This document shows, piece by piece, positions 1 to 60,242 of a DNA stretch of 60,242 bases. Numbering within the stretch: the first letter of the stretch is position 1; each line of letters opens with the position of its first letter. Source of the DNA: a virus. Its lineage: Duplodnaviria; Caudoviricetes. The stretch lies in the IMG/VR virus record IMGVR_UViG_3300036861_000387, positions 1 to 60,242 of that record; one strand, given 5' to 3'. A program made the translations under genes and the position numbers. The notes beneath the pieces were generated by a model. The model worked only from the letters and a program-made list of their open reading frames with translations, was not told where the DNA came from and did no database searches.

Positions 1-65
1 GGCGAGTGGCCGACGGCCTCGACTCGTCACCGGCCCTCCCCCCTATCCTTCCGCGTCATCGCAAG

Positions 66-215
66 TCAGACCGTGCGCCTCGGCCAGGGAACGGCGATGG
101 CGAACGCGAAGTGCGCGAAGAAGAACGCGAGGGCGAGATACAATTCATTGACGCGGCCAAGGTCAACGCCGAAGGCAGCAAGCAAGACGATGGCTGCGGC
201 GATGAGGGCGAGCAT
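66..215 (-). CDS. Small two-helix membrane protein (49 aa, not in ORF track)
   Basis: Manual translation gives MLALIAAAIVLLAAFGVDLGRVNELYLALAFFFAHFAFAIAVPWPRRTV. It starts 3 nt after the stop of the upstream gene. Confidence 0.7.
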   Translation of the reverse strand: MLALIAAAIVLLAAFGVDLGRVNELYLALAFFFAHFAFAIAVPWPRRTV

Positions 216-218
216 CGA

Positions 219-392
219 TTACGGGCCGCAGCTCGCAGGCCGGCTGTCCGGATTGCCGGTGCACTGGCCGCTCTGCCCCGCTCCGTTCCCGCCGTTGGTT
301 GGCGGAGGGGCGTCGGCGAGGGCGGCGGACAGGCCGATGGCGGACAGGGCGAACAGGGCGACGCCGATGACGGCGATGCGTGCCTTTGCCAT
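219..392 (-). CDS. Small secreted peptide precursor (57 aa, not in ORF track)
   Basis: MAKARIAVIGVALFALSAIGLSAALA/DAPPPTNGGNGAGQSGQCTGNPDSRPASCGP has a basic n-region, hydrophobic h-region and ALA cleavage motif. An AAGGAG RBS lies upstream. Confidence 0.75.
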   Translation of the reverse strand: MAKARIAVIGVALFALSAIGLSAALADAPPPTNGGNGAGQSGQCTGNPDSRPASCGP

Positions 393-394
393 GG

Positions 395-733
395 TCAGTC
401 TCCTTGATGGTCGTGGGCTTCGATGATCGGGATGGTGATGGACAACAGCCAGTCCCCGTCGCGCAGGAAGGTGGCCGGCATGTCCTGCCCTTCGGCCTCC
501 AGTTCGGCGCGCAGGTCGGCGACAGTCTGCCAGCGGGTTACGCCCTCCCCGAACTGCTCGTCTGGTCCGATCAGCCCATCCCGCTTGGCAACGTCCATGA
601 GCCTACGAACCTGGAACTCGCCGAGGTCGATATAGCTGTCCCGCCTAGCCTCAGCGGTTATCCACGTTTTGCCATTGAGGTGCCTCATGGTCGCCGCACA
701 GTGGCACCACTGCTTGAATTGTGATGGCGACAT
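395..733 (-). CDS. Hypothetical protein
   Basis: 112-aa ORF in operon orientation with an N-terminal CHC motif. Confidence 0.6.
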   Translation of the reverse strand: MSPSQFKQWCHCAATMRHLNGKTWITAEARRDSYIDLGEFQVRRLMDVAKRDGLIGPDEQFGEGVTRWQTVADLRAELEAEGQDMPATFLRDGDWLLSITIPIIEAHDHQGD

Positions 734-1023
734 AACGTCACCAACGGTCCCGCCTCGGCCTCAGCGATGGGGATGCCAGCCGCCTCCGCTGCCGCCACGT
801 CCACCAGGTGCCCGGCGGTCAGGTCCTCGGTGGCACCGCACCCCGGCCACTGGCACCAGGGCACGGCTTGGACCTGCTGGCGGCGGCGCTGCTGCTCGGC
901 GTGAGAGCGCCGGGTTGGACGCTTGGCGTCCTTGGCCTGCTGCTTGGCGCGCTCATGGTCGGCACAGCGGGACTTGCCGGGGAGCGCCCAGCGGAAGCAA
1001 TCCATGCAGCGCCTCAACGCCAT
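685..1023 (-). CDS. HNH endonuclease (terminase-associated type)
   Basis: N-terminal CxxC..C..H finger, then CQWPGC...TAGH...LCRHHNS. Located just upstream of the cos/terminase region, as in HK97-like phages. Confidence 0.8.
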   Translation of the reverse strand: MALRRCMDCFRWALPGKSRCADHERAKQQAKDAKRPTRRSHAEQQRRRQQVQAVPWCQWPGCGATEDLTAGHLVDVAAAEAAGIPIAEAEAGPLVTLCRHHNSSSGATVRRP

Positions 1024-1067
1024 CTAGCGCGCACTCCCCCGACTACCAGGGATTTTGCCACGACGTG

Positions 1068-1529
1068 TCAACCTTCGCCCACGGCGTGCAACCTTGCACC
1101 GAACCGGCCGTCCTCATGCACCCCGGCGAGCACCCCCAGCCGCTTCCACTCTGGCTCGGGCCAGCGCCTCGTCCCATCGTGATCGACTGACGGGTTGGTA
1201 CAGACGATCTCGGACTTGGCGGGGTCCTCGGGGCGGACCCAGGCGATCAGGTCGGCACCGCAGTGGGGGCAGCGCACGCCGGTGCGGGCGGTGAGCTCGA
1301 TCTTGGTGACGGGGTACAGCAGGTAGCGCGCCTGGCTGCACCACCAGGCGAGATACTGCTCCAGGTCGGCCATGGCCGACACCATCGCCATGTCCAGTGG
1401 GGGTCGGGAACCTGGCGGGATGCGGCGGCCGGCCTGGCCCTTGCCGGGGGCGACCCGGGCGGCGAGCTGGACGTACAGCGAGTGCGCCTGCTCAAGGTCA
1501 GTACGCAGCGGGTCGGGAGGCTGGGTCAA
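1068..1529 (-). CDS. Zinc-ribbon protein, possible late-gene regulator
   Basis: RCPHCG...IVCTNP motif. The TTG start overlaps the upstream stop. Position is at the end of the middle operon. Confidence 0.5.
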   Translation of the reverse strand: MTQPPDPLRTDLEQAHSLYVQLAARVAPGKGQAGRRIPPGSRPPLDMAMVSAMADLEQYLAWWCSQARYLLYPVTKIELTARTGVRCPHCGADLIAWVRPEDPAKSEIVCTNPSVDHDGTRRWPEPEWKRLGVLAGVHEDGRFGARLHAVGEG

Positions 1530-3607
1530 TGGCGCCTCCGGTAACGCAGCCGCTGCCAGAGGGTCGCGGGCCGCCACACAAGGCCGAGGGTGCACATGCC
1601 GGGATGAGGGCTGTCGCCGTACCAGTCGCAGGCGTCACAGGCGTCCCCGACCCGCCAGAGCCGCTCGCACTGGTCGCAGCGCCACAGGTCGCCCTGCTTG
1701 CCGTCGACTTCGTTACGGGTGTGCATCAGCGGCGGCTCTGACTGCATCGGCGCCTGTGGATCGAGCAGCGGCACAAGGGTGACAGGCAGCGCATAGGTGA
1801 CCTGCCGCATCGGCGGGGTGCAGGTGTGGGCCGGAATGGTGGCGTGTTGCACCCAGGTCATGCCCGCCACCTGATGGCGTCGCGGTAAGCCTGCTCTTCT
1901 CGGCGGAGCTGCCGTGCGGTCCGGGTGGCTCGTCGTTTGGCGCCCCGCAGCGTCCAGGTGTGGAAGCCGCCGCCCTCGCCGACCCGCGTGACGCCTTGGG
2001 TGATAGTCGTCCACCAGGAGAACGGACCCCAGCGCATGTGGCGGCTGTGGGAGACCTCGATGTGGTCGCGCATGGCGTCGACGCCATCGCGCCAGGTCGG
2101 GCGCCGCTGTTCGCTCACTGGGCCTCCTCCTCGCGCTCGATCTGGTCGGCGGCGCACTGGAGCGCCCTGGCGAACTGCCGTGCCAGCGCCGGCGGCAGGT
2201 AGCCGCAGTTCGTGCCGTGGCGCCACCCGACGGCGGGGGGCTTGGGGCCACCGGCCCAGGTCGGCATGCCGGGCCAACGGGCCACGAACACGGCCAGATG
2301 CCCCTGGGCGGGGCCGAGGATGGTGGCGACCTCGGTGTCGCGCTGCCAGCCGCTCACGACCCACCACCGTCCTCGGCCAGATGCGCCGACCGCAGCTCCA
2401 GCACCAGGCACGGCGACACCATCGTCCGGTCGCCGGCGAGGGTGAGGCGCGCACGCTCCAGGGTCCACTCCCAGGTGCTGATGCGGTAGCCGGTCAAGAT
2501 CCGCACGGGCAGGTCGCCGGGCAGGTCGGGGTCGTTCAGGATCTCCCGCAGGTCGGCGACGGTTATGGTCATCGGCCCTCGATCAGGTCGCGGAATGCCG
2601 CCTGCCCGTCCGGCGAGGCGGCCCAAGCATCAGCCTCGGCCTTGGTGGCATCGAAGTCGCCGCGCTTGGCCCGCTCGGCGATCTCGGTCAGGCCGTAGCG
2701 GGTGGCATCGGCGACGAGCTGGGAGATGGGGAGAGCAAGCGGACTCAGATAGTCGTGGTAGTAGCCCTGCTGAGCCTGGGTGATCATGTCCGGCGGCGCG
2801 CCGGCGGCGCGCAGGGCGATGGCGAGGTAGGCGGCGGTATCGCGGTCACTGGCCACGGTCGGCCTCCAGCTCCTTGGCGATGTCATGCACGCTGATGGCC
2901 TTGGGCCACCGCCACGGCTGGTGCTCGACGGGCATCCCGGCCAATTCGACAGCGCGGCGGGTGCCGATCCAGGTGGCCTGGTCGTAGTAGGCCTTCCCGC
3001 AGGTCGAGCATGGTCCCCATGCGCCGTTGTGGCCGTGGGGCAGCGGCACCTCGCAGATGCAGCGGCGCAGCACGTTGTCGGCCGAGTCGCAGCCGAAGTG
3101 CCATAGCCCCTGCTCGCCTCGCCACCACGGCTGGCGCTCGCGGTCCCACTGGCGGGAGAGGTTGACGCGATTGCGCTTGGTCGAACGACCACCGCACCAG
3201 GTGCAGCGGGTCAGCAGGGTGCGGCGCAGCTCCTGGAGGGCAGGCAGTTGGACGCGCCAGTGGGCCACATGGAACCGCCACCGGTTGGAGGCGACACGGT
3301 TGCCGCGGCGGTCGGTGCGCCACCAGCGGCAGACCTCGCCGGAGTCGTGCCCACCCGGCTCGCGGTGCCAGACGGTGACCAGTGAGGGGAAGTAGAAGCG
3401 GCGGCCGGCCAGCGTCCAGAACGGCGTCCAGGAACGCGGCCGCCACCACGGGAACGGATCGCGGGTGTACGGCTCGTGCTCGCAGTGAGAGCTGCAGGTG
3501 TGGTGCAGCTTGAACCGCCACCGCGGCTGCCCAGGCTTCGGGTCGGGTGGGGAGCGGCGCGGCCAGGGCCGGCGGATCTCGAACGCGACGACAAGCTCAT
3601 CCCGCAC
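1526..3607 (-). other. Run of six translationally coupled small hypothetical genes (1526-1861, 1858-2118, 2115-2357, 2354-2572, 2569-2856, 2846-3607)
   Basis: Successive start/stop overlaps, mostly ATGA/GTGA; several products are Cys-rich. Confidence 0.7.
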
Positions 3608-4157
3608 GACGGCTCCTCTCCCGGTAACGGCGACCGGCTTCGATGCTCTGCTGGCGGATTCGTTCCGCCTTCACCGGATCGCGCATCCGCCTCGCTCTCG
3701 ACTCGCGGCTGCGGCGGTTCGCGCAATCGCGGCATGAGCGCGCCGGCAACGCTGAGCGGAGAAGGTTGTCTCCTTCTAGCGGGCGACCACAGATGCCGCA
3801 ATGGGTCTTGCGTCTATTCCCATTTACCCAACCGCGCTGCACGTTTTCCCGGTTCGTTTGCTTCTCAAGGTGGGACGGCTCGAAACACGGCCGGTGCCGA
3901 CATTGGGCCCCACCGCTGCACGTCCCGGCGGCTACAGCGCGATCGTGACAGATGTGGCCGACCTGAAACGGCTTCGTCAGCGGCCCGTTCACCAGCTCAT
4001 ATACGACACCATGGACCAAGCGGCCATGGCCCCGACCGAAGGTCGATACGACGCCGTATCCGCGATGGTTCTTGGCCAAGGGCCAGATGCGGCAGCCTTC
4101 CTCATTCGGCTCCGCGAGCGCGAGGTAGTCGGCAAGGGATCTGTCAAGGCGGCGCAT
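3597..4157 (-). CDS. HNH endonuclease with C-terminal zinc finger
   Basis: GCRIW..RGYG..VHGVVYE..GHICH..PCFEPSHLE..TNRENV..KTHCGICG; lower GC than the flanking DNA. Confidence 0.85.
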   Translation of the reverse strand: MRRLDRSLADYLALAEPNEEGCRIWPLAKNHRGYGVVSTFGRGHGRLVHGVVYELVNGPLTKPFQVGHICHDRAVAAGTCSGGAQCRHRPCFEPSHLEKQTNRENVQRGWVNGNRRKTHCGICGRPLEGDNLLRSALPARSCRDCANRRSRESRARRMRDPVKAERIRQQSIEAGRRYRERSRRAG

Positions 4158-4158
4158 C

Positions 4159-5152
4159 TCAGGCTCCTTCCGGTCGGTAGCGGTAGCCCACGACCCGGCC
4201 GTCGCCGTCGGTGACGGCGGTCACATCCTGGGGGTCGAGCAGGACGCCGATGGTGGGTCGGCGCCAGGCGCTGACGGTGGCCTTGAACTCGCCCCAGGCC
4301 GCGTGGATGGCGATGCTGGCGAGCACGGCGGCGAAGCCCTCGGCCCATGCCCGCTGGTCGCCGCCCGGCACCAGGACGTCGGCGGCCAGCAGCCGGTCGC
4401 GCAGCGCCCGGGTCGCCGCGGCGGTGGCTCGGGCCAGGTCGGGGTCGATGTGGGTGCCCGATGTCATAGGCCATCCTCGGCGTGCTCCTCAGCCCACTTC
4501 CGCAGCGTCTGCTTGGCGCTGGCGACATCGGCGATGCTGACGCCCTTGCGGCTCTCGCCCCGCAGGTAGTTGTCGTACAGCTCGTTGCAGACCTCGGCGA
4601 CCCGCCTGGTAGCCGCCTCGGTCGCGGCTTTGAACTCGCCGTGCATCTGCTCGACCTCACGTTTGACGACGGCGTCGAGGTGGTCGACGACGGCGTCCTG
4701 CATGAGCCGGGCGATGCCTTGCTCGGCGTCCCGCTGGGCTTGCTTCAGGTCCTTGATCGTGGCGCGGAGGTCGCGGGTCGCCTCGCGGGCCTGCTCGATC
4801 AGGGTGAGCAGGTCGGGGCCGGGCGTCGGGCGGCTCACCCGCCGCACCTTCCCTGCTCGCTCAGCGTCTGGATGCGCCGCAGGATGACCCGCATGGCCTC
4901 CAGGTTCGGCTCGACCTCGGCGTCGTGGCCGTCGCGAACCCCGCCCTTCCAGACCATGTGATTGGTGACGTACTGCTGACGCAAGTCGCCGCAGCCGGTC
5001 GCTCGAGCTACCGCATCCAGGTCGGCCTGCCGGTCGACGGCGGGGTCGGGCAGCAGCGGGGTGTTGGCGTAGTCGGTGGCCTGGGCGATCCCGAACGCGG
5101 CCAGCAGCAGCACCGCCGACACGGCCAGGACGAGGCGGGTCGGGCGGGTCAC
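4159..5152 (-). other. Three small genes (4159-4467; 4464-4838 coiled-coil; 4835-5152 with signal peptide/TM)
   Basis: Overlapping starts and stops; hydrophobic N-terminus RLVLAVSAVLLLAAFGIAQA in the 4835-5152 product. Confidence 0.65.
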
Positions 5153-7548
5153 AGCAGCCTCGCCTGGGCCGGGTCGTGCTTGGGCAGGGGCTTGACCTTG
5201 CGGCCGGTGGTGCGCTCGATCACCTGCTGCCAGTCCCCGGACTCGAATACCCGCCATCGCGCAGCCCGAGAATATGAGTGGCTCAAATCGACACCTATTC
5301 CAATTCGGCCAAGCGCTCTAGCGACAAGACAAGTTGTGCCGACCCCGGAAAATGGATCAAGGACGATGGCCGGCCGTGTTGGCGGGGCGCGCCAGCCGTC
5401 CAGGTGGTACTCGCGGACAGGCAGCGGTGGGCGCTTCAAGCTCTCGCGGTATGCCTTGTTGCGCTCGCTGCCGTTAGCGCTAGCCCCGGCGGTCTTATCA
5501 GACGGGTCGGGGATGAATCCACGGCCCTGCGCTCGCTCGGGGAAATCGGTGCAGGGGGTGCAGGAACACGCCCAACCGAGGATCGTGGCCTCCTGCGTCA
5601 TGTGCGTCCCGGCCCGCCGGTCGAAGCCGTGGGCAGCCTCACCATTCAACGACGCCCGGCCTGGCTGGTCCCCGGGCCGCAGCGGGATGTTGCGCCGGTC
5701 GACCACCGGCCGGCGACCCTCCCCGCACTCCAGGCAGATCCCGGGCGGCGACCAGCCGAGGATGAGCCGCCGCGGCAGCTCGGGCGGGAACGAGTTGCCG
5801 GTGATGAACACACTGCCGTTGCGGCGGGCAATGAACGTCCCGGTGCCCGTCATGGGGCACCAGACGACGCCACGGTAGTGCTCACGCAGCATGGGCTCGT
5901 GGGTGCCGTTGGTGCCCCGCAGAGTGATCGGTCGGCCGCCCTTGGTCAGGTACAGCACCCATCGGCCACCGGTGTACCGCAGGGTGGTCTTGTAGCCGAG
6001 GCGGACGGCGATCATCTGGAGCCAGTCGAGGTTGGCGCGGTGCTTCTGGAAGATGGAGATGCGGTCGCCTCGGACGTGGCCGTCGCCAGCGATGAATGCC
6101 TCCAGCAGCGCGCGGGCCTCGTTCTCAACGAGGTTGGCCAGCTCGGCGGTGAGGAGCTTGGCCGGCATCAGCCGCCGGACCTCTTGGGCGAGGCCGAGCG
6201 GCAGGCGCCATTGCACGTCAACCCATGGTCGACCTCGCCAGGTGCATTGCGTCTCCTTCCGGTACACGCCAACGAGCTGCCGCCACCGCTGGGTCGTGGC
6301 GACCGGGGTGTAGTGCAGGCGGCTGATGAGGTCATCGATCCTCTGGACGTGCTCGGGATTGGCGGTCTTGGACTGGCTCAGGTAGACGGTGCTCACGCTG
6401 CTGTACCAGCCCTCGGCCGCGACCCAGCCACACAGGGCCGCGAGGTCGACGCCGATGCTCTTGGCCTGCTGGTCGGGCACCCATTCAGCCGAGCGCGGGA
6501 CGGAGTGCTGCGGGCCGAGCTGGTCAGCGGTCACGACCTCGACCGGGCCGAGTATGTGAGCGCGGCCGTGGTGGCGCCGCACGAGGGTGCGGTGGTTGGT
6601 GGTCAGCCGCATGGACAGGTCGCGCTTCTCCACCGCCATCATCGGGCCGTCGTGCTGGTAGGTGGCCATGCCATGCACGCGGGTCCACTCGGCTAGGCCG
6701 GTGTCGAGGTTGTAGCCGGCGACCTCCTGGCCCGCCCAGCCGACCTCGGTGTGCTCATCCCAGCGCTTCCAGCCCTCGCGGGTCAGGATCTCGGTGTCGG
6801 CATCGACGCAGGCGTAGTGGTCGACGCCGAGCCAGGCGGGCAGCCGCAGCGGGTCGCTGGGGATGCTCCAGACGGAGCCGGGCAGCGACCCGAGCGGGTG
6901 ATTCGGCGAGGTGGCGAGACTCGGCTGGCCGTCATGTTCACGGCCGGGGATCTGCGACCCGTCTCGGTAGGCTTTCGCTGCGACCCGTGGCCCGACCCGC
7001 ACCGCCGGCTCCCGCAGGGTGTCCAGCGCCGAGTAGTACCGCGGCGACTTGGTCAGGTGGAAGATGCGCGAGTGACCCCGGCGGACCCGGTCCCGCACCG
7101 ACTCCGGCAGCCCGTTGACATGCTCCCAGACGATCTCGGCCCGCAGAATCAGGTCGAGCTGGTCGATGCACCCGATGGCGTAGCGCCAGGGCAGGCCGAG
7201 CAGGGACTTCTCCATCGGGCCCCGCGTCTGCGGCGCAGTGCCGGCCTGCTCGCCGCGGCCGACGTAACCGTCGCTGCTGCGGTGCTTGCCGCCGGTCCGT
7301 TCGCTGTACTTGTCGTCCAGCTCGACGAACAGGCTCCCGGACGGCTTGAGCACCCGAACCATCTCGGCGGTCGCCGCCCACAGTGCCGCTAGGTACTCGG
7401 CGGGGGTGGCCTCCAGGCCGATACCTGGCGTTTCGTACTGCCGGAGCTGGAAGAACGGTGGGCTGCTGACGATCAGGTCGACGCACTCATCCGGCAGCGG
7501 CAATGCCAGCGTATCGCCCTGGATGACCAGGGCCCGCCCGGTCACCAT
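5149..7548 (-). CDS. DNA methyltransferase (N4/N6, beta class) containing an intein
   Basis: N-terminal VDLIVSSPPF catalytic motif and C-terminal VLDPFSGVGTT SAM-binding motif; intein inserted in HYA|SFPPEL. Confidence 0.92.
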   Translation of the reverse strand: MVTGRALVIQGDTLALPLPDECVDLIVSSPPFFQLRQYETPGIGLEATPAEYLAALWAATAEMVRVLKPSGSLFVELDDKYSERTGGKHRSSDGYVGRGEQAGTAPQTRGPMEKSLLGLPWRYAIGCIDQLDLILRAEIVWEHVNGLPESVRDRVRRGHSRIFHLTKSPRYYSALDTLREPAVRVGPRVAAKAYRDGSQIPGREHDGQPSLATSPNHPLGSLPGSVWSIPSDPLRLPAWLGVDHYACVDADTEILTREGWKRWDEHTEVGWAGQEVAGYNLDTGLAEWTRVHGMATYQHDGPMMAVEKRDLSMRLTTNHRTLVRRHHGRAHILGPVEVVTADQLGPQHSVPRSAEWVPDQQAKSIGVDLAALCGWVAAEGWYSSVSTVYLSQSKTANPEHVQRIDDLISRLHYTPVATTQRWRQLVGVYRKETQCTWRGRPWVDVQWRLPLGLAQEVRRLMPAKLLTAELANLVENEARALLEAFIAGDGHVRGDRISIFQKHRANLDWLQMIAVRLGYKTTLRYTGGRWVLYLTKGGRPITLRGTNGTHEPMLREHYRGVVWCPMTGTGTFIARRNGSVFITGNSFPPELPRRLILGWSPPGICLECGEGRRPVVDRRNIPLRPGDQPGRASLNGEAAHGFDRRAGTHMTQEATILGWACSCTPCTDFPERAQGRGFIPDPSDKTAGASANGSERNKAYRESLKRPPLPVREYHLDGWRAPPTRPAIVLDPFSGVGTTCLVARALGRIGIGVDLSHSYSRAARWRVFESGDWQQVIERTTGRKVKPLPKHDPAQARLL
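5794..6810 (-). mobile_element. Intein (339 aa) with LAGLIDADG homing endonuclease
   Basis: Block A CVDADTEILT, block B LTTNHRTL, endonuclease motifs LCGWVAAEG and LLEAFIAGDG, C-terminal FIARRNGSVFITGN followed by Ser+1. Confidence 0.92.
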
Positions 7549-7754
7549 TCCACCTGCTCGGGGTCGGTTGGGTCAGTGATGTCGCTGTGCTCGCGACAGC
7601 GGTAGATGAAGATCCCCGGGCCAGTGCCGGACCACTGCCGCCGGAGCCGGTAGATGACCTGGTCGTCCTTGCCGCAGGCACCGCGCGGCACGATGCGGGC
7701 ACCGGCAGCGCGCCACTTCGGGTTGCTGGCCTTGGGATTGCGGCGACCGGTCAC
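7542..7754 (-). CDS. Small Cys/His hypothetical protein
   Basis: Coupled ORF with ACG..YRCREH motif. Confidence 0.55.
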   Translation of the reverse strand: MTGRRNPKASNPKWRAAGARIVPRGACGKDDQVIYRLRRQWSGTGPGIFIYRCREHSDITDPTDPEQVEW

Positions 7755-8161
7755 GAGGGTCCTCCGTCCCGGACCCGCAGCTCCAGCACGACCCGCGGCC
7801 GCCCGCCGTCCAGCGACGCGACCCGCGGCATGTGCACGGTGAGGTGGGCGGGGTCGTCGTCGGGAACCACCTTGGCGTCGACCAGCCCGTCGATCAGGCC
7901 TTTCAGGCTGGGACCGCCGGGCAGGTTGTGCGGGTCGCAGCGGGCGTGGTTGCGCAGGTGGACGGTGATGTGGAGCTCGGCGGCCTGGAGGCGTGGCCAG
8001 CCGTGGGCGAGGGCCTCACCCCAGCCGAGCGCGCGCCACGACCGGCGGCGTTCGGCGGTGCGGGCCCAGTGGGGACGGCCGTCGTTGCTGGTCCAGACCC
8101 GGCCGTCGGGGGCCTCGACGACCATGCGCCAGGTCCGCGGGGTGGCGGCCGGGGCGGTCAT
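7751..8161 (-). CDS. rusA: RusA-like Holliday junction resolvase
   Basis: WTSN..HW..RRRSWR and RCDPHNL...KGLIDGLVDAKVVPDDD (DxxN..K..D..D) signature. Confidence 0.8.
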   Translation of the reverse strand: MTAPAATPRTWRMVVEAPDGRVWTSNDGRPHWARTAERRRSWRALGWGEALAHGWPRLQAAELHITVHLRNHARCDPHNLPGGPSLKGLIDGLVDAKVVPDDDPAHLTVHMPRVASLDGGRPRVVLELRVRDGGPS

Positions 8162-9200
8162 AGCTGCTGCTCCCAGGCGACCTCGACCCGCTTGCCGCCA
8201 TGCTCCCCGGTCCACAGGTGCTGGACGTGGCCGGGGTAGCGGTCACCCGCCCACTTCTGCTCCCGCTTGCACACCGGACGGGAGAAGTGGCCCCGGTCGT
8301 CCAGGAGCCGCAGGGGGAACTCGGCGGGGCAGGGTTCGCGGTGCCAGCGGACGCTCGAGCCACCCTTGGCGCCGGCCTCAGCGCGGGCCAGGCTCACGAC
8401 CCACCACCGCCCGCGGGTCGGGTCGCGTCCGGCTCCCATAGCCGCTGTTCCGCTGGATCGTGCGGGCACGGCCCCGACAACTGGTAGAACGCGCAGATCC
8501 AGCGACCGGGCAGCGCGACCGGGTCGTGTCCGAACAGCCGCTCGGCGAGATCGCGGGGGTCGCGGTCAGCCATGCCCGCCGCCCGCGGGTCGGGTCGCGG
8601 CGACCCAGTACAGCAGGTCCTGCTCAGCAACCTCCACCCGGCTGGCCTGGCCGAACTCTTCGAGGTCGTGCAGGCGCATCCAGACGACGCCGAGGTGCGC
8701 ATGGAGGCGGTCGGCGACCTGGGTTGCGGTGACGGGGATGCCGTGCTGGTCGCGGAGCAGCGCGTGGATCTGGTCGGCCAGTGCCGTGTTGTAGGCGTTC
8801 AGGCGCCTCATGGCGACCCACCACCTGGGGTCGCGTGGCCGGTCGGGGTGGAGACAATGGCGTTGGCGAGACGACAGCCAGGCTTGTGGCCCTGCTCCCG
8901 CCAACCCCCACACGCGGCGCAGAAGAACCGGACCTCATCGGTGGGCATTCCGTCGGTGCCGATGCGCTCGTGCGGTCGCCACTCCACGTCCTGGAGTAGC
9001 TCACGAAGTTCCGCGACTACGGCTTCGAGCCGGTCGCGTTCCTGGACGAGCTGATAGACGTTCTCCAGGCGCTGGATGCTCCGTTGCTGCCTCTTCTCCA
9101 GGGATTGCGCGCCTGCCAGCAGTGCCGCGCGTTCGTCTTCGCTGATCACGTGGGGCGGCCACTCGGCCATGAACCGCAGCGTGACGTTCGGGCCTTTCAT
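8158..9200 (-). other. Four small coupled genes (8158-8397; 8394-8573; 8566-8811 winged-helix-like; 8808-9200 coiled-coil plus CxxC..HKPGC)
   Basis: Overlapping starts and stops; TATQVADRLHAHLGVVWMRLHDLEEFG resembles an HTH. Confidence 0.6.
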
Positions 9201-9556
9201 GCCATCGCCTTCCACGTGTTCGCGTCTTGCTCGGTGCGCGCCTTGCGGAACTCGCCGACGATGGTGGCGACGGCGCGGACCTCTGCGTCGGTCAGGTCGC
9301 CGACGAGATGCAGCAGCCGGGCTTGGTTCGGCGTGAGCGGCATCGGCACGGCGTCAAGGTAGCCAGCCCAGCGCAGGAGAACCTCGGGTGGCTCGTCGTA
9401 GGCGACTGCCAGCTTGCGGAGCATACGGGGCGACGGTGCGGCGATCCGGCCGCGTTCGAGCTGGCTGAGGTAGCCGTGGTTGACGCCGGCGCGGGTGGCG
9501 GCCTCGCGCAGACCGAGTCCGCGGGCGCGGCGCAGCTTGCGTAGTTCCAGGGTCAC
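9197..9556 (-). CDS. XRE-family HTH transcriptional regulator
   Basis: LRKLRRARGLGLREAATRAGVNHGYLSQLERGRIAAPSPRMLRKLA. Confidence 0.9.
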   Translation of the reverse strand: MTLELRKLRRARGLGLREAATRAGVNHGYLSQLERGRIAAPSPRMLRKLAVAYDEPPEVLLRWAGYLDAVPMPLTPNQARLLHLVGDLTDAEVRAVATIVGEFRKARTEQDANTWKAMA

Positions 9557-10444
9557 GTCGACCTGCCGGTCGGGGCGGCTGGCCGGGCGGGTCGAGAATG
9601 GGTCATGGGCGCCTCCAGACCAGCGAGACACAGAGCCGGGGTGGCAGGAGCAGCGCCGCACCGATCTGGATGTCTCGGCCTTGCCGGTCATGGCGGAAGC
9701 GCAGGCTGCGGTTGGCCACAACCCTTAGCTTCTGGCACTCGGCGGTGCGATAGATGAGAACGCCGCGTCTCGCCACCATGATCTGCAGGAGTTCGGTCAT
9801 GGCCCCAGTCCCCACGCGGCGAGCCCTTCCACGCGGGCCTCATGCAGGTGCGGGAAGCAGGGTCGCGCCTTGGTGTGCCCTTCCTCAGCGTCCACACACA
9901 GTTCGACCGCCCGGCGTTCCAGCCAGGCCTCGAACGCCGGGTTGGGGCGCACGACCGTCGGGTACGGCGGCTTGCCAGCCCGGGACGGTCGCGGGGTCGC
10001 AGGTCGGCTCACGACCCACCCGCCGCTCGCAGCGCCCGCCGCGCGTCCCGCTGGGCATGCCTGCCGCACTGGCCGGGCCCGGCGGGGTCGCAGCGGCCCT
10101 TGGCGCAGGTGTCGGCCGCCAGGAACGCAAGCGCGCGGTGCAACTGGTCGAGGTCGCCGTCCAGGCGCTGGCCGAGGTAGCGGGGCACCAGGCGGGTCGG
10201 GGGGGTCATGGTCGCAACTCCCAGCGGCGACGAAGCAGGCCGAGGTGCTGGTGGCTGATGATGCGGGCGTGGTGGAGGCGCACCAGCGGATCGTGGCCGG
10301 CGTAGCGGGCCAGCAGCCGCGACGGCAGGGCGGTCTCGACTAAGGCCCGGATGTGGCAGCCCTGCTCGTAGGTCGCGTTGATAAGGCGGGCGATGCCCCT
10401 GCGGTGCGCCCATGAGCGTAGCCGGCCGTAGCGGGGCGGGGGGG

Positions 10445-10873
10445 TCACGGCCCGGCCGCCTTGTCGCGCTCGGCGATGGCCTCCAGCTCGGCCAGTTGCT
10501 CCTCCCGCGATCTGCCCGCTGGCGGCTCGCTGGCATCCGGTGGCAGGCGGCGCAGCAGGTTGCGCATGGCCAGCCGGAACGACGCCGGTGGCGGTCCACC
10601 ACCGGAGTTCGGGTCGCGGGCCTCGATGGCGGGACGGTCGGACGGCTCGGCGGCCTGGTCGCGGGCGTTCAGCACCATGGCATCCAGCAGCTCGGCCAGG
10701 GTCGGGCGGAACCGCTGCTCGCGGCGGCAGCGGCGAACCGCCCGCCACACACGCTCGGCCGGGTACTCGGCCAGTTCGGTGAACCACTCGGCGGCCGTAG
10801 GGGGCTCAACCTGCTGGCCCGGGAAGCTCGCGTTGAGCTTGTCCACGATCCCGGTCCACTCCGTGCGGGTCAT
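10445..10873 (-). CDS. Replicative helicase loader/inhibitor (G39P-like)
   Basis: MTRTEWTGIVDKLNASFP..AEWFTELAEY..VWRAVRR..FRPTLAEL, directly downstream of the initiator. Confidence 0.7.
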   Translation of the reverse strand: MTRTEWTGIVDKLNASFPGQQVEPPTAAEWFTELAEYPAERVWRAVRRCRREQRFRPTLAELLDAMVLNARDQAAEPSDRPAIEARDPNSGGGPPPASFRLAMRNLLRRLPPDASEPPAGRSREEQLAELEAIAERDKAAGP

Positions 10874-11786
10874 CGCTGTCGCCTCCTTCCTGCTGCTCAG
10901 CCCAGTTGCGTAGCGCCTGGTGGGTGCTGAGCATCTGGGTGGTGTGCTTGCCGAGCACCACCGGTCGGCCGTTGCGGGCGTAGTCGCGCATCCGCTCCAG
11001 GATGTTGACGGGCTTGCGCTTTGAGCCCATGTGCAGCAGCTGCGCGAGGTCGTTCTGCTGGGCGCGTTCCGGCCAGGGGTCGTTGACCCAGCCTCGAGCG
11101 GCGTCCTCCACGTCCTCGCGGTCGTAGCGCGTAAGGGCGGCCTTGACCGCGTCGCGTCTTGCCTCGGTGAGCCTTGGTCGGCTCCCGGATGGCAGCGTTG
11201 CTTTCCAGGCGTCGAAGACGGCGCGGATGTCTTCGCTGTCTGGTCGGGCTGGCGCTGCCAGCGCGACGACGGTGTTGACCTTCCCTCTGCTATCGCTCTG
11301 TTCTGTTACTTCTACTTCTATGGGGCCGGACGGGACATTGGGTCCCTCCGGACGCCCGCTAGTGTCCGGTCGGACGTTGCCGGACGGGGGGTTGGACGGC
11401 GGTTCGGGTCCATCTGGACGCTCCTTCGCCTTGTCTCGTTCCCTCCGTTTCCGCGCGGCCTCATCCGCACGCCGGCTATCGCGTTCCTGGCTGGACTCGT
11501 TGTGCTCGAGGAAGTCGTGGATCTCCCAGCCACCCTCGACCGGCTCCCATAGGCCAGCCTTGACCAGCTCCTCCGCGAGCATGTGGTGGCTCGGCCCGTC
11601 GCCGTAGTCGTCGAGCTCGACCAGGCGCCGCAGCATGGGCTGTGCGACGTACCCGTCCGTCTCGCGCCGGTTGGCGTAGGCGATCGAGGCGATGTAGAGC
11701 ACGGTCGCAGCGTGGGAGAGGTCGACCACCTTCGGATTCTCGAAGAAGTACAGGTCGAGCCGGAAGTACGCCTTGATACGCGCCAT
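10806..11786 (-). CDS. Phage replication initiator (RepA/O-like)
   Basis: YFRLDLYFFENPKV N-terminus, LVKAGLWE..GWEIHDFLEHN, coiled-coil, low-complexity linker and C-terminal VFDAWK domain. Confidence 0.8.
   Translation of the reverse strand: MARIKAYFRLDLYFFENPKVVDLSHAATVLYIASIAYANRRETDGYVAQPMLRRLVELDDYGDGPSHHMLAEELVKAGLWEPVEGGWEIHDFLEHNESSQERDSRRADEAARKRRERDKAKERPDGPEPPSNPPSGNVRPDTSGRPEGPNVPSGPIEVEVTEQSDSRGKVNTVVALAAPARPDSEDIRAVFDAWKATLPSGSRPRLTEARRDAVKAALTRYDREDVEDAARGWVNDPWPERAQQNDLAQLLHMGSKRKPVNILERMRDYARNGRPVVLGKHTTQMLSTHQALRNWAEQQEGGDSDDPHGVDRDRGQAQRELPGPAG
11285..11420. repeat. Probable replication origin (iterons) within the initiator gene
   Basis: About six copies of (C/T)GGACG with inverted GTCC copies, next to an AT-richer pyrimidine tract CTGTTCTGTTACTTCTACTTCTAT. 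Confidence 0.6.
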
Positions 11787-11838
11787 CAACCACCTGCCTT
11801 GGACCGGCCGGCGGGCGCAATCCGAGTCGGGAATTGGG

Positions 11839-13742
11839 TCATGGGGCGACCGCTTCCGACTCATCAATTGGCTGGCTGACTGGGATCAGCGCCACCTCGC
11901 CGCCGCAGTCGGGGCAGGGATCGTAGAGATAGCCGCGGCGTTCGCCTTCCCACTCGCACGCCTCGCGGATGATCTGAACGCCTGGCACCCAGACGTAGTC
12001 GACCGGTTCGATGCAACGCACGTTGGCGCTCACGGCGACCCGCCTCCGTCCCCCCGCGGCGACCCGCCGCCCGCGTTCCCACCCGTCTCGGGTGCCAGCC
12101 GGATGATGTCTGGGCGGCAGGATTCGCAGCGGCAGTCCGGCGCATGCGGCGTGTCATCGGTCAGGTCCAGCAGGGTTGGGTCGGCTGGCCAGCAGTGTTC
12201 GCAGATCGTGTGGGTGCCGATGCCGATGTGGCAGCAGCAGGTGCACGGGCCGAGAGTGGCCGTCATGGCGACCCGCCGCCCGCGTTCCCGACCCGGGCGC
12301 GCGTCCCGGTATGGAATGGCGGGCGAATCACCTCGCGTGCGTGCAGCGCGAACTGCCTGCCGTCCGTGGTGTCGATGTAGAGGTCATCTGGGCCCACGAA
12401 TGCCTGCTCGAACTCGGGTGGCAGGCCTTCCTCTTCGCCGAGAAGGGCCGAGAGCACGATCCGCAACACATCCTTTGGATTCACGACCTACCTCCGTCCC
12501 CGACCCACAGGTCGACCAGCAGCCCGGCCAGCAGCCCCAGGTCGGCGAGGGCCGCAGACACCAGCGGGTCGCCCCAGGTGTGGGGGAACAGTCGCCAGCA
12601 CAGCAGCGGCGCGCCCATGCCGACGGCGACGGTGGCCAGGCCGGCGATCACAGGGCCGCCTTCCCGGGCTGGTCGAACTGGTTGGTGGCGACCAGCCGGA
12701 TCTCGAACAGCATGGCGACGGCCTGTGCCCGGGTGGGGCCGATTGGCGAGGCTTCGAGCAGCCGCCCGATGGCGGCCAGCTTCTCCCGTTCCGCCCGCAG
12801 CTCGGCGACCACAGCCAGCGCCTTTACCGCGATCTCGCCGATGACCGACCCGTCGAGCGACAGGTTCTGCCACTGCTCGAAGTACGCCTGCATAGCGTCC
12901 AGGTCGACCCGCTCGGCGCCCATCACGCCACCCCCTCGGCCTGCTGGTCGTAGGTGAGGGCGGCGTCTACCTCAGCCAGCGTTTCCGCCATGTCTCGGAC
13001 TGGTACGCCGCGCACTGCGGCAACGAAGTTGTCCCGGGTGCGCTCCAGCGCCAGCCGTAACGCCTCTCGCTGCTTGCGGGCCTCGCGCAGCTCGGCGACC
13101 AGGGCCGGCACATCGGCTGCTGACTCCTCAATGGCAACCCACGGATCGACCTTGGCCGCGTCCACCCGGGCCTGTACAGCGTCTAGGTCGATACGTTCGG
13201 CGCCCATCACGCCACCTTCCTGACCCGCTCGGCGACCGCGGCGGCCTTGCGGTACTGGTAGGTGCGCCATGACGCCCGCCGGCAGGTCCAGCAGCGCCGC
13301 CGGCCGCTGCCGTTCTCCAGGTAGACATTGGCGCCGCTGAGCTTGTGGCCGCGCTGACAGTGGCTGCGCTGCTTGCGCTGCGGCGGGACCGGGACGTACC
13401 GCATGTAGACGAGGGTGGGCTTGTTGGTGAACGGCGCCCGGATGGTCGGGTCGCGGAAGCAGCCGCAGTCGCAGGGGCCGCCCCAGACGAGCAGGTCGCA
13501 GCATTCGCAGTCGGCTTCCCGGCAGGCACCGCACATGAGAAACGGCGGGGCGGCGGTCATGGTTCCCGCCCCTGGCCGTGCAGCATGACCAGCGTGGCTG
13601 CCTCGTCGGCCTGCTCGTCACGGAGCTCGGCCGCCCACTGCGCCCAGGTGGGCATGCCCTTGGTGGCGAACTTCGCTCGCCAACGCTCGTATCGCTGAGC
13701 CCAACGGTTGGCGTCGACGATGCGGGTCTCCTCGGGGGTCAT
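11839..13742 (-). other. Cluster of small coupled hypothetical genes, including the paralogous pair 12648-12926 and 12923-13210 (MGAERxDLDA) and zinc-finger protein 13207-13560
   Basis: Overlapping starts and stops; CxxC motifs; HCQRGH..NVY..RRCWTC finger like the C-termini of the HNH proteins. Confidence 0.65.
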
Positions 13743-14800
13743 GGCTGCCCACCGCCCAGCGATCCCTGCTCGGGCTCGGCAGAAGCGGCGGGGGGTCCGC
13801 CTCTGCCGGCCCGGCGCCCCCGGTTCACCAGGGAAGCGGGCTCCGGGGACGTTGGCGCCTCAGCGGTGGGCGGTTCGCGACCGGCCTGGGTGGCGTCGTT
13901 GCCCCTTGGACCCGCCTCTGAGGCGTTGGTGCCCGGGGAGGGGTCGTCGCGGCGCTCACCAGCGGTGGCGCGCTCGCCCTCCCCGGGCTCCGACCCGGGT
14001 GCCGCCGGGGGGGCCAGGCGGGCCGGGTCGGACGTCTGATGACGAGATGATTGGTTCATCTGTTCACGGGCGGCCAGCAGGACCTCGCGCCAGCTCTTGA
14101 GGTCGGCAAGGCGCCAGAAGTCCTCCCACGGCTCGCCGAAGGTGGCGAGCTGGGCGGCCTTCACGGCCTCGCGGTAGCGGTCGCTGACGATGGGCCGGCT
14201 CACCAGCTCCTTGGCGGCCTCGCTGGAGGCAAGCCGACTGATCGCCTCGGAGGTCGGGACGCCACCGTCGACCTCGGTCATGCGGGCGACCTCGACCACC
14301 GGCGGCGGTGCCGGGGTCGGGTCGGCTTCCTCCTCGCCGGGGTCGGGATGGGCGACGTTGAAGGCCATGCGGAGCGCGCGGCGGCACGCCTGGGCGAACG
14401 CCTTAGCGTCGGCGTCCTCGTCGGTGTAGGTCGTGCCGTCCTTCTTGCGCTTGACCTTGCGGCTCTTGCCGGTCCGCTCGGACGGGAAGTTGCGGTCGGA
14501 GCGGTGCACCCGCACGGTCGCGTGGTAGTAGACCTCGTCCTCCCACTCGCGGACCGTCTCAGGGCCGAGGTAGGCGGGGTGCTCGTTGGCGATATGCAGG
14601 TAGCCGGCGAAGTGGACGTAGGGCTTGCCGTCGTACAGCGAGACGTGCCCGAGCATCGGGTCCAGGTCATAGCGGTTGCAGACCATCACCAGCGCCTGGG
14701 CGCGGGGGTCCTTGGGGCTCAGGTTGAGGTAGCGCAGCGCCGCATCCCAGTCGACCTGGTGTGCGATGGTTTGCGGACGCCGGTGGGCAAGCTCGGTCAT
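13739..14800 (-). CDS. Single-strand annealing protein (Bet/RecT-like) with long disordered C-terminus
   Basis: MVCNRYDLDPMLGHVSLY..YVHFAGYLHIANEH..KAFAQACRRALRMAFNV. Confidence 0.75.
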   Translation of the reverse strand: MTELAHRRPQTIAHQVDWDAALRYLNLSPKDPRAQALVMVCNRYDLDPMLGHVSLYDGKPYVHFAGYLHIANEHPAYLGPETVREWEDEVYYHATVRVHRSDRNFPSERTGKSRKVKRKKDGTTYTDEDADAKAFAQACRRALRMAFNVAHPDPGEEEADPTPAPPPVVEVARMTEVDGGVPTSEAISRLASSEAAKELVSRPIVSDRYREAVKAAQLATFGEPWEDFWRLADLKSWREVLLAAREQMNQSSRHQTSDPARLAPPAAPGSEPGEGERATAGERRDDPSPGTNASEAGPRGNDATQAGREPPTAEAPTSPEPASLVNRGRRAGRGGPPAASAEPEQGSLGGGQP

Positions 14801-17800
14801 GCGGATGCCTCCTCATGCATGCAGATCGGGCATGGTTCGTTGCCGCGCAGGCCGGAGAGGTAGGCGTGATGGCTGTCCATCCTGCTCCGCAGCTCACGTA
14901 GCTCTGTGGTGACTTCAAGGGTGAGTCGGGCAAGCTCGGAAGACTGGGAGCCGGACAGTGACCGGCTGCTGGTCTCGCGAGCCACGGCCTCGATGTACCC
15001 GAGCGAAGCGGTCATGCCGATGCTCCTTCCATGGCCATGCGGCGAGCCTCTATCAGCGCTGCGGCGACCTCCTCGGGTGTCGCGGACAGCCGCCACCATT
15101 TCGTCGCCGCAGCCAGCCCGTGCGCGCATGCCTCCCCTTCCCGCTGGAGGTCGTGGACGCCGCCTCGCGAGCACGCGGCCATCCAGGGCATGCAGAACGG
15201 GCGGACGTGGCAGGTGTAGGGGTGGCGCGGGTCGGTGTCGCCGCGGACCGTGAAGACCTTGGTGGTGGCGGTTGTCAGCGGGTGCAGGTCGCGGAAGATG
15301 ACCCGCTCGATTCCATCCAGCTTTTGCCCGAGCAGGCGCGCGGACTTGGCCTTGATATAGCGGGTCCGGCAGGTCTCCGGGGTGACCTCGAACCAGTCGC
15401 CATAATGGGGTCGCCAGGAGCGCATTAATTCGCCTCCCCGTTCTCTTGCGCCTCACGCAGCGTCCGCCACTTCTCAGGCGGCAGCAGCACCGAGGCCGGC
15501 AGCGGCCACTCGTACACAGCCCCGGTCTGCCGGGCGGCGGCCTGGCCGGCGTCGTAGGCCGCCTGGAGGCGATGGGGGAAGGTGGCGGCCTCGGCGGCGA
15601 GGTGGTCGAGGTCGCGTTCGACCCGGTGAAGGTCGGCCTCCAGCGCGGCGCAGTAGTCGCGGTGGGCGGCGAAGGAGCGGCGTGCCTGCCGGCGGCCGGC
15701 GGCGACCCCGACCAGCACGCCGAGCGCCACCAGAGCACCGACCACCAGGAACGCGGGCAGGGTCGGGATCATGGCGCAGCCTCTTGGATCGGCTTATAGA
15801 TGGCGACCCGGAGGAAGCCGGCACCCTCGTTGAACACGGGAGAACCGTCATCCCGAATCCCGATCAGCGAGTGGTAGGCACCCTCTCGCCGGATGCCAGT
15901 GACGACCCATGGCTCCTTGTCGAAGGAGACGAGGCGGATGCGCTGGCCGACCTGCACTTGGTCGAGGAAGGCGGCCCGCTCCACGTACTCAGTCACGACC
16001 CACCTCCCGCGCCGGCCATGGCGGTCGGCGGTGCCTGGGCGGTGACCTGCCGGCACCACCAGCAGCGGGGGTCGTAGACGAGCGCGCCGTCAGGGTCGTG
16101 GGCGTGGTCGGGGTCGGCCGCCGCGGTGGCGTGCGGGTCGATGGCGGCGAGGGCGCTCATGATGCTGGCCTCATCTGCACGCGGCTGAACCACGCGGCGC
16201 GCTCATTGCGACCGAAGCAGTGGCCGCACAGCCGGATGGCTGGGTCGCGGCCGACAGTGGCGGTGAACGTGGCGATCAGCGTTTCCAGGTTCATGTCGTC
16301 GGCCCAGTTCCACGGTGCGGCATGCAGAGGGTTGGCGGAGGGGCAGCCGTAGCGGCGGTGAACCATGCGGCCGTCGCGGGTGCGGACGTAGCGGTTCATG
16401 GCCGCCTCCCCGTCGTCGTCGTGTTGGTGACCGGGAGCGCCCGCAGGACCTCGTAGACGCCGGCCAGCGCCCGGGCGCTGCCATCGAGGAGTTCGGGCAT
16501 GCCGGCCTGCCGCAGCTCGTTGACGGCGCCCTCGAGGTGGCCGGCGGCCAGGTTCAGGCGGGTGCGGGCCTTGCGCGTGTGGTAGGTGCGGGCGGCGCTG
16601 AGGATCATGGCGCACCCCGCCGCTGCTCAACGATCTTGAGCACGTCGACGACGTTGACGCCGTACAGGTCAGCGACCTGCTGGGCGACCTCGCCGACCGA
16701 GGCGTCGGCGTCGCCGCCGAGCTCGTGGATGCGGTCCAGGCCGACCTGCACCTGCTCATAGATGCGTAGGTCGCGGTCGGCGCTCATGGCTGCTCCTTGG
16801 CGGTCAGCCAGAACTCGGTGCCGTCGTGGTCGACCACGAGGATGCCGTCGACGTTGGCCTCGGCGACCTCGAACTCGGTGGCGAGCCCGTCGGCGATGCG
16901 GCGGTAGAGGTTCCAGAGGCTCATGCCGCACCGTCCCGCTGGATGCCCCACGCGGCCAGATGCGCCTGGTCGGCGCGGACGGTGAGCTGGTCGCGGATCA
17001 GCAGCAGCGTCTCCGCGCACGCCTGCTTGTCGGCGGCGTGCACGACCGGCCGCTGCAGCCGCAGGACGACCTCCGACAGCGCGGTGCAGACCCGCAGCGC
17101 CTCGAACTGGCTGAGGTGGACGTGGTCGTCGGGCCCGGCAATCTCGGCCTCGGCGGCCCGCTGGTAAGCGTCCTCGGCGTCCACTGCGGCCAGGGGCGCG
17201 CCGTGGAGGTCGGTCCGCTGGCGGGTCGGGTCGAACGGCACGTCGACGACCATCGCCGGGGCCTCCTGGACCTGGAGTGGCCGACCCGACCCGGCGGCGT
17301 CGCTGCCAGCGTCCGCCCGGGATGCGACTCCCGGGGCCGGAGCGGCGGGCGCCATCCCCATGGCTTCGCCCAGGACGCTTGCCGGGGCCGGGTCGGCCAT
17401 GGTGGCCGCGCCAGTGGGGGCTGGGGCGGCGAGGTCCTCAAGGAAGCCTTCGGGGTCGGGATGGCCGAGGTTCGGCCGCATATGGACGATCATCGGCCCA
17501 GGCTTCGGGGCCACCTGGTCGGGCTTGTGGCGCGGTAGCTGGTCGGTCATGAGTACAATGCCCCCATCTGTCGGTGGCCTCCGCGCTTCGTGTCCTCGGG
17601 GTCGGAGGCCGCTGGCGTTATGGACCGGTTGCCTGCTCCGCCTCCTTCCTGCTGCTCCGCACGCTCCGGGCGATCTTGTGGAGCAGCGCGGTCGGCACCA
17701 CCCACAGCTCCAGGTCGTCGCCGGGGTCGAAGGCGCGCCGCAGCGCGGCCTCCACCTCGGCATCGGACAGCCGGGCCGGCGGGGTCCGCGGCGGGCGGGT

Positions 17801-18598
17801 CGGGGTCGGGCGGCGGGTCATGGGCGCACGTACTCCGTGTCTGGCTCACCATTGGGTCGGCGGCGGCCGCTGGCGGGATGACGGATCCATCCCTCGGGCT
17901 CGCCCTGGCCGTCCCAGCACTCCATCGCCTCGATGGCGGCATCCGGATAGGGGTAGTCCCAGCAGTCGTCGTAACCGCCGCACTCGGGGTCGCGGCCGAA
18001 GGTGAGCCGGGCCGCACCGAACAGCAGCGGGTACACGCACACCTCGCCACGCCCCTCCGGCAGCAGCCGCTGGGCCAGAGCGCCTTCGTCCAGGCGGCTC
18101 ATGTCACCACCGCCACCACGGCGATGAGCAGCCCCACGAACATGGCCGCCAGCCCGAGCGCCGTGTCCCACTGGACGTAGTCGAGGCGGGCGCGGGTCGC
18201 CCTGGCGTCGCGCAGCGGGTCGGGGGTCGAGGTCATGGCGCGATCCCCGGCTCATGGTCGCCGCTGATCGGCAGCTCGAACTGCAGGGCGATCTGCTCCA
18301 GGTACCACTGCTTGTGGTGGCCGCCGTCGATCCAGAGGCCGCTCTCGACGAGCTCGAAAAGGATGGCGCGTTCCTCGTCGCTCACCGACCCACCTCCCGC
18401 GACCCGCAGCGGGCGCCGAGGTGGCAGGTGACCACGACCATCCCGGTCATCGGACCCGCCTCCCGCTGTAGGCGCGCCAGGCCAGGACGCAGGCGGCCTC
18501 CACCCCGACGACCACCCAGCCGAACAGCAGCGCCGTCGCCGTCATCGACACCAGCAGCACGATTGAGACGGCGAGGTTGTGCAGGGTCGCGGGATCCA
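14797..18598 (-). other. Run of about 16 small coupled early genes of unknown function (e.g. 15012-15425, 15425-15772 TM, 16396-16608, 16921-17550, 17618-17821, 17818-18102)
   Basis: Continuous ATGA/GTGA overlaps with phage-like codon usage. Confidence 0.65.
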
Positions 18599-19114
18599 TC
18601 AGGCAATCTCCTGCTGCCGGGTGCGGTCGGTGGCGATGACGAACTCGGCCGGGAAGTCGGACCAGCGGAAGGCCAGGAACGCGCTCGACCCGTCGCGGTT
18701 GTCGCGGCGCCGGCCCATGCCGGACCGGTAGCAGCCGCGGAATACGTCCAGGCGCGCCAGCGTCCAGGGGGCGAACCGGGCCGGGGTCGCGAAGGGATTG
18801 CGCTGCCGGGCGAAGCCGTACAGCAGGTAGTCACCCCAGCCGCGCAGCAGCTTGTCGAGCTCGGTCGGGGCGCCGCTGGGCCGGTCGCAGCGGATGGTGA
18901 ACTCGTCGCCGTAGCGTTTGTGGTACCGCTCGTAGCCGCGGACCCGGCAGGCCACGCGGATCTCGCCGTCCAGGCGAAGGATGATGAGGTCGGTGTTCTG
19001 CTGGCCGTCCTGCTCGGGTGTGCCCTCGGCCACGAGGTGGCGGCCGACGATGCCTTTCATCTGTGGGATGAGCTTGGCCTGCCAGCCGAAGGACGCAGCC
19101 ACGTCAGGACGCAT
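18599..19114 (-). CDS. Conserved phage protein, possible PD-(D/E)XK-fold nuclease
   Basis: EQDGQQNTDLII..RVACRVR..EFTIR..ELDK..GDYLLYGF pattern; overlaps the MT-A70 gene. Confidence 0.4.
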   Translation of the reverse strand: MRPDVAASFGWQAKLIPQMKGIVGRHLVAEGTPEQDGQQNTDLIILRLDGEIRVACRVRGYERYHKRYGDEFTIRCDRPSGAPTELDKLLRGWGDYLLYGFARQRNPFATPARFAPWTLARLDVFRGCYRSGMGRRRDNRDGSSAFLAFRWSDFPAEFVIATDRTRQQEIA

Positions 19115-20087
19115 CGGCCGCCACCTCGTCGCCCCAGACCTCGAACCCGTCGCGCTGGCCCCGCTCGAACATCGCCAGCCGCGGACCCGGGCTTGCCTGG
19201 CAAACCCGCTCGTAGAAGACGTCCGGCTTGCGGCTATGGCCCTGCACGGGCGCGGCGAAGTCCAGCCGCAGGCCGAGCTGGTCCAGCGGCAGCGATCCGA
19301 TGCGGCCGAAGAGCACGTGCTCGGTCGAGTACATCCACGAGAACGGGGTGATGCCGACGTTCTTGACCCAGGTCATCACGCACTGGTAGCGGGCGCCCCA
19401 GCGGTCCAGCAGGTCCAGACCATCGGGCAGGAACCGATGGGTAACCCAGAGGTAGACGTGGCAGCCGGCTTCGTCGGCGAGGTCGGGCACGGGAAGCGCG
19501 CCGATCTCGGCCAGGCTCATCGTCTGGTAGTCGAGGTCCTCCTGGTTGGTGCGTTCCAGCCGCTCGATCTTCTCGATGGGCCACGGCGGGTCGATGGTGA
19601 TGGCCCGGTAGGTCCCGGGCGGCAGCGGCACCTCCGGCTCCGGCTCATCGAAGAACCGGCGGGCGAACTCGACCGCGCCGCGCTCGGTGACAGGCCGCTC
19701 CTGGTCGTGGAGCTGGTCCTTCCACGCCTGGTACTCGTCGTCGGGGATGCGGCCGATGAGCTGCCACCGCTGCCCCACCCGCTCATTGATGGCGGCCTGC
19801 TCGAGCGCCTGGCGGTACTCGGACCCGCCCGACTCGTGGTCGGCTGGGTCGTGGTAGCCCGCGCCGCCCTTGTCCTTCTCGAGCACGGCGAGCATCTGGC
19901 CGGCCCGGCGGGCGGCGTCCACCTTGAACTCGGCCCACGCTAGCCAGTCGGGACGTTGCAGCTTGCGGGCGTAGGCGCGGACGATCTCGGCGCGGTCGAT
20001 GACCGACTTCACCCGGGCCACGTTGTCGGCCTGGGCGAGCGCCCGGCGTGCGGCGTCGACGCTCTCGACCTGGGCCAGCTCGCTCAT
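19104..20087 (-). CDS. MT-A70-family N6-adenine methyltransferase
   Basis: YRAITIDPPW, YQTMSLAEI, VYLWVT, TEHVLFG, HSRKPD motifs. Confidence 0.9.
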   Translation of the reverse strand: MSELAQVESVDAARRALAQADNVARVKSVIDRAEIVRAYARKLQRPDWLAWAEFKVDAARRAGQMLAVLEKDKGGAGYHDPADHESGGSEYRQALEQAAINERVGQRWQLIGRIPDDEYQAWKDQLHDQERPVTERGAVEFARRFFDEPEPEVPLPPGTYRAITIDPPWPIEKIERLERTNQEDLDYQTMSLAEIGALPVPDLADEAGCHVYLWVTHRFLPDGLDLLDRWGARYQCVMTWVKNVGITPFSWMYSTEHVLFGRIGSLPLDQLGLRLDFAAPVQGHSRKPDVFYERVCQASPGPRLAMFERGQRDGFEVWGDEVAADAS

Positions 20088-20344
20088 CCGGCCGCCTTCC
20101 CGGGGTCGACGGAGTTGAGAGCGTCGGCAAGTAGTTCGTTCGCCGGCTCAGTCAGCAGCTCATCGAGCGGCACGCCGAGGGCGTCGGCGAGGGCGCGCAC
20201 AGTGGACAGCGGCGGCTCCTTCACGCCGCGGGTGCCGGTCTCGTAGTTCGAGATGGTCTTGCTGGTGAGACCGACGCGCCGTGCCAGCTCGTCCTGGCTC
20301 CAGCCCTTCGCCTCGCGAAGCTGCTTGACGCGCTGTCCGATCAA
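20084..20344 (-). CDS. Cro-like XRE HTH protein
   Basis: VKQLREAKGWSQDELARRVGLTSKTISNYETG; first gene of the leftward lytic operon, divergent from the repressor; AAGGAG RBS with TTG start. Confidence 0.85.
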   Translation of the reverse strand: MIGQRVKQLREAKGWSQDELARRVGLTSKTISNYETGTRGVKEPPLSTVRALADALGVPLDELLTEPANELLADALNSVDPGKAAG

Positions 20345-20377
20345 GAGGACTCCTTCGGGCTGCCGCTTGGTGCGGGC

Positions 20378-20406
20378 ACACTAGAACAGCCGTGCTAGGC
20401 TGTCAA
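20378..20406 (-). promoter_or_regulatory. Leftward early promoter (sigmaA type)
   Basis: TTGACA-17 nt-TAGTGT on the minus strand. Confidence 0.75.
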
Positions 20407-20429
20407 GGGCGACAGCCGAAGATGGTTGG
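20386..20429. promoter_or_regulatory. Tandem operators
   Basis: ACAGCC-N6-GGCTGT perfect palindrome (20386-20403) overlapping the promoter spacer; second copy ACAGCC-N6-GGTTGG (20412-20429). Confidence 0.7.
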
Positions 20430-20431
20430 CC

Positions 20432-20459
20432 TTGACGGACAGTCCCACACCTGTATCAT
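20432..20459 (+). promoter_or_regulatory. Rightward repressor promoter
   Basis: TTGACG-16 nt-TATCAT upstream of the AAGGAGG RBS and ATG at 20508. Confidence 0.6.
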
Positions 20460-20507
20460 CAGCACACGTGTTCCACTGACAGCCGGTCCAGCAAGGAGGA
20501 CGACGCG

Positions 20508-20933
20508 ATGGGAGCGCGAGAGTTCGGCCACTTGGTCGAGCAAGCCATGGCCAAGAAGGAGATGTCTCAGGCCAGACTCGCCGTGCTGGTGGGTATCTTG
20601 CCGGAGGGCAGGGTGCTCAATGAGACCCAGATCCGCCGCATCCGTGAGGGCAGTCGTCGGCTTGACGAGGTGCTCGTCAGTCGGCTGATCGGTCTGCTCG
20701 ACCTCGACCCGGCCGAAGCCTGGCACGCGGCCGGGCTCTGGCCGCAAGGGCTCGACCCCGAGGATCTGCGAGACATCTCGGAACTACGGGCGGCCCGCCT
20801 GACGGCGGCGAGTCGGGCCGCGTCGCCTGAGGGGGCTTCGCTCGCCGCCCCTGTCTCTTCTTCGTCGAATCCTGAGGACCTTATGCGCGCTTGTGCGCCA
20901 TCCGCAGGTCAAGAGCTACGTAAGGCGGCCTGA
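20508..20933 (+). CDS. Immunity repressor (XRE HTH) with C-terminal ssrA-like tail
   Basis: FGHLVEQAMAKKEMSQARLA..ETQIRRIREG; divergent from cro, immediately upstream of the integrase; ends RKAA. Confidence 0.75.
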   Translation: MGAREFGHLVEQAMAKKEMSQARLAVLVGILPEGRVLNETQIRRIREGSRRLDEVLVSRLIGLLDLDPAEAWHAAGLWPQGLDPEDLRDISELRAARLTAASRAASPEGASLAAPVSSSSNPEDLMRACAPSAGQELRKAA

Positions 20934-21997
20934 TGCCGGTCGCGGTTGTCCCCCTTGTGGCCGACACGCAATCGGCAGAACTAGAGAGCCTCGTGACGTT
21001 TCGGCCGCCTGGGGCGTATACCACGTTGCGCGCAGCCGCATGGGGGGGGATGCGGATGACGGTCCCATCCGCACGGACAGCCTGGAAGCTCTACGAGGAG
21101 GATCTGGCGCTTGGCCGCCTCGGCAAGCGCCGCCGGCCCAAGACCATCAAGGGCTACCAGTTCGTCGTGCTGGATTTCTGGGCGTTCATCCACCCGATCC
21201 CCTGGACCCACATCACCCCGGGGGACCTGGACCGCTACCTGTCGCGTCCCGCCCGGCAGGGCGGCCGCCGCCCCGGCGCCCCGCTGGCCCCCAACTCCCG
21301 GTCGCTGTACTCCGGCGTGATCTGCGCGTTCTACGACTGGTCGGTGCAGCGCAAGCTCCTGAAGCGTAACCCCCTGGAAGGGGTGCGGCCGGAGCCGAAG
21401 GTGGAGCCGCCCGCCCGCGGGCTGGAGCTGGAGCAGGTCGGGGTACTGCTGGCCGCAACGGCCCACCGGCCCCGCACCCACCTCGCGGTCGCGTTGGCGT
21501 TCTTCGCGCTGCTACGAAGTGGGGAGATCGCCCGGTTGCGGGTCGAGGACATCGACCTCAGGGCCGGGGTGCTGGTGGTGCATGGCAAGGGTGGCTATGT
21601 CGACGCCGTCCCGGTCCACTTCCGGCTGCGGCCGCTGCTGACCAGGTTCCTGGACGGCCGGCCCCCCACTGGACCGGTGGTCGAGTCGCTGACCCAGCCG
21701 GGCCGCCACGTCAGCTCAAGGACGGTGTCGCGGCTGATCGGGCAGGCGATGGCCGAGCTCGGCTGGTCCGAGAGCGCGCATGTACTCCGGCACTCGGCTG
21801 CCTACCTGATCCTGGAGGCGACCGGGAACGTCTACGCGGTGTCGCGGTTGCTGCGCCACCGGCGGCTGTCCTCGACCGAGCGGTACGTACGCAGAGCAGA
21901 CCGGCGGCTGGCAGCGGACCTCGCCAGCCTGCCCGACCCGCGCCAGCCCACCAGCCGACCAGCTACCAGTTCGTCCCAGCCTAGGAGTTCGTCATGA
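20933..21997 (+). CDS. int: Tyrosine recombinase/integrase (XerC/D-like, no arm-binding domain)
   Basis: LLRSGEI (R), HGKG (K), HVLRH, RLLRH, TERY catalytic motifs. The start may be 20933 or about 21050-21056. Confidence 0.93.
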   Translation: MPVAVVPLVADTQSAELESLVTFRPPGAYTTLRAAAWGGMRMTVPSARTAWKLYEEDLALGRLGKRRRPKTIKGYQFVVLDFWAFIHPIPWTHITPGDLDRYLSRPARQGGRRPGAPLAPNSRSLYSGVICAFYDWSVQRKLLKRNPLEGVRPEPKVEPPARGLELEQVGVLLAATAHRPRTHLAVALAFFALLRSGEIARLRVEDIDLRAGVLVVHGKGGYVDAVPVHFRLRPLLTRFLDGRPPTGPVVESLTQPGRHVSSRTVSRLIGQAMAELGWSESAHVLRHSAAYLILEATGNVYAVSRLLRHRRLSSTERYVRRADRRLAADLASLPDPRQPTSRPATSSSQPRSSS

Positions 21998-22227
21998 CCG
22001 GACCTGGCCGCTCCCGCGGCTCCCGCAACCAGCCGCTTCCCGGCCGGTGGCTGCGTGCCGCCGAGGCCGCCGAGATCTTGCACGTGTCCAGCAAGACGGT
22101 GCAGCGGTGGGCCAAGGAGGGCAAGCTGCCCTACCAGGCCACCCTCGGCGGCCACCGCAGATACAACGAGGCCGAGATCCGGGCGCTGGTGCACACCGTG
22201 CGGGTCGGCGAGGAGGTGGCCCGATGA
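21994..22227 (+). CDS. BldC-like MerR/HTH_17 protein (possible excisionase/RDF)
   Basis: LRAAEAAEILHVSSKTVQRWAKEGKLPYQATLGGHRRYNEAEIRAL. Confidence 0.85.
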   Translation: MTGPGRSRGSRNQPLPGRWLRAAEAAEILHVSSKTVQRWAKEGKLPYQATLGGHRRYNEAEIRALVHTVRVGEEVAR

Positions 22228-22565
22228 CCCTCGGACCCGACTGGCGGAAGGGCAGCTTCAGCCACACCAACGGTTGCGTCGAGCCCCGCTGGGTCAAGGC
22301 CACCGCCAGCGGCACCAGCAACTGCGTCGAGGTCACCCACAACACCGACGAGGGCGTCGTCCTCGTCCGCGACACGGAGCACCCGGGCGGTGGCGTGGTC
22401 GCCTTCACCCCGGCGCAGTGGGCGCTGCTGTTGGACGATGTCGCCGCCGGGCACTTCCACTGGTCGCGGTTCGCCCCGTTGCGGTTCGACGCGGCCGAGC
22501 GAACGGCCTTTGAGCAGGGTGTCGCCGCTGGCGAGTTCGAGCTATCCGAGGGGATGCCGGCATGA
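22224..22565 (+). CDS. DUF397-domain protein (BldB/AbaA-ORFD-like)
   Basis: Duplicated WRKGSFS..GCVE and WVKATAS..NCVEV, then VLVRDTE and FTPAQWALLL. Confidence 0.9.
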   Translation: MTLGPDWRKGSFSHTNGCVEPRWVKATASGTSNCVEVTHNTDEGVVLVRDTEHPGGGVVAFTPAQWALLLDDVAAGHFHWSRFAPLRFDAAERTAFEQGVAAGEFELSEGMPA

Positions 22566-23596
22566 CCGGCCCGGAGCTGGACCTGCTGGAGGGTGGCGTC
22601 GGCAACGCCGACCTGTACGCCGGGCTGCTGCGCGGCGGCGGCCGGGCCGTGCATGCCAGCCGCTGCGAGAACCCCTACGGGCAATTCGGCCGCGCCCCGT
22701 TCATGGTGACCGCGGCCGCCGACTACGTGAGCCGCCTAGCCGTCCAGGCCAGGACCAAGGCCCGCGGCCAGTTGATCGGCAAGGTCGACTATCAACGCTA
22801 CTACATCCTGCAGGTATCCCGGTGACCGCGACCCGCCGCGTCAAGGTCCGCTGCGCCGGGCGGCCCGTCGTGACCCGCAGCCGGGAGGACCCGACCGACT
22901 ACGACGAGCTGCCGTCGTGCGGCTGGTCGGGGGAGCGCGCCGCCGGCCCGAACACCACCCGCCGCCCCTGCCCGGACTGCGGCGGGCGGGTGGAGCTGGT
23001 GGGTCGCACACCAGACCCGACCCTGGCCATGGTCGCCCGAAGGAGGCTGCACGGATGAGCGAGCTCGACGAGGTTGCCTTGACGGCGGCGCACCTGGCCG
23101 TTGAGGACGCGCTGGTCGACTTCCGCGACAACCGCATCAGCACGCTGGGGCCACGCAACGGCTTCGTGATCTACGAGCGCGACGGCCAGCTGTCCGGCGT
23201 CATGCGGCTCGGCACCCGCGACGGCCTCCGCATCGCTATCACGGCGTACCTGGCGGCCCTGGCCGGCGACATCGACCCGCGCGTCCCGCGCCCCGATCCG
23301 ACCAGGAGCACGTGACCATGACCCCGCGACCCTGCACCAGGCCCGACGGCGGCTGCGGCGAGCCGATCATCGAGGTCACCACCATCGCTGGCCGCAAGCA
23401 GGTGCTCAACCCCAAGCCGGTCAACGGCGTGGTGATGGTCAACGCCGAGGACACACTGGTGCTCAGCGGTCGCGGCGATAGCTGGCCCGACGTCCGCTCC
23501 CGGGTCGTGCCGGTCTACGTCGACCACCATGCGACCTGCGCGACCTGGCTGACCCGGATCAAACGGGAACGGGCCGCCGAGGCGGGTGGCCGATGA
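22562..23596 (+). other. Four small coupled hypothetical genes (22562-22825, 22822-23058, 23055-23315, 23312-23596)
   Basis: ATGA/GTGA overlaps; two have zinc-binding motifs. Confidence 0.65.
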
Positions 23597-24060
23597 CTCA
23601 ACTGCGACTGAGTGACCAAGAGCGCCAGTTCTGGGATCTAGTGGAGCTGACAGAGGGATGCTGGATCTGGCACGGACTCGTCAACCGCTATGGCTATGGC
23701 ACGCAGTGGTGGAACGGGCGTCGGTTGAGTGCGCATCGCCTCGCCTACACCTTGGCGGTCGGCCCAATCCCCGAGGGCCTGACGCTCGACCATGTGAAGG
23801 CGCGCGGCTGCACCTCTCTCCTCTGCGTCAAGGCGATCCCTGATTGGTTCGGGCCAGCGCATCTTGAGCCGGTGACCATGCGCGAGAACGTGCTGCGTGG
23901 CGAGAGTCCAGCCGCCATCGGTGCCCGCAAGACCCACTGCCCAAAGGGCCACCCCTATGACGAGGCCAACACCTATCGGTACCGCGGCAAGAGGAGCTGT
24001 CGAGCATGCAATCGGGCGGCTGTTGCCGCACTGAGGGTCAGGAAGTTGGCTCGGCCATGA
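23593..24060 (+). CDS. HNH endonuclease
   Basis: FWD..GCWIW..YG..AHRLAY..LDH..C..CV..HLEPVT..ENVLRG..KTHCPKGH. Confidence 0.92.
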   Translation: MTQLRLSDQERQFWDLVELTEGCWIWHGLVNRYGYGTQWWNGRRLSAHRLAYTLAVGPIPEGLTLDHVKARGCTSLLCVKAIPDWFGPAHLEPVTMRENVLRGESPAAIGARKTHCPKGHPYDEANTYRYRGKRSCRACNRAAVAALRVRKLARP

Positions 24061-24801
24061 CCGAGATGCGGGGCAATTGGGAGCCGGACAACCACGGCTG
24101 GACACACCAGCCGGCCGAGCGGACCTGCCGCTACTGCCGCCGCGGTGTCATGCACACCAAGGCCGAGCACGACCTCATCTATTCGGTCGACCGGCAGGCC
24201 CTGCTCGACTGGGAACGCGAGGAGTCCGAGCGGCAGGTCAAGGCGGACAACGAGCTGCTGGAGCAGTTCGTCCGCGACGGCATGACCGAGGACGAGGCCG
24301 CCGACGAGCTGTGGCGGTGGATGGCGCAGGGCAGGGGCCTGGTCGAATCGAGGCCGCGACCATGAGGCGCGCCCTGGTCGTCCTGCTCGCCACCGGCATG
24401 GCCGGCCCAAGCGGTGCCGCCGACCCACCTCGGCCCCCCGGGCGGGCGGCGGCGCCTTCCCTGATCGAGCACGAGTTCGAGCCGTGGGAGTACAGCAACG
24501 GCCAAGTGATCTGCATCCACTGGGATCCGCTGCGGCTGCGGCTGTGCGAACGCCCCGAGGTCGAGCACGCCTCAGCGCAGGTCGATGAGGAACACTCATG
24601 AAGCGAGCGGGCATGCGGGAGTGCCCGGCATGCGGCACGCCGGACCCCGAGGCCGCCTGGACAGATGACGGACTCACCTGCCTGGAATGCGGACACATTG
24701 TCACCGCGGCTGAGCAGGAGGCGGGACTAGCCTCGCAGGTCGGCGGCGAGCCGGTCGAGGATGGCGAGGGCGTCGGGGCCGACGGCGGCCAGGTCGAGTA
24801 G
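24057..24801 (+). other. Three small genes (24057-24365; 24362-24601 with signal peptide-like N-terminus; 24598-24801 zinc ribbon)
   Basis: Coupled overlaps; CPAC..CLEC motif. Confidence 0.55.
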
Positions 24802-25593
24802 CGCCTTGAACGCCTGCCCGTAGCGGGCGACGTCAGCGAGGTTGCGGACAGTGAGTCCGGCCGTCAGCGTCTCGACCAGCACGAGGTCATCGGCGTCATC
24901 GGCGCGCTCCAGGAACGCCGAGAAGCCCTGCCACGCCCACACCGGCTCCTCGATCTCCAAGGGGAGGATGCCGAGCAGCACGTTGGGCATCCTGGCGGCC
25001 TGGGCGAGCCGGTCGAGCTGGGCGGCCATGACCTCGCGGGGCACGAACCGCCAGCGCAGCCCTGCCTCAGTCATCAGAAACTCGAACCGACGGCCAGGCC
25101 GGTACAGCAGCGTCTGCCTGGCGACCCGGGCCGCCACCGCCTCGGCGACCTCGGCATCGCTCTGCCCGTCCAGCTTGGCGCGGGCCCGGTAGACCGCGCG
25201 GGCATAGTCGGGGACCTGGAGCAGCCCGTGAACCAGCACCGGGTAGTAGCTGCGGTTCAAGGCGGCTGACTCCTCCAGGCCGGCGACCTCCTGCTGCAGC
25301 GCCGCCAGCCGCTCGGGCCGGCCCCTCCAGGACACCGCCTCGGTCGCGGCCACCTCGGCCAGCGCGTCGAGCCCGACGCGCTGCTGGGTGGTGGCGCCGG
25401 TGGCGGCCGCCCAGCGGTCGATCTGTTCCGGCGACGGGAGCTGCCGGCCGTTTTCCCAGCGGCTGACGGTGGACTGCGCGACCCCGACCCGCTCGGCAAG
25501 CTGGATGCTGGTGAGGCCGGCGGCGTCGCGGAGGTCCCGGAGCGCCCGCCCGAGTTGGCGGCGGCGCTCCGAGGCCTCGGCGAAGGGGCTCAT
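24727..25593 (-). CDS. XRE-HTH + DUF5753 regulator (WhiJ/Scr1-like)
   Basis: RRRQLGRALRDLRDAAGLT..VSRWENG plus LVHGLLQVPDYARA, AVAARVARQ, FLMTEAGL, MAAQLDRL motifs. Confidence 0.9.
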   Translation of the reverse strand: MSPFAEASERRRQLGRALRDLRDAAGLTSIQLAERVGVAQSTVSRWENGRQLPSPEQIDRWAAATGATTQQRVGLDALAEVAATEAVSWRGRPERLAALQQEVAGLEESAALNRSYYPVLVHGLLQVPDYARAVYRARAKLDGQSDAEVAEAVAARVARQTLLYRPGRRFEFLMTEAGLRWRFVPREVMAAQLDRLAQAARMPNVLLGILPLEIEEPVWAWQGFSAFLERADDADDLVLVETLTAGLTVRNLADVARYGQAFKALLDLAAVGPDALAILDRLAADLRG

Positions 25594-26087
25594 GCCGGCA
25601 GCAGGAACTCCTGGAGCGGCACTGAGCACGCCATGGCTAGATCGCGCTGCCAGCGGTACTGCTGGACTGCGGCGGGATCGATCACGTCGCGGCCACCGAG
25701 GAACTCCCCGTCTGGGCTGTAGTCCAGCGCCCACACACGCGCATGGTCGAACAGCCAGAAATCGGTCGCGAGGTGGGCTAACGCCGGGTGCTGGGTGCGG
25801 TCGGCGATGCGGATGTCCTCGCCGGCCGCCAGGTGGGCAGGGCCAATTTCGACCCGCCAGCGCAGGTAGGGCACGAGTGGCGGCGTGACGACCAGGACGC
25901 GGCCGATGCTGCGGCCCGCCTGGGTCGCGGCGGCGACCTGCTCGAGCCACTGCTGGCGCTGCTCGCCTTGGCGCGCGGTCGGCGGGTGGCCCTGCTGGAA
26001 CCGCTGGAATTCCAGCCGGTCAGGCCCGTAGAAGGCGCGCGTCTCCAGCCGCCACGCCGACCGCTCGAACCGATCGAAGAAGCTCAC
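25590..26087 (-). CDS. DUF6879-family protein
   Basis: FERSAWRLETRAFY..GRVLVV..YLRW..AGEDIR..DFWLFD..LDYSPDGEF. Confidence 0.8.
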   Translation of the reverse strand: MSFFDRFERSAWRLETRAFYGPDRLEFQRFQQGHPPTARQGEQRQQWLEQVAAATQAGRSIGRVLVVTPPLVPYLRWRVEIGPAHLAAGEDIRIADRTQHPALAHLATDFWLFDHARVWALDYSPDGEFLGGRDVIDPAAVQQYRWQRDLAMACSVPLQEFLLPA

Positions 26088-26266
26088 CCCTGGCGCAGCC
26101 TCTCGGCGGCCTCGGCCAGCATCCCGGCCGGGATCTTGACGGTCTGCTCGCCGTCGCTCAGCGGTAGCCCCGCCACGACCTGGCCGCGTACCACGATTTC
26201 GTCGGTCTCGTCCTTGACCCAGATCCCCGGGCAGTTGTCGGCACTGCACCCGCTGAGTTCTCGCAT
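26084..26266 (-). CDS. Small CxxxxCP protein associated with DUF6879 operons
   Basis: GCSADNCPGIW..IVVRG..GEQTVKIP; GGGAGG RBS. Confidence 0.75.
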   Translation of the reverse strand: MRELSGCSADNCPGIWVKDETDEIVVRGQVVAGLPLSDGEQTVKIPAGMLAEAAERLRQG

Positions 26267-26275
26267 GGCCCGCCT

Positions 26276-26326
26276 CCCTGGCGACGCTTGGATATCCCTT
26301 ATCAGGGATAGTCGGCGTCGCCAGGG
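26276..26326. promoter_or_regulatory. Long inverted repeat in the divergent intergenic region
   Basis: CCCTGGCGACGC...TATCCCT-TATC-AGGGATA...GCGTCGCCAGGG. Confidence 0.7.
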
Positions 26327-26427
26327 GACTGGTCAAGGGTGGAATCCCTCTTTCGGTCTATGATGCTTGACGGATACTTCCTAGTCTGTGCATAGTAACA
26401 GCTCAGTCAAGGAGAGGGGAGGGTATC

Positions 26428-27057
26428 GTGCGGCGCTGGCTGGTCGTGTTCCTCGCCGCCGCGGCGGCGGTGCTGAGCTTCGACGCACTCCGCGCGCATG
26501 CGCTGGAGTCCGGCGTCATCCCGACCCAGGCGATCATGCCCCGCACCTGGCTGGCCGCACTCTGGGCGCTGGTGATCGACGCAGCCGCTGCCGCCGGCAT
26601 CCTCGGTGTCCGCGCCGACCGCCGCGACCCGCGCGCCTGGACGATGCTGATACTGGCGTTCGCGGGATCGGTCGGGTTCCAGGTCTGGACGCCGCCGACC
26701 GAGCTGGCCCGCGCGGTCCCGCCGGTCGTGCTGGCCCTGGCCATCATCGTCCTTGAACTGCCGAGGCGTACGGCCGGGGCTTTCCGGGAGGCAGCCCCGG
26801 CCGCCACCGTGCCCGCGCCGGAGGTGCGCCCTCCCTCGCCTCCGGCGCGGGCCGTCAAGCCTGCGCCGCCGGGCGGCGCGCTGGAGCCGGCGCACCGCGC
26901 CGCCATCGCCGAGCTCGCCGCCGGTGGGGGAGAGCGCAAGGTGATGGCGGGCCTCGGCGCACGCGGCATCGATCTGCCTCGCGCAATGGTGCGTCGTGAG
27001 TTGCAGCGCATCCGCGACAACGGCACCGCGCCGCATGAGGAGATCCCGGCGCAGTGA
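26428..27057 (+). CDS. DUF2637/SpdA-like multi-pass membrane protein
   Basis: AAVLSFDALRAHA..LWALVIDAAAAAG..RAW..SVGFQV..AVPPVVLAL, four TMs and a C-terminal helical domain. Confidence 0.75.
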   Translation: MRRWLVVFLAAAAAVLSFDALRAHALESGVIPTQAIMPRTWLAALWALVIDAAAAAGILGVRADRRDPRAWTMLILAFAGSVGFQVWTPPTELARAVPPVVLALAIIVLELPRRTAGAFREAAPAATVPAPEVRPPSPPARAVKPAPPGGALEPAHRAAIAELAAGGGERKVMAGLGARGIDLPRAMVRRELQRIRDNGTAPHEEIPAQ

Positions 27058-27536
27058 CTCGGCGCGAGCGTCCCGACCCGGGCTGGCACGCTGCCGGCTG
27101 GGGTCGGCTGCGCCGCTGGTGGGGGAGCCGGCGCACCGTCGACCCGGAGCCCGAGCCGACACTGATCGAGCATGACGAGGAGGAGCTGGAGGCTGAGCCG
27201 CCGGCGCGCTGGTGGAGCGCGGCGCTGTGGTGCGCCGCCATCCTCGGCGCACTCGGCGCACTCGACCCGCGCCTGGCTGGCGGCGCACTCGTCGGCGCAG
27301 TGATGGGGGGGTGGGTGGCGCGGCGTGCGGCGCAGCGGCGCATTGACCAGGCGGCGCACCTGTTGAACCGGGAGCGCGCCACAGTGACGGCGCGCGCCAT
27401 GCGCCGAGCGCGCCGGCGCGCCAACAAGGCGGCGAATGCCGAGGATCGGGAGCGGCGCACTGAGGCGGCACGCGCCGCCAAGGAGGCCCGCCGAGCAGCT
27501 AACCGGGCGTCGCACCGGCAGGGGAGTGGATCATGA
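27054..27536 (+). CDS. Membrane protein with basic coiled-coil C-terminus
   Basis: Two hydrophobic segments; GTGA overlap with the upstream gene. Confidence 0.6.
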   Translation: MTRRERPDPGWHAAGWGRLRRWWGSRRTVDPEPEPTLIEHDEEELEAEPPARWWSAALWCAAILGALGALDPRLAGGALVGAVMGGWVARRAAQRRIDQAAHLLNRERATVTARAMRRARRRANKAANAEDRERRTEAARAAKEARRAANRASHRQGSGS

Positions 27537-27759
27537 GGCGCTCCCCCGGCGAGAGAGGATGCCGCTTGCGGCCCGGCTATGCGGGCGGGGGCGGGCGGGT
27601 GCTCGGGGACGGGCGCGCGCGCGCGTTCTTTATACGCGGCGGGGGTGGTCGGATGACCTGACCCTCACCGCGCAGCGCGCGAGGAACATGACTCCACAGT
27701 GACGGCGGGCCAGGGATCGTGGCCCCGGCCCGCCAGCATCGAAAGTTGAGGCACCAACG

Positions 27760-28203
27760 ATGCGGACTCAGCATCGCCCCGGCCGGCACGGGCCGGCAAT
27801 AGGGCTGCCCATGCTGGACGGCTCCAGCCGCACCAGGCATAAGCGGTCCGGCAAGGACTACCGCACCACCGCACTCATCGTCGCCGGCGGCATGATGGCG
27901 GCCTATCTCGCCCGCGACCAGCGCGGCCCGGTATCGCTGATGCTCGGCTGCCTGTCGGTCCTGGTAGCGACCTGCTACTGGCACCGCACCAACCAAGCCG
28001 CAGTGCGGCTGCTGGTCGGTGTGGTCCCGGTGGTGCTGATGCTGGGCATGGCGCTGGCGCAGTATCGGGGGACCAAGGCGATGGCCGCCGACGTGACCGC
28101 GGGCGCGTCGACCTCGACCGAGACGATGACCGCCGGCGCGGTCACCACCGTCGGCGACGTCGGCAAGTGGCTGTTGACGCTGTTCTTCGGGAACGGCAGT
28201 TAG
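27760..28203 (+). CDS. Three-TM membrane protein
   Basis: Three hydrophobic stretches. Confidence 0.6.
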   Translation: MRTQHRPGRHGPAIGLPMLDGSSRTRHKRSGKDYRTTALIVAGGMMAAYLARDQRGPVSLMLGCLSVLVATCYWHRTNQAAVRLLVGVVPVVLMLGMALAQYRGTKAMAADVTAGASTSTETMTAGAVTTVGDVGKWLLTLFFGNGS

Positions 28204-28205
28204 CG

Positions 28206-28796
28206 GTGTGCCAGCCCAGCCAGCAACGACCGCCGAGCACCCTCGGCGTCATGGTCGTCATCGCCGCCGTCGCGGCCCTGCTCGCCAAGGGCGGCGGCGC
28301 AGAGCTCCCCAAGGTCCAGGCCGGCACCGCCCTGGCTGGCATGCTCGGTAGCCTGCAGCTTCCTGGCCTGCCGCAGCTCGGCACGCCGCCTGGTGGTGGG
28401 CTCGGGCACGCGGACATCCCGGCGAGCTACGGGCGGCTGTACGCCAGCGCCGGCCGCCGGTATGGGGTGCCCCCTACGGTGCTGGCCGGCATCGGCAAGA
28501 TTGAGTCCAACCACGGCCGCTCCCGGCTGCCCGGGGTGCGGTCGGGCTCGAACTCCGCCGGGGCGTGCGGGCCCATGCAGATCGGCTGCATCCCTGGCAG
28601 CAAGGCGGGGAACTCCTGGGCGCGGTACGGCCGCGGCAGCCCCTACCGGCCAGAGGATGCCATCCCCGCAGCGGCGCGCTACCTCGTCGGCCACGGCGCC
28701 CACCGCAACCTCGACCGCGCCATCTACGGCTACAACCACGACTGGGGCTATGTCACCACGGTGAAGGCATGGGCCCGCCGCTACGGAGGTTCCTGA
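28206..28796 (+). CDS. Membrane-anchored lytic transglycosylase (SLT family)
   Basis: DIPASY..YASAGRRYGVP..LAGIGKIESNHG..NSAGACGPMQ..DAIPAAARYL..AIYGYNH..YV..V..WARRY. Confidence 0.9.
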   Translation: MCQPSQQRPPSTLGVMVVIAAVAALLAKGGGAELPKVQAGTALAGMLGSLQLPGLPQLGTPPGGGLGHADIPASYGRLYASAGRRYGVPPTVLAGIGKIESNHGRSRLPGVRSGSNSAGACGPMQIGCIPGSKAGNSWARYGRGSPYRPEDAIPAAARYLVGHGAHRNLDRAIYGYNHDWGYVTTVKAWARRYGGS

Positions 28797-29186
28797 TGGA
28801 CTACATGAGCGAAGGCGAGCTGCTCTGGGCCGCCTACGCCACCGATGGCAAGTCCCGGCACGGGAAGCTGATCCGTCCACCGGTCGCGCCGCCGAGACGA
28901 TCAGGCAGGGACCGGTCCTGATGCTGGCCTCCAATGTCGTCCTCGCTGAGTCCAGCTACTACGTCAGTCTGGCCGTCGCGTTCGTGCTCGGCATGGCCAT
29001 CGCCCGATCGTTTGTGCGCCCAGAGCGCGGCGGGGGAACCCGACGGCGGCGGCGTCGGCGATGACCGCCGCGCTGTGTCTGCTGGCCGGGCTGGTCGCCG
29101 TCGTGCTGCCGCTGCTCGGGTGGTGGGACGACCGCCGCCGACGCCGAGCTGCCGTGTCTGGCCAGGACAGCAAGGGGCACCCGTGA
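28796..29186 (+). other. Three tiny coupled genes (28796-28921; 28921-29064 and 29061-29186 are single-TM with poly-Arg tails)
   Basis: TGATG/ATGA overlaps; manual translation. Confidence 0.5.
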
Positions 29187-29404
29187 CCTGGTGGGAGCGC
29201 GCCGAGTGCCGCGACGCCGACACCAACGCCTTCTACCCGGAGGCCGGCGGGCTGACCGAGATCGCCGAGCGGCTGTGCGAGCGATGCCCGGTGATGACCG
29301 AATGCCTGGACTGGGCGCTCGACCACGGCGAGGTCTGGGGTACTTGGGGAGGCCTGTCCGAACGGGAACGGCGGACGCTTCGGCGTCACCGCAGGGTGGC
29401 GTAA
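29183..29404 (+). CDS. whiB: WhiB-family Fe-S transcription factor
   Basis: WWERAEC..FYP..LCERCPVMTECLDWAL..WGTWGGLSERERR. Confidence 0.95.
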   Translation: MTWWERAECRDADTNAFYPEAGGLTEIAERLCERCPVMTECLDWALDHGEVWGTWGGLSERERRTLRRHRRVA

Positions 29405-29430
29405 CATGCTACTCCGGCCACTCTCCGCGA

Positions 29431-29458
29431 ATGGTTGATAATCCTCATTACGTTAACC
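29431..29458 (+). other. dif-like XerC/XerD recombination site
   Basis: ATGGTTGATAA-TCCTCA-TTACGTTAACC has 11-6-11 architecture, is intergenic and is AT-rich. Confidence 0.7.
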
Positions 29459-29556
29459 TGTCGCATGTCGGACCCTTCCCCCGCCGAGTAGGATGACGCC
29501 ATGAACGATGCGGGAGCTGGCTGCGACTGGCATGCCCTGGCCGGGTCGTGGCGCTG

Positions 29557-30764
29557 ATGGACCTGACTGTCGGGCAGGTCGTCATCCGCACGGCGCTGTT
29601 CTGCGTAGCAGCACTGCTGGTGACTGGGCTGCTATGGCTCGGCACCCAGGTCGCCATCCGACGCGGCTGGATCGTGCGGCGCAGCGAGCCGATCCGGGAA
29701 TGGGTCGAACTCGGCGAGGCGACCCGCGACGTAGGTCGAGCCATCAGGGCATCGCTGCCCTCCCGACTTCGGCGCTGGCTGTGACCGACCCACCCGCCTC
29801 GCGTCCCGCGCCGGCAGTGGCGATCCGAGCCGCGATTGACTGCCCGCGCGCCAAGACATGGATGACGCCGTGCATCGCCCGGGACGGCGCAACTGCGCTC
29901 GACGACGCCGATGCAGCCGACCCTGAGCAGCGGCGCGAGTGTGTCGGCTGTGGCGCCGATCCTCGGGAGCTACTGCTCGACCTGTCCGAGCGGTATCCAC
30001 CAGCGCGGCGCTACCGGCAGACGCACGATCCGAAGGCCTGCGCTGACACGCTGACCAGGATGGTGGCGGAGTATGTCGAGCGCTGACCCGCCCGCCTCGC
30101 GTCCCGCGCCGGCCCCCGACCCGCCCCCCGATCCCGCGGACGGCTGGGAGGCGCGGATGGCCGAACGTGCCGCCGCCCGACGCGCTGAGCAGGAAGAAGC
30201 TGAGCAGCAGCACGCAGGCCATCAGCGACCACCCGACCGGTCGACGTGGCCCGTTCCTGAGCACTTGAAGGGCTATAGCGCCCGAGACGTGTTCCTGTGG
30301 TACATGATGGATGGCTGGCGCCGCATCCTCGGTGGCGAACCGAAGGTGCTGTTCGACCACGACTTCGGCTTCCATGTCATCAGCGATGGCATCTGGCAAC
30401 TGAAGCTTGCGAATCTCGATGAGTTCCCTGACGAGCGATTCCCGGAGCTGGGGCCATGACCGACCCGCCCCGCGACCCCGACCTGCTGGCCGCGATCAGG
30501 GCGCGGTGGTTCACCGATGGCCTGCACCGCGCGGAATACTGGGCCGACCTTGCCAGCCGAGACGTGCCGCTGCTGGTGGACCTAGCCGACAAGCGGGGCC
30601 GCGAGGTCGGCCGGCTGCGCGACCTGCTCGCCCGCCTGGAATGGGGCGATGGCCGCAACCGGTGTTCTGCATGCGGCGAGCATAAGGCCCGGGGCCACGA
30701 ACCCGGCTGCTGGCTGGCCGAAGCCTTGACCAGCAACGAAGAAGCACCCCCCAGCCGAAGCTGA
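29557..30764 (+). other. Four coupled hypothetical genes (29557-29784 TM; 29781-30086; 30073-30459; 30456-30764 with CxxC..HEPGC)
   Basis: Overlapping starts and stops; shared N-terminal DPP motif. Confidence 0.65.
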
Positions 30765-30885
30765 GGGGCGCGGTGGCCTTGCCGAAGGGCCTCCGGTCCC
30801 CTGCTGAGGGGGCCGAGTTCGGGCCTGGGGCCGCTGGCATCGATCCTGGGTCCGCGACTCGCTGGTCGGAGCCTATAGCAAGGCG

Positions 30886-31368
30886 CTACCTCGGAGGCGC
30901 TTGCTTGTGCCGATCCTTCCCGCATTGACGGCATTCGCGTCCCTTGCCATCGGGGCGCCATCGCGTATTGAGAAGGTCGTAGGGATGCCCGTTCGGGCAG
31001 TGCGTCTTGCGCGCGTTGCGAGCTTGGAATGTATTGCCACGGAGCAGGTTCTCGCGGCATGTCACTGGTTCAAGGTGGGATGGCCGGACGCAGGATGTCA
31101 CGCGGCACAGATGGTCAAGTTGCAGTCCATCCGGGACGGCTCCGAGTGTCTGCTCATAGCACCAGCGGTGTGCAACCTGCTGCTTCCCGCGTGAAACGTG
31201 GAACCTGCCGTAGCTTTGCCGCGTCTTGTTGCCGGTCCAAAGCCAGCATGGCCCCAGCTCCGGGCGATGATTGGGGATCGGCCCGTCCTGATTGACCTTC
31301 TCCCAGAACCGTTCCTCGGCGGTACGCTTCGCCATGGTGGCACCTTGCCTCCCGAGTTGAGGTGTCAT
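30886..31368 (-). CDS. HNH endonuclease
   Basis: ERFWEKV..PCWLWTG..YGRF..AHRWCYE..LDHLCR..CVRPSHLEPVT..EN..KTHCPNGH; lower GC. Confidence 0.93.
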   Translation of the reverse strand: MTPQLGRQGATMAKRTAEERFWEKVNQDGPIPNHRPELGPCWLWTGNKTRQSYGRFHVSRGKQQVAHRWCYEQTLGAVPDGLQLDHLCRVTSCVRPSHLEPVTCRENLLRGNTFQARNARKTHCPNGHPYDLLNTRWRPDGKGRECRQCGKDRHKQAPPR

Positions 31369-31432
31369 CCTGGCCCCGGGTGCTCACAACACGCCGGGGC
31401 CGCTACTTACCTATTTTAGCAGGTCAGAGGGA

Positions 31433-31678
31433 CTACTCCCGCGGTCGTGGTGGCGGCTCGGCATCCTTGAGTGGCCGGCGGGCGAACAGCGTCGGCGCCA
31501 CCGTCTTGGGCGGCTGGTTCCGGACGCCCCAGACTCCGAACACGGTCCCGAGCGCCAGGACCAAGCCGGCGTAGGGTCGCCACCGTTCCGGGATGCTCTC
31601 CTGCGGCACGAGCAGGACCAGGGTCACGGCCATGCCGAGGGCAGCCGCGACGGCCTTGCGGGCTCGGGCGATCCTCAT
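31433..31678 (-). CDS. Putative holin (2 TM)
   Basis: RARKAVAAALG..VLALGTVFGVWGVRN, downstream of the endolysin. Confidence 0.7.
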   Translation of the reverse strand: MRIARARKAVAAALGMAVTLVLLVPQESIPERWRPYAGLVLALGTVFGVWGVRNQPPKTVAPTLFARRPLKDAEPPPRPRE

Positions 31679-31763
31679 GGCGCACCCCAGCGGATTCTGC
31701 CGTTCGCATTGGAGGGGCCGGTGCACTCCACGCCTTCGTGCCAACGCTGCCAGCGGATTCGGA

Positions 31764-32123
31764 TCACGGGATCGTGCCTCCTGTTGAGGGTTCCCCAAAC
31801 GTCATCTGCTTCCAGGCGTTCCAGCCGCGCAGCGCGGCCATGACGACCAGGTGCGGGATCTCGCTCTGGGCCAGCCACTGCACCGGCCAGCCGCCGGCGG
31901 CCTTGGCCTTGTCGAGAATCATGTGGATGACCGCGTGGCAGTCTCCATCGGCGCGGACCCAGATGACCTGATGGTCGGTGTCCTTGCGGGAGTCGTCCCC
32001 GCCCCACGCGACCGGGACGAGATGGTGAAGCTCCCAACACCACACACGGCGGCCGCAGATGTCGCAGTGGACGACCTCGCCGGCTTGGACCCAGCCGGCT
32101 TCGACCTGGACGCGGGTGGCCAT
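31764..32123 (-). CDS. HNH-like protein
   Basis: CDIC..ELHHLVP..WGG..DCHAVIH. Confidence 0.55.
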   Translation of the reverse strand: MATRVQVEAGWVQAGEVVHCDICGRRVWCWELHHLVPVAWGGDDSRKDTDHQVIWVRADGDCHAVIHMILDKAKAAGGWPVQWLAQSEIPHLVVMAALRGWNAWKQMTFGEPSTGGTIP

Positions 32124-32320
32124 CAGCCCGCCTTCAGGTACTTGTCGCACCAAGCACCATTGTGGTCGGTGTGGGCTTTGCAGCGGGCACACCAAGTCGT
32201 CGCGCCGGTGAGGTTGCCGAGCAGCAGGCGGGTCCAGCCTTCCGGCCCGGCGAGCCGCACCGGGTCGCCTTGGTTCCACATGCGGCGGACCTCCTCGTCG
32301 GGCAGGTCGTTCTCGTCCAT
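32123..32320 (-). CDS. Small zinc-binding hypothetical protein
   Basis: WCARCKAHTDH..WC; coupled to the lysin stop. Confidence 0.5.
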   Translation of the reverse strand: MDENDLPDEEVRRMWNQGDPVRLAGPEGWTRLLLGNLTGATTWCARCKAHTDHNGAWCDKYLKAG

Positions 32321-33156
32321 TAGGGGAGTTCCACGTCGGCGACCGGCGGCGGCGGGGCCGCCTCGAAGTGCAGCAGGCCGGTCACGTCCAGGTCGCCCTC
32401 GAGCCGGCCGAGCGCCAACCCGTCGACGGCCGCCTTGAGCGCGTCGACCTTGGCCCGGAGCTGCACGAGTTCGTCGGCGGTGGGTTGGACGGCCGCCTCG
32501 ATGGTCCGCACGCGGGCGAACAGCAGGTCGACGGTCTGGTCGGGTGTGGTGGTGCCGGGCACGATGAGGCCCTTGTAGATGGCCTCGAGCTGCCGGGCCT
32601 GCTCGTCGGATAGGGCCATGTCAGCCTCCTCGCCTGCCACGATCCGGGGCAGCAGGACCTCGTCGAACTGGCGGATGCGGACCCGGCCCGGGCATGATTT
32701 GGCGACCGGGGTCCAGTGGCTGGGGCTGCCGAACAGGGTGTGGTAGCCGATCCCGGCCGAGTCCCAGGCGGGGCAGCGCCGCAGCGGGACGGCGTGCAGC
32801 CGGTTGATCCGCCAGGCGATCCACGCCAGCGAGTCCAGTTGCGCGTCGGTCCATGGCTGGCTGTCGGGGTCGCCGCGGTCTTCGGTCTCCACCGAGATCG
32901 CGAAGGCGTTGGCGTCGAGGTTGGCGTCGGCCTGCCGGGTGGTGTCGACGAGCTGCCAGATCTCGCCGTCCTGGGCGACGATGAAGTGGGACTCCAGGTT
33001 GGACCGGTCGCGGAACATGAGGTAGGCACCCTCGGCCGACCCGACGATCGAGTGGTAGATCAGCACCCGCGGGACGATGGCTGGCTCGGTCTGGTTCTCG
33101 GGCAGCAGGCGCAGCCGGCCACCGTGGGGCGAGCTGGTGAAGTCGAGCAGGGCCAT
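32320..33156 (-). CDS. Endolysin, N-acetylmuramoyl-L-alanine amidase (Amidase_2)
   Basis: LIYHS..ESHFIVAQDGEIWQLV..ISVETE..GIGYH..KSCPG; C-terminal coiled-coil. Confidence 0.9.
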   Translation of the reverse strand: MALLDFTSSPHGGRLRLLPENQTEPAIVPRVLIYHSIVGSAEGAYLMFRDRSNLESHFIVAQDGEIWQLVDTTRQADANLDANAFAISVETEDRGDPDSQPWTDAQLDSLAWIAWRINRLHAVPLRRCPAWDSAGIGYHTLFGSPSHWTPVAKSCPGRVRIRQFDEVLLPRIVAGEEADMALSDEQARQLEAIYKGLIVPGTTTPDQTVDLLFARVRTIEAAVQPTADELVQLRAKVDALKAAVDGLALGRLEGDLDVTGLLHFEAAPPPPVADVELP

Positions 33157-33485
33157 TAGGCGTGCACCGCGACCAGCTCGGCCGGGGCCTCGGCGGGGTC
33201 GGTCGGGAACACGCAGCGGCGCTCCTCGGGCACCCATTCTGACCCGGGCATGGTGCAGTCGGGCCGCAGCGGATGCACCTGGAGCGCGTGCCAAGGTTCC
33301 AGCGCCTCGGTGGCGTGGCGGTCGCAGGCGACGGCGTTCTCGCAGGTGGCGTCCCAGATGATGTGCCAGGCGCCGGGCTTGCCGCAGAGCTGTGACCACT
33401 CGCCGATGGCACGCTGGCAGGTCCGGGCGTCCCAGCCCTGCTGTGGGCCGAGGGGTGGCCGGTCGGTCGGGGTGTAGTCGCTCAT
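33156..33485 (-). CDS. Cys-rich hypothetical protein
   Basis: Coupled to the lysin start (TAATG). Confidence 0.6.
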   Translation of the reverse strand: MSDYTPTDRPPLGPQQGWDARTCQRAIGEWSQLCGKPGAWHIIWDATCENAVACDRHATEALEPWHALQVHPLRPDCTMPGSEWVPEERRCVFPTDPAEAPAELVAVHA

Positions 33486-33500
33486 CTTGTCACCAGAGTG

Positions 33501-33529
33501 TTGACAGATGTAACCGGGTGGGTTACAGT
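33501..33529 (+). promoter_or_regulatory. sigmaA promoter with overlapping palindromic operator
   Basis: TTGACA-17-TACAGT; TGTAACC-N5-GGTTACA at 33509-33527. Confidence 0.8.
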
Positions 33530-33565
33530 GGGGTTGTCAGCAGGAACCGAGCAGGAAGGCAACAG

Positions 33566-33826
33566 ATGAGCAAGCAGACCCTCGGGCCAACGTGTCTCCC
33601 CACCGTGACCCGCAACGCCGATGGATTCCTCGCCCGCTGCGAGCGCCACGACTGGCGCAGCAGCCACCACCCAACGATGCAGGATGCACGCCGCAGCGCC
33701 GCCGCTCATAAGCGGGCCAAGCGTCGCCGCCTTCAGCGAATCTCCAGCGAGTCTTCAGCGAAGACTCAGCCGACCCCCACCTACCACTCCGACCGGCTCG
33801 GCACCGTCACCATCCCGGAGGACTGA
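33566..33826 (+). CDS. Hypothetical protein (C/H zinc-finger-like)
   Basis: AGGAAGG RBS downstream of the promoter; ARCERHDW...AAAH. Confidence 0.65.
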   Translation: MSKQTLGPTCLPTVTRNADGFLARCERHDWRSSHHPTMQDARRSAAAHKRAKRRRLQRISSESSAKTQPTPTYHSDRLGTVTIPED

Positions 33827-33828
33827 CC

Positions 33829-34071
33829 ATGGCCGCCGACGAGTTCAGGTTCCACTCTCCCGACGCCAAGGCCGGCATCCTGTTCATCCGCGCCCTAGAG
33901 GATAGCGACGTGCTCGCCGCCGCCCGCGACCGAGACAGCCTCGGGTATCAGGTCATCGCCGACCGCATGGGGCCGGACACTAACCCGTTCTGGATCACGG
34001 CCCAGGCCGCCGAGGAGGCATACATGCGTGGCCTGATGGACGAGATCGAGTTCGACTACCTCACGCGATGA
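33829..34071 (+). CDS. Hypothetical protein
   Basis: GGAGG RBS; 80 aa. Confidence 0.65.
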   Translation: MAADEFRFHSPDAKAGILFIRALEDSDVLAAARDRDSLGYQVIADRMGPDTNPFWITAQAAEEAYMRGLMDEIEFDYLTR

Positions 34072-34277
34072 CCCCCGACCGGCGCATCCTCGCTGAGCGG
34101 CTGTTCGACCCCGACCCCCTGATCAGGGAGGCAGCCGCCCGGCAGGGCATCCTCATCTGCCGCGACATCCGCGCCGAGGCCCTCCGCCAGCTCCACACCA
34201 AGCTCGGCTCGTGGGAGAAGGTCGGCGAGGCAATCGGCATCCCCCGCCAAGACGCCTGGCGGATGGCCAAGGGCTAA
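34068..34277 (+). CDS. Small HTH DNA-binding protein
   Basis: IRAEALRQLH..GSWEKVGEAIGIPRQDAWRM. Confidence 0.75.
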   Translation: MTPDRRILAERLFDPDPLIREAAARQGILICRDIRAEALRQLHTKLGSWEKVGEAIGIPRQDAWRMAKG

Positions 34278-34711
34278 CGCGGCAGGCAGGGCCGCTGGGT
34301 GCTCGACGGGTGTGGCACCGACGGCGGCGTGATGCAGGGCCGGCTGGTCGGCGCCAGCGTGACCGTCGTGGTCAGCTCGACCGTGGTCGGCGGCGCCGTC
34401 GGCCCCGGCAGCGGCACCGTGACGGTCGGCCCGGGCGGGCCCGGCGGCCCCGGTGCCCCAGGCTCCCCCGCCGGCCCGGGCGGCCCGGGAACGCCCCCCG
34501 CCGTCGTCGTCGGGCCACCCGCCCCGGTCGTGCCGGTGGTGGCGCCGGTGGTGGCCGCCGAGCTCGGAACCATCGTGGGAGCCGTCAACGTGGTCGGGAT
34601 CCACCCGTCGGTGCTCGGCCCCTGCGAGGCGACTACCGCCGACACCCCCACCAGCAGCAGCGCCGCCGGGATCCATAGGTAGGCGGGCGGGTCGCGGGGT
34701 CGGGCGCTCAT
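34274..34711 (-). CDS. Membrane-anchored collagen-like protein
   Basis: TM segment followed by a Thr-rich region and GPPGPAGEPGAPGPPGPPGP. Confidence 0.7.
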   Translation of the reverse strand: MSARPRDPPAYLWIPAALLLVGVSAVVASQGPSTDGWIPTTLTAPTMVPSSAATTGATTGTTGAGGPTTTAGGVPGPPGPAGEPGAPGPPGPPGPTVTVPLPGPTAPPTTVELTTTVTLAPTSRPCITPPSVPHPSSTQRPCLPR

Positions 34712-35100
34712 GGCTCTGCCTTGGCATCCGGGTATTCGATGAACGTCACGTCCCCGCTGGCACCGACCCGGACGATGAGCGCCCAGCAGTTGCGCTTGTC
34801 CTTGTGGAACAGGTAGTGCGGCTCGACCTGCTCGCAGGTGGCCTCATGCCAGGCGCGCCAGCCGTCATTGCCCTCGCCGGAGGTCCGCAGGGCCTCCAGC
34901 AGGAACAGGTTGTTGAGGCCGAGGACGCGGACGCCGTCCGGGCCGTGCAGCGACGTGACCTCCAATAGCCCGCGGTCGCCATCGCGCCAGCGGACGCCGG
35001 TGTGGTCGCATTCGCACCAGCGCCAAGATCGGTCAGTCCGCCAGGCGCGGCGCGGCGAGACGATATCCATGCAGGCGATGCAGACGGCCGCTTTCGTCAC
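34708..35100 (-). CDS. Cys-rich hypothetical protein
   Basis: CIACMD..WCEC motif. Confidence 0.6.
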   Translation of the reverse strand: MTKAAVCIACMDIVSPRRAWRTDRSWRWCECDHTGVRWRDGDRGLLEVTSLHGPDGVRVLGLNNLFLLEALRTSGEGNDGWRAWHEATCEQVEPHYLFHKDKRNCWALIVRVGASGDVTFIEYPDAKAEP

Positions 35101-35447
35101 GGCGCCTCCGCCTCCTCAGGCGGCACCGGCACCCCGGCGGCCCGCATCGCCCGCTCCAGTGCGTCGACGCGGCGGCGTAGGCGCGCCAGGTCGCGCTCGA
35201 GCAGCAGGATCTGCTCCAGCCGCTGCGCGAGCTGCCGACGCGATTCAGCCAGGGCGGCCTCGTAGATCGATCTGGCCGAGTCGAAGGCGAGCTGGTCGGC
35301 CTTGCGGGCGTCCAGGCCCTGCGCGTACCGCGCGGTTCTGGCGCTCTCCTCGCGGGCCTGGGAGGCCTGCCGCCAGACAAGCATGCCCGGGAGAATGCCG
35401 ATCAGCGCGACCAGGACCCCAGGCATCCAAGATGCCACATCATCCAT
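35097..35447 (-). CDS. Single-TM coiled-coil membrane protein (lysis accessory)
   Basis: N-terminal TM plus long coiled-coil. Confidence 0.65.
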   Translation of the reverse strand: MDDVASWMPGVLVALIGILPGMLVWRQASQAREESARTARYAQGLDARKADQLAFDSARSIYEAALAESRRQLAQRLEQILLLERDLARLRRRVDALERAMRAAGVPVPPEEAEAP

Positions 35448-35901
35448 CTCCCGATCTCGGCGCTTCCGGCTGCGGTGCCTCCGGCCATCCTGCGATCACG
35501 AGGACGAACCCGCCGAAGGTCGCCCAGATGAGGCCGCCGATGATCGCCCGGGGCGCCTGCGGCCCGATCGCCAGGATCGTGAGTGTCGCCCACACCCACA
35601 GTAGGCTGATCTGGGCCGCGAACGCCCAGCGGTCGTCCCGCATCCACGCCTGCACCAGACACAGCAGGCCGACCGCCAGCCACGCCGCCGCCCAGACCAT
35701 CGGGTCGACGTACAGGATGACCCGGTAGGACGGCGCGGCGCGGAGCTGGGCCTGCTGGACCGGGTCGGCGAGGCTCTGCGCGAACGCCAGGTCGAGAGTT
35801 GCGAACCAGCCGAGGGCGGCGCCGCGGCGGCCCAGGCGGCGGGCCGCCCGGCCGGCTAGGCGGCGGGCCGCGCGGGCAGCGCGCAAGAGGTTCAGTCCCA
35901 T
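35440..35901 (-). CDS. Four-TM membrane protein (holin-like/lysis accessory)
   Basis: LGRRGAAL..four hydrophobic helices..VIAGWPE. Confidence 0.65.
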   Translation of the reverse strand: MGLNLLRAARAARRLAGRAARRLGRRGAALGWFATLDLAFAQSLADPVQQAQLRAAPSYRVILYVDPMVWAAAWLAVGLLCLVQAWMRDDRWAFAAQISLLWVWATLTILAIGPQAPRAIIGGLIWATFGGFVLVIAGWPEAPQPEAPRSGDG

Positions 35902-35908
35902 CTCGGCC

Positions 35909-36358
35909 TCAAAACGGCTTAATGACTATCCTTCTGTCCGTAAAGGTCGACGTTCCCGAAGAGACCGAACGGTACTTTGCTGTAAACGTATGCGATCCGG
36001 TCGCGGTGGCGGTGAACACCGTGGAGCGGCTGGTGGTGATCTCGCTGGTCGACGACGACGTGCACCGGTTGGTGTCGGCCGCCGCCAGCGTCGAGGCCCC
36101 CGACACCGCGAAGCTCATCGCCGCCGCCGCGCCGCCGCCGGCCGAGTGCGACATCTGCGCGGAGTGCAGCACCACCACCTTCTGACCCGCCACCAGCGAC
36201 TTGGTCACCGACGGACCCGACGTGGTCAGATCGGTGTAGGTGGTGGAGGTAGTGGATTGCGCGGTGGCGACGTCGCCTTGCAGCGGGTCGCTGTGCAATT
36301 CATTCCAATCGGACGCACTGGGCACATCCCCCGTTGCCCACGTTCTGTACCCAGGCAC
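35909..36358 (-). CDS. Minor tail / tail-tip protein
   Basis: WATGDVPSASDWNE N-terminus; Ser/Thr-rich beta-type body ending GSHTFTAKYR. Confidence 0.65.
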   Translation of the reverse strand: MPGYRTWATGDVPSASDWNELHSDPLQGDVATAQSTTSTTYTDLTTSGPSVTKSLVAGQKVVVLHSAQMSHSAGGGAAAAMSFAVSGASTLAAADTNRCTSSSTSEITTSRSTVFTATATGSHTFTAKYRSVSSGTSTFTDRRIVIKPF

Positions 36359-36420
36359 TCAGAACCCCCAATTGGGATAGTCGCAAGTGAGGTAATAAGG
36401 CGCAACGCCGCGTCAGGCAG

Positions 36421-37782
36421 TCACCAGCCGATTGAGCCGGTGCCAAGACCGGGTCCGAGCCCGACCTTATAGACGCTGGCCGGCTCCGCCGCCTGCGGGG
36501 CCTCGGTCGCCAGCGTGAAGTCCCACGACCGCTGGATGCGGCTGATCTCCTCGCTGATCTGCTGAACGATGAGCTGGCGGTCCAGGGGGACGGCGACAGC
36601 GGTGCGCTGCACCCGGATGCGGTCCAGCAGCCGCAGGCCCAGCAGCTCAGTCCACTGATTGTGCCCGACGCCCTGCACGCCGACGGTGGTGATGCGGGTC
36701 TGCGGGACGGCGTAACGGGGGGCGAGCCACTGCGCCGCCGCCAGCGCCTCGCTGTCTGATCTGGCCAGCGGGAACGCCTCGCCCGGGAAGGACAGCAACC
36801 CGTAGGTGTTGACGCTGGTCTGGTCGAAGGCGACCTGCTCGACCGGTTCGTCGTCGGGTCCCGCGAGACTCTCGGAGGTGACCGGCTCCGACGGGTTGGG
36901 GTCGCGGGTGACGTGGATGTCGTTGAACAGCCGCTCCCGGTCCTTGGAGCGCTCCAGGGCGTTCATGCCGCCGGCGTCGGTGATGGTGGCCTGCACCGTG
37001 GTCGAGCGGGTCGCGGTGGTGGTCTTGTAGCGCGCGGCGAAGGTCAGGATGCCGCCGGTGTGGTGGTCGAGATACAAGTAGCCGAACTCGGTGGCCGCGA
37101 CCTTGGCGAGCAGTTGCAGCGCCGAGGCGCCCAGGGTGGTGCGGCCAAGCCGCGACCGGCCAAGGTCGACGGCGCGTTTGCTGGAGGGCCACAGCGCCGC
37201 GTCACAGATGCGGTTGACGCGCCCGCCGGTGGTGTCGGCATCGAAGTCCGGGACGCTGAGGGCGGCGAGTTGAGTGCGGCCGAGCTGCGCCAACCCGTCG
37301 ACGCAGCGGAAGGTGACCGACGGGCGCGGCGGGGCGTCGTCGGGGACGATCGCGTCCAGGACCCCGAGGAAGCGGGTGGTGTAGACGCCCTGCCATTCGG
37401 CGCGGACCCAGATCGCCACGTCCAGGTCGGGCAGGGTGGGGCTGGCGAGGTTCTCCGGGTCGTAGTCGCCGGTTTCGTTGCTCACCAGCAGCGTGCAGGT
37501 ACCGGAGGAGGTCGATTCGATCTCGTCCAGCTCCGGCCCGGTGATGGAGATGGCATCGACGTCGTGGGTGATGTCCAGCCAGGTCGTGCCGCCGATGGAG
37601 CCGGTGCCGATCCCCGGGCCGACGCCGATCTGGTAAGTGGTCGGGGTGAGCTCGGTCTCACCGCCGACGGCCATCAGCACGATCGGGCGGGGCTGGTGGA
37701 CGCCGTCGAAGACAGCCAGGGTGGAGACGTCCTCGCCGCCGGCAGCAGCGGCCTCGCCACCGAACAGCAGCAGCAGGCCCAT
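36421..37782 (-). CDS. Minor tail protein (hub/baseplate)
   Basis: WLDITHDV..GTCTLLVSNETGDYDP..RFLGVLD..CVDGLAQL..SVNTYG pattern typical of actinophage tail proteins. Confidence 0.75.
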   Translation of the reverse strand: MGLLLLFGGEAAAAGGEDVSTLAVFDGVHQPRPIVLMAVGGETELTPTTYQIGVGPGIGTGSIGGTTWLDITHDVDAISITGPELDEIESTSSGTCTLLVSNETGDYDPENLASPTLPDLDVAIWVRAEWQGVYTTRFLGVLDAIVPDDAPPRPSVTFRCVDGLAQLGRTQLAALSVPDFDADTTGGRVNRICDAALWPSSKRAVDLGRSRLGRTTLGASALQLLAKVAATEFGYLYLDHHTGGILTFAARYKTTTATRSTTVQATITDAGGMNALERSKDRERLFNDIHVTRDPNPSEPVTSESLAGPDDEPVEQVAFDQTSVNTYGLLSFPGEAFPLARSDSEALAAAQWLAPRYAVPQTRITTVGVQGVGHNQWTELLGLRLLDRIRVQRTAVAVPLDRQLIVQQISEEISRIQRSWDFTLATEAPQAAEPASVYKVGLGPGLGTGSIGW

Positions 37783-37785
37783 CGG

Positions 37786-38265
37786 TCAGACCACCCGCTG
37801 CAACCGCATCCAGCTACTGGCCAGGACGGTGGTGGCGGTCGCGTCCGACGCCAACTGGGCCCACTGGAGCTGCAAGGTCCCGGCGGTGGAACCGACCTGG
37901 AGGATGCCGGTGGCGTGGGCCACGACCCGGTTGCCGGCCCCGGTCCCGATCGCGCCGACGCCCTCCCCGGCGCCGGTGGCCACATGGGCCATCTTGATCG
38001 ATGCCGACTGCGCCGCCGCGCTGGTGGTGATGCCGCCGGGGGTCCAGTCGATGGTCGCGCCGGCGGGGAACGTGAAGCCGATCTGGATGTCGCCGGTGGT
38101 GGCACCGTCGTAGATCAGCCAGAGTTCCAGCAGGTAGGTCGCGTTGGCGGCGACCTGGAGCAGCAGGTGGTCGTCGTTCTGCAGGACCGCCGAGCTTGTC
38201 ACCGACTCGTTGGCGGTCTTGCGGACGTACAGGGCCGGGTGATCGACGGGCCGGGCGAGCGGCAT
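37786..38265 (-). CDS. Minor tail protein
   Basis: VRKTANESVTSSAVLQNDDHL..GTLQLQWAQ. Confidence 0.65.
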   Translation of the reverse strand: MPLARPVDHPALYVRKTANESVTSSAVLQNDDHLLLQVAANATYLLELWLIYDGATTGDIQIGFTFPAGATIDWTPGGITTSAAAQSASIKMAHVATGAGEGVGAIGTGAGNRVVAHATGILQVGSTAGTLQLQWAQLASDATATTVLASSWMRLQRVV

Positions 38266-38266
38266 G

Positions 38267-38683
38267 CTAGGTCAGCTCCGTAATCCGGCACGCCCCGGCG
38301 GCGGCTGACCAGATCCCGGTGATGATCCCCGTGTAGACGACATCGGTCGGGGTCTCGAAGTAGGCGCCGGGACCGAGCTGCACCGTGTAGACGGTCGTGG
38401 AGGCCCCCGATGCCAGGGCCAGGTACAGCGTCGCGGTCGAGTCGTTGTAGAAGGTCGCCTTCACGCGGCTGGTGTTGGCCGATAGCAGCGTCGTCGTTGA
38501 GACGGCCCCGTTGACCGAGGTGATCGTGCCGGTCGCTGAGCGGACGGGGCGGACCGCCAGCGCCTGGCCGACGACCTCGGCGATGGTGGCGGCGCTCTCG
38601 TCCCCCAGCACCATGACTTGGCGGTGTTCGCTGCCGATGGTGCGGGTGTCGATGCTGGTCCCTGAGCCGGATGTGATTGCCAC
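38267..38683 (-). CDS. Virion structural protein
   Basis: TLLSANTSR..FYNDSTATLYL..YTGIITGIW. Confidence 0.6.
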   Translation of the reverse strand: MAITSGSGTSIDTRTIGSEHRQVMVLGDESAATIAEVVGQALAVRPVRSATGTITSVNGAVSTTTLLSANTSRVKATFYNDSTATLYLALASGASTTVYTVQLGPGAYFETPTDVVYTGIITGIWSAAAGACRITELT

Positions 38684-38713
38684 ACTAGAATCTGCGATGG
38701 TGATCCCCGTCCC

Positions 38714-39784
38714 TCAGTAGGGCCGTGGCCGGTTGAGCTGGGACAGGCTGGTGACCGCCACGTACGCCGACAGGTTGCTCGCGCTCGAGTTGATCCGGTG
38801 GGTGCAGCACGCGGACTCGCCCGATTCCCAGTACACCCATGCCTTGATGTTCGGGTAGCGGTTCTCGGTGACCGCAAGGCCCCAGTCGTCGAAGATCGGG
38901 TCCATCGCGTTGGTCGGCGAGGTCGGATGGTCGCTTGGAGACCACTCCCCGATCATGATCGGCTTGTCGGTCGCGCCCGACTTGGTGTAGGTCTGGGAGT
39001 CGTCGATGTCGACGGCACCGACGCCGGTGGCCCACTTGTAGAAGCGGTACTTGCCGGTGTCGTCCACGCCGGCCTGCGCCGGGTACTCCCCGAAGGCCTC
39101 GAAGAACGGGTCGTTGGTGCCGCCGGCGCAGAACGCGGGGCAGGTGATCGGGTAGGGCTCGTAGCCGAGCCAGTCGACGTAGTCATCACCCGGGTACAGG
39201 GTGCCCCAGAGGTTGGGGCGGGTCTTGTAGCCGGTCATGATCCACATGTAGATCACGCTGGTCACCCCGCGGGCGACGAAACGGTCGCGGACCCGCTGGA
39301 ACGCCGAGGCGTAGGCGGCGGCGGTGCCGAAGCTGCCGCCGCCTTCGGTGCAGTCGTCCTCCGGCTCGTGGTGGAAGGCCATGAACGTCTTGACGCCGGG
39401 GTGGGAGGCCTCCCACTCGACGATGTTGTCGGCGATGGCGTTGATGCGGGTGTCTTGGGAGCCGGTGTTGATCGCCGTCCAGGTCGTGTCGGCGGGCTTC
39501 AGGTTCCACAGCAGCATCCGGCCGCCGTCGATGTAGCCCTGCTGGGTGGTGCCGGGGAAGTTCTCCGCTGAGGTGTCGTAGTGGGCGAAGTTGCGGTAGA
39601 CGTGGGCGATGTCGACGGTGCGGCCGAGGTCGGCCTCGTGCTCGCTGAGCGGGCGGGCGCCGGGGGAGTTGCCCAGCCACGCCCCCGAGCTCGGAACGTA
39701 GATGTCGTTGACATCCGGTGGGGTCACCGGGTTGATCAGGGTCGGGGTCAGCGCCGCGGTCTGCGGGGAGGTGAGGATCGCCAT
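38714..39784 (-). CDS. Glycoside hydrolase family 26-like protein
   Basis: LGRTVDIAHVY, FHHEPED (acid/base), YPGDDYVDWLGYEPY, KPIMIGEW (nucleophile), YPNIKAWVYW; ATG coupled to the tape measure stop. Confidence 0.85.
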   Translation of the reverse strand: MAILTSPQTAALTPTLINPVTPPDVNDIYVPSSGAWLGNSPGARPLSEHEADLGRTVDIAHVYRNFAHYDTSAENFPGTTQQGYIDGGRMLLWNLKPADTTWTAINTGSQDTRINAIADNIVEWEASHPGVKTFMAFHHEPEDDCTEGGGSFGTAAAYASAFQRVRDRFVARGVTSVIYMWIMTGYKTRPNLWGTLYPGDDYVDWLGYEPYPITCPAFCAGGTNDPFFEAFGEYPAQAGVDDTGKYRFYKWATGVGAVDIDDSQTYTKSGATDKPIMIGEWSPSDHPTSPTNAMDPIFDDWGLAVTENRYPNIKAWVYWESGESACCTHRINSSASNLSAYVAVTSLSQLNRPRPY

Positions 39785-42501
39785 CAGCGGCCGTCGCGGT
39801 AGACCAGGGACCGCTGGCCCTTGCGGATCAGCGGCGACAGGCGGTGGCCGTCCAGCTCCACCACCGGCGGGTTGGCGCGCAGTACCGCAGCGAGCTTGTC
39901 GTAGTCGAAGCCGACCGGCTCGGGCCGGCCGGTGCCGTTGTAGGCCAGCGACAGGCCCAGCGGCAGCAGCCCGCCCTGGTCGTAGCCGCGGGGTCGTACC
40001 CGCGGGTCGACTGCCTGCAGCGATCCGTACCGGTGGACGGCGTAATTGGCGCCGGCGTAACTGTTGGCCAGCGGATTGATCGACACGCCGTACAGGAACG
40101 GGCCGACGCCCCGGAACCGGCCAGCGTAGGCCGCGAACGTGCCGCGGATCACCTGGGCACCACCGACACTTGGGTGGCCAGCGGCCCAGTTGGAGTCCCA
40201 GCGGTTGACCGCCGACCAGTTCCCGCCCGACTCCCACATGATGCGCCGCGCCCACGCCATCCATTCGGCGGCGCGACCGACCAACCGCGCAGTGAGCTGC
40301 GCGATCTGGTTGACGCTGCCACTGACGCCGCCGGGGATGAGTAGCTTGAAGCGGCGTTCGATGGCGTGGCCGGTCGCATCGGCGACACGGAAGATGCTCT
40401 GTTGGACCGCGTTCATGTACCCGGCCGGGAAGCCGCCAGCGATGCCGCCGCGCTGGAACCCAGGGATGCCCATCTCGCGCGCCCAGGCGACGAACTCGGG
40501 CCGTCGTGCCTTCTCCTTGGGGACGACCGCTTCGCCGCCCTCCAGCAGCGCCGGGAACCGGTCGCCGCCGCCATAGCCCGGCACCCGCCAGCCGTGCTGG
40601 GCGCCGACGATGTCGTGCATCGAGAAGCCCGCCGGTGGCGTGAACGTGGACTTCAGCTTGATCGGGATGTCCTTGCCGCGCAGCTTGTTCACGCGGTCCT
40701 GGATCTTGTCGAGCTGGGTGTTGACCGTCTCCTTGGCCTTCTTGACCGCCTCTTCCGCCTTACGGAACGGCGCGCCCATGGGGCCGGGGAGCTTGCCCAT
40801 CACCCGCAAGATGCCCGCGACCATCGCGAACTGGAAGTTCAGCCAGCCGCGTAGCAGCCCGATGATGAAGTTGACGGCGGTGGCGACCTTGCCTTTCACC
40901 GCGTCCCACACCGCATGGACGATCCGGCGGAAGGTCTCGCTCTTCTTGTAGGCCAGCACGATCCCGGCGACCAGCAGCGCGATGGCGGCGATCACCAGGC
41001 CGATCGGGTTGGCGGTCAACGCGGCGTTCAGCAGCCACTGCACGCCCGCCCACACCTTGGTCGCTGCCGCGGCGACCTTGCTCGCGACTGCGGTGGCGAT
41101 GGTGGCAGCACGTTGCCGCAGCAGGGCCAGCGTCCCGACCTGGGTCGCCCCGGTGGCGCCCTTCTGGATCGCGGTGCCCACCAGCGTGGCACCGGTCGCC
41201 TCCTTGGTCGCCACCGCGTGCGCCTTGACCGCCCGGGCGAGCAGGAAGTTCGACACGACCTGCGCCGCCTGGATCGGCAGCGACGCCACCGCCGCGACGT
41301 TGCCGGCCGCCTGGGCGACCTTGTAGGCAAGGAACCCGGCGACCAGCACCGGCAGGGCCTTGACGACCAGATCCATGTGGCCGCCGATGAAGTCCAATGC
41401 CGCCCCGCCGAGGTTCAGCGCCGACGCCAGCCGCGAGACCTCCGGGGCGGCAGGGCGGACCTGGCTGCGCGCCTCCCCCAGACGCTTGCCGATCCGGTCG
41501 ATGACCTCGGCAACCTTCGGGCCGACCTGCTCCAGCTTGGCGACGCCCTGGCCGATGAACCGCTCGAAGTCGATCCCCTGGATCGAGCGGGACACCACCC
41601 GCGCCAGGCTGCTGAAGACCTTCTCGACCCGCGGCCCATGCTTCTCAGCCAGCGCCTGCAGTTGCGGCAGCAGGAACGAGTTGATCGCCCGGGTGACCCG
41701 TAGCACCCCGGGCAGGAAGAACTGCCCGATGGTGGTGGAGATCTCCACCAGCCTGGCCTTGGCGATCCGCTGCTGGTTGGCCTGCGCTCCCGCGGTCCGA
41801 GCGAAGTCACCCTGCGCCCGCGAGGAGTCCCGCAGCATGATCGAGTAGATCGCCTGGGCCTTCTCGGCGGCGGTCAGGTCCTTGGCGCTCTTCTTGTGGG
41901 TAAGCCGCAGCGCCTCCTGCTCGACACGGGCGGCGTTGATGTTGGGGATGAACCGCTGCAGCGCGTCGTACTCGCCGCGGAACGCCGACTGCTGGGCATT
42001 CAGTACATCGGAGATGTCGGCGTTGTTGAAGGACGCGAGGTCGGCAGACAGCTCCACCATCCGCTTGCTCATCTTGGTCGCCGGGTTCAGCCCGAGGCCG
42101 AGCTGGCGGAACATGTCGCCGAACGCCGCGGCGTTGCCGATCGCCTCGTTGCGGGTCAGCCCCATGGCCGACACCGACCCGCGCGACCACTGCTGGATCG
42201 CCTTGGCGTTGCGGCCGAAGATGTGCTCGCTCTTGGAGAGGGTCTCGTTGAGGTCCGAGGCGCGGCCAACCGCCTTGCCGATCTCCCGGGTCGCTAGCAC
42301 CGTCGCGCCAGCCAGCCCCACGCCGATGGCGACCGAGGCGGTCTTCAGCCCGTGCGCGAACCGGCGGCCGAAGTGGCGGGAAGCCTCCTGGCCGGCACGG
42401 CCCGCTGGGGTCTGGACCTGCGAGGACAGGCGACGCCCGAAGTCGGCGGCGAGTTGGGAGTGGATCGAGAGATAGGCGTCACCGGCGGAGACCCCAGGCA
42501 C
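39784..42501 (-). CDS. Tape measure protein with C-terminal lytic transglycosylase domain
   Basis: Longest ORF, Ala-rich and helical; AADLASFNN-type and [11 protein letters not shown] motifs; [36 protein letters not shown]. Confidence 0.93.
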
Positions 42502-42535
42502 ACCTCACCCCTCATTGTCGTTCATACTTGCGGAC

Positions 42536-42703
42536 ATGGACGATCAGCAGGACCACCGCGCCGAGATCGGGCGGCAGGCTCGCAGCGCAGAGCGGTGGGC
42601 GAACCTCTCCATGGGGCTGTCCAGCTGCGCGCTGGTGCTGCTGGTGCTCCCGCTGCTGCTCGGCATCGCCGTGTTCATCTGGGTCTACCTGGCGCTGCGC
42701 TAG
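42536..42703 (+). CDS. Antisense small membrane protein (probably leaderless)
   Basis: CATACT 7 nt before the ATG; C-terminal TM; stop overlaps the opposite-strand stop (CTAG). Confidence 0.6.
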   Translation: MDDQQDHRAEIGRQARSAERWANLSMGLSSCALVLLVLPLLLGIAVFIWVYLALR

Positions 42704-43131
42704 CTCTCGCTGTAGACCACCCGAGTGCCGTCGCCGGTGAAGAACGCGCGGATCTCGGCGGCGGTGCTCATGCGCGGCACCTCCGTCGTCTCCACCTGCC
42801 CGCCACCGCCCGGCCGCGGCACTGGGACGACCTCCGGGTGGGGCGGCTTGAACCAGGCGGCGTGCAGCAGCGCCACGACCTCGCCGAGCCGGTCGACGGT
42901 GCGGGCCAGCAGCTCCTCGGTGTCGCCCCAGGTGGCACGGTCGCCTAGGTCTGCGCGGACCGTCAACGAGGCACGCGGCAGCCCCTGGATCAGGGTGTGG
43001 AGCCGGCGGACCCCGACCGCTTGCGGCCCGTAGCAGGCTTGGCCGAGATCGAGGGAGTAGAAGCGCTGGAAGTCGGCCTCGAGCTCGGCCCACCGTTGGT
43101 CGATGAACGAGCCGAGGCCGGCGATTCCGGG
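42700..43131 (-). CDS. Tail assembly chaperone, -1 frameshift extension (gpGT-like)
   Basis: Open -1 frame from 43131 (PGIAGLGSFIDQRWAELEADFQRFYSLDL..RRLHTLIQGLP..) runs into the 42700-42966 ORF. Confidence 0.75.
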   Translation of the reverse strand, partial: PGIAGLGSFIDQRWAELEADFQRFYSLDLGQACYGPQAVGVRRLHTLIQGLPRASLTVRADLGDRATWGDTEELLARTVDRLGEVVALLHAAWFKPPHPEVVPVPRPGGGGQVETTEVPRMSTAAEIRAFFTGDGTRVVYSES

Positions 43132-43391
43132 AGGTCGACCGCGTACAGCTCGGCGATCGCCAGCAGGTCGTCATCGTCGGGGAACGTGAGCCGCATCTCG
43201 GCCCAGTCGAGGGGGTCGATCAGCAGCAGTTGGACGGCCTCCACCAGCTTGCCTTCGTTGAGGAGCTGCGTGAATTCCAGCGGCATCCGTGGACGCAGCC
43301 GGTAGGTCTTGCTGCCCAGCGTCACCTCATGCGGGGCGAGGTCCGCCTCCGCGCGGGCGGCCCGCCGGGCGTCCAGGTCCAGTGTGGCCAT
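42990..43391 (-). CDS. Tail assembly chaperone (gpG-like)
   Basis: Lies between the tail tube and tape measure genes; low-complexity tail after LPES. Confidence 0.8.
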   Translation of the reverse strand: MATLDLDARRAARAEADLAPHEVTLGSKTYRLRPRMPLEFTQLLNEGKLVEAVQLLLIDPLDWAEMRLTFPDDDDLLAIAELYAVDLPESPASARSSTNGGPSSRPTSSASTPSISAKPATGRKRSGSAGSTP

Positions 43392-43394
43392 GTA

Positions 43395-43817
43395 CTACCT
43401 CCCGGTGATCGCAGCCATCCGCCGCGGCGATGGCAGCCCACGTCGGCCACCGCCGGTAGCGGGGCCTGCCAGGGCAGCGGTGAGCACGGCGAACCCAGCC
43501 CGCTCGGCGGCGCGGGTGAGAACGTGGCGGGCGCGCTGTCCGCCGGTGCGGGACCGCCAGCCGTACTCAGCCCAGTGCGATTTCCAGTCCGTCGCATTGA
43601 CGCGGCCGACCAGCTCACCCCGCTCGTCCAGGCCATGCTCAGCGACGATGCCGCGGACGTAGCCGCCGCGCTGGTAGAACTCGGCCCGGCCGATCGCCTG
43701 CGCCTCGGCGACGATCCGGTCGGCGATCTCCCCCAGGGCACGCTCCAGCGGGCCGCGGGTGAAGATCGACCCGGTGAGCTCGGCCTCCAGGTTGGGATTG
43801 ACGCGGAGGATCGCCAC
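43395..43817 (-). CDS. Putative neck/tail-completion protein (HK97 gp10-like)
   Basis: GGYVRGI..VNATDWKSHWAEYG..HVLTRAAE. Confidence 0.6.
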   Translation of the reverse strand: MAILRVNPNLEAELTGSIFTRGPLERALGEIADRIVAEAQAIGRAEFYQRGGYVRGIVAEHGLDERGELVGRVNATDWKSHWAEYGWRSRTGGQRARHVLTRAAERAGFAVLTAALAGPATGGGRRGLPSPRRMAAITGR

Positions 43818-43820
43818 CGC

Positions 43821-44375
43821 TCAGGCCATGGCGGGGTCGTCGGTGAGGATGTAGGCGAGCTCGGTGCCGGAGGACGGCGCCATGGCCCCAAACGTCAAAG
43901 GCAATGCGACAGCGCCGCCACGAGTGACATTGCTCTCTCCGCTTTCGGTTACCATGCACCTCCCGATCACGGCGCGGTAGTTGATGGTCCCGTCGATCCA
44001 CTGGACGCCCAGGACCCGCTCGTCGATGGTCGGCGCGGAGGAGACCGAGAACTTGTAGCTGCCACTGCCCTGGTTGACGACCGTGCCGCCGCCGAGCCAC
44101 AGCGGCAGCGAGGTCTCGTTCCACTGGAGCAGGGAGAAGTTGATGGTGAACTGGACCTCTGTGACCAGGTAGCGGATAGCGCTGATCGACTGCCAGGCGC
44201 GGACCTGCTCGGTGGTGAGCGCCCGCCCGATCGTCACGCCGTCCTCGGTCGCGTAGCCCAGGTCGGTGAAGCCGGTCCACGCGGCGGCCATGTTGACCGG
44301 GCCGGCTGTGCCCGACGGGGCGATGTAGATGTTGCCGTTGGCTCCGACGCGAACCTCGCTGCCAGCGATTGGCAT
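43821..44375 (-). CDS. Major tail tube protein
   Basis: VRVGANGNIYIAP..FTDLGYATEDGVT..VRAWQ..FSLLQWN. Confidence 0.88.
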   Translation of the reverse strand: MPIAGSEVRVGANGNIYIAPSGTAGPVNMAAAWTGFTDLGYATEDGVTIGRALTTEQVRAWQSISAIRYLVTEVQFTINFSLLQWNETSLPLWLGGGTVVNQGSGSYKFSVSSAPTIDERVLGVQWIDGTINYRAVIGRCMVTESGESNVTRGGAVALPLTFGAMAPSSGTELAYILTDDPAMA

Positions 44376-44438
44376 GGATGCCCTCCTTCAGGCATGGGAG
44401 CAGGCGGGCTCGCGCCCGTAGTTCGGGTGGTGAGGGGG

Positions 44439-44945
44439 CTAGGCGCTGGCGCCGATCAGCACGATCGAGTAGGTCACGCTCGTACCGGCGCCGGAGTTGG
44501 CGATCCGCAGCAGGTCGCCGGTGCCGGCGGTGACGGCGTAGGCGGTAGCGTCGGAGGCGGCCACCAGCAGCAGCCCACCGGGGCGGACCGTGACGGTGTG
44601 GGTGGCGGCGCCGACCCAGTTGACGAAGGCGTTGGTGGCGGCGGCGCCGACGATCACGTTGTTGGTGTTGCCGGCGTCGGCGGCCACGACCAGCGTCTTG
44701 ATCCGCGCGAAGGTGAGGGTGGCGCCGAAGGCATCGGTGAGCACCCCGGCGAGGTCGAGGTCCTCGTTGGCGGAGGCGGTCAGGGTGCGGGTGTCGTGGA
44801 AGATCCGGTCGGCCTGGTTGGCGCCGGTCCCCGACGCCAGCGCGACCGCGCGGGAGAACCCCAGCGGCGCGGTCGCGGTGGCCAAGTCCAGGAGGCTGGT
44901 GTGGATGGCGTCGACCGACACCTTGACCGTGGTGTCCAGCGGCAT
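44439..44945 (-). CDS. Virion structural protein
   Basis: GTGANQAD..DLDLAGVLTDAFG..TAGTGDLLRIAN conserved phage pattern. Confidence 0.65.
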   Translation of the reverse strand: MPLDTTVKVSVDAIHTSLLDLATATAPLGFSRAVALASGTGANQADRIFHDTRTLTASANEDLDLAGVLTDAFGATLTFARIKTLVVAADAGNTNNVIVGAAATNAFVNWVGAATHTVTVRPGGLLLVAASDATAYAVTAGTGDLLRIANSGAGTSVTYSIVLIGASA

Positions 44946-44963
44946 GCGGGGCTCCTTGTCTGG

Positions 44964-45251
44964 CTACTCGGCGGCCGCGGCCACGGCGGCGTCGATGATC
45001 TGGGTGCGGGTGACGGAGCGGGTGAAGGTGACGCCGCGGCGGCGGGCCTCCTCCAGCAGCTCCAGATCGGGCAGGTCGGCGAGTTCCTCGTCGGGCACGC
45101 GGGCCGCGATGCGGGCGGCAGCCCGGCGGATCGTCGCCGTCTGCTCCTCCAGCTCGGTCTCGATCTGCTGCTCGGACTGCTCGGCGCTGGCGGCCTCCTC
45201 GGCCTCAGCCGCCTCCGCCTTGGCGCCCTGATTGCGCGACCTGCTGGGCAT
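44964..45251 (-). CDS. Acidic protein with Rho-N/HeH-like C-terminus
   Basis: ELLEEARRRGV..TRTQII; AAGGAGG RBS. Confidence 0.55.
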   Translation of the reverse strand: MPSRSRNQGAKAEAAEAEEAASAEQSEQQIETELEEQTATIRRAAARIAARVPDEELADLPDLELLEEARRRGVTFTRSVTRTQIIDAAVAAAAE

Positions 45252-45282
45252 TTGGTTCCTCCTTGCGTGCGACAATCAGCAG

Positions 45283-45480
45283 ATGGACGCTGAGCAGATC
45301 GTTCGGGCGCTGGCCGCGCATCACGCGCCAGAGGATGAGGCCGGCAGCTACGATGGCTCTGGAGTCAGCACTTGCGCCCTCTGCGAGGCCCCTTGGCAGC
45401 AGGGCGACGAACTGGCATGGCACGACCCCGGCTGCCCGTGGCGGCTGGCACGGGAGTGGATCACGGCCAATCCCGGCTAA
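45283..45480 (+). CDS. Antisense small zinc-finger protein (probably leaderless)
   Basis: GACAAT 6 nt before the ATG; CALC..HDPGC motif. Confidence 0.6.
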   Translation: MDAEQIVRALAAHHAPEDEAGSYDGSGVSTCALCEAPWQQGDELAWHDPGCPWRLAREWITANPG

Positions 45481-45956
45481 CTGATCGCCTGCCATGCAAT
45501 ACGGAAGTCGACCCGGACGCGGATGATCGCGACCTCGTTGTCGGTGCCCGGCCAGGCGCCCCACACCGCCTGATCCATGATCGGTGGCCGGTAACGGGTG
45601 GTCGGCGACAGATCGCCGCCAACGGTGGGGTCGTCGCGGAGCTGCTGAGCGATCTCGCCGAGGAACAGCCCGACCCGTTCCAGCGCCGCCCGGTCGTTCT
45701 CGGGAGTGCTGCCGGGCACCCGCGCGAACCCGTAGCCGGCCAGGGTGAGCGGCTCGACGGTGGCGTGGCTGGCCAGCCCGGCGCCCCACCCGAGCCAGGT
45801 CGCCCCGGTCATCGTGACCCGCGACAGCACGATAGCCTCGCTGTCGCGCCATGAGCCCCGGTCGATGAGGTAGATCGGGACGCCAGCCAGGGCGGTGCGG
45901 GTGAGCAGTTGGGTGCGGAAGTTGACCAGGAACCCGGGAACGGTGACCTCGGCCAT
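45477..45956 (-). CDS. Putative tail terminator
   Basis: Position after the adaptor; EIAQQLRDDPTVGG motif. Confidence 0.6.
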   Translation of the reverse strand: MAEVTVPGFLVNFRTQLLTRTALAGVPIYLIDRGSWRDSEAIVLSRVTMTGATWLGWGAGLASHATVEPLTLAGYGFARVPGSTPENDRAALERVGLFLGEIAQQLRDDPTVGGDLSPTTRYRPPIMDQAVWGAWPGTDNEVAIIRVRVDFRIAWQAIS

Positions 45957-46883
45957 CTACGCGACCGCCACCCCGCCACCCGCAGTACGGTTGAGCCACC
46001 TATCCAAGTCCCGAATCCCGGTCCAGCGCATGAACCCGCCACGGCCCGTCTCCGACGGCTCGTAGGTGTAGGACATGCCGTCGGGGGTAGTGACGGTCTG
46101 GGCGCTTGAGAACCCGCTGGGGTCCAGGAACTTCGCGGCCCACGCCATCGCGGCGTGGCGACCCTCCCGATCTTCGATCCGCTCTAGGCCGGAGACGTAC
46201 TCGACGGTGACGTTGGCAACGCCGTCCGGGAAGTACCCGCTGTAGCGGTAGTTACTGGTGGCCAGCAGGATGCCGGACGGCTTCAGCGTGTAGTCGGCCA
46301 CCGTCTTTGTGGCCCCGTCGACGGTGACCGAGAGCAGCTTGGTGGCCTTCAGGCCCGGGTCGGTGAGGACCACGCTGGCGCGGCCGTCACCATCGCGGGT
46401 CTCCCGGCAGAACCTCGGCACCGGATGGAACCCCAGGATCGTGCGGAACTCCTCGGTGACGACGACGCGGGCGTCCATGAGCCGCTGGGTGGAGAACGGC
46501 GGCACCGCGCCCTCGGCGAACGGATAGCCGTTGCCGACCTTCAGGCCGCGCAGCTCCGACAGGGTGAACAGCAGCCCACCGACCCACTCGACCCGCGAGT
46601 ACAGCACCTGGGTCTTGCCGCCGATGGTGCCGGTCCAGGTGACCGGGTCCAGGTAGGTGACCTCGGCCTGGCCGTCCAGCACGATGCGGTACTGCCCGGT
46701 GGTGCGGGGCGTGGGGGTCGACCAGGACCCGCTGGCGACCGGGGCCGGGGTGAGCGCGCTGCCGTCGGGGTACTTGGCCACGACCGTGGGGACGCCCGAG
46801 TCAAGGTCGGTGGGGACGCCGTCGACGCTGAACGTCTCGGTGACCGTGACGCTGGTGCCCTTCAGGGCCTGCTGGCCGGCCAC
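45957..46883 (-). CDS. Head-to-tail adaptor with N-terminal Ig/BppU-like domain
   Basis: LFTLSELR..LMDAR..FVPRF-like segment, NVTVEYVSG, TGIRDLDRWL. Confidence 0.7.
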   Translation of the reverse strand: MAGQQALKGTSVTVTETFSVDGVPTDLDSGVPTVVAKYPDGSALTPAPVASGSWSTPTPRTTGQYRIVLDGQAEVTYLDPVTWTGTIGGKTQVLYSRVEWVGGLLFTLSELRGLKVGNGYPFAEGAVPPFSTQRLMDARVVVTEEFRTILGFHPVPRFCRETRDGDGRASVVLTDPGLKATKLLSVTVDGATKTVADYTLKPSGILLATSNYRYSGYFPDGVANVTVEYVSGLERIEDREGRHAAMAWAAKFLDPSGFSSAQTVTTPDGMSYTYEPSETGRGGFMRWTGIRDLDRWLNRTAGGGVAVA

Positions 46884-46886
46884 GGG

Positions 46887-47378
46887 TCAGAGGGTGTAGC
46901 GGTTGAGGCCGTTGGCGTGCCAGAGCACCGAGAACAGTCCTGCGGTCACGCTCTGAGCCCCACCGAAGAAGTGGTAGGAGACACCCTGGTCGGCGACGGT
47001 GCCGCCGGTGATGGTGTCGTCGTAGACTAGGCAGCCGTAGACGTTGGCCAGGGTCACGTTGACGGTGCCGGTGAGGTCAGCGGCATCGAACATGACGGTG
47101 TCGGCCGCCGGGGCGGTGAACGTCTTGGACGCCAGCGCCCGGCCGGCGGCGACCCACTCCGACCCGGTGGAGACCTCGTTGCCGACGACCCACTGGCCAA
47201 CACCATAGGCGCTGTTGGCCAGGGTCGCGTCGTTGTCGGGGGTGCCGGTGTTGTTGAACAGGGCGGCCTTGACGGTGTCGGAGTCAAGGCCCGTGAAGCC
47301 GGTGCCCGACCCCTGCCACATCGGCCCGATCATCCACTCGCGGAAGATGTGGCTGCCCTCGGTGGCGGTCCAGGCCAT
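46887..47378 (-). CDS. Virion structural protein
   Basis: LDSDTVKAALF..NEVS..WVAAGRAL..FDAAD..GCLVYDDT conserved phage pattern. Confidence 0.7.
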   Translation of the reverse strand: MAWTATEGSHIFREWMIGPMWQGSGTGFTGLDSDTVKAALFNNTGTPDNDATLANSAYGVGQWVVGNEVSTGSEWVAAGRALASKTFTAPAADTVMFDAADLTGTVNVTLANVYGCLVYDDTITGGTVADQGVSYHFFGGAQSVTAGLFSVLWHANGLNRYTL

Positions 47379-47644
47379 CAGCCATCAGCCCCCTCATCGG
47401 CCTCGGCGCGCAGGCGCTTGGCCTCGGCCTTGGCGGTCTTGAGGGACTCCTTGATGCCCTCCAGCTTCGCCTCGATGACCTTGACGGCGGCCTCGGCCTC
47501 ATCGGCGTACCGCTCGCGCTGCTGCTGCACGGTCAGCGGGAATTCGCCGCGGCGGGCGAGCTCCGCCTTCAGCTCCTCGACCGACGCCGAGGTGAGGACG
47601 GTGGCGTCGTAGGCCGCCCCGTTACCCTCCGCGACTTCCGTCAC
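47378..47644 (-). CDS. Coiled-coil hypothetical protein
   Basis: Coupled ORF. Confidence 0.6.
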   Translation of the reverse strand: MTEVAEGNGAAYDATVLTSASVEELKAELARRGEFPLTVQQQRERYADEAEAAVKVIEAKLEGIKESLKTAKAEAKRLRAEADEGADG

Positions 47645-47964
47645 GTCAGCACTCCTTTCGCGCTGCCACCCGCGGTCGCGCAGGGCGCGAACACGGCCAC
47701 GTCGTTGCCATCATTCCTGGTTGTCTCTACCCGCATGATCGGCCGGCCCTCGCCGTCGGTGGTGACCAACTCCCGGCCGATGTAGTCCTCGCGCTCGACC
47801 GCCTCGACCTTGCAGCGCGTGCCCGCCGGCACCAGTGGGGCGTTCAGCCCTTTGAGGCCCCGGCAGGCGTGGAACGGCATCGGCGCGTCCGGGCGGGTGG
47901 TCCTGGCCCGTAGTGTGCAGTTGGGGCAGTTCCACAACCGCTCGGCGATCAGCACGGCTGGCAT
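47641..47964 (-). CDS. Hypothetical zinc-binding protein
   Basis: WNCPNC..FHAC..VEREDY. Confidence 0.65.
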   Translation of the reverse strand: MPAVLIAERLWNCPNCTLRARTTRPDAPMPFHACRGLKGLNAPLVPAGTRCKVEAVEREDYIGRELVTTDGEGRPIMRVETTRNDGNDVAVFAPCATAGGSAKGVLT

Positions 47965-47977
47965 CTACACTCCCGGC

Positions 47978-48265
47978 ATGGATGAGCCGTTCGGATTTGC
48001 CGTCCAACGGATTGATGCCGAGTTCGGTCCAGAGCAGGAGCCGACCGAGTACGGCACGATGCGCTACGTCAAGCACCCGCTTGACCCGCCGCACTGGGCC
48101 ATCTCGCTGCCGCACCAGTGCGAACGCTGGGACATCGCTGGCGGCTACGGCGAAGGGCTCCCGCAGGCTGAGGCCCTCGCCGAGCTGGAGCGGTTCATGG
48201 CTGAGGCGCAGCAGGCGTTGGCAGCCTTGCGGGAAGGCCAGGAGTTCGGCGACCCAGACGCCTAG
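47978..48265 (+). CDS. Antisense hypothetical protein (probably leaderless)
   Basis: TACACT 6 nt before the ATG; fills a gap in the minus-strand operon; CTAG stop overlap. Confidence 0.65.
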   Translation: MDEPFGFAVQRIDAEFGPEQEPTEYGTMRYVKHPLDPPHWAISLPHQCERWDIAGGYGEGLPQAEALAELERFMAEAQQALAALREGQEFGDPDA

Positions 48266-49905
48266 AGGCTCGACCCTCCTTCCACGATCCCGGCCCCAGC
48301 CAGTGCCCCCTCGACCAGCCCGGTGGCCTCGCTGGCGCCCTCGACCCACCGTGGCGGCGGCACGGGTGGCGGCACGAAGACGGTGGCGTCCAGCGCCTGG
48401 CCGGTTCCGACCGCGGCCTCGGCGGCGGCCAGCACCGCCGCGGTCGCGTCCAGCGCGGTGCCGCTGCCGGTGGCCACATCGGCCTGGGCCTCGCGGGCGG
48501 CCTGCACGACCGCGTCCAGCGCCTGACCGGTGCCAGTGGCCACGCCAGCGCCGACGGCGACGTGCACGGTGGCGTCCAGCGCGGTGCCGGTCCCGGTGGC
48601 GGCCTCCGCCTGGGCGTCGGTGCGGACCGCAGTGGATACCGTCGCGTCGTAGGCGGTTCCGGTGCCAGCCGCCTGCCCGGCGGTCGCAGAGATGGCCGCC
48701 AGGGCGTCCTGGGCGGCCCCTGCGCCGCTTGCGGCGTCCGCCTGAGCTCCGATACCCCCCTGGGCGTCTGGGGCCGAGCCTGCGCCGCTGGCGGCCTCGG
48801 CAGGGACCCCGAGGCTCGCGGTGGCGTCTGGGGCCGAGCCTGCGCCGCTGGCGGCCTCCGCCTGGGCGTTGGTGCCAGCCGCCGTCGAGACGGTCGCGTC
48901 GTAGGCCGTCCCCGCGCCCGTAGCGACATCGGCGTTGACACCGAGACTGGCGGTGCCGTCCGGGGCGCTGCCTGCCGCTGTGGCCACATCGCCGGTGGCC
49001 GCGAGCGCGACGCCTGCATTAAGCGCCTGGCCGGCTCCCGTCGCCACCTCGGCGGCTGCACCGAGATGGGCGGTCGCGTCGGGCGCGCTACCAGCGGCGG
49101 CCGCCTGGTCGGCGTTGGCGGTGACCGCAGCCTGGGCGTCCAGTGCCGCGCCGGCCCCGGTTGCGACCTCGGCCTGGGCATTGGTGCCCGATGGCGCCCC
49201 TGCGGGTTTCAGCGCGACGATCGCCAGGCCCGCCGCGGTCGACCCGGTCGTGGTCCAGGTGACCGACTCCGACCCGCCGTCCCACACCTGGTAGGCGGCC
49301 CGCCCGGCGCTCGCTGAGGCGCGGTCCCAGTCGGTCAAGTCGGTGTAGCCGGAGGTCTGGGTCGTCGGCGCCGCCGCGATCGGGCACTGCATCGCGGCGA
49401 TGACCAGCCCACCCGCCACCGTCGGCGTGATCGCCGGGGTGGTGTGCGAGGTCGCGGCGGCCTCACCGGAAGGGTCGGGGCTGGCCTGGTCGAGGATGCC
49501 GGTGGTGGCCAGGCCCGACCACTCTGAGACGTGCCAGTTCCAGGAGTTGGTGACGGTGTCGGACCAGGAGATGGTGCCGGGGCTCTGCGCGTTCGGGACG
49601 ACCCAGATCTCGATGTGGGTGTTGCCAGCGCCGGACTGGTAGCCGCGGGCGATCCGCGTCCAGGTGTTGCCGGCCGTGTCGGTCATCGTGGCGATGGACC
49701 CGGTCGACCCGGAGCTGCGACCGACGATGTTGACCAGGCAGTTCCCGTTGGTGGAGGTGAACGCCTGGCTGGTGCCGGTCACGTTGCCGTCGGAGCCCGT
49801 GACCTGCTGGACGAGGGTCGGGCCGGTCGGGGCGGCCTGCCACAGCCGGACCGGCGGCCGCCGCGGCGCCCGCGTGTCCCGCCGGAAGGTGGCCGAGCGG
49901 GCCAT
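48262..49905 (-). CDS. Ala-rich repeat fibre-like virion protein
   Basis: N-terminal beta-rich domain followed by about 14 repeats of roughly 20 aa (A-[ED]-x-A-[TS]-G-x-G-x-A-x-D-A). Confidence 0.75.
   Translation of the reverse strand: MARSATFRRDTRAPRRPPVRLWQAAPTGPTLVQQVTGSDGNVTGTSQAFTSTNGNCLVNIVGRSSGSTGSIATMTDTAGNTWTRIARGYQSGAGNTHIEIWVVPNAQSPGTISWSDTVTNSWNWHVSEWSGLATTGILDQASPDPSGEAAATSHTTPAITPTVAGGLVIAAMQCPIAAAPTTQTSGYTDLTDWDRASASAGRAAYQVWDGGSESVTWTTTGSTAAGLAIVALKPAGAPSGTNAQAEVATGAGAALDAQAAVTANADQAAAAGSAPDATAHLGAAAEVATGAGQALNAGVALAATGDVATAAGSAPDGTASLGVNADVATGAGTAYDATVSTAAGTNAQAEAASGAGSAPDATASLGVPAEAASGAGSAPDAQGGIGAQADAASGAGAAQDALAAISATAGQAAGTGTAYDATVSTAVRTDAQAEAATGTGTALDATVHVAVGAGVATGTGQALDAVVQAAREAQADVATGSGTALDATAAVLAAAEAAVGTGQALDATVFVPPPVPPPRWVEGASEATGLVEGALAGAGIVEGGSSL
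48763..48858. repeat. 36-bp exact direct repeat at 60-bp period
   Basis: GGCGTCTGGGGCCGAGCCTGCGCCGCTGGCGGCCTC at 48763 and 48823. Confidence 0.9.
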
Positions 49906-49908
49906 CGG

Positions 49909-50388
49909 CTACCCCAGCTCGTGGACAGTGAAGCTGAACGCGTAGTTGCCGGCCGGAGGCGCCACGTTGGACTTCATCGCCAGGCCGTTGCCGGTGCCCG
50001 CCTGGACCAGGATGTATTCCTCCGGGGTCGGCGACCAGTCGAACGTCCAGCCCGTCGCCGAGCCCCACCCGTATTCGATGAAGTCGCCGTCGGTGCCCTC
50101 CCCGGAGGCGGTGTGCCCGGCGGTGAAGCTCGCGTCGGCATCGCTCGGGTTGTGCCGCTTGAACGTGGTCGCCGCGACGCTGGTGTAGGTCCCGGCGGCG
50201 GTTTTCTCGATCAGGCGGATGCGGGCGTTGGCCGCCGACGGGATGGTCGCCTGCGCCAGCGAGATCTGCGCACGGACCACCACCAGCGGCTTGGTCGCCG
50301 AGGCATGCACGACCAGGTTGGTGACCGCCCCGGGGTTGGTGATGACGATGGGGACGGTGTAGGCCTGCGAGTGGACCAGCACAGCCAT
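49909..50388 (-). CDS. Virion accessory protein
   Basis: In the late operon; beta-rich. Confidence 0.6.
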   Translation of the reverse strand: MAVLVHSQAYTVPIVITNPGAVTNLVVHASATKPLVVVRAQISLAQATIPSAANARIRLIEKTAAGTYTSVAATTFKRHNPSDADASFTAGHTASGEGTDGDFIEYGWGSATGWTFDWSPTPEEYILVQAGTGNGLAMKSNVAPPAGNYAFSFTVHELG

Positions 50389-50400
50389 GCCAGCAGGCTC

Positions 50401-51114
50401 CTATCTGCGGTAGTTGGGGCCGCGGCGGCGGCGGAACCCCTCGGCGGCGGCGGGCGGGTCGACTTCCGCCAGGACCAGCGCGCTGATCAACTGATCATCA
50501 GAGGCCAGCGTGGTATACCCGTAGGTCGAGGAGGCTGCGTCGGCGCCGCCGAAGCGGGTGTAAACCATCCCGACCGCCACGCCCGGGTCGTGGCCGGCTT
50601 GGTAGGTCTCCCCGGTTTGCAGCCCGGTGGTGACCACGCTGGAACCGCCGTAGCAGTGCACCGCCAGCCCCGCCCAGCCCGACAGCGTCCCCGAGTGGGT
50701 GACCGTGATCGATGGGTTGGCGATGATCCCGAGATCCTGGCCGTTGTTGGCGTCGACCACGACGTTCTTCCCGGCCGCCGCCAGGATGGTGAACACGAAG
50801 CCGTGCTTGTTGGTGGCGGCGTTCACGTCCACCGCGACCGTTTGGGTGCCCTGCGGGATGGCCGAGTCGCCGTAGTAGACGTAGGTGCGCATCAGCTCGG
50901 TGACGGTGCGGGCGTCCGACCGCACCCGGGTCAGCGAGATCCCGCCATAGGTGATGCCGACGACCTCGTCGGCCGACCCCTGCGGCTGGGTGATGAGCGC
51001 CACGACGGCCTTGACGCCGGAGGCGGCCCCCGGATGCGACCAGCTCGTGTCGGCGGTGAACGAGACTGTGTCGGTGGCGGAGTTCTCGCTGAGCACGTCC
51101 AGGATGAGCGCCAT
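50401..51114 (-). CDS. Virion accessory protein
   Basis: TSWSH..VVGITYGGISLT beta-rich pattern; ends RRRRGPNYRR. Confidence 0.6.
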   Translation of the reverse strand: MALILDVLSENSATDTVSFTADTSWSHPGAASGVKAVVALITQPQGSADEVVGITYGGISLTRVRSDARTVTELMRTYVYYGDSAIPQGTQTVAVDVNAATNKHGFVFTILAAAGKNVVVDANNGQDLGIIANPSITVTHSGTLSGWAGLAVHCYGGSSVVTTGLQTGETYQAGHDPGVAVGMVYTRFGGADAASSTYGYTTLASDDQLISALVLAEVDPPAAAEGFRRRRGPNYRR

Positions 51115-51117
51115 CGG

Positions 51118-51846
51118 TCAGCCCATCACGACCGAGCCGCCGGGGTTCAGCAGCGGCGTGGTGGTCGCCGCGTACACCGCCAGCAGCGCGTAATAGCTGT
51201 CGGCGGCGTCGGCGGCTGAGGTGTTGACGGTGGCGGTGCATTCGTAGGTCGCGCCCGCGCTGGTGCCGAACGCCCATGACCAGGACGCGGCGAGTTCCTG
51301 GTTGGTCAGGCTCAGCCGGGCCTCGTCCCGCTCGGTGAAGCCGTTGGTATGCCCGGAGAAGTTCAGCGTCATCCCCGGCGCGGACGCCTGGTGGGTGGTC
51401 AGGTGGGTCGCCAGCGCCACCACCTCGCCGCGGGTGGTCGCCGGGGTCGTCCCAGTCGATAGCGTTGACACCGACGCGCCGCTGGCCGAGTTCTGGCTGT
51501 AGGTCTCGTAGGGGAACACCGGGTCGAGCACGATGTCCCACTCGGTGACCCGCCACGCCCATACCCGCGCCCCAATCGGGTCGGTCCACTGCCAGGTGGA
51601 CTCGCCGGCCGGGATGCCGGAGCGGCGGAACGTCCACAGGATCGGCGAGGCTGGGATGGCGAAGCAATCAAACTGCCAGTTGTCCGGCATGCCAGGCCAC
51701 ACAATCGGGCCGTACATCTCCACGATCACGCTGTGGTCGCCTGACCCGGAGGTCGGGTTGTCGAGGGTGACGTCGACGGTCTGCTGGCCTGCGCCGCCGA
51801 CGGTGCCGGTCTTGGCCTGGACCGCGTTTGCGGCTGACAGCGCCAT
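51118..51846 (-). CDS. Virion accessory protein
   Basis: Resembles the N-terminal domain of 48262-49905 (VQ..TG; W.V.EW; TG.T..T....V.A). Confidence 0.6.
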   Translation of the reverse strand: MALSAANAVQAKTGTVGGAGQQTVDVTLDNPTSGSGDHSVIVEMYGPIVWPGMPDNWQFDCFAIPASPILWTFRRSGIPAGESTWQWTDPIGARVWAWRVTEWDIVLDPVFPYETYSQNSASGASVSTLSTGTTPATTRGEVVALATHLTTHQASAPGMTLNFSGHTNGFTERDEARLSLTNQELAASWSWAFGTSAGATYECTATVNTSAADAADSYYALLAVYAATTTPLLNPGGSVVMG

Positions 51847-52365
51847 CTACGGGGCGGTGCCGCACCACGGCGCCACGAACGACCCGGCGAACGACCCACC
51901 CGACGGGAAGCTCAGGCTGGCGCTGCCCTCGTACTGGACGTTGTCCATGCGGGTAAAGCTGACGGTGCCCGAGGTGGCCGCGATGTCGTTGCCGAGCCCG
52001 CCGCCCGCCTTGGCCTTCATGAAGTAGGCGCGGACGGTCCGGGTGACGCCGTCGCTGGTGATGAGCTGCACGTCGGGGACGGTGAAGGTGGCCGGCAGGT
52101 CAGCGGCCGGCGGGTACACGGGGGCGCAGTCCGGCAGCGGAATCCAGCCGAGCAGCGCCAGCCGGATCGTCAGCTCGTTGGCGACATACGGGTTCCCGGT
52201 GGCGCAGGCGCCCGCGCAGTCCGACAGCAGCACGACGTGGTTCCACTGCGCCTGCACCCCACCCGCCGGACACAGCAGCCCACCGAAGTTGCCGGCGTAG
52301 GCATCCTGGAGGCCGGTGAGGCTGTTGCCGCTGACCGTACCAGTCGGGTTGGACACAGAACCCAA
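51847..52365 (-). CDS. Cys-containing beta-rich hypothetical protein
   Basis: AAGGAGG RBS with TTG start. Confidence 0.6.
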   Translation of the reverse strand: MGSVSNPTGTVSGNSLTGLQDAYAGNFGGLLCPAGGVQAQWNHVVLLSDCAGACATGNPYVANELTIRLALLGWIPLPDCAPVYPPAADLPATFTVPDVQLITSDGVTRTVRAYFMKAKAGGGLGNDIAATSGTVSFTRMDNVQYEGSASLSFPSGGSFAGSFVAPWCGTAP

Positions 52366-52568
52366 GGTGAGGTTCCTCCTTGAGGGATTCGGGGTATGCC
52401 AGCGCCCAGGGCGGGTCCGGGGGTCTCGCCGTCGGACGCTCGTCTCCCGGGCCCCACCCCGAGGTCGGACGCTGCGCCGGGTCCGGCCCTGGCATGGGTG
52501 GGGTCGGCCGGGACGGCAGCCAGGCGGGCTGGCAGCGACCTGACCGCCGCCCCAGGCCGTTCGGGGGG

Positions 52569-52781
52569 CTACTTGTCGGCGGGCTTGGGCGCGGCCTTGT
52601 CCGCAGGTTTGGCCTGCGCCTTCGGCGCCGCCTTCCTCTCGACGAGGAGGCCCTCGCGGCGGGCCTCCTCGTCCGACAGCTCCGTTCCCGCCGGGTAGGC
52701 CAGGAACGCCGCCGCCGGGTCGCCCTCCTCCACCAGCTTCCCATCCGTGGTCCGGTAGAGACGCTGGTCGACCTTGAACAT
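52569..52781 (-). CDS. Small head-associated protein
   Basis: RLYRTTDGKLVEEGDPAAAFL..PADK-repeat tail. Confidence 0.65.
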   Translation of the reverse strand: MFKVDQRLYRTTDGKLVEEGDPAAAFLAYPAGTELSDEEARREGLLVERKAAPKAQAKPADKAAPKPADK

Positions 52782-52791
52782 CGGCGGCCTC

Positions 52792-53190
52792 CTACTTGTA
52801 GAACAGCACGACGCGGAACTTCCCCGCCGTCAGGACCGCAGTCGCGATCGTCATGGTCAGGCTGCGCCGCACGGTCGTCTTGACCGCGGTCGCGCCGCTG
52901 GCGGCCGGGACGATCGACTTGCGGCCGACGGTCAGGCCCGCCTGGCCGGTGGCGGCCAAGATGTCCCCGGCGCTCTCGGCGGTGAGCGCCACAGTGCCGG
53001 TCGCCGACGCCACCGCGGTCTCCACGTCGATGTAGCCGCTGGTGACGACCGCGCCGGCGGGCAGGTCGTTGCCCTGCAGGTCGCCGGGTGCGGCCCGCAG
53101 CGTGATTGTCCCGGCCGCGCCGGCGTCGACCGCGAAGTCGTACTCGGCGCTGGCGGTCTTCAGTCGGGTGGTGCCTTCCATGACTGGCAT
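52792..53190 (-). CDS. Putative capsid decoration protein
   Basis: EYDFAVDAG..LPAGAVV..LTAGKFRVVLFY. Confidence 0.55.
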   Translation of the reverse strand: MPVMEGTTRLKTASAEYDFAVDAGAAGTITLRAAPGDLQGNDLPAGAVVTSGYIDVETAVASATGTVALTAESAGDILAATGQAGLTVGRKSIVPAASGATAVKTTVRRSLTMTIATAVLTAGKFRVVLFYK

Positions 53191-53247
53191 CGGCGTCCGT
53201 CCCTCTCTCATCAGCTCTGGTCGCGGCTAGAGCTTGCCTCTTTCACA

Positions 53248-53457
53248 TCAGAGCGTGTCGATCCGGACCCAGACGGCCGCCTGGCGCTCGTACAGGAACC
53301 CGGTCAGCACGTTCTCGGCGAGGGTGCCGTTGGCGGGCGTCCCGTCGTAGCCGATAGTGGTGTCGGTGGGCACGCCTTCGGACTTGTAGATGCGGTTCTT
53401 CAGGCCGGGGTTGGTGGTCTGACCGGCGATCACCCTGCCGCCGAAGATCACGGGCAT
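53248..53457 (-). CDS. Small virion protein
   Basis: AAGGAG RBS; GVPT..GTL..TGFLYE. Confidence 0.6.
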   Translation of the reverse strand: MPVIFGGRVIAGQTTNPGLKNRIYKSEGVPTDTTIGYDGTPANGTLAENVLTGFLYERQAAVWVRIDTL

Positions 53458-53469
53458 GGCTGCTCCTTC

Positions 53470-53745
53470 CTAGACGCCGATGCGCAGCACGGCGAGGTCG
53501 ACATCGGCAGCCGCCGATCGAATGGCGAAGAGTTGCTCACCGGCCGCCAGCGGCACCGTCACGGACTCGCCCGGAGCGAGCCGGAATCCAGCGCCCGCCG
53601 TGACGCCCGACGGGCCGAGGTCGGCGGTATCGGTCGCGTCGATGTTGCGGACGATCAGTGTGGCGCCAGATACCACGTCAGTCTCCGCGACGTTCAGCGC
53701 CACCGCCGTGGTGGACGCAGTGATGCGCGCTGCGGTGATCGCCAT
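53470..53745 (-). CDS. Small virion protein (possible decoration)
   Basis: LIVRN..LGPSGVT..GFRLAPGES. Confidence 0.6.
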   Translation of the reverse strand: MAITAARITASTTAVALNVAETDVVSGATLIVRNIDATDTADLGPSGVTAGAGFRLAPGESVTVPLAAGEQLFAIRSAAADVDLAVLRIGV

Positions 53746-53756
53746 GACAGCCTCCA

Positions 53757-53785
53757 GCGGGAGGCGGGTGCATCCCGCCTCCCGC
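53757..53785 (-). terminator. Perfect 12-bp hairpin after the capsid gene
   Basis: GCGGGAGGCGGG-TGCAT-CCCGCCTCCCGC; no U-tract. Confidence 0.65.
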
Positions 53786-53799
53786 GTGTCCGGGCCGGC

Positions 53800-55041
53800 T
53801 CAGATGCCGGTGACGGTCGCGAACGCCGCAGGGCGGTAGATGACCAGCGCCACCCGCATGTCGGCGCGGATCGCCTGCTTGCCGTTGACGAAGAACACGT
53901 CGTGGCTGTTGCTGATCTGCACGTCGACGCCGCGGCGGACGGTCAGCTCGGAGAAGTTGGCGAAGTCGCCGACCAGGCCGGTGTTCTCCGTCAGCGCCTG
54001 GGCGCGGACCACCCGCAGGCCCCAGATCCGCTCGGGGCCGGCATCCGATGGGTTGCCCCAGATGTAGATGCCGTCGGCGGTGCGCAGCAGCCGCACGTCC
54101 TGCCAGTCGTTGGGGTGGAACACCACGGCGTTGGCCATCGCCTGGCCGGTGACTTCCACCTTGACGATCGCCTTGTAGACGGCGTCGGGGGTGGGGTCGG
54201 TGCCCTTGGCCTGGGTCTGGATGCCGACGACGTTGAGGATGCCGCGGAGGTTGGGGGCGGTGCCGTTGCCGACCAGGATCTGCAGGTCCAGCCGCTGGCG
54301 GACCATGAAGCCCAGGCGGTTGTCGATGATCCCGCGGATGCGGGGCTCGTCCTCGAGCTGCTCGTCGGTGACGGGCAGGAACACGGCGATCTTGCGGACC
54401 AGGCTCGACTGCTCGGTGAACGCCAGCGCCGCCTCCTGGTAGGCGCCCGCCTCGGCGGTCTCCGCGGCGGCGTTGGTGAAGGTGGTCTCCTCCATGTACT
54501 GCACGGCCGACTGGGTGGTCTCGGTCTGGGGGATGATGTCGGCGACCTGGATGGGGCGGGTGGCGAACTCGACCACCCGGTCGGTGCGCAGCACCTCGGG
54601 CGCGAAGCCGGCGGTGGTGCTCATCACCGTCTTCAGCTCGACGTCGATGTGTGCGGTCGGCCCGACCGGGCCCTGCTTGCCCTTGTAGGCCTGGGACTCG
54701 ACGAACAGCTGCCCGAACGACTTGGCGGCCGGACGGCTGCCGGCGCTCGGGCCGTGGTCGCTGCCGGCCTCGCCGGCACCGTCGTCGAGGCCGCGCTCGT
54801 TGGCGACGCGGGTCCGCTCGGCGGCCTTCTGCACCGCGCGGAGGTCGTCGACCTCCTTGCCGAGCTCGGTCTGCTCGTCGTTCAGCTTGCGGATGTGGGC
54901 GGCCTTATCGACGGTGGTGCCCTTGATGGACTTGACCTTGGTCAGGTCCATCTCCTGCCCGGCTTCCTTGAAGATGCCGGACAGCTCGGCGCGCTTGGCG
55001 GCAAGCGCGTCCTCCTTCTCCTTCAGCGCGGCGAACGCCAT
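53800..55041 (-). CDS. Major capsid protein (HK97 fold, with delta domain)
   Basis: Coiled-coil N-terminus; SFGQLFVES, VRKIAVFLPVTDEQLED, QILVGNG, FHPNDW, IWGLRVV, GDF, RPAAF. Confidence 0.95.
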   Translation of the reverse strand: MAFAALKEKEDALAAKRAELSGIFKEAGQEMDLTKVKSIKGTTVDKAAHIRKLNDEQTELGKEVDDLRAVQKAAERTRVANERGLDDGAGEAGSDHGPSAGSRPAAKSFGQLFVESQAYKGKQGPVGPTAHIDVELKTVMSTTAGFAPEVLRTDRVVEFATRPIQVADIIPQTETTQSAVQYMEETTFTNAAAETAEAGAYQEAALAFTEQSSLVRKIAVFLPVTDEQLEDEPRIRGIIDNRLGFMVRQRLDLQILVGNGTAPNLRGILNVVGIQTQAKGTDPTPDAVYKAIVKVEVTGQAMANAVVFHPNDWQDVRLLRTADGIYIWGNPSDAGPERIWGLRVVRAQALTENTGLVGDFANFSELTVRRGVDVQISNSHDVFFVNGKQAIRADMRVALVIYRPAAFATVTGI

Positions 55042-55042
55042 G

Positions 55043-56344
55043 TCATGCACTCTCCTGATGCTGGAGCGAGTGGACGTACCGCACGTATTCGCGGGCGGCG
55101 TCGTCCTGGGGTGAGTCAAGGACAGTCCGGAGTCGCCGCAGGTCGTCGTACAACCACTCAAGGAGGTCGATGGACGCCGAGGCGAGGGACTTGCCCTTGG
55201 CAGCGCGGAGCGCCATGACGTCCGACGCGCGATCGAGCAGGGCCGACACGCCAGCCATGACGGCGGCGGCCTCGTCGGTGAATTTCATGCTGCTGGTGTC
55301 GCCGCCCGCGCGCAGCTCCGGGGGCTCACGATCCCCATCCTGCAGGTGGCCGGCGAGGTGGTTGTAGACGCCGCGGCGGTCCGATTCCGGGATGCTGGTC
55401 CCGCCGCGGGCGCCGTTGAGGACCGCGATCCCGGTGGTGCAGGCCCGCAGGTTGGCCGCGCCGCCGGGTTCGTGGTGGTGGGGGAACCGGTAGGAGGCCT
55501 TGACCTCCGGGTCGCCGTCGGAGTCCACCCAGGCGTACACCGAGCGCAGCTCGGCGATGGAGGCGTCGTCGCTGATCGCGGCCTCCGCGGCGGCGGCGTC
55601 CCACGCCTTGGCCACGACCGGGGTCTCGTGCGGGCGGATCGCCGCCTTGTACTCCGACACCATCGTCCTTTCGACCAGCCGGGTGGCTTCGTGGGCGTCG
55701 TAGCCGCCCTCCATGAGCGCCTTCACCGCGAGCGTCCGGGTGTTGACGCCGGAGCCGACCAGCACCGGCGAGACCTCGTGGACCTTCAGCCGCTTGAGGA
55801 ACCGGACATCGCGGCCGTCGAAGGTGCCGCGGTCGGAGTCCAGCACGTCGTAGCCGTAGGACCACTGCTGGCGGGCGCCGAGCTGCTTGACGACGGTGAA
55901 GGTGTCCCGGCCGACCTGGGTGTCCATGAAGAACTGGCCGTCCAGGACGGCCTCGGACTTGGTCTCCCGGATGGTGCCCTTGCCGACCGGCAGTGCCCCG
56001 CCCCAGCTGGTGTGCTGGTAGGACGAGATGATGACCTCGGCGCCGTCCTCGAACGCGCCGTTGGGGGTGACGTCGTCGTCGTCGTCGACGACGTTCAGGG
56101 TGGCGAACACCGCCGACACCTCGCCCTTGGCGGCGTTCTTGATCTCGACGCGCTGCAGCGCCTTGCTCTGAACCATGCGGCCGCTCCTGGCAGTGGGTTC
56201 GGCGTTGTAGAGGGCGGCCATCTGCCGCCGTGCTGCTTCCTGGCTGGCGTGGCACCGGTTCTCAGCCCGACCGGTGTCGTTGTTGATGACGCCCCACGGC
56301 TTTGAAGCCGGGCACTGCTGCGTGCGGGCCACATGCCAGGGCAT
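55043..56344 (-). CDS. HK97-family prohead protease with N- and C-terminal extensions
   Basis: AVFATLNVVD..GAF..YQH..PVGKG..WSYGY..VHEVSPV. Confidence 0.9.
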   Translation of the reverse strand: MPWHVARTQQCPASKPWGVINNDTGRAENRCHASQEAARRQMAALYNAEPTARSGRMVQSKALQRVEIKNAAKGEVSAVFATLNVVDDDDDVTPNGAFEDGAEVIISSYQHTSWGGALPVGKGTIRETKSEAVLDGQFFMDTQVGRDTFTVVKQLGARQQWSYGYDVLDSDRGTFDGRDVRFLKRLKVHEVSPVLVGSGVNTRTLAVKALMEGGYDAHEATRLVERTMVSEYKAAIRPHETPVVAKAWDAAAAEAAISDDASIAELRSVYAWVDSDGDPEVKASYRFPHHHEPGGAANLRACTTGIAVLNGARGGTSIPESDRRGVYNHLAGHLQDGDREPPELRAGGDTSSMKFTDEAAAVMAGVSALLDRASDVMALRAAKGKSLASASIDLLEWLYDDLRRLRTVLDSPQDDAAREYVRYVHSLQHQESA

Positions 56345-56359
56345 CCGGCGACCTCCTGG

Positions 56360-57826
56360 CTATCGCGCGGTGATGGCCTCGCGGATCCTGCCGTTCCCGT
56401 TGGCTGAACCCACGCCGTCCTCGCCGGAGCCGGGCGGCCGCTGCTGCACCGGCAGCAGCCCCGAGTGGCGGCCGCGGAGCCGGTTCAGGTCGTTGGTCTG
56501 CACGAACTCGACTGCCGCGTCGGCTTCCCACCCGCCATCGGCCAGCGTTCGGAGCGCCTGGGCGTCCAGGGAGCGGATCTTGGCGAGGTCGGCGGCGTCC
56601 TCGCGCAGGAACGCGATGTCGCGGTCGTCGTACCACAGCGACGCGCTCGGCCTCGGCGGGGTGACGAGGGTCTGCAGCGAGGCGGCGGCGATCCGCCATA
56701 GCGGCTTCATCGTCTTGTTACCGGTCAGCCGCGCTGCGGTGCCGAGATTCCCGGCGTTCAGCGACGATCCTTCCAGCCCGCCGGCAAGGCCGACCATGGC
56801 CGGGTGCAGCCCAGCAGCGGCCATGATGCGTTCCTCGCCGCCGCCCTGGGTGGTCTTGAACTCCAGGTCGCGGAGGTTGACGCTCAGCGGCTTCACATCG
56901 GCGCCGCCCGCCAGAAACAGCGTCTTGTAGGCCTTGTCGGCGCCCTGATGGGCCTGGCGGAACTTGGCGACGAACTGCTCGAAGGCTTCGTCGTCGGTGT
57001 CCTTGTCAAACACGATCGCCAGATTCGGAGTGGCGCCGTTGGTGAAGAACCGGCTCTTGTGGACGGTGGCGGCCTTGTCGGCGCGGATGTCCTCCACCAG
57101 CGGCGTCAGCCACGACATGCCGCGGTAGCGGGCCAGCGGGTCGGGCAGCGGCGAGAAGTGGCAGACCTCTTCCGGCAGCAGCACCTGCGGGTCCGAACGC
57201 CTACGGCCACCACCAATCGGGGGCGGCTCGTAGATGTAGGCCAGGATGCGGGCGTCCAGCGCGTTGGGGTCGCCGTTGTCGGGGTCGCTCGGCTGGCCGA
57301 TGACGATGGTCACCCAGTCCGGGCGCATGACCACGATCCGCCGGGTCGGGCCCCGCGCCGCCCGCCCCAGCCGGCCGCCATCGTCGGCGAGGGTGGCGTA
57401 GAAGTTCCCCGCCAGGCTGGCGTGGAGCTCCATGCGGGCCAGCAGCTCGCCGGTGGTGCCACCGGGCCACGGCTGCTCCAGTAGCGTCAGCTCCTCGGAG
57501 CCGAACAGCTCACCGGGGCGGCCCTGGCGGTACTCCCGCCACTGGAACCGCGCCTCGGAGAAGATGAGCTGGCGGACCAGCAGGCACGCGAACACCACGC
57601 CATTGGCCTTGTAGGCCGAGGTGACGTAGCCCTCGAAGTTGGTGTCGATCTTTTCGAGGTTGCCGTACAGCGGCGTGGTCGCCAGCAGCGGGGCGGTCAG
57701 CGCGTCGTAGGCCCAGAACGGCGATTGGGAGAACCCCTGGCCGCCGCCGAAGGCGAGGTTGTGCTTGCGGCCGTAGCGGGCCAGCGAGGCCCGCCGACGC
57801 TCGGCGACGGCCTCCAGCACCCCCAT
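56360..57826 (-). CDS. Portal protein (HK97 family)
   Basis: NGVVFAC..LAGNFY..MRPDWV..EVCHF..RGMSWL..FFTNGATP. Confidence 0.95.
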   Translation of the reverse strand: MGVLEAVAERRRASLARYGRKHNLAFGGGQGFSQSPFWAYDALTAPLLATTPLYGNLEKIDTNFEGYVTSAYKANGVVFACLLVRQLIFSEARFQWREYRQGRPGELFGSEELTLLEQPWPGGTTGELLARMELHASLAGNFYATLADDGGRLGRAARGPTRRIVVMRPDWVTIVIGQPSDPDNGDPNALDARILAYIYEPPPIGGGRRRSDPQVLLPEEVCHFSPLPDPLARYRGMSWLTPLVEDIRADKAATVHKSRFFTNGATPNLAIVFDKDTDDEAFEQFVAKFRQAHQGADKAYKTLFLAGGADVKPLSVNLRDLEFKTTQGGGEERIMAAAGLHPAMVGLAGGLEGSSLNAGNLGTAARLTGNKTMKPLWRIAAASLQTLVTPPRPSASLWYDDRDIAFLREDAADLAKIRSLDAQALRTLADGGWEADAAVEFVQTNDLNRLRGRHSGLLPVQQRPPGSGEDGVGSANGNGRIREAITAR

Positions 57827-57828
57827 GG

Positions 57829-58071
57829 CTAGCCGGTCCTGCTGCGCGGGATGGCCTCAGCAGGCTGGATCGGCCGGGTCTGGGCACGGGCGGCGTCCCA
57901 GCCGGTCAGCACCGCCGCCCACGCGAACTCCACCGCCGTCCACATCAGTGCTGCGGCGAATCCCAATGCCAGGAACGGCAGCATCAACAGTGACAGCAGC
58001 GCCCGGCCGAGGTCCACGTCGTGGGCGCGCTCGCCGATCCGGTCGGTGGGGACGCGGTCAAGGATCGTCAT
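57829..58071 (-). CDS. Small membrane protein between terminase and portal
   Basis: Hydrophobic core; typical position. Confidence 0.65.
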   Translation of the reverse strand: MTILDRVPTDRIGERAHDVDLGRALLSLLMLPFLALGFAAALMWTAVEFAWAAVLTGWDAARAQTRPIQPAEAIPRSRTG

Positions 58072-58080
58072 GGTGTCCTC

Positions 58081-59718
58081 TCACTCCCAGGCGACCAGCG
58101 GGATGGCGATGGGCGCAGGTTCGGGCGCCTCGTGCAGGATCCAAACGCCCATGCAGAGCGTCACCGCCGCATCAATGTGGCCCTTGGACTTGCCCTTCTT
58201 GAGCGTGAACCCGCCGCGCTCCTGCGGCACCGCGACCGCGCCCTTCACATGCGCGGCGAAGTCGGGGTCATCGTCGTGGACGATGCGCCGCTGCAGGATC
58301 AGGTCATAGGCCAGCCCGCACGCCGGAGCCATCCGCTGCGGCGACTGGTCGAACTCGATGACCTGGATCCCGTCGTCCTCCAGCAGCCGCGCCGGCACCT
58401 CGAAGAACCGCGGGTCGTACACCACGCCGCGGAATCCGAGGCCCCGGGCGTGCTGACGGATATAGACCCAGACGTCGTCGTGGGGGATACGGCCGCCGTG
58501 CTGGTCGGCCCGCCAGATCCGCGTCGTCGCCGCCAGCCGCCCGTCGGGGAGCTGCTCGATCCGGGTGACGGCCACCGAGTCGTGCCGCAGGGCCATGTCG
58601 ACGACCAGCACCCACGGGTTGGCGTCGTCCGGCGTCCAGGTGCCCTTGCAGTCCTCCCAGGCGCCCGGATGGTCCTTTAGCCAGGAATCTTCAACGATGT
58701 CGACCCAGCGGTTGGCGTAGTAGCGGATCCACTCGTGCCGGGGCATGTCGGGCTTGCCCCAGTCCCGCACCCGGCTCTCGACATCCCAGAGCACGTCGGC
58801 CGCCTGCGACGCCGCCCGCACCGCGACCCGGCGATCCTCCGGATCGTCGTAGTCCAGCCCCTCGGGGGCCTCCTGCCAGTCGAACAGCAGCTTCGGCGCA
58901 GTGCTCGGGTCGTGCAGCGCCCGCTGGCCCCGCTGGTACATCGCCCCCAGCAGCGAACGGTCCTTGTCGAACCCGGCCGTGGACAGGTCCAGAATCCGGC
59001 CGGGGCCGCGGGCGGTCATGCGTTTCTTGGTCGACTTGCCAATGACGGTATGCACCCGCGCCTTGCGGCTGCCAACCTCACCCCACTCGTGCAGCTCGTC
59101 GCCGATGAACAGGTGCGGCAGGCCGCCCTCGTTGGTCCCGGCGACCGCCGCGACCCGCTCCAGTACCCCCGGGCGACCATCGCGGAACTGGATCTTGGTG
59201 TCGTAGACCTCGAAGAAGCCGCACAGCGGTGCCTCGGTGATCTCGTCGTCCTGGCCGCCGACCATCTGCCCGGCCTTGCGGAACAGCTCGTCGGCCTGGT
59301 CCCACGCGGCTGCGGCGATCGGCACGATCGGTGAGGTCGGCGCGATCTGCGGTGGCCCGCCGAACTCCAGCAGCCCGATCGCGGCGATGAACGTCGTCTT
59401 GCCGTCCCCGGTCGCAGCGCCGCGGACGCCCTCGTCATAGCGCCACCAGCGGCACCGCCGGCAGTACTCATACCAGCGGTACAGGAACAGCTGCTGGTCT
59501 TCCCGCAGCCGGAACGGCTGCCCGAAGAAATCGCCCTCCGGCTGGATCAGGTTGTCCTGGATCCACGCGACCGCGACCGGGCCCTCGCTCGGCCACAATG
59601 CCCCACGGCGAGGCTTCCAGCCGCAGTTCTGGCAGGGCGGGTCAGCGGGCCGGGCGACTCTTGCCTTGGACGACCTTGAGGCGCGGGTCTTGGGCCTGGG
59701 GGCTGTTGCGGTTGCCAT
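58081..59718 (-). CDS. terL: Terminase large subunit
   Basis: Walker A ATGDGKTT, Walker B FIGDELHE, STAG, nuclease VVDMALRHD and HIDAAV. Confidence 0.96.
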   Translation of the reverse strand: MATATAPRPKTRASRSSKARVARPADPPCQNCGWKPRRGALWPSEGPVAVAWIQDNLIQPEGDFFGQPFRLREDQQLFLYRWYEYCRRCRWWRYDEGVRGAATGDGKTTFIAAIGLLEFGGPPQIAPTSPIVPIAAAAWDQADELFRKAGQMVGGQDDEITEAPLCGFFEVYDTKIQFRDGRPGVLERVAAVAGTNEGGLPHLFIGDELHEWGEVGSRKARVHTVIGKSTKKRMTARGPGRILDLSTAGFDKDRSLLGAMYQRGQRALHDPSTAPKLLFDWQEAPEGLDYDDPEDRRVAVRAASQAADVLWDVESRVRDWGKPDMPRHEWIRYYANRWVDIVEDSWLKDHPGAWEDCKGTWTPDDANPWVLVVDMALRHDSVAVTRIEQLPDGRLAATTRIWRADQHGGRIPHDDVWVYIRQHARGLGFRGVVYDPRFFEVPARLLEDDGIQVIEFDQSPQRMAPACGLAYDLILQRRIVHDDDPDFAAHVKGAVAVPQERGGFTLKKGKSKGHIDAAVTLCMGVWILHEAPEPAPIAIPLVAWE

Positions 59719-60172
59719 CAGCGCCTCCGTAGCGGGCGTTCATCTCCCGCAGGGAGCGCGCCTCGGTGATCGCCGCGATCCCCAACGACGCCGCGTTCAG
59801 CCCACCAATGCCGAGCTGCTTCTCGCAGGTCTCCACCGTCGCCCTGGCCTGCTCGGCAAGTTTGTACAGCGGGTTCAGGATCTCTTGCCCCATCGACCCC
59901 GTGGATACCGGGTCAGCGTCGGCCAGCACGAGCGTCCTGAAGTAGCGGTCGAGGGCGTCGACCCACCGCAACAGCACGACCTTCGCCGACGGCGTCAGCA
60001 GCAGGGCCTGCCGGTCCGACCAGAACGCCTCCCACGCGACCCTCGCCTCTGCGCAGAGGTCCGCCGATGGGTCGAACCGGTCGACCCGCAGGCCGGGAAC
60101 GATGCCGAGGTCGGCACGCTGGCCGTTGCGCTTGTCCACCGCCGTCCCGGCGGTCTTCTTGGCTCGGGGCAC
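59642..60172 (-). CDS. terS: Terminase small subunit (P27-like)
   Basis: STGSMGQEILNPL..EKQLGIG; directly upstream of terL. Confidence 0.88.
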   Translation of the reverse strand: MPRAKKTAGTAVDKRNGQRADLGIVPGLRVDRFDPSADLCAEARVAWEAFWSDRQALLLTPSAKVVLLRWVDALDRYFRTLVLADADPVSTGSMGQEILNPLYKLAEQARATVETCEKQLGIGGLNAASLGIAAITEARSLREMNARYGGADGNRNSPQAQDPRLKVVQGKSRPAR

Positions 60173-60242
60173 GGAAACTCACCGCCTGGGGAAAACGGGG
60201 GACGTGGTACCAGCGATCGACGCGAGGGGGCGCGGGGGCGAG

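What the first reader, a model, noticed from the sequence alone, without database searches (positions are those of the whole stretch)
29431..29458. A chromosome-dif-like XerCD site in a tailed actinophage
Seen: an intergenic AT-rich island in a very GC-rich genome reads ATGGTTGATAA-TCCTCA-TTACGTTAACC, an 11-6-11 site with the inner TAA...TTA symmetry. Established: E. coli dif is GGTGCGCATAA-TGTATA-TTATGTTAAAT. The right arm matches the XerD arm at 8/11 positions and the left arm keeps the inner ATAA. Inference: the phage may use host XerCD (or its own Xer-like recombinase) to integrate at dif like an IMEX element, or to resolve dimers of a circular, plasmid-like prophage. The site is about 7.4 kb from the recombinase gene and separates two accessory blocks. 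Xer hijacking is mainly known from proteobacterial elements, so this would be unusual in a tailed actinophage.
Basis: partly seen in the sequence, partly recalled or inferred. Interest (0 to 1): 0.78.

Follow-up and report, generated by a model that had tools for sequence, protein, structure and literature searches.

The report
Degenerate dif-like site in an actinophage
A soil actinomycete phage carries one 28-base sequence that really does resemble the site where bacteria untangle their chromosomes, but it departs from that site at two bases that never vary in it, and nothing yet shows that it is used.

Summary
It is one of the most AT-rich spots in a 70% G+C temperate siphovirus genome. It lies in a 143-nt gap between a whiB gene and a small membrane-protein gene.

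It is strongest in the left (XerC-type) arm, not the right. It scores 24-28 bits; the next best site in the genome scores 0.6 bits or less. It has the commonest base at 9 of 15 positions that were not used to find it (p about 0.003).

It is still 14-16 bits below the weakest true dif. It has bases never seen in true sites at spacer position 4 and XerD-arm position 4.

No related phage has it. No integration junction was seen. The phage has its own integrase and excisionase.

A scan of public viral contigs found GC-rich tailed phages with one perfect-arm dif-like site and mostly no integrase, so Xer use by such phages is plausible.

Verdict: most likely a diverged Xer-type site of uncertain activity (about 0.45). 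Chance likeness in promoter-upstream DNA is the close rival (about 0.35). Moderately interesting.

The parts
29431..29458 (+). dif-like 28-mer with 11-6-11 layout
   Evidence: Sequence read. Single copy. PWM scores 23.7, 27.9 and 26.6 bits.
29431..29441 (+). Left arm ATGGTTGATAA, XerC-type by position
   Evidence: Has the commonest base of 61 actinomycete dif sites at 10 of 11 positions; position 6 is T, seen in 2 of 61. 10 of 11 identical to the left arm of the dif in L106.
29442..29447 (+). Central region TCCTCA
   Evidence: Positions 1, 2, 5 and 6 carry the commonest bases. Position 3 is C (3 of 61). Position 4 is T (0 of 61). The same spacer occurs in genuine-looking dif sites on 7 GC-rich metagenome contigs, but in 0 of 401 sampled genomes of the class.
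29448..29458 (+). Right arm TTACGTTAACC, XerD-type by position, degenerate
   Evidence: C at arm position 4, where all 61 true sites have T (this position was fixed by the search pattern). The final CC is seen in 5 of 61 and 1 of 61 sites. One true site ends in AACC.
29405..29547 (.). 143-nt intergenic gap holding the site
   Evidence: ORF map and GC3 frame analysis. No Rfam match and no unusual RNA fold. No sigma-70-type promoter or terminator by consensus scan.
29489..29494 (+). TAGGAT, a possible -10 hexamer 31 nt downstream of the site
   Evidence: The only TAGGAT on either strand of the 60-kb genome. Its likeness to the actinomycete -10 consensus is recalled, not tested.
29501..29557 (+). 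18-codon mini-ORF starting 6 nt after TAGGAT; its stop overlaps the ATG at 29557
   Evidence: Read from the sequence. The leaderless, translationally coupled arrangement is inference.
29183..29404 (+). whiB-like gene upstream of the site
   Evidence: Pfam PF02467 E 7.5e-22. Homologues at 38-49% identity in 11 of 30 related viral records.
29548..29784 (+). Small membrane-protein ORF downstream (start at GTG 29548 or ATG 29557)
   Evidence: Translation. No Pfam or PHROG family.
20933..21997 (+). Tyrosine recombinase (integrase); the likely start is 21050, giving about 315 aa
   Evidence: PF00589 E 4.4e-19. phrog_1 integrase E 2.2e-36. Collinear with the XerA, XerC and XerD models but far below their cut-offs, 85-88 bits against 220-335. 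Start from GC3 gene calling.
21994..22227 (+). Excisionase-like HTH_17 gene overlapping the end of int
   Evidence: PF12728 E 8.3e-15.
20508..20933 (+). 141-aa ORF with a weak HTH directly upstream of int; possible repressor that holds the integrase's attP
   Evidence: ORF. HTH_31 E 0.011, below cut-off. The rep-int order with a divergent HTH gene matches the integration-dependent immunity layout described in PMC3694055. This is inference only.
20084..20344 (-). Xre/cI-type HTH gene, divergent from the rep-int operon
   Evidence: PF01381 E 7.3e-18.

Best explanation
The 28-mer is a diverged member of the dif type of Xer recombination sites. It arrived either from a host or plasmid dif-like site or as a phage attachment site. 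It now sits in the promoter-upstream part of an intergenic gap.

Proposed working, all inferred. Host XerC would bind the left arm, which fits the dif of actinomycete families that host related prophages. XerD would bind the mismatched right arm poorly. Any exchange with a host dif or a sister copy would therefore start on the XerC side, independent of FtsK, or would need an activating factor, as reported for TLCphi and the gonococcal island. The outcome would be a second, Xer-dependent route into the chromosome at dif, or resolution of circular multimers.

Because the phage also has its own integrase and excisionase, and two normally invariant bases are changed, the site may be only weakly active or already decaying.

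Shown: the layout, the arm-by-arm fit, single copy, intergenic position. Not shown: any binding or recombination.
For: - The core pattern matches with 1 mismatch, only here in the window. In 151 host-order genomes (about 1.1 Gb) I counted by eye about 34 non-dif rows with one mismatch, which gives about 0.002 expected per 60 kb.
- PWM scores are 23.7, 27.9 and 26.6 bits; the next best in the window is 0.6 or lower. Expected chance hits are 6e-6 to 8e-5 per genome at 70% G+C, or 2e-4 to 1.3e-3 if only the AT-rich islands are counted.
- Identity to true sites is 15-20 of 28. True sites share 17-27 of 28 with each other.
- A good XerC arm with a divergent XerD arm is the pattern the review reports for TLCphi attP and difGGI (PMC5357621, passages).
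- Xer sites on mobile DNA of this phylum are real. Arthrobacter, Gordonia and Paenarthrobacter plasmids carry intergenic dif-like sites.
- At least 26 GC-rich IMG/VR contigs carry perfect-arm dif-like sites. 24 of 27 such records have no tyrosine recombinase. Several have terminase or tail genes next to the site. In two proviruses the site lies within 1 kb of the record's edge.
Against: - The score is 14-16 bits below the weakest true site, whose leave-one-out minima are 41.5 and 44.0. It is also below the four phage-borne sites scored, at 33-47 bits.
- T at spacer position 4 and C at XerD-arm position 4 occur in 0 of 61 true sites. The arm position was fixed by my pattern, so its invariance is partly by construction.
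- The three plasmid sites read keep a perfect XerD arm.
- None of 45 related viral records has a site at 1 mismatch or fewer. No whiB-linked AT-rich island follows whiB in 11 relatives (by eye).
- No host dif with this spacer was found in 0 of 401 class genomes. No candidate-like site was found in 0 of 151 family genomes. No attB-like match covered the site in 151 order genomes.
- A contig from the probable source sample runs unbroken across the site, and no junction was listed there; the lists were cut.
- The phage has its own integrase and excisionase, unlike 24 of the 27 phage records with perfect sites.
Confidence: 0.45

Rival explanations
1. Chance likeness. The AT-rich island is ordinary regulatory DNA: an upstream element or operator of a promoter that drives the downstream membrane-protein operon. 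No recombinase uses it.
For: - The site lies in a gap between two genes on the same strand.
- The only TAGGAT in the whole genome lies 31 nt downstream, followed 6 nt later by an ATG whose 18-codon ORF overlaps the next gene's ATG. That would put the site at about -70 to -43 of a leaderless transcript.
- AT-rich islands are few (7) and several others are also intergenic.
- Bases never seen in true dif sites occupy two positions.
- The first stage read very many windows, so some chance look-alikes are expected.
Against: - It needs a coincidence of about 2e-4 to 1.3e-3 per genome even when only AT-rich positions are counted.
- The consensus scan finds no promoter over the site.
- The motif is not repeated elsewhere, as operators often are.
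- That TAGGAT is a -10 hexamer rests on recall and was not tested.
Confidence: 0.35
2. The site is the core attachment site, or a secondary target, of the phage's own Xer-like tyrosine recombinase (20933/21050-21997), not of host XerCD.
For: - The recombinase aligns end to end with the XerA, XerC and XerD models. If it starts at 21050 it has no room for an arm-binding domain, so a simple site of about 30 bp would suit it.
- No non-coding DNA follows xis.
- Three proviruses in IMG/VR have a tyrosine recombinase gene about 0.6 kb from a perfect dif-like site at the record's edge.
Against: - The site is 7.4 kb from int.
- The gene order (HTH ORF, then int, with a divergent HTH gene) matches cassettes in which attP lies inside the gene just upstream of int (PMC3694055, passages).
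- The recombinase scores far below the Xer cut-offs.
- It is only 34-35% identical over about 185 residues, at 16-18 bits, to the dif-adjacent recombinases.
- No close homologue was found in IMG/VR or in 151 order genomes at E 1e-40, so no linkage with dif-like sites could be tested.
Confidence: 0.1

Closest known systems
Chromosomal dif of Actinobacteria (the predicted Frankia alni site quoted by Kono et al. 2011, PMC3025954, and the 61 sites collected here)
   Same: The 11-6-11 layout. The inner GATAA of the left arm. The outer left arm fits the consensus. Spacer positions 1, 2, 5 and 6 fit. The right arm keeps TTA.GT.AA. It is single-copy and non-coding.
   Different: It is on a phage, not at a replication terminus. 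T at spacer position 4 and C at right-arm position 4 were never seen in true sites. The final two bases are rare. The score is 14-16 bits below the weakest true site.
IMEX attachment sites with a divergent XerD arm (TLCphi attP, gonococcal island difGGI), as described in the review PMC5357621 (passages read)
   Same: The XerC-side arm is conserved and the XerD-side arm is degenerate. It is one site on a mobile element of tens of kilobases.
   Different: Those sites share the central region with the host dif, and the elements carry no integrase of their own. Here the host and its dif are unknown, the spacer matches no sampled actinomycete dif, and the phage encodes an integrase and an excisionase. 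Those elements are proteobacterial.
GC-rich tailed phages in IMG/VR with one perfect-arm dif-like site (found here)
   Same: GC-rich viral genomes. A single site that forms an intergenic AT-rich island. Spacers differ from the usual chromosomal type.
   Different: Their arms are perfect, because the search pattern required it, and they score 33-47 bits. 24 of 27 have no tyrosine recombinase. In three the site lies next to the terminase genes. The window's site scores 26.6 bits, lies in an accessory region, and the phage has an integrase.
dif-like sites on actinobacterial plasmids (Arthrobacter pDCT5, Gordonia pGOR1, Paenarthrobacter pTC1)
   Same: Non-coding, single dif-like sites on extrachromosomal replicons of the phylum, with non-chromosomal spacers.
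   Different: All three keep a perfect XerD-type arm. Their function as multimer-resolution sites is assumed, not shown here.

Membership tests
dif / Xer core site | Two 11-bp arms around a 6-bp central region | tested here: met
   The inner arm motifs sit at exactly 6-bp spacing.
dif / Xer core site | XerC-side arm fits the host-group consensus | tested here: met
   10 of 11 positions carry the commonest base of 61 sites. The outer six bases score 4.9 of a possible 7.4 bits with the order PWM, but only 2.6 of 9.5 with the family PWM.
dif / Xer core site | XerD-side arm TTATGT.AAGT, as in all collected chromosomal sites and the three plasmid sites read | tested here: not met
   The arm reads TTACGTTAACC. 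C at position 4 occurs in 0 of 61 sites. The final CC occurs in 5 of 61 and 1 of 61.
dif / Xer core site | PWM score within the range of true sites | tested here: not met
   23.7-27.9 bits, against leave-one-out minima of 41.5 and 44.0.
dif / Xer core site | Bound and recombined by XerC and XerD | not testable with these tools
   Needs gel-shift and recombination assays.
IMEX (integrative element exploiting Xer) | No recombinase of its own; relies on host XerCD | tested here: not met
   A tyrosine integrase and an HTH_17 excisionase-like gene are present.
IMEX (integrative element exploiting Xer) | Central region shares homology with the host dif | tested here: inconclusive
   The host is unknown. 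TCCTCA shares positions 1-2 and 5-6 with the TC(T/G)ACA dif type of the family of G031. An exact or near-exact spacer was found in 0 of 401 class genomes. It does occur in dif-like sites on 7 GC-rich metagenome contigs of unknown taxon.
IMEX (integrative element exploiting Xer) | Integrated copies flanked by dif and a dif-like hybrid site | tested here: inconclusive
   No integrated copy was found. A source-sample contig is continuous over the site. The reference collections are samples.
Plasmid-prophage multimer-resolution site | Plasmid-type maintenance genes (partition system) on the phage | tested here: not met
   No ParA- or ParB-type hit among the 46 proteins scanned. A replication initiator, a Bet-like annealing protein and a RusA-like resolvase are present. 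Many small ORFs were not scanned.
Sigma-70-type promoter | -35 and -10 hexamers at 16-18 nt spacing over the site | tested here: not met
   The consensus scan of 28800-30200 found none. A lone TAGGAT lies 31 nt downstream.

The most novel reading that the evidence does not exclude
This siphovirus keeps two routes to lysogeny. One is its own integrase with an attP beside int. The other is a TLCphi/GGI-style Xer site, with a host-like XerC arm and a weakened XerD arm, that lets host XerCD place it at dif or resolve its circular multimers. It would belong to a wider, undescribed group of tailed phages of GC-rich hosts, probably actinomycetes, that exploit Xer. The integrase-less IMG/VR phages with perfect-arm sites would be the plain form of that group.
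Probability: 0.22. Interest if true: 0.75.

Novelty: new variant of a known kind. Interest (0 to 1): 0.5.

Why it matters
Hijacking of the host's chromosome-dimer resolution machinery is established for filamentous and other small phages and for genomic islands of Proteobacteria. My two literature searches (listings only) found no paper describing it for tailed phages of Actinobacteria.

If this site, or the cleaner sites found in passing, is used by XerCD, three things follow:
- Integrase-free lysogeny would extend to tailed phages of a major soil phylum.
- Prophage finders that rely on integrases would miss them.
- dif would become a hotspot to inspect in actinomycete genomes.

The candidate itself is the weaker example. 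Its value is that it is cheap to test, and that it may show a Xer site decaying, or being kept as a second system, after a phage acquired its own integrase.

Tried and rejected
- One search used a wrong reading frame for whiB and found nothing. It was repeated correctly.
- No DNA relatives of the locus in INPHARED. The 40-mer against phages and plasmids gave only chance hits in AT-rich coding DNA.
- The exact 20-mer is absent from IMG/VR.
- Close relatives sharing the locus were sought with whiB, the integrase and ORF 30073-30459. The only hit was one whiB at 34% identity. The neighbours of whiB are unrelated in 12 loci, so conservation could not be tested.
- No direct repeat links the int region with the site, so there is no sign that int-to-whiB is an inserted element.
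- The idea that a TCGAATCC-containing stretch at about 20866 is a tRNA-derived attP core gave no match in 4 genomes. ARAGORN finds no tRNA in the window. A DNA search with 20760-21060 gave only two weak hits in 151 genomes.
- A DNA search with 29350-29600 gave no hit covering the site.
- The metagenome scan found no copy with phage flanks.
- Laying contigs of 4 runs showed no joint or loose end at the site among the rows listed, but the lists were cut and the runs are contigs, so this proves nothing.
- The 120 kb around the dif of G107 holds no prophage like G747 or G753 and no second site.
- No second, degenerate site in the four phage or provirus records scanned, nor in proviruses G577 and G578, apart from one 3-mismatch hit.
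- No Rfam family and no unusual RNA fold in the gap.

Full report
**What the window is.** The window is a whole IMG/VR virus record of 60,242 bp, with linear ends and a CheckV completeness estimate of 100%. G+C is about 70%.
- Structural genes run on the minus strand from about 60.2 to 34.7 kb. They include a large terminase at 58081-59718, with an amidase endolysin at 32320-33399.
- A minus-strand early block at 1-20.3 kb holds a replication initiator, a Bet-like annealing protein, a RusA-like resolvase and two methyltransferases.
- A plus-strand block at 20.5-30.8 kb holds a weak-HTH ORF, a tyrosine integrase, an HTH_17 excisionase-like gene, DUF397, an XRE-DUF5753 regulator (minus strand), DUF6879 (minus strand), DUF2637, an SLT-like lysozyme and whiB.
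- By terminase, 60 IMG/VR contigs are related at 60-83% identity. Five prophages in species genomes are related at 59-66%: Crossiella, Sphaerisporangium, Nonomuraea, a Streptosporangiales MAG and one Saccharibacteria MAG.
- The host is therefore probably a soil actinomycete. It was not identified.

**The observation.** The 28-mer reads exactly as reported at 29431-29458.
- It has 10 G+C in 28 bases. Only 7 of 60,215 windows have as few, and the genome has only seven such AT-rich islands.
- It lies in a 143-nt gap between whiB (29183-29404) and a 78-aa membrane-protein ORF.
- It is single-copy.

**Building a proper yardstick.** Kono et al. 2011 quote a predicted Frankia alni dif (PMC3025954, passages).
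- Its conserved core, written GATAA-N6-TTATGT-N-AA, hit exactly once without mismatch in the Crossiella and Nonomuraea genomes.
- In 151 sampled genomes of the order of the Nonomuraea genome, 124 had a match at 1 mismatch or fewer. Most were one perfect hit with a TG.ACA spacer. By my reading of the rows, about 34 were one-mismatch hits with non-dif spacers, or about 0.03 per Mb.
- In 151 genomes of the family of the Crossiella genome, 47 had a perfect hit with a TC(T/G)ACA spacer.
- I fetched 61 of these sites, 39 of them distinct 28-mers. Two of the 61 come from genomes flagged as unpublished (G035, G616). Their sequences are not given here.

**How the candidate fares.**
- The core pattern matches it with one mismatch. 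It is the only match in the window at 2 mismatches or fewer, and 1 of 100 shuffles gave any match.
- PWM scores are 23.7 bits (order set), 27.9 bits (family set) and 26.6 bits (combined). The next best sites in the window score -3.35 and 0.6.
- Expected chance hits at these scores are 7.6e-5 and 5.9e-6 per 60 kb at 70% G+C. If only about 500 AT-rich positions are allowed at 64% A+T, they are 1.3e-3 and 2.1e-4.
- At the 15 positions that my search pattern did not fix, the candidate has the commonest base at 9 (p 0.003-0.004).
- The fit is best in the left arm, where 10 of 11 positions carry the commonest base and the arm is 10 of 11 identical to the left arm of one true site.
- Identity to true sites is 15-20 of 28. 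True sites share 17-27 of 28 with each other.

**The evidence against membership.**
- The score is 14-16 bits below the weakest true site, whose leave-one-out minima are 41.5 and 44.0.
- T at spacer position 4 is seen in 0 of 61 true sites.
- C at right-arm position 4 is also seen in 0 of 61. That position was fixed by my pattern, and no one-mismatch row looked like a dif with that change.
- The final CC is rare, at 5 and 1 of 61, although one true site does end in AACC.
- Three plasmid-borne dif-like sites (Arthrobacter, Gordonia, Paenarthrobacter) keep a perfect right arm while varying the spacer.

**Context tests.**
- None of 45 related viral records (about 1.4 Mb) has a site at 1 mismatch or fewer. 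One has a 2-mismatch hit.
- whiB homologues occur in 11 of 30 related records. By eye, none of the 11 is followed by an AT-rich gap, and in four a small hydrophobic ORF follows directly.
- Apart from whiB, none of the neighbouring genes is shared. The locus is simply not conserved, so the conservation test is uninformative rather than negative.
- No bacterial match covered the site in 151 genomes. No candidate-like site was found in 151 family genomes.
- The spacer TCCTCA occurs in genuine-looking dif sites on 7 GC-rich metagenome contigs, out of 29 pattern hits. It was not found in 401 sampled genomes of the class.
- In the probable source sample a 5,812-nt contig covers 24303-30114 without a difference. 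The rows shown list no joint at the site. The lists were cut and only contigs were available.

**The phage's own recombinase.**
- The integrase aligns along its length with the XerA, XerC and XerD models, at 85-88 bits against cut-offs of 220-335.
- It probably starts at 21050, which leaves no arm-binding domain.
- It has no close relative in IMG/VR or in 151 order genomes.
- The order (weak-HTH ORF, then int, with a divergent Xre gene across a 164-nt control region) matches the integration-dependent immunity cassette, in which attP lies inside the gene upstream of int (PMC3694055, passages). By that analogy the integrase's attP would lie at about 20.8-21.05 kb. I could not confirm this.

**The regulatory rival.**
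- The gap contains the only TAGGAT of the genome, 31 nt after the site. An ATG follows 6 nt later, and its 18-codon ORF overlaps the ATG of the next gene.
- That fits a leaderless promoter with the 28-mer at about -70 to -43. Reading TAGGAT as a -10 hexamer is recall, not a test.
- The consensus scan finds no promoter over the site. No Rfam family or unusual fold was found.

**How common Xer-type sites are in such phages.**
- A 36-mer holding the Nonomuraea dif found no actinophage in INPHARED; all 75 hits were in Vibrio, Bacillus, Aeromonas or Capybara-named records. It did find 9 actinobacterial records among 15 plasmid hits.
- A strict pattern with the chromosomal spacer type found only 4 IMG/VR contigs.
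Of the 80 loci returned, 26 have G+C of 0.58 or more, where chance predicts far less than one. Their spacers are mostly not the chromosomal type.
- Of 27 such records, 24 have no PF00589 match.
- Five complete records have no Resolvase-domain match and no tyrosine recombinase above cut-off.
- In the eight records examined, seven sites are cleanly intergenic AT-rich islands. One overlaps a predicted gene end by 10 nt.
- Terminase, portal-like or tail proteins lie next to four of the sites.
- Two related proviruses carry their single site 466 and 988 nt from the record's edge.
- One free phage genome, one of the two related proviruses and two host-order genomes share the same dif core.
- So tailed phages of GC-rich hosts that probably use XerCD exist. 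This raises the prior for the candidate. But the candidate differs from them in both telling respects: a degenerate right arm and its own integrase.

**Weighing.**
- A chance look-alike costs about 1e-4 to 1e-3 per genome.
- Degenerate but real Xer-derived sites in such phages may be about as frequent. My rough estimate is 1e-4 to 5e-4 per genome.
- I therefore put a Xer-type origin and residual use at about 0.45, pure coincidence in regulatory DNA at about 0.35, and a target of the phage's own recombinase at about 0.10, with the rest open.
- It should not be filed as a dif site or as an IMEX, because tested defining features fail. It may still work like the degenerate-arm IMEX sites.

Noticed in passing
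IMG/VR loci L205-L283, e.g. L205 (G753), L267 (G748), L217 (G737), L246 (G747), L249 (G743): At least 26 GC-rich viral contigs carry one perfect-arm actinobacterial-type dif-like site with a non-chromosomal spacer. 24 of 27 such records have no tyrosine recombinase. Several have terminase or tail genes beside the site. In two related proviruses the site lies within 1 kb of the record's edge. They look like Xer-dependent tailed phages.
   Followed up: partly
window 20084-21997: The order is a weak-HTH 141-aa ORF, then the integrase, with a divergent Xre gene across a 164-nt gap. This resembles integration-dependent immunity cassettes in which attP lies inside the repressor gene. Here an excisionase-like gene follows int.
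   Followed up: partly
window 29489-29557: The only TAGGAT in the genome is followed 6 nt later by an 18-codon ORF whose stop overlaps the start of the next gene. This may be a leaderless, translationally coupled start.
   Followed up: partly
window 11290-11324, inside 10806-11867: An AT-rich island lies inside the replication-initiator gene (phrog_2447, E 1.1e-26). It may be the origin of replication.
   Followed up: no
window 5149-7548: A 799-aa DNA methylase (N6_N4_Mtase) carries a LAGLIDADG-like domain in its middle, which suggests an intein or homing-endonuclease insertion.
   Followed up: no
window 22224-26266: A DUF397 gene, an XRE-DUF5753 regulator and a DUF6879 gene sit together in the phage's accessory region. 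From recall, these are actinomycete chromosomal regulator families.
   Followed up: no
L337-L339 (G577, G738, G578): Three proviruses have a tyrosine recombinase gene at the very edge of the record, about 0.6 kb from a perfect dif-like site. Either the prophage integrated at dif with its own recombinase, or host DNA was included in the record.
   Followed up: partly
PLSDB record NZ_LT559118.1 (hit H63): An 11.85-Mb Nonomuraea gerenzanensis record is filed among plasmids. It carries the exact dif near its middle, at 6.49 Mb, so it is evidently the chromosome.
   Followed up: no
G033:C17, G154:C1, G076:C77, G119:C3: The same one-mismatch dif-like 20-mer recurs in four genomes of the order, away from their dif. 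This conserved second site is unexplained.
   Followed up: no
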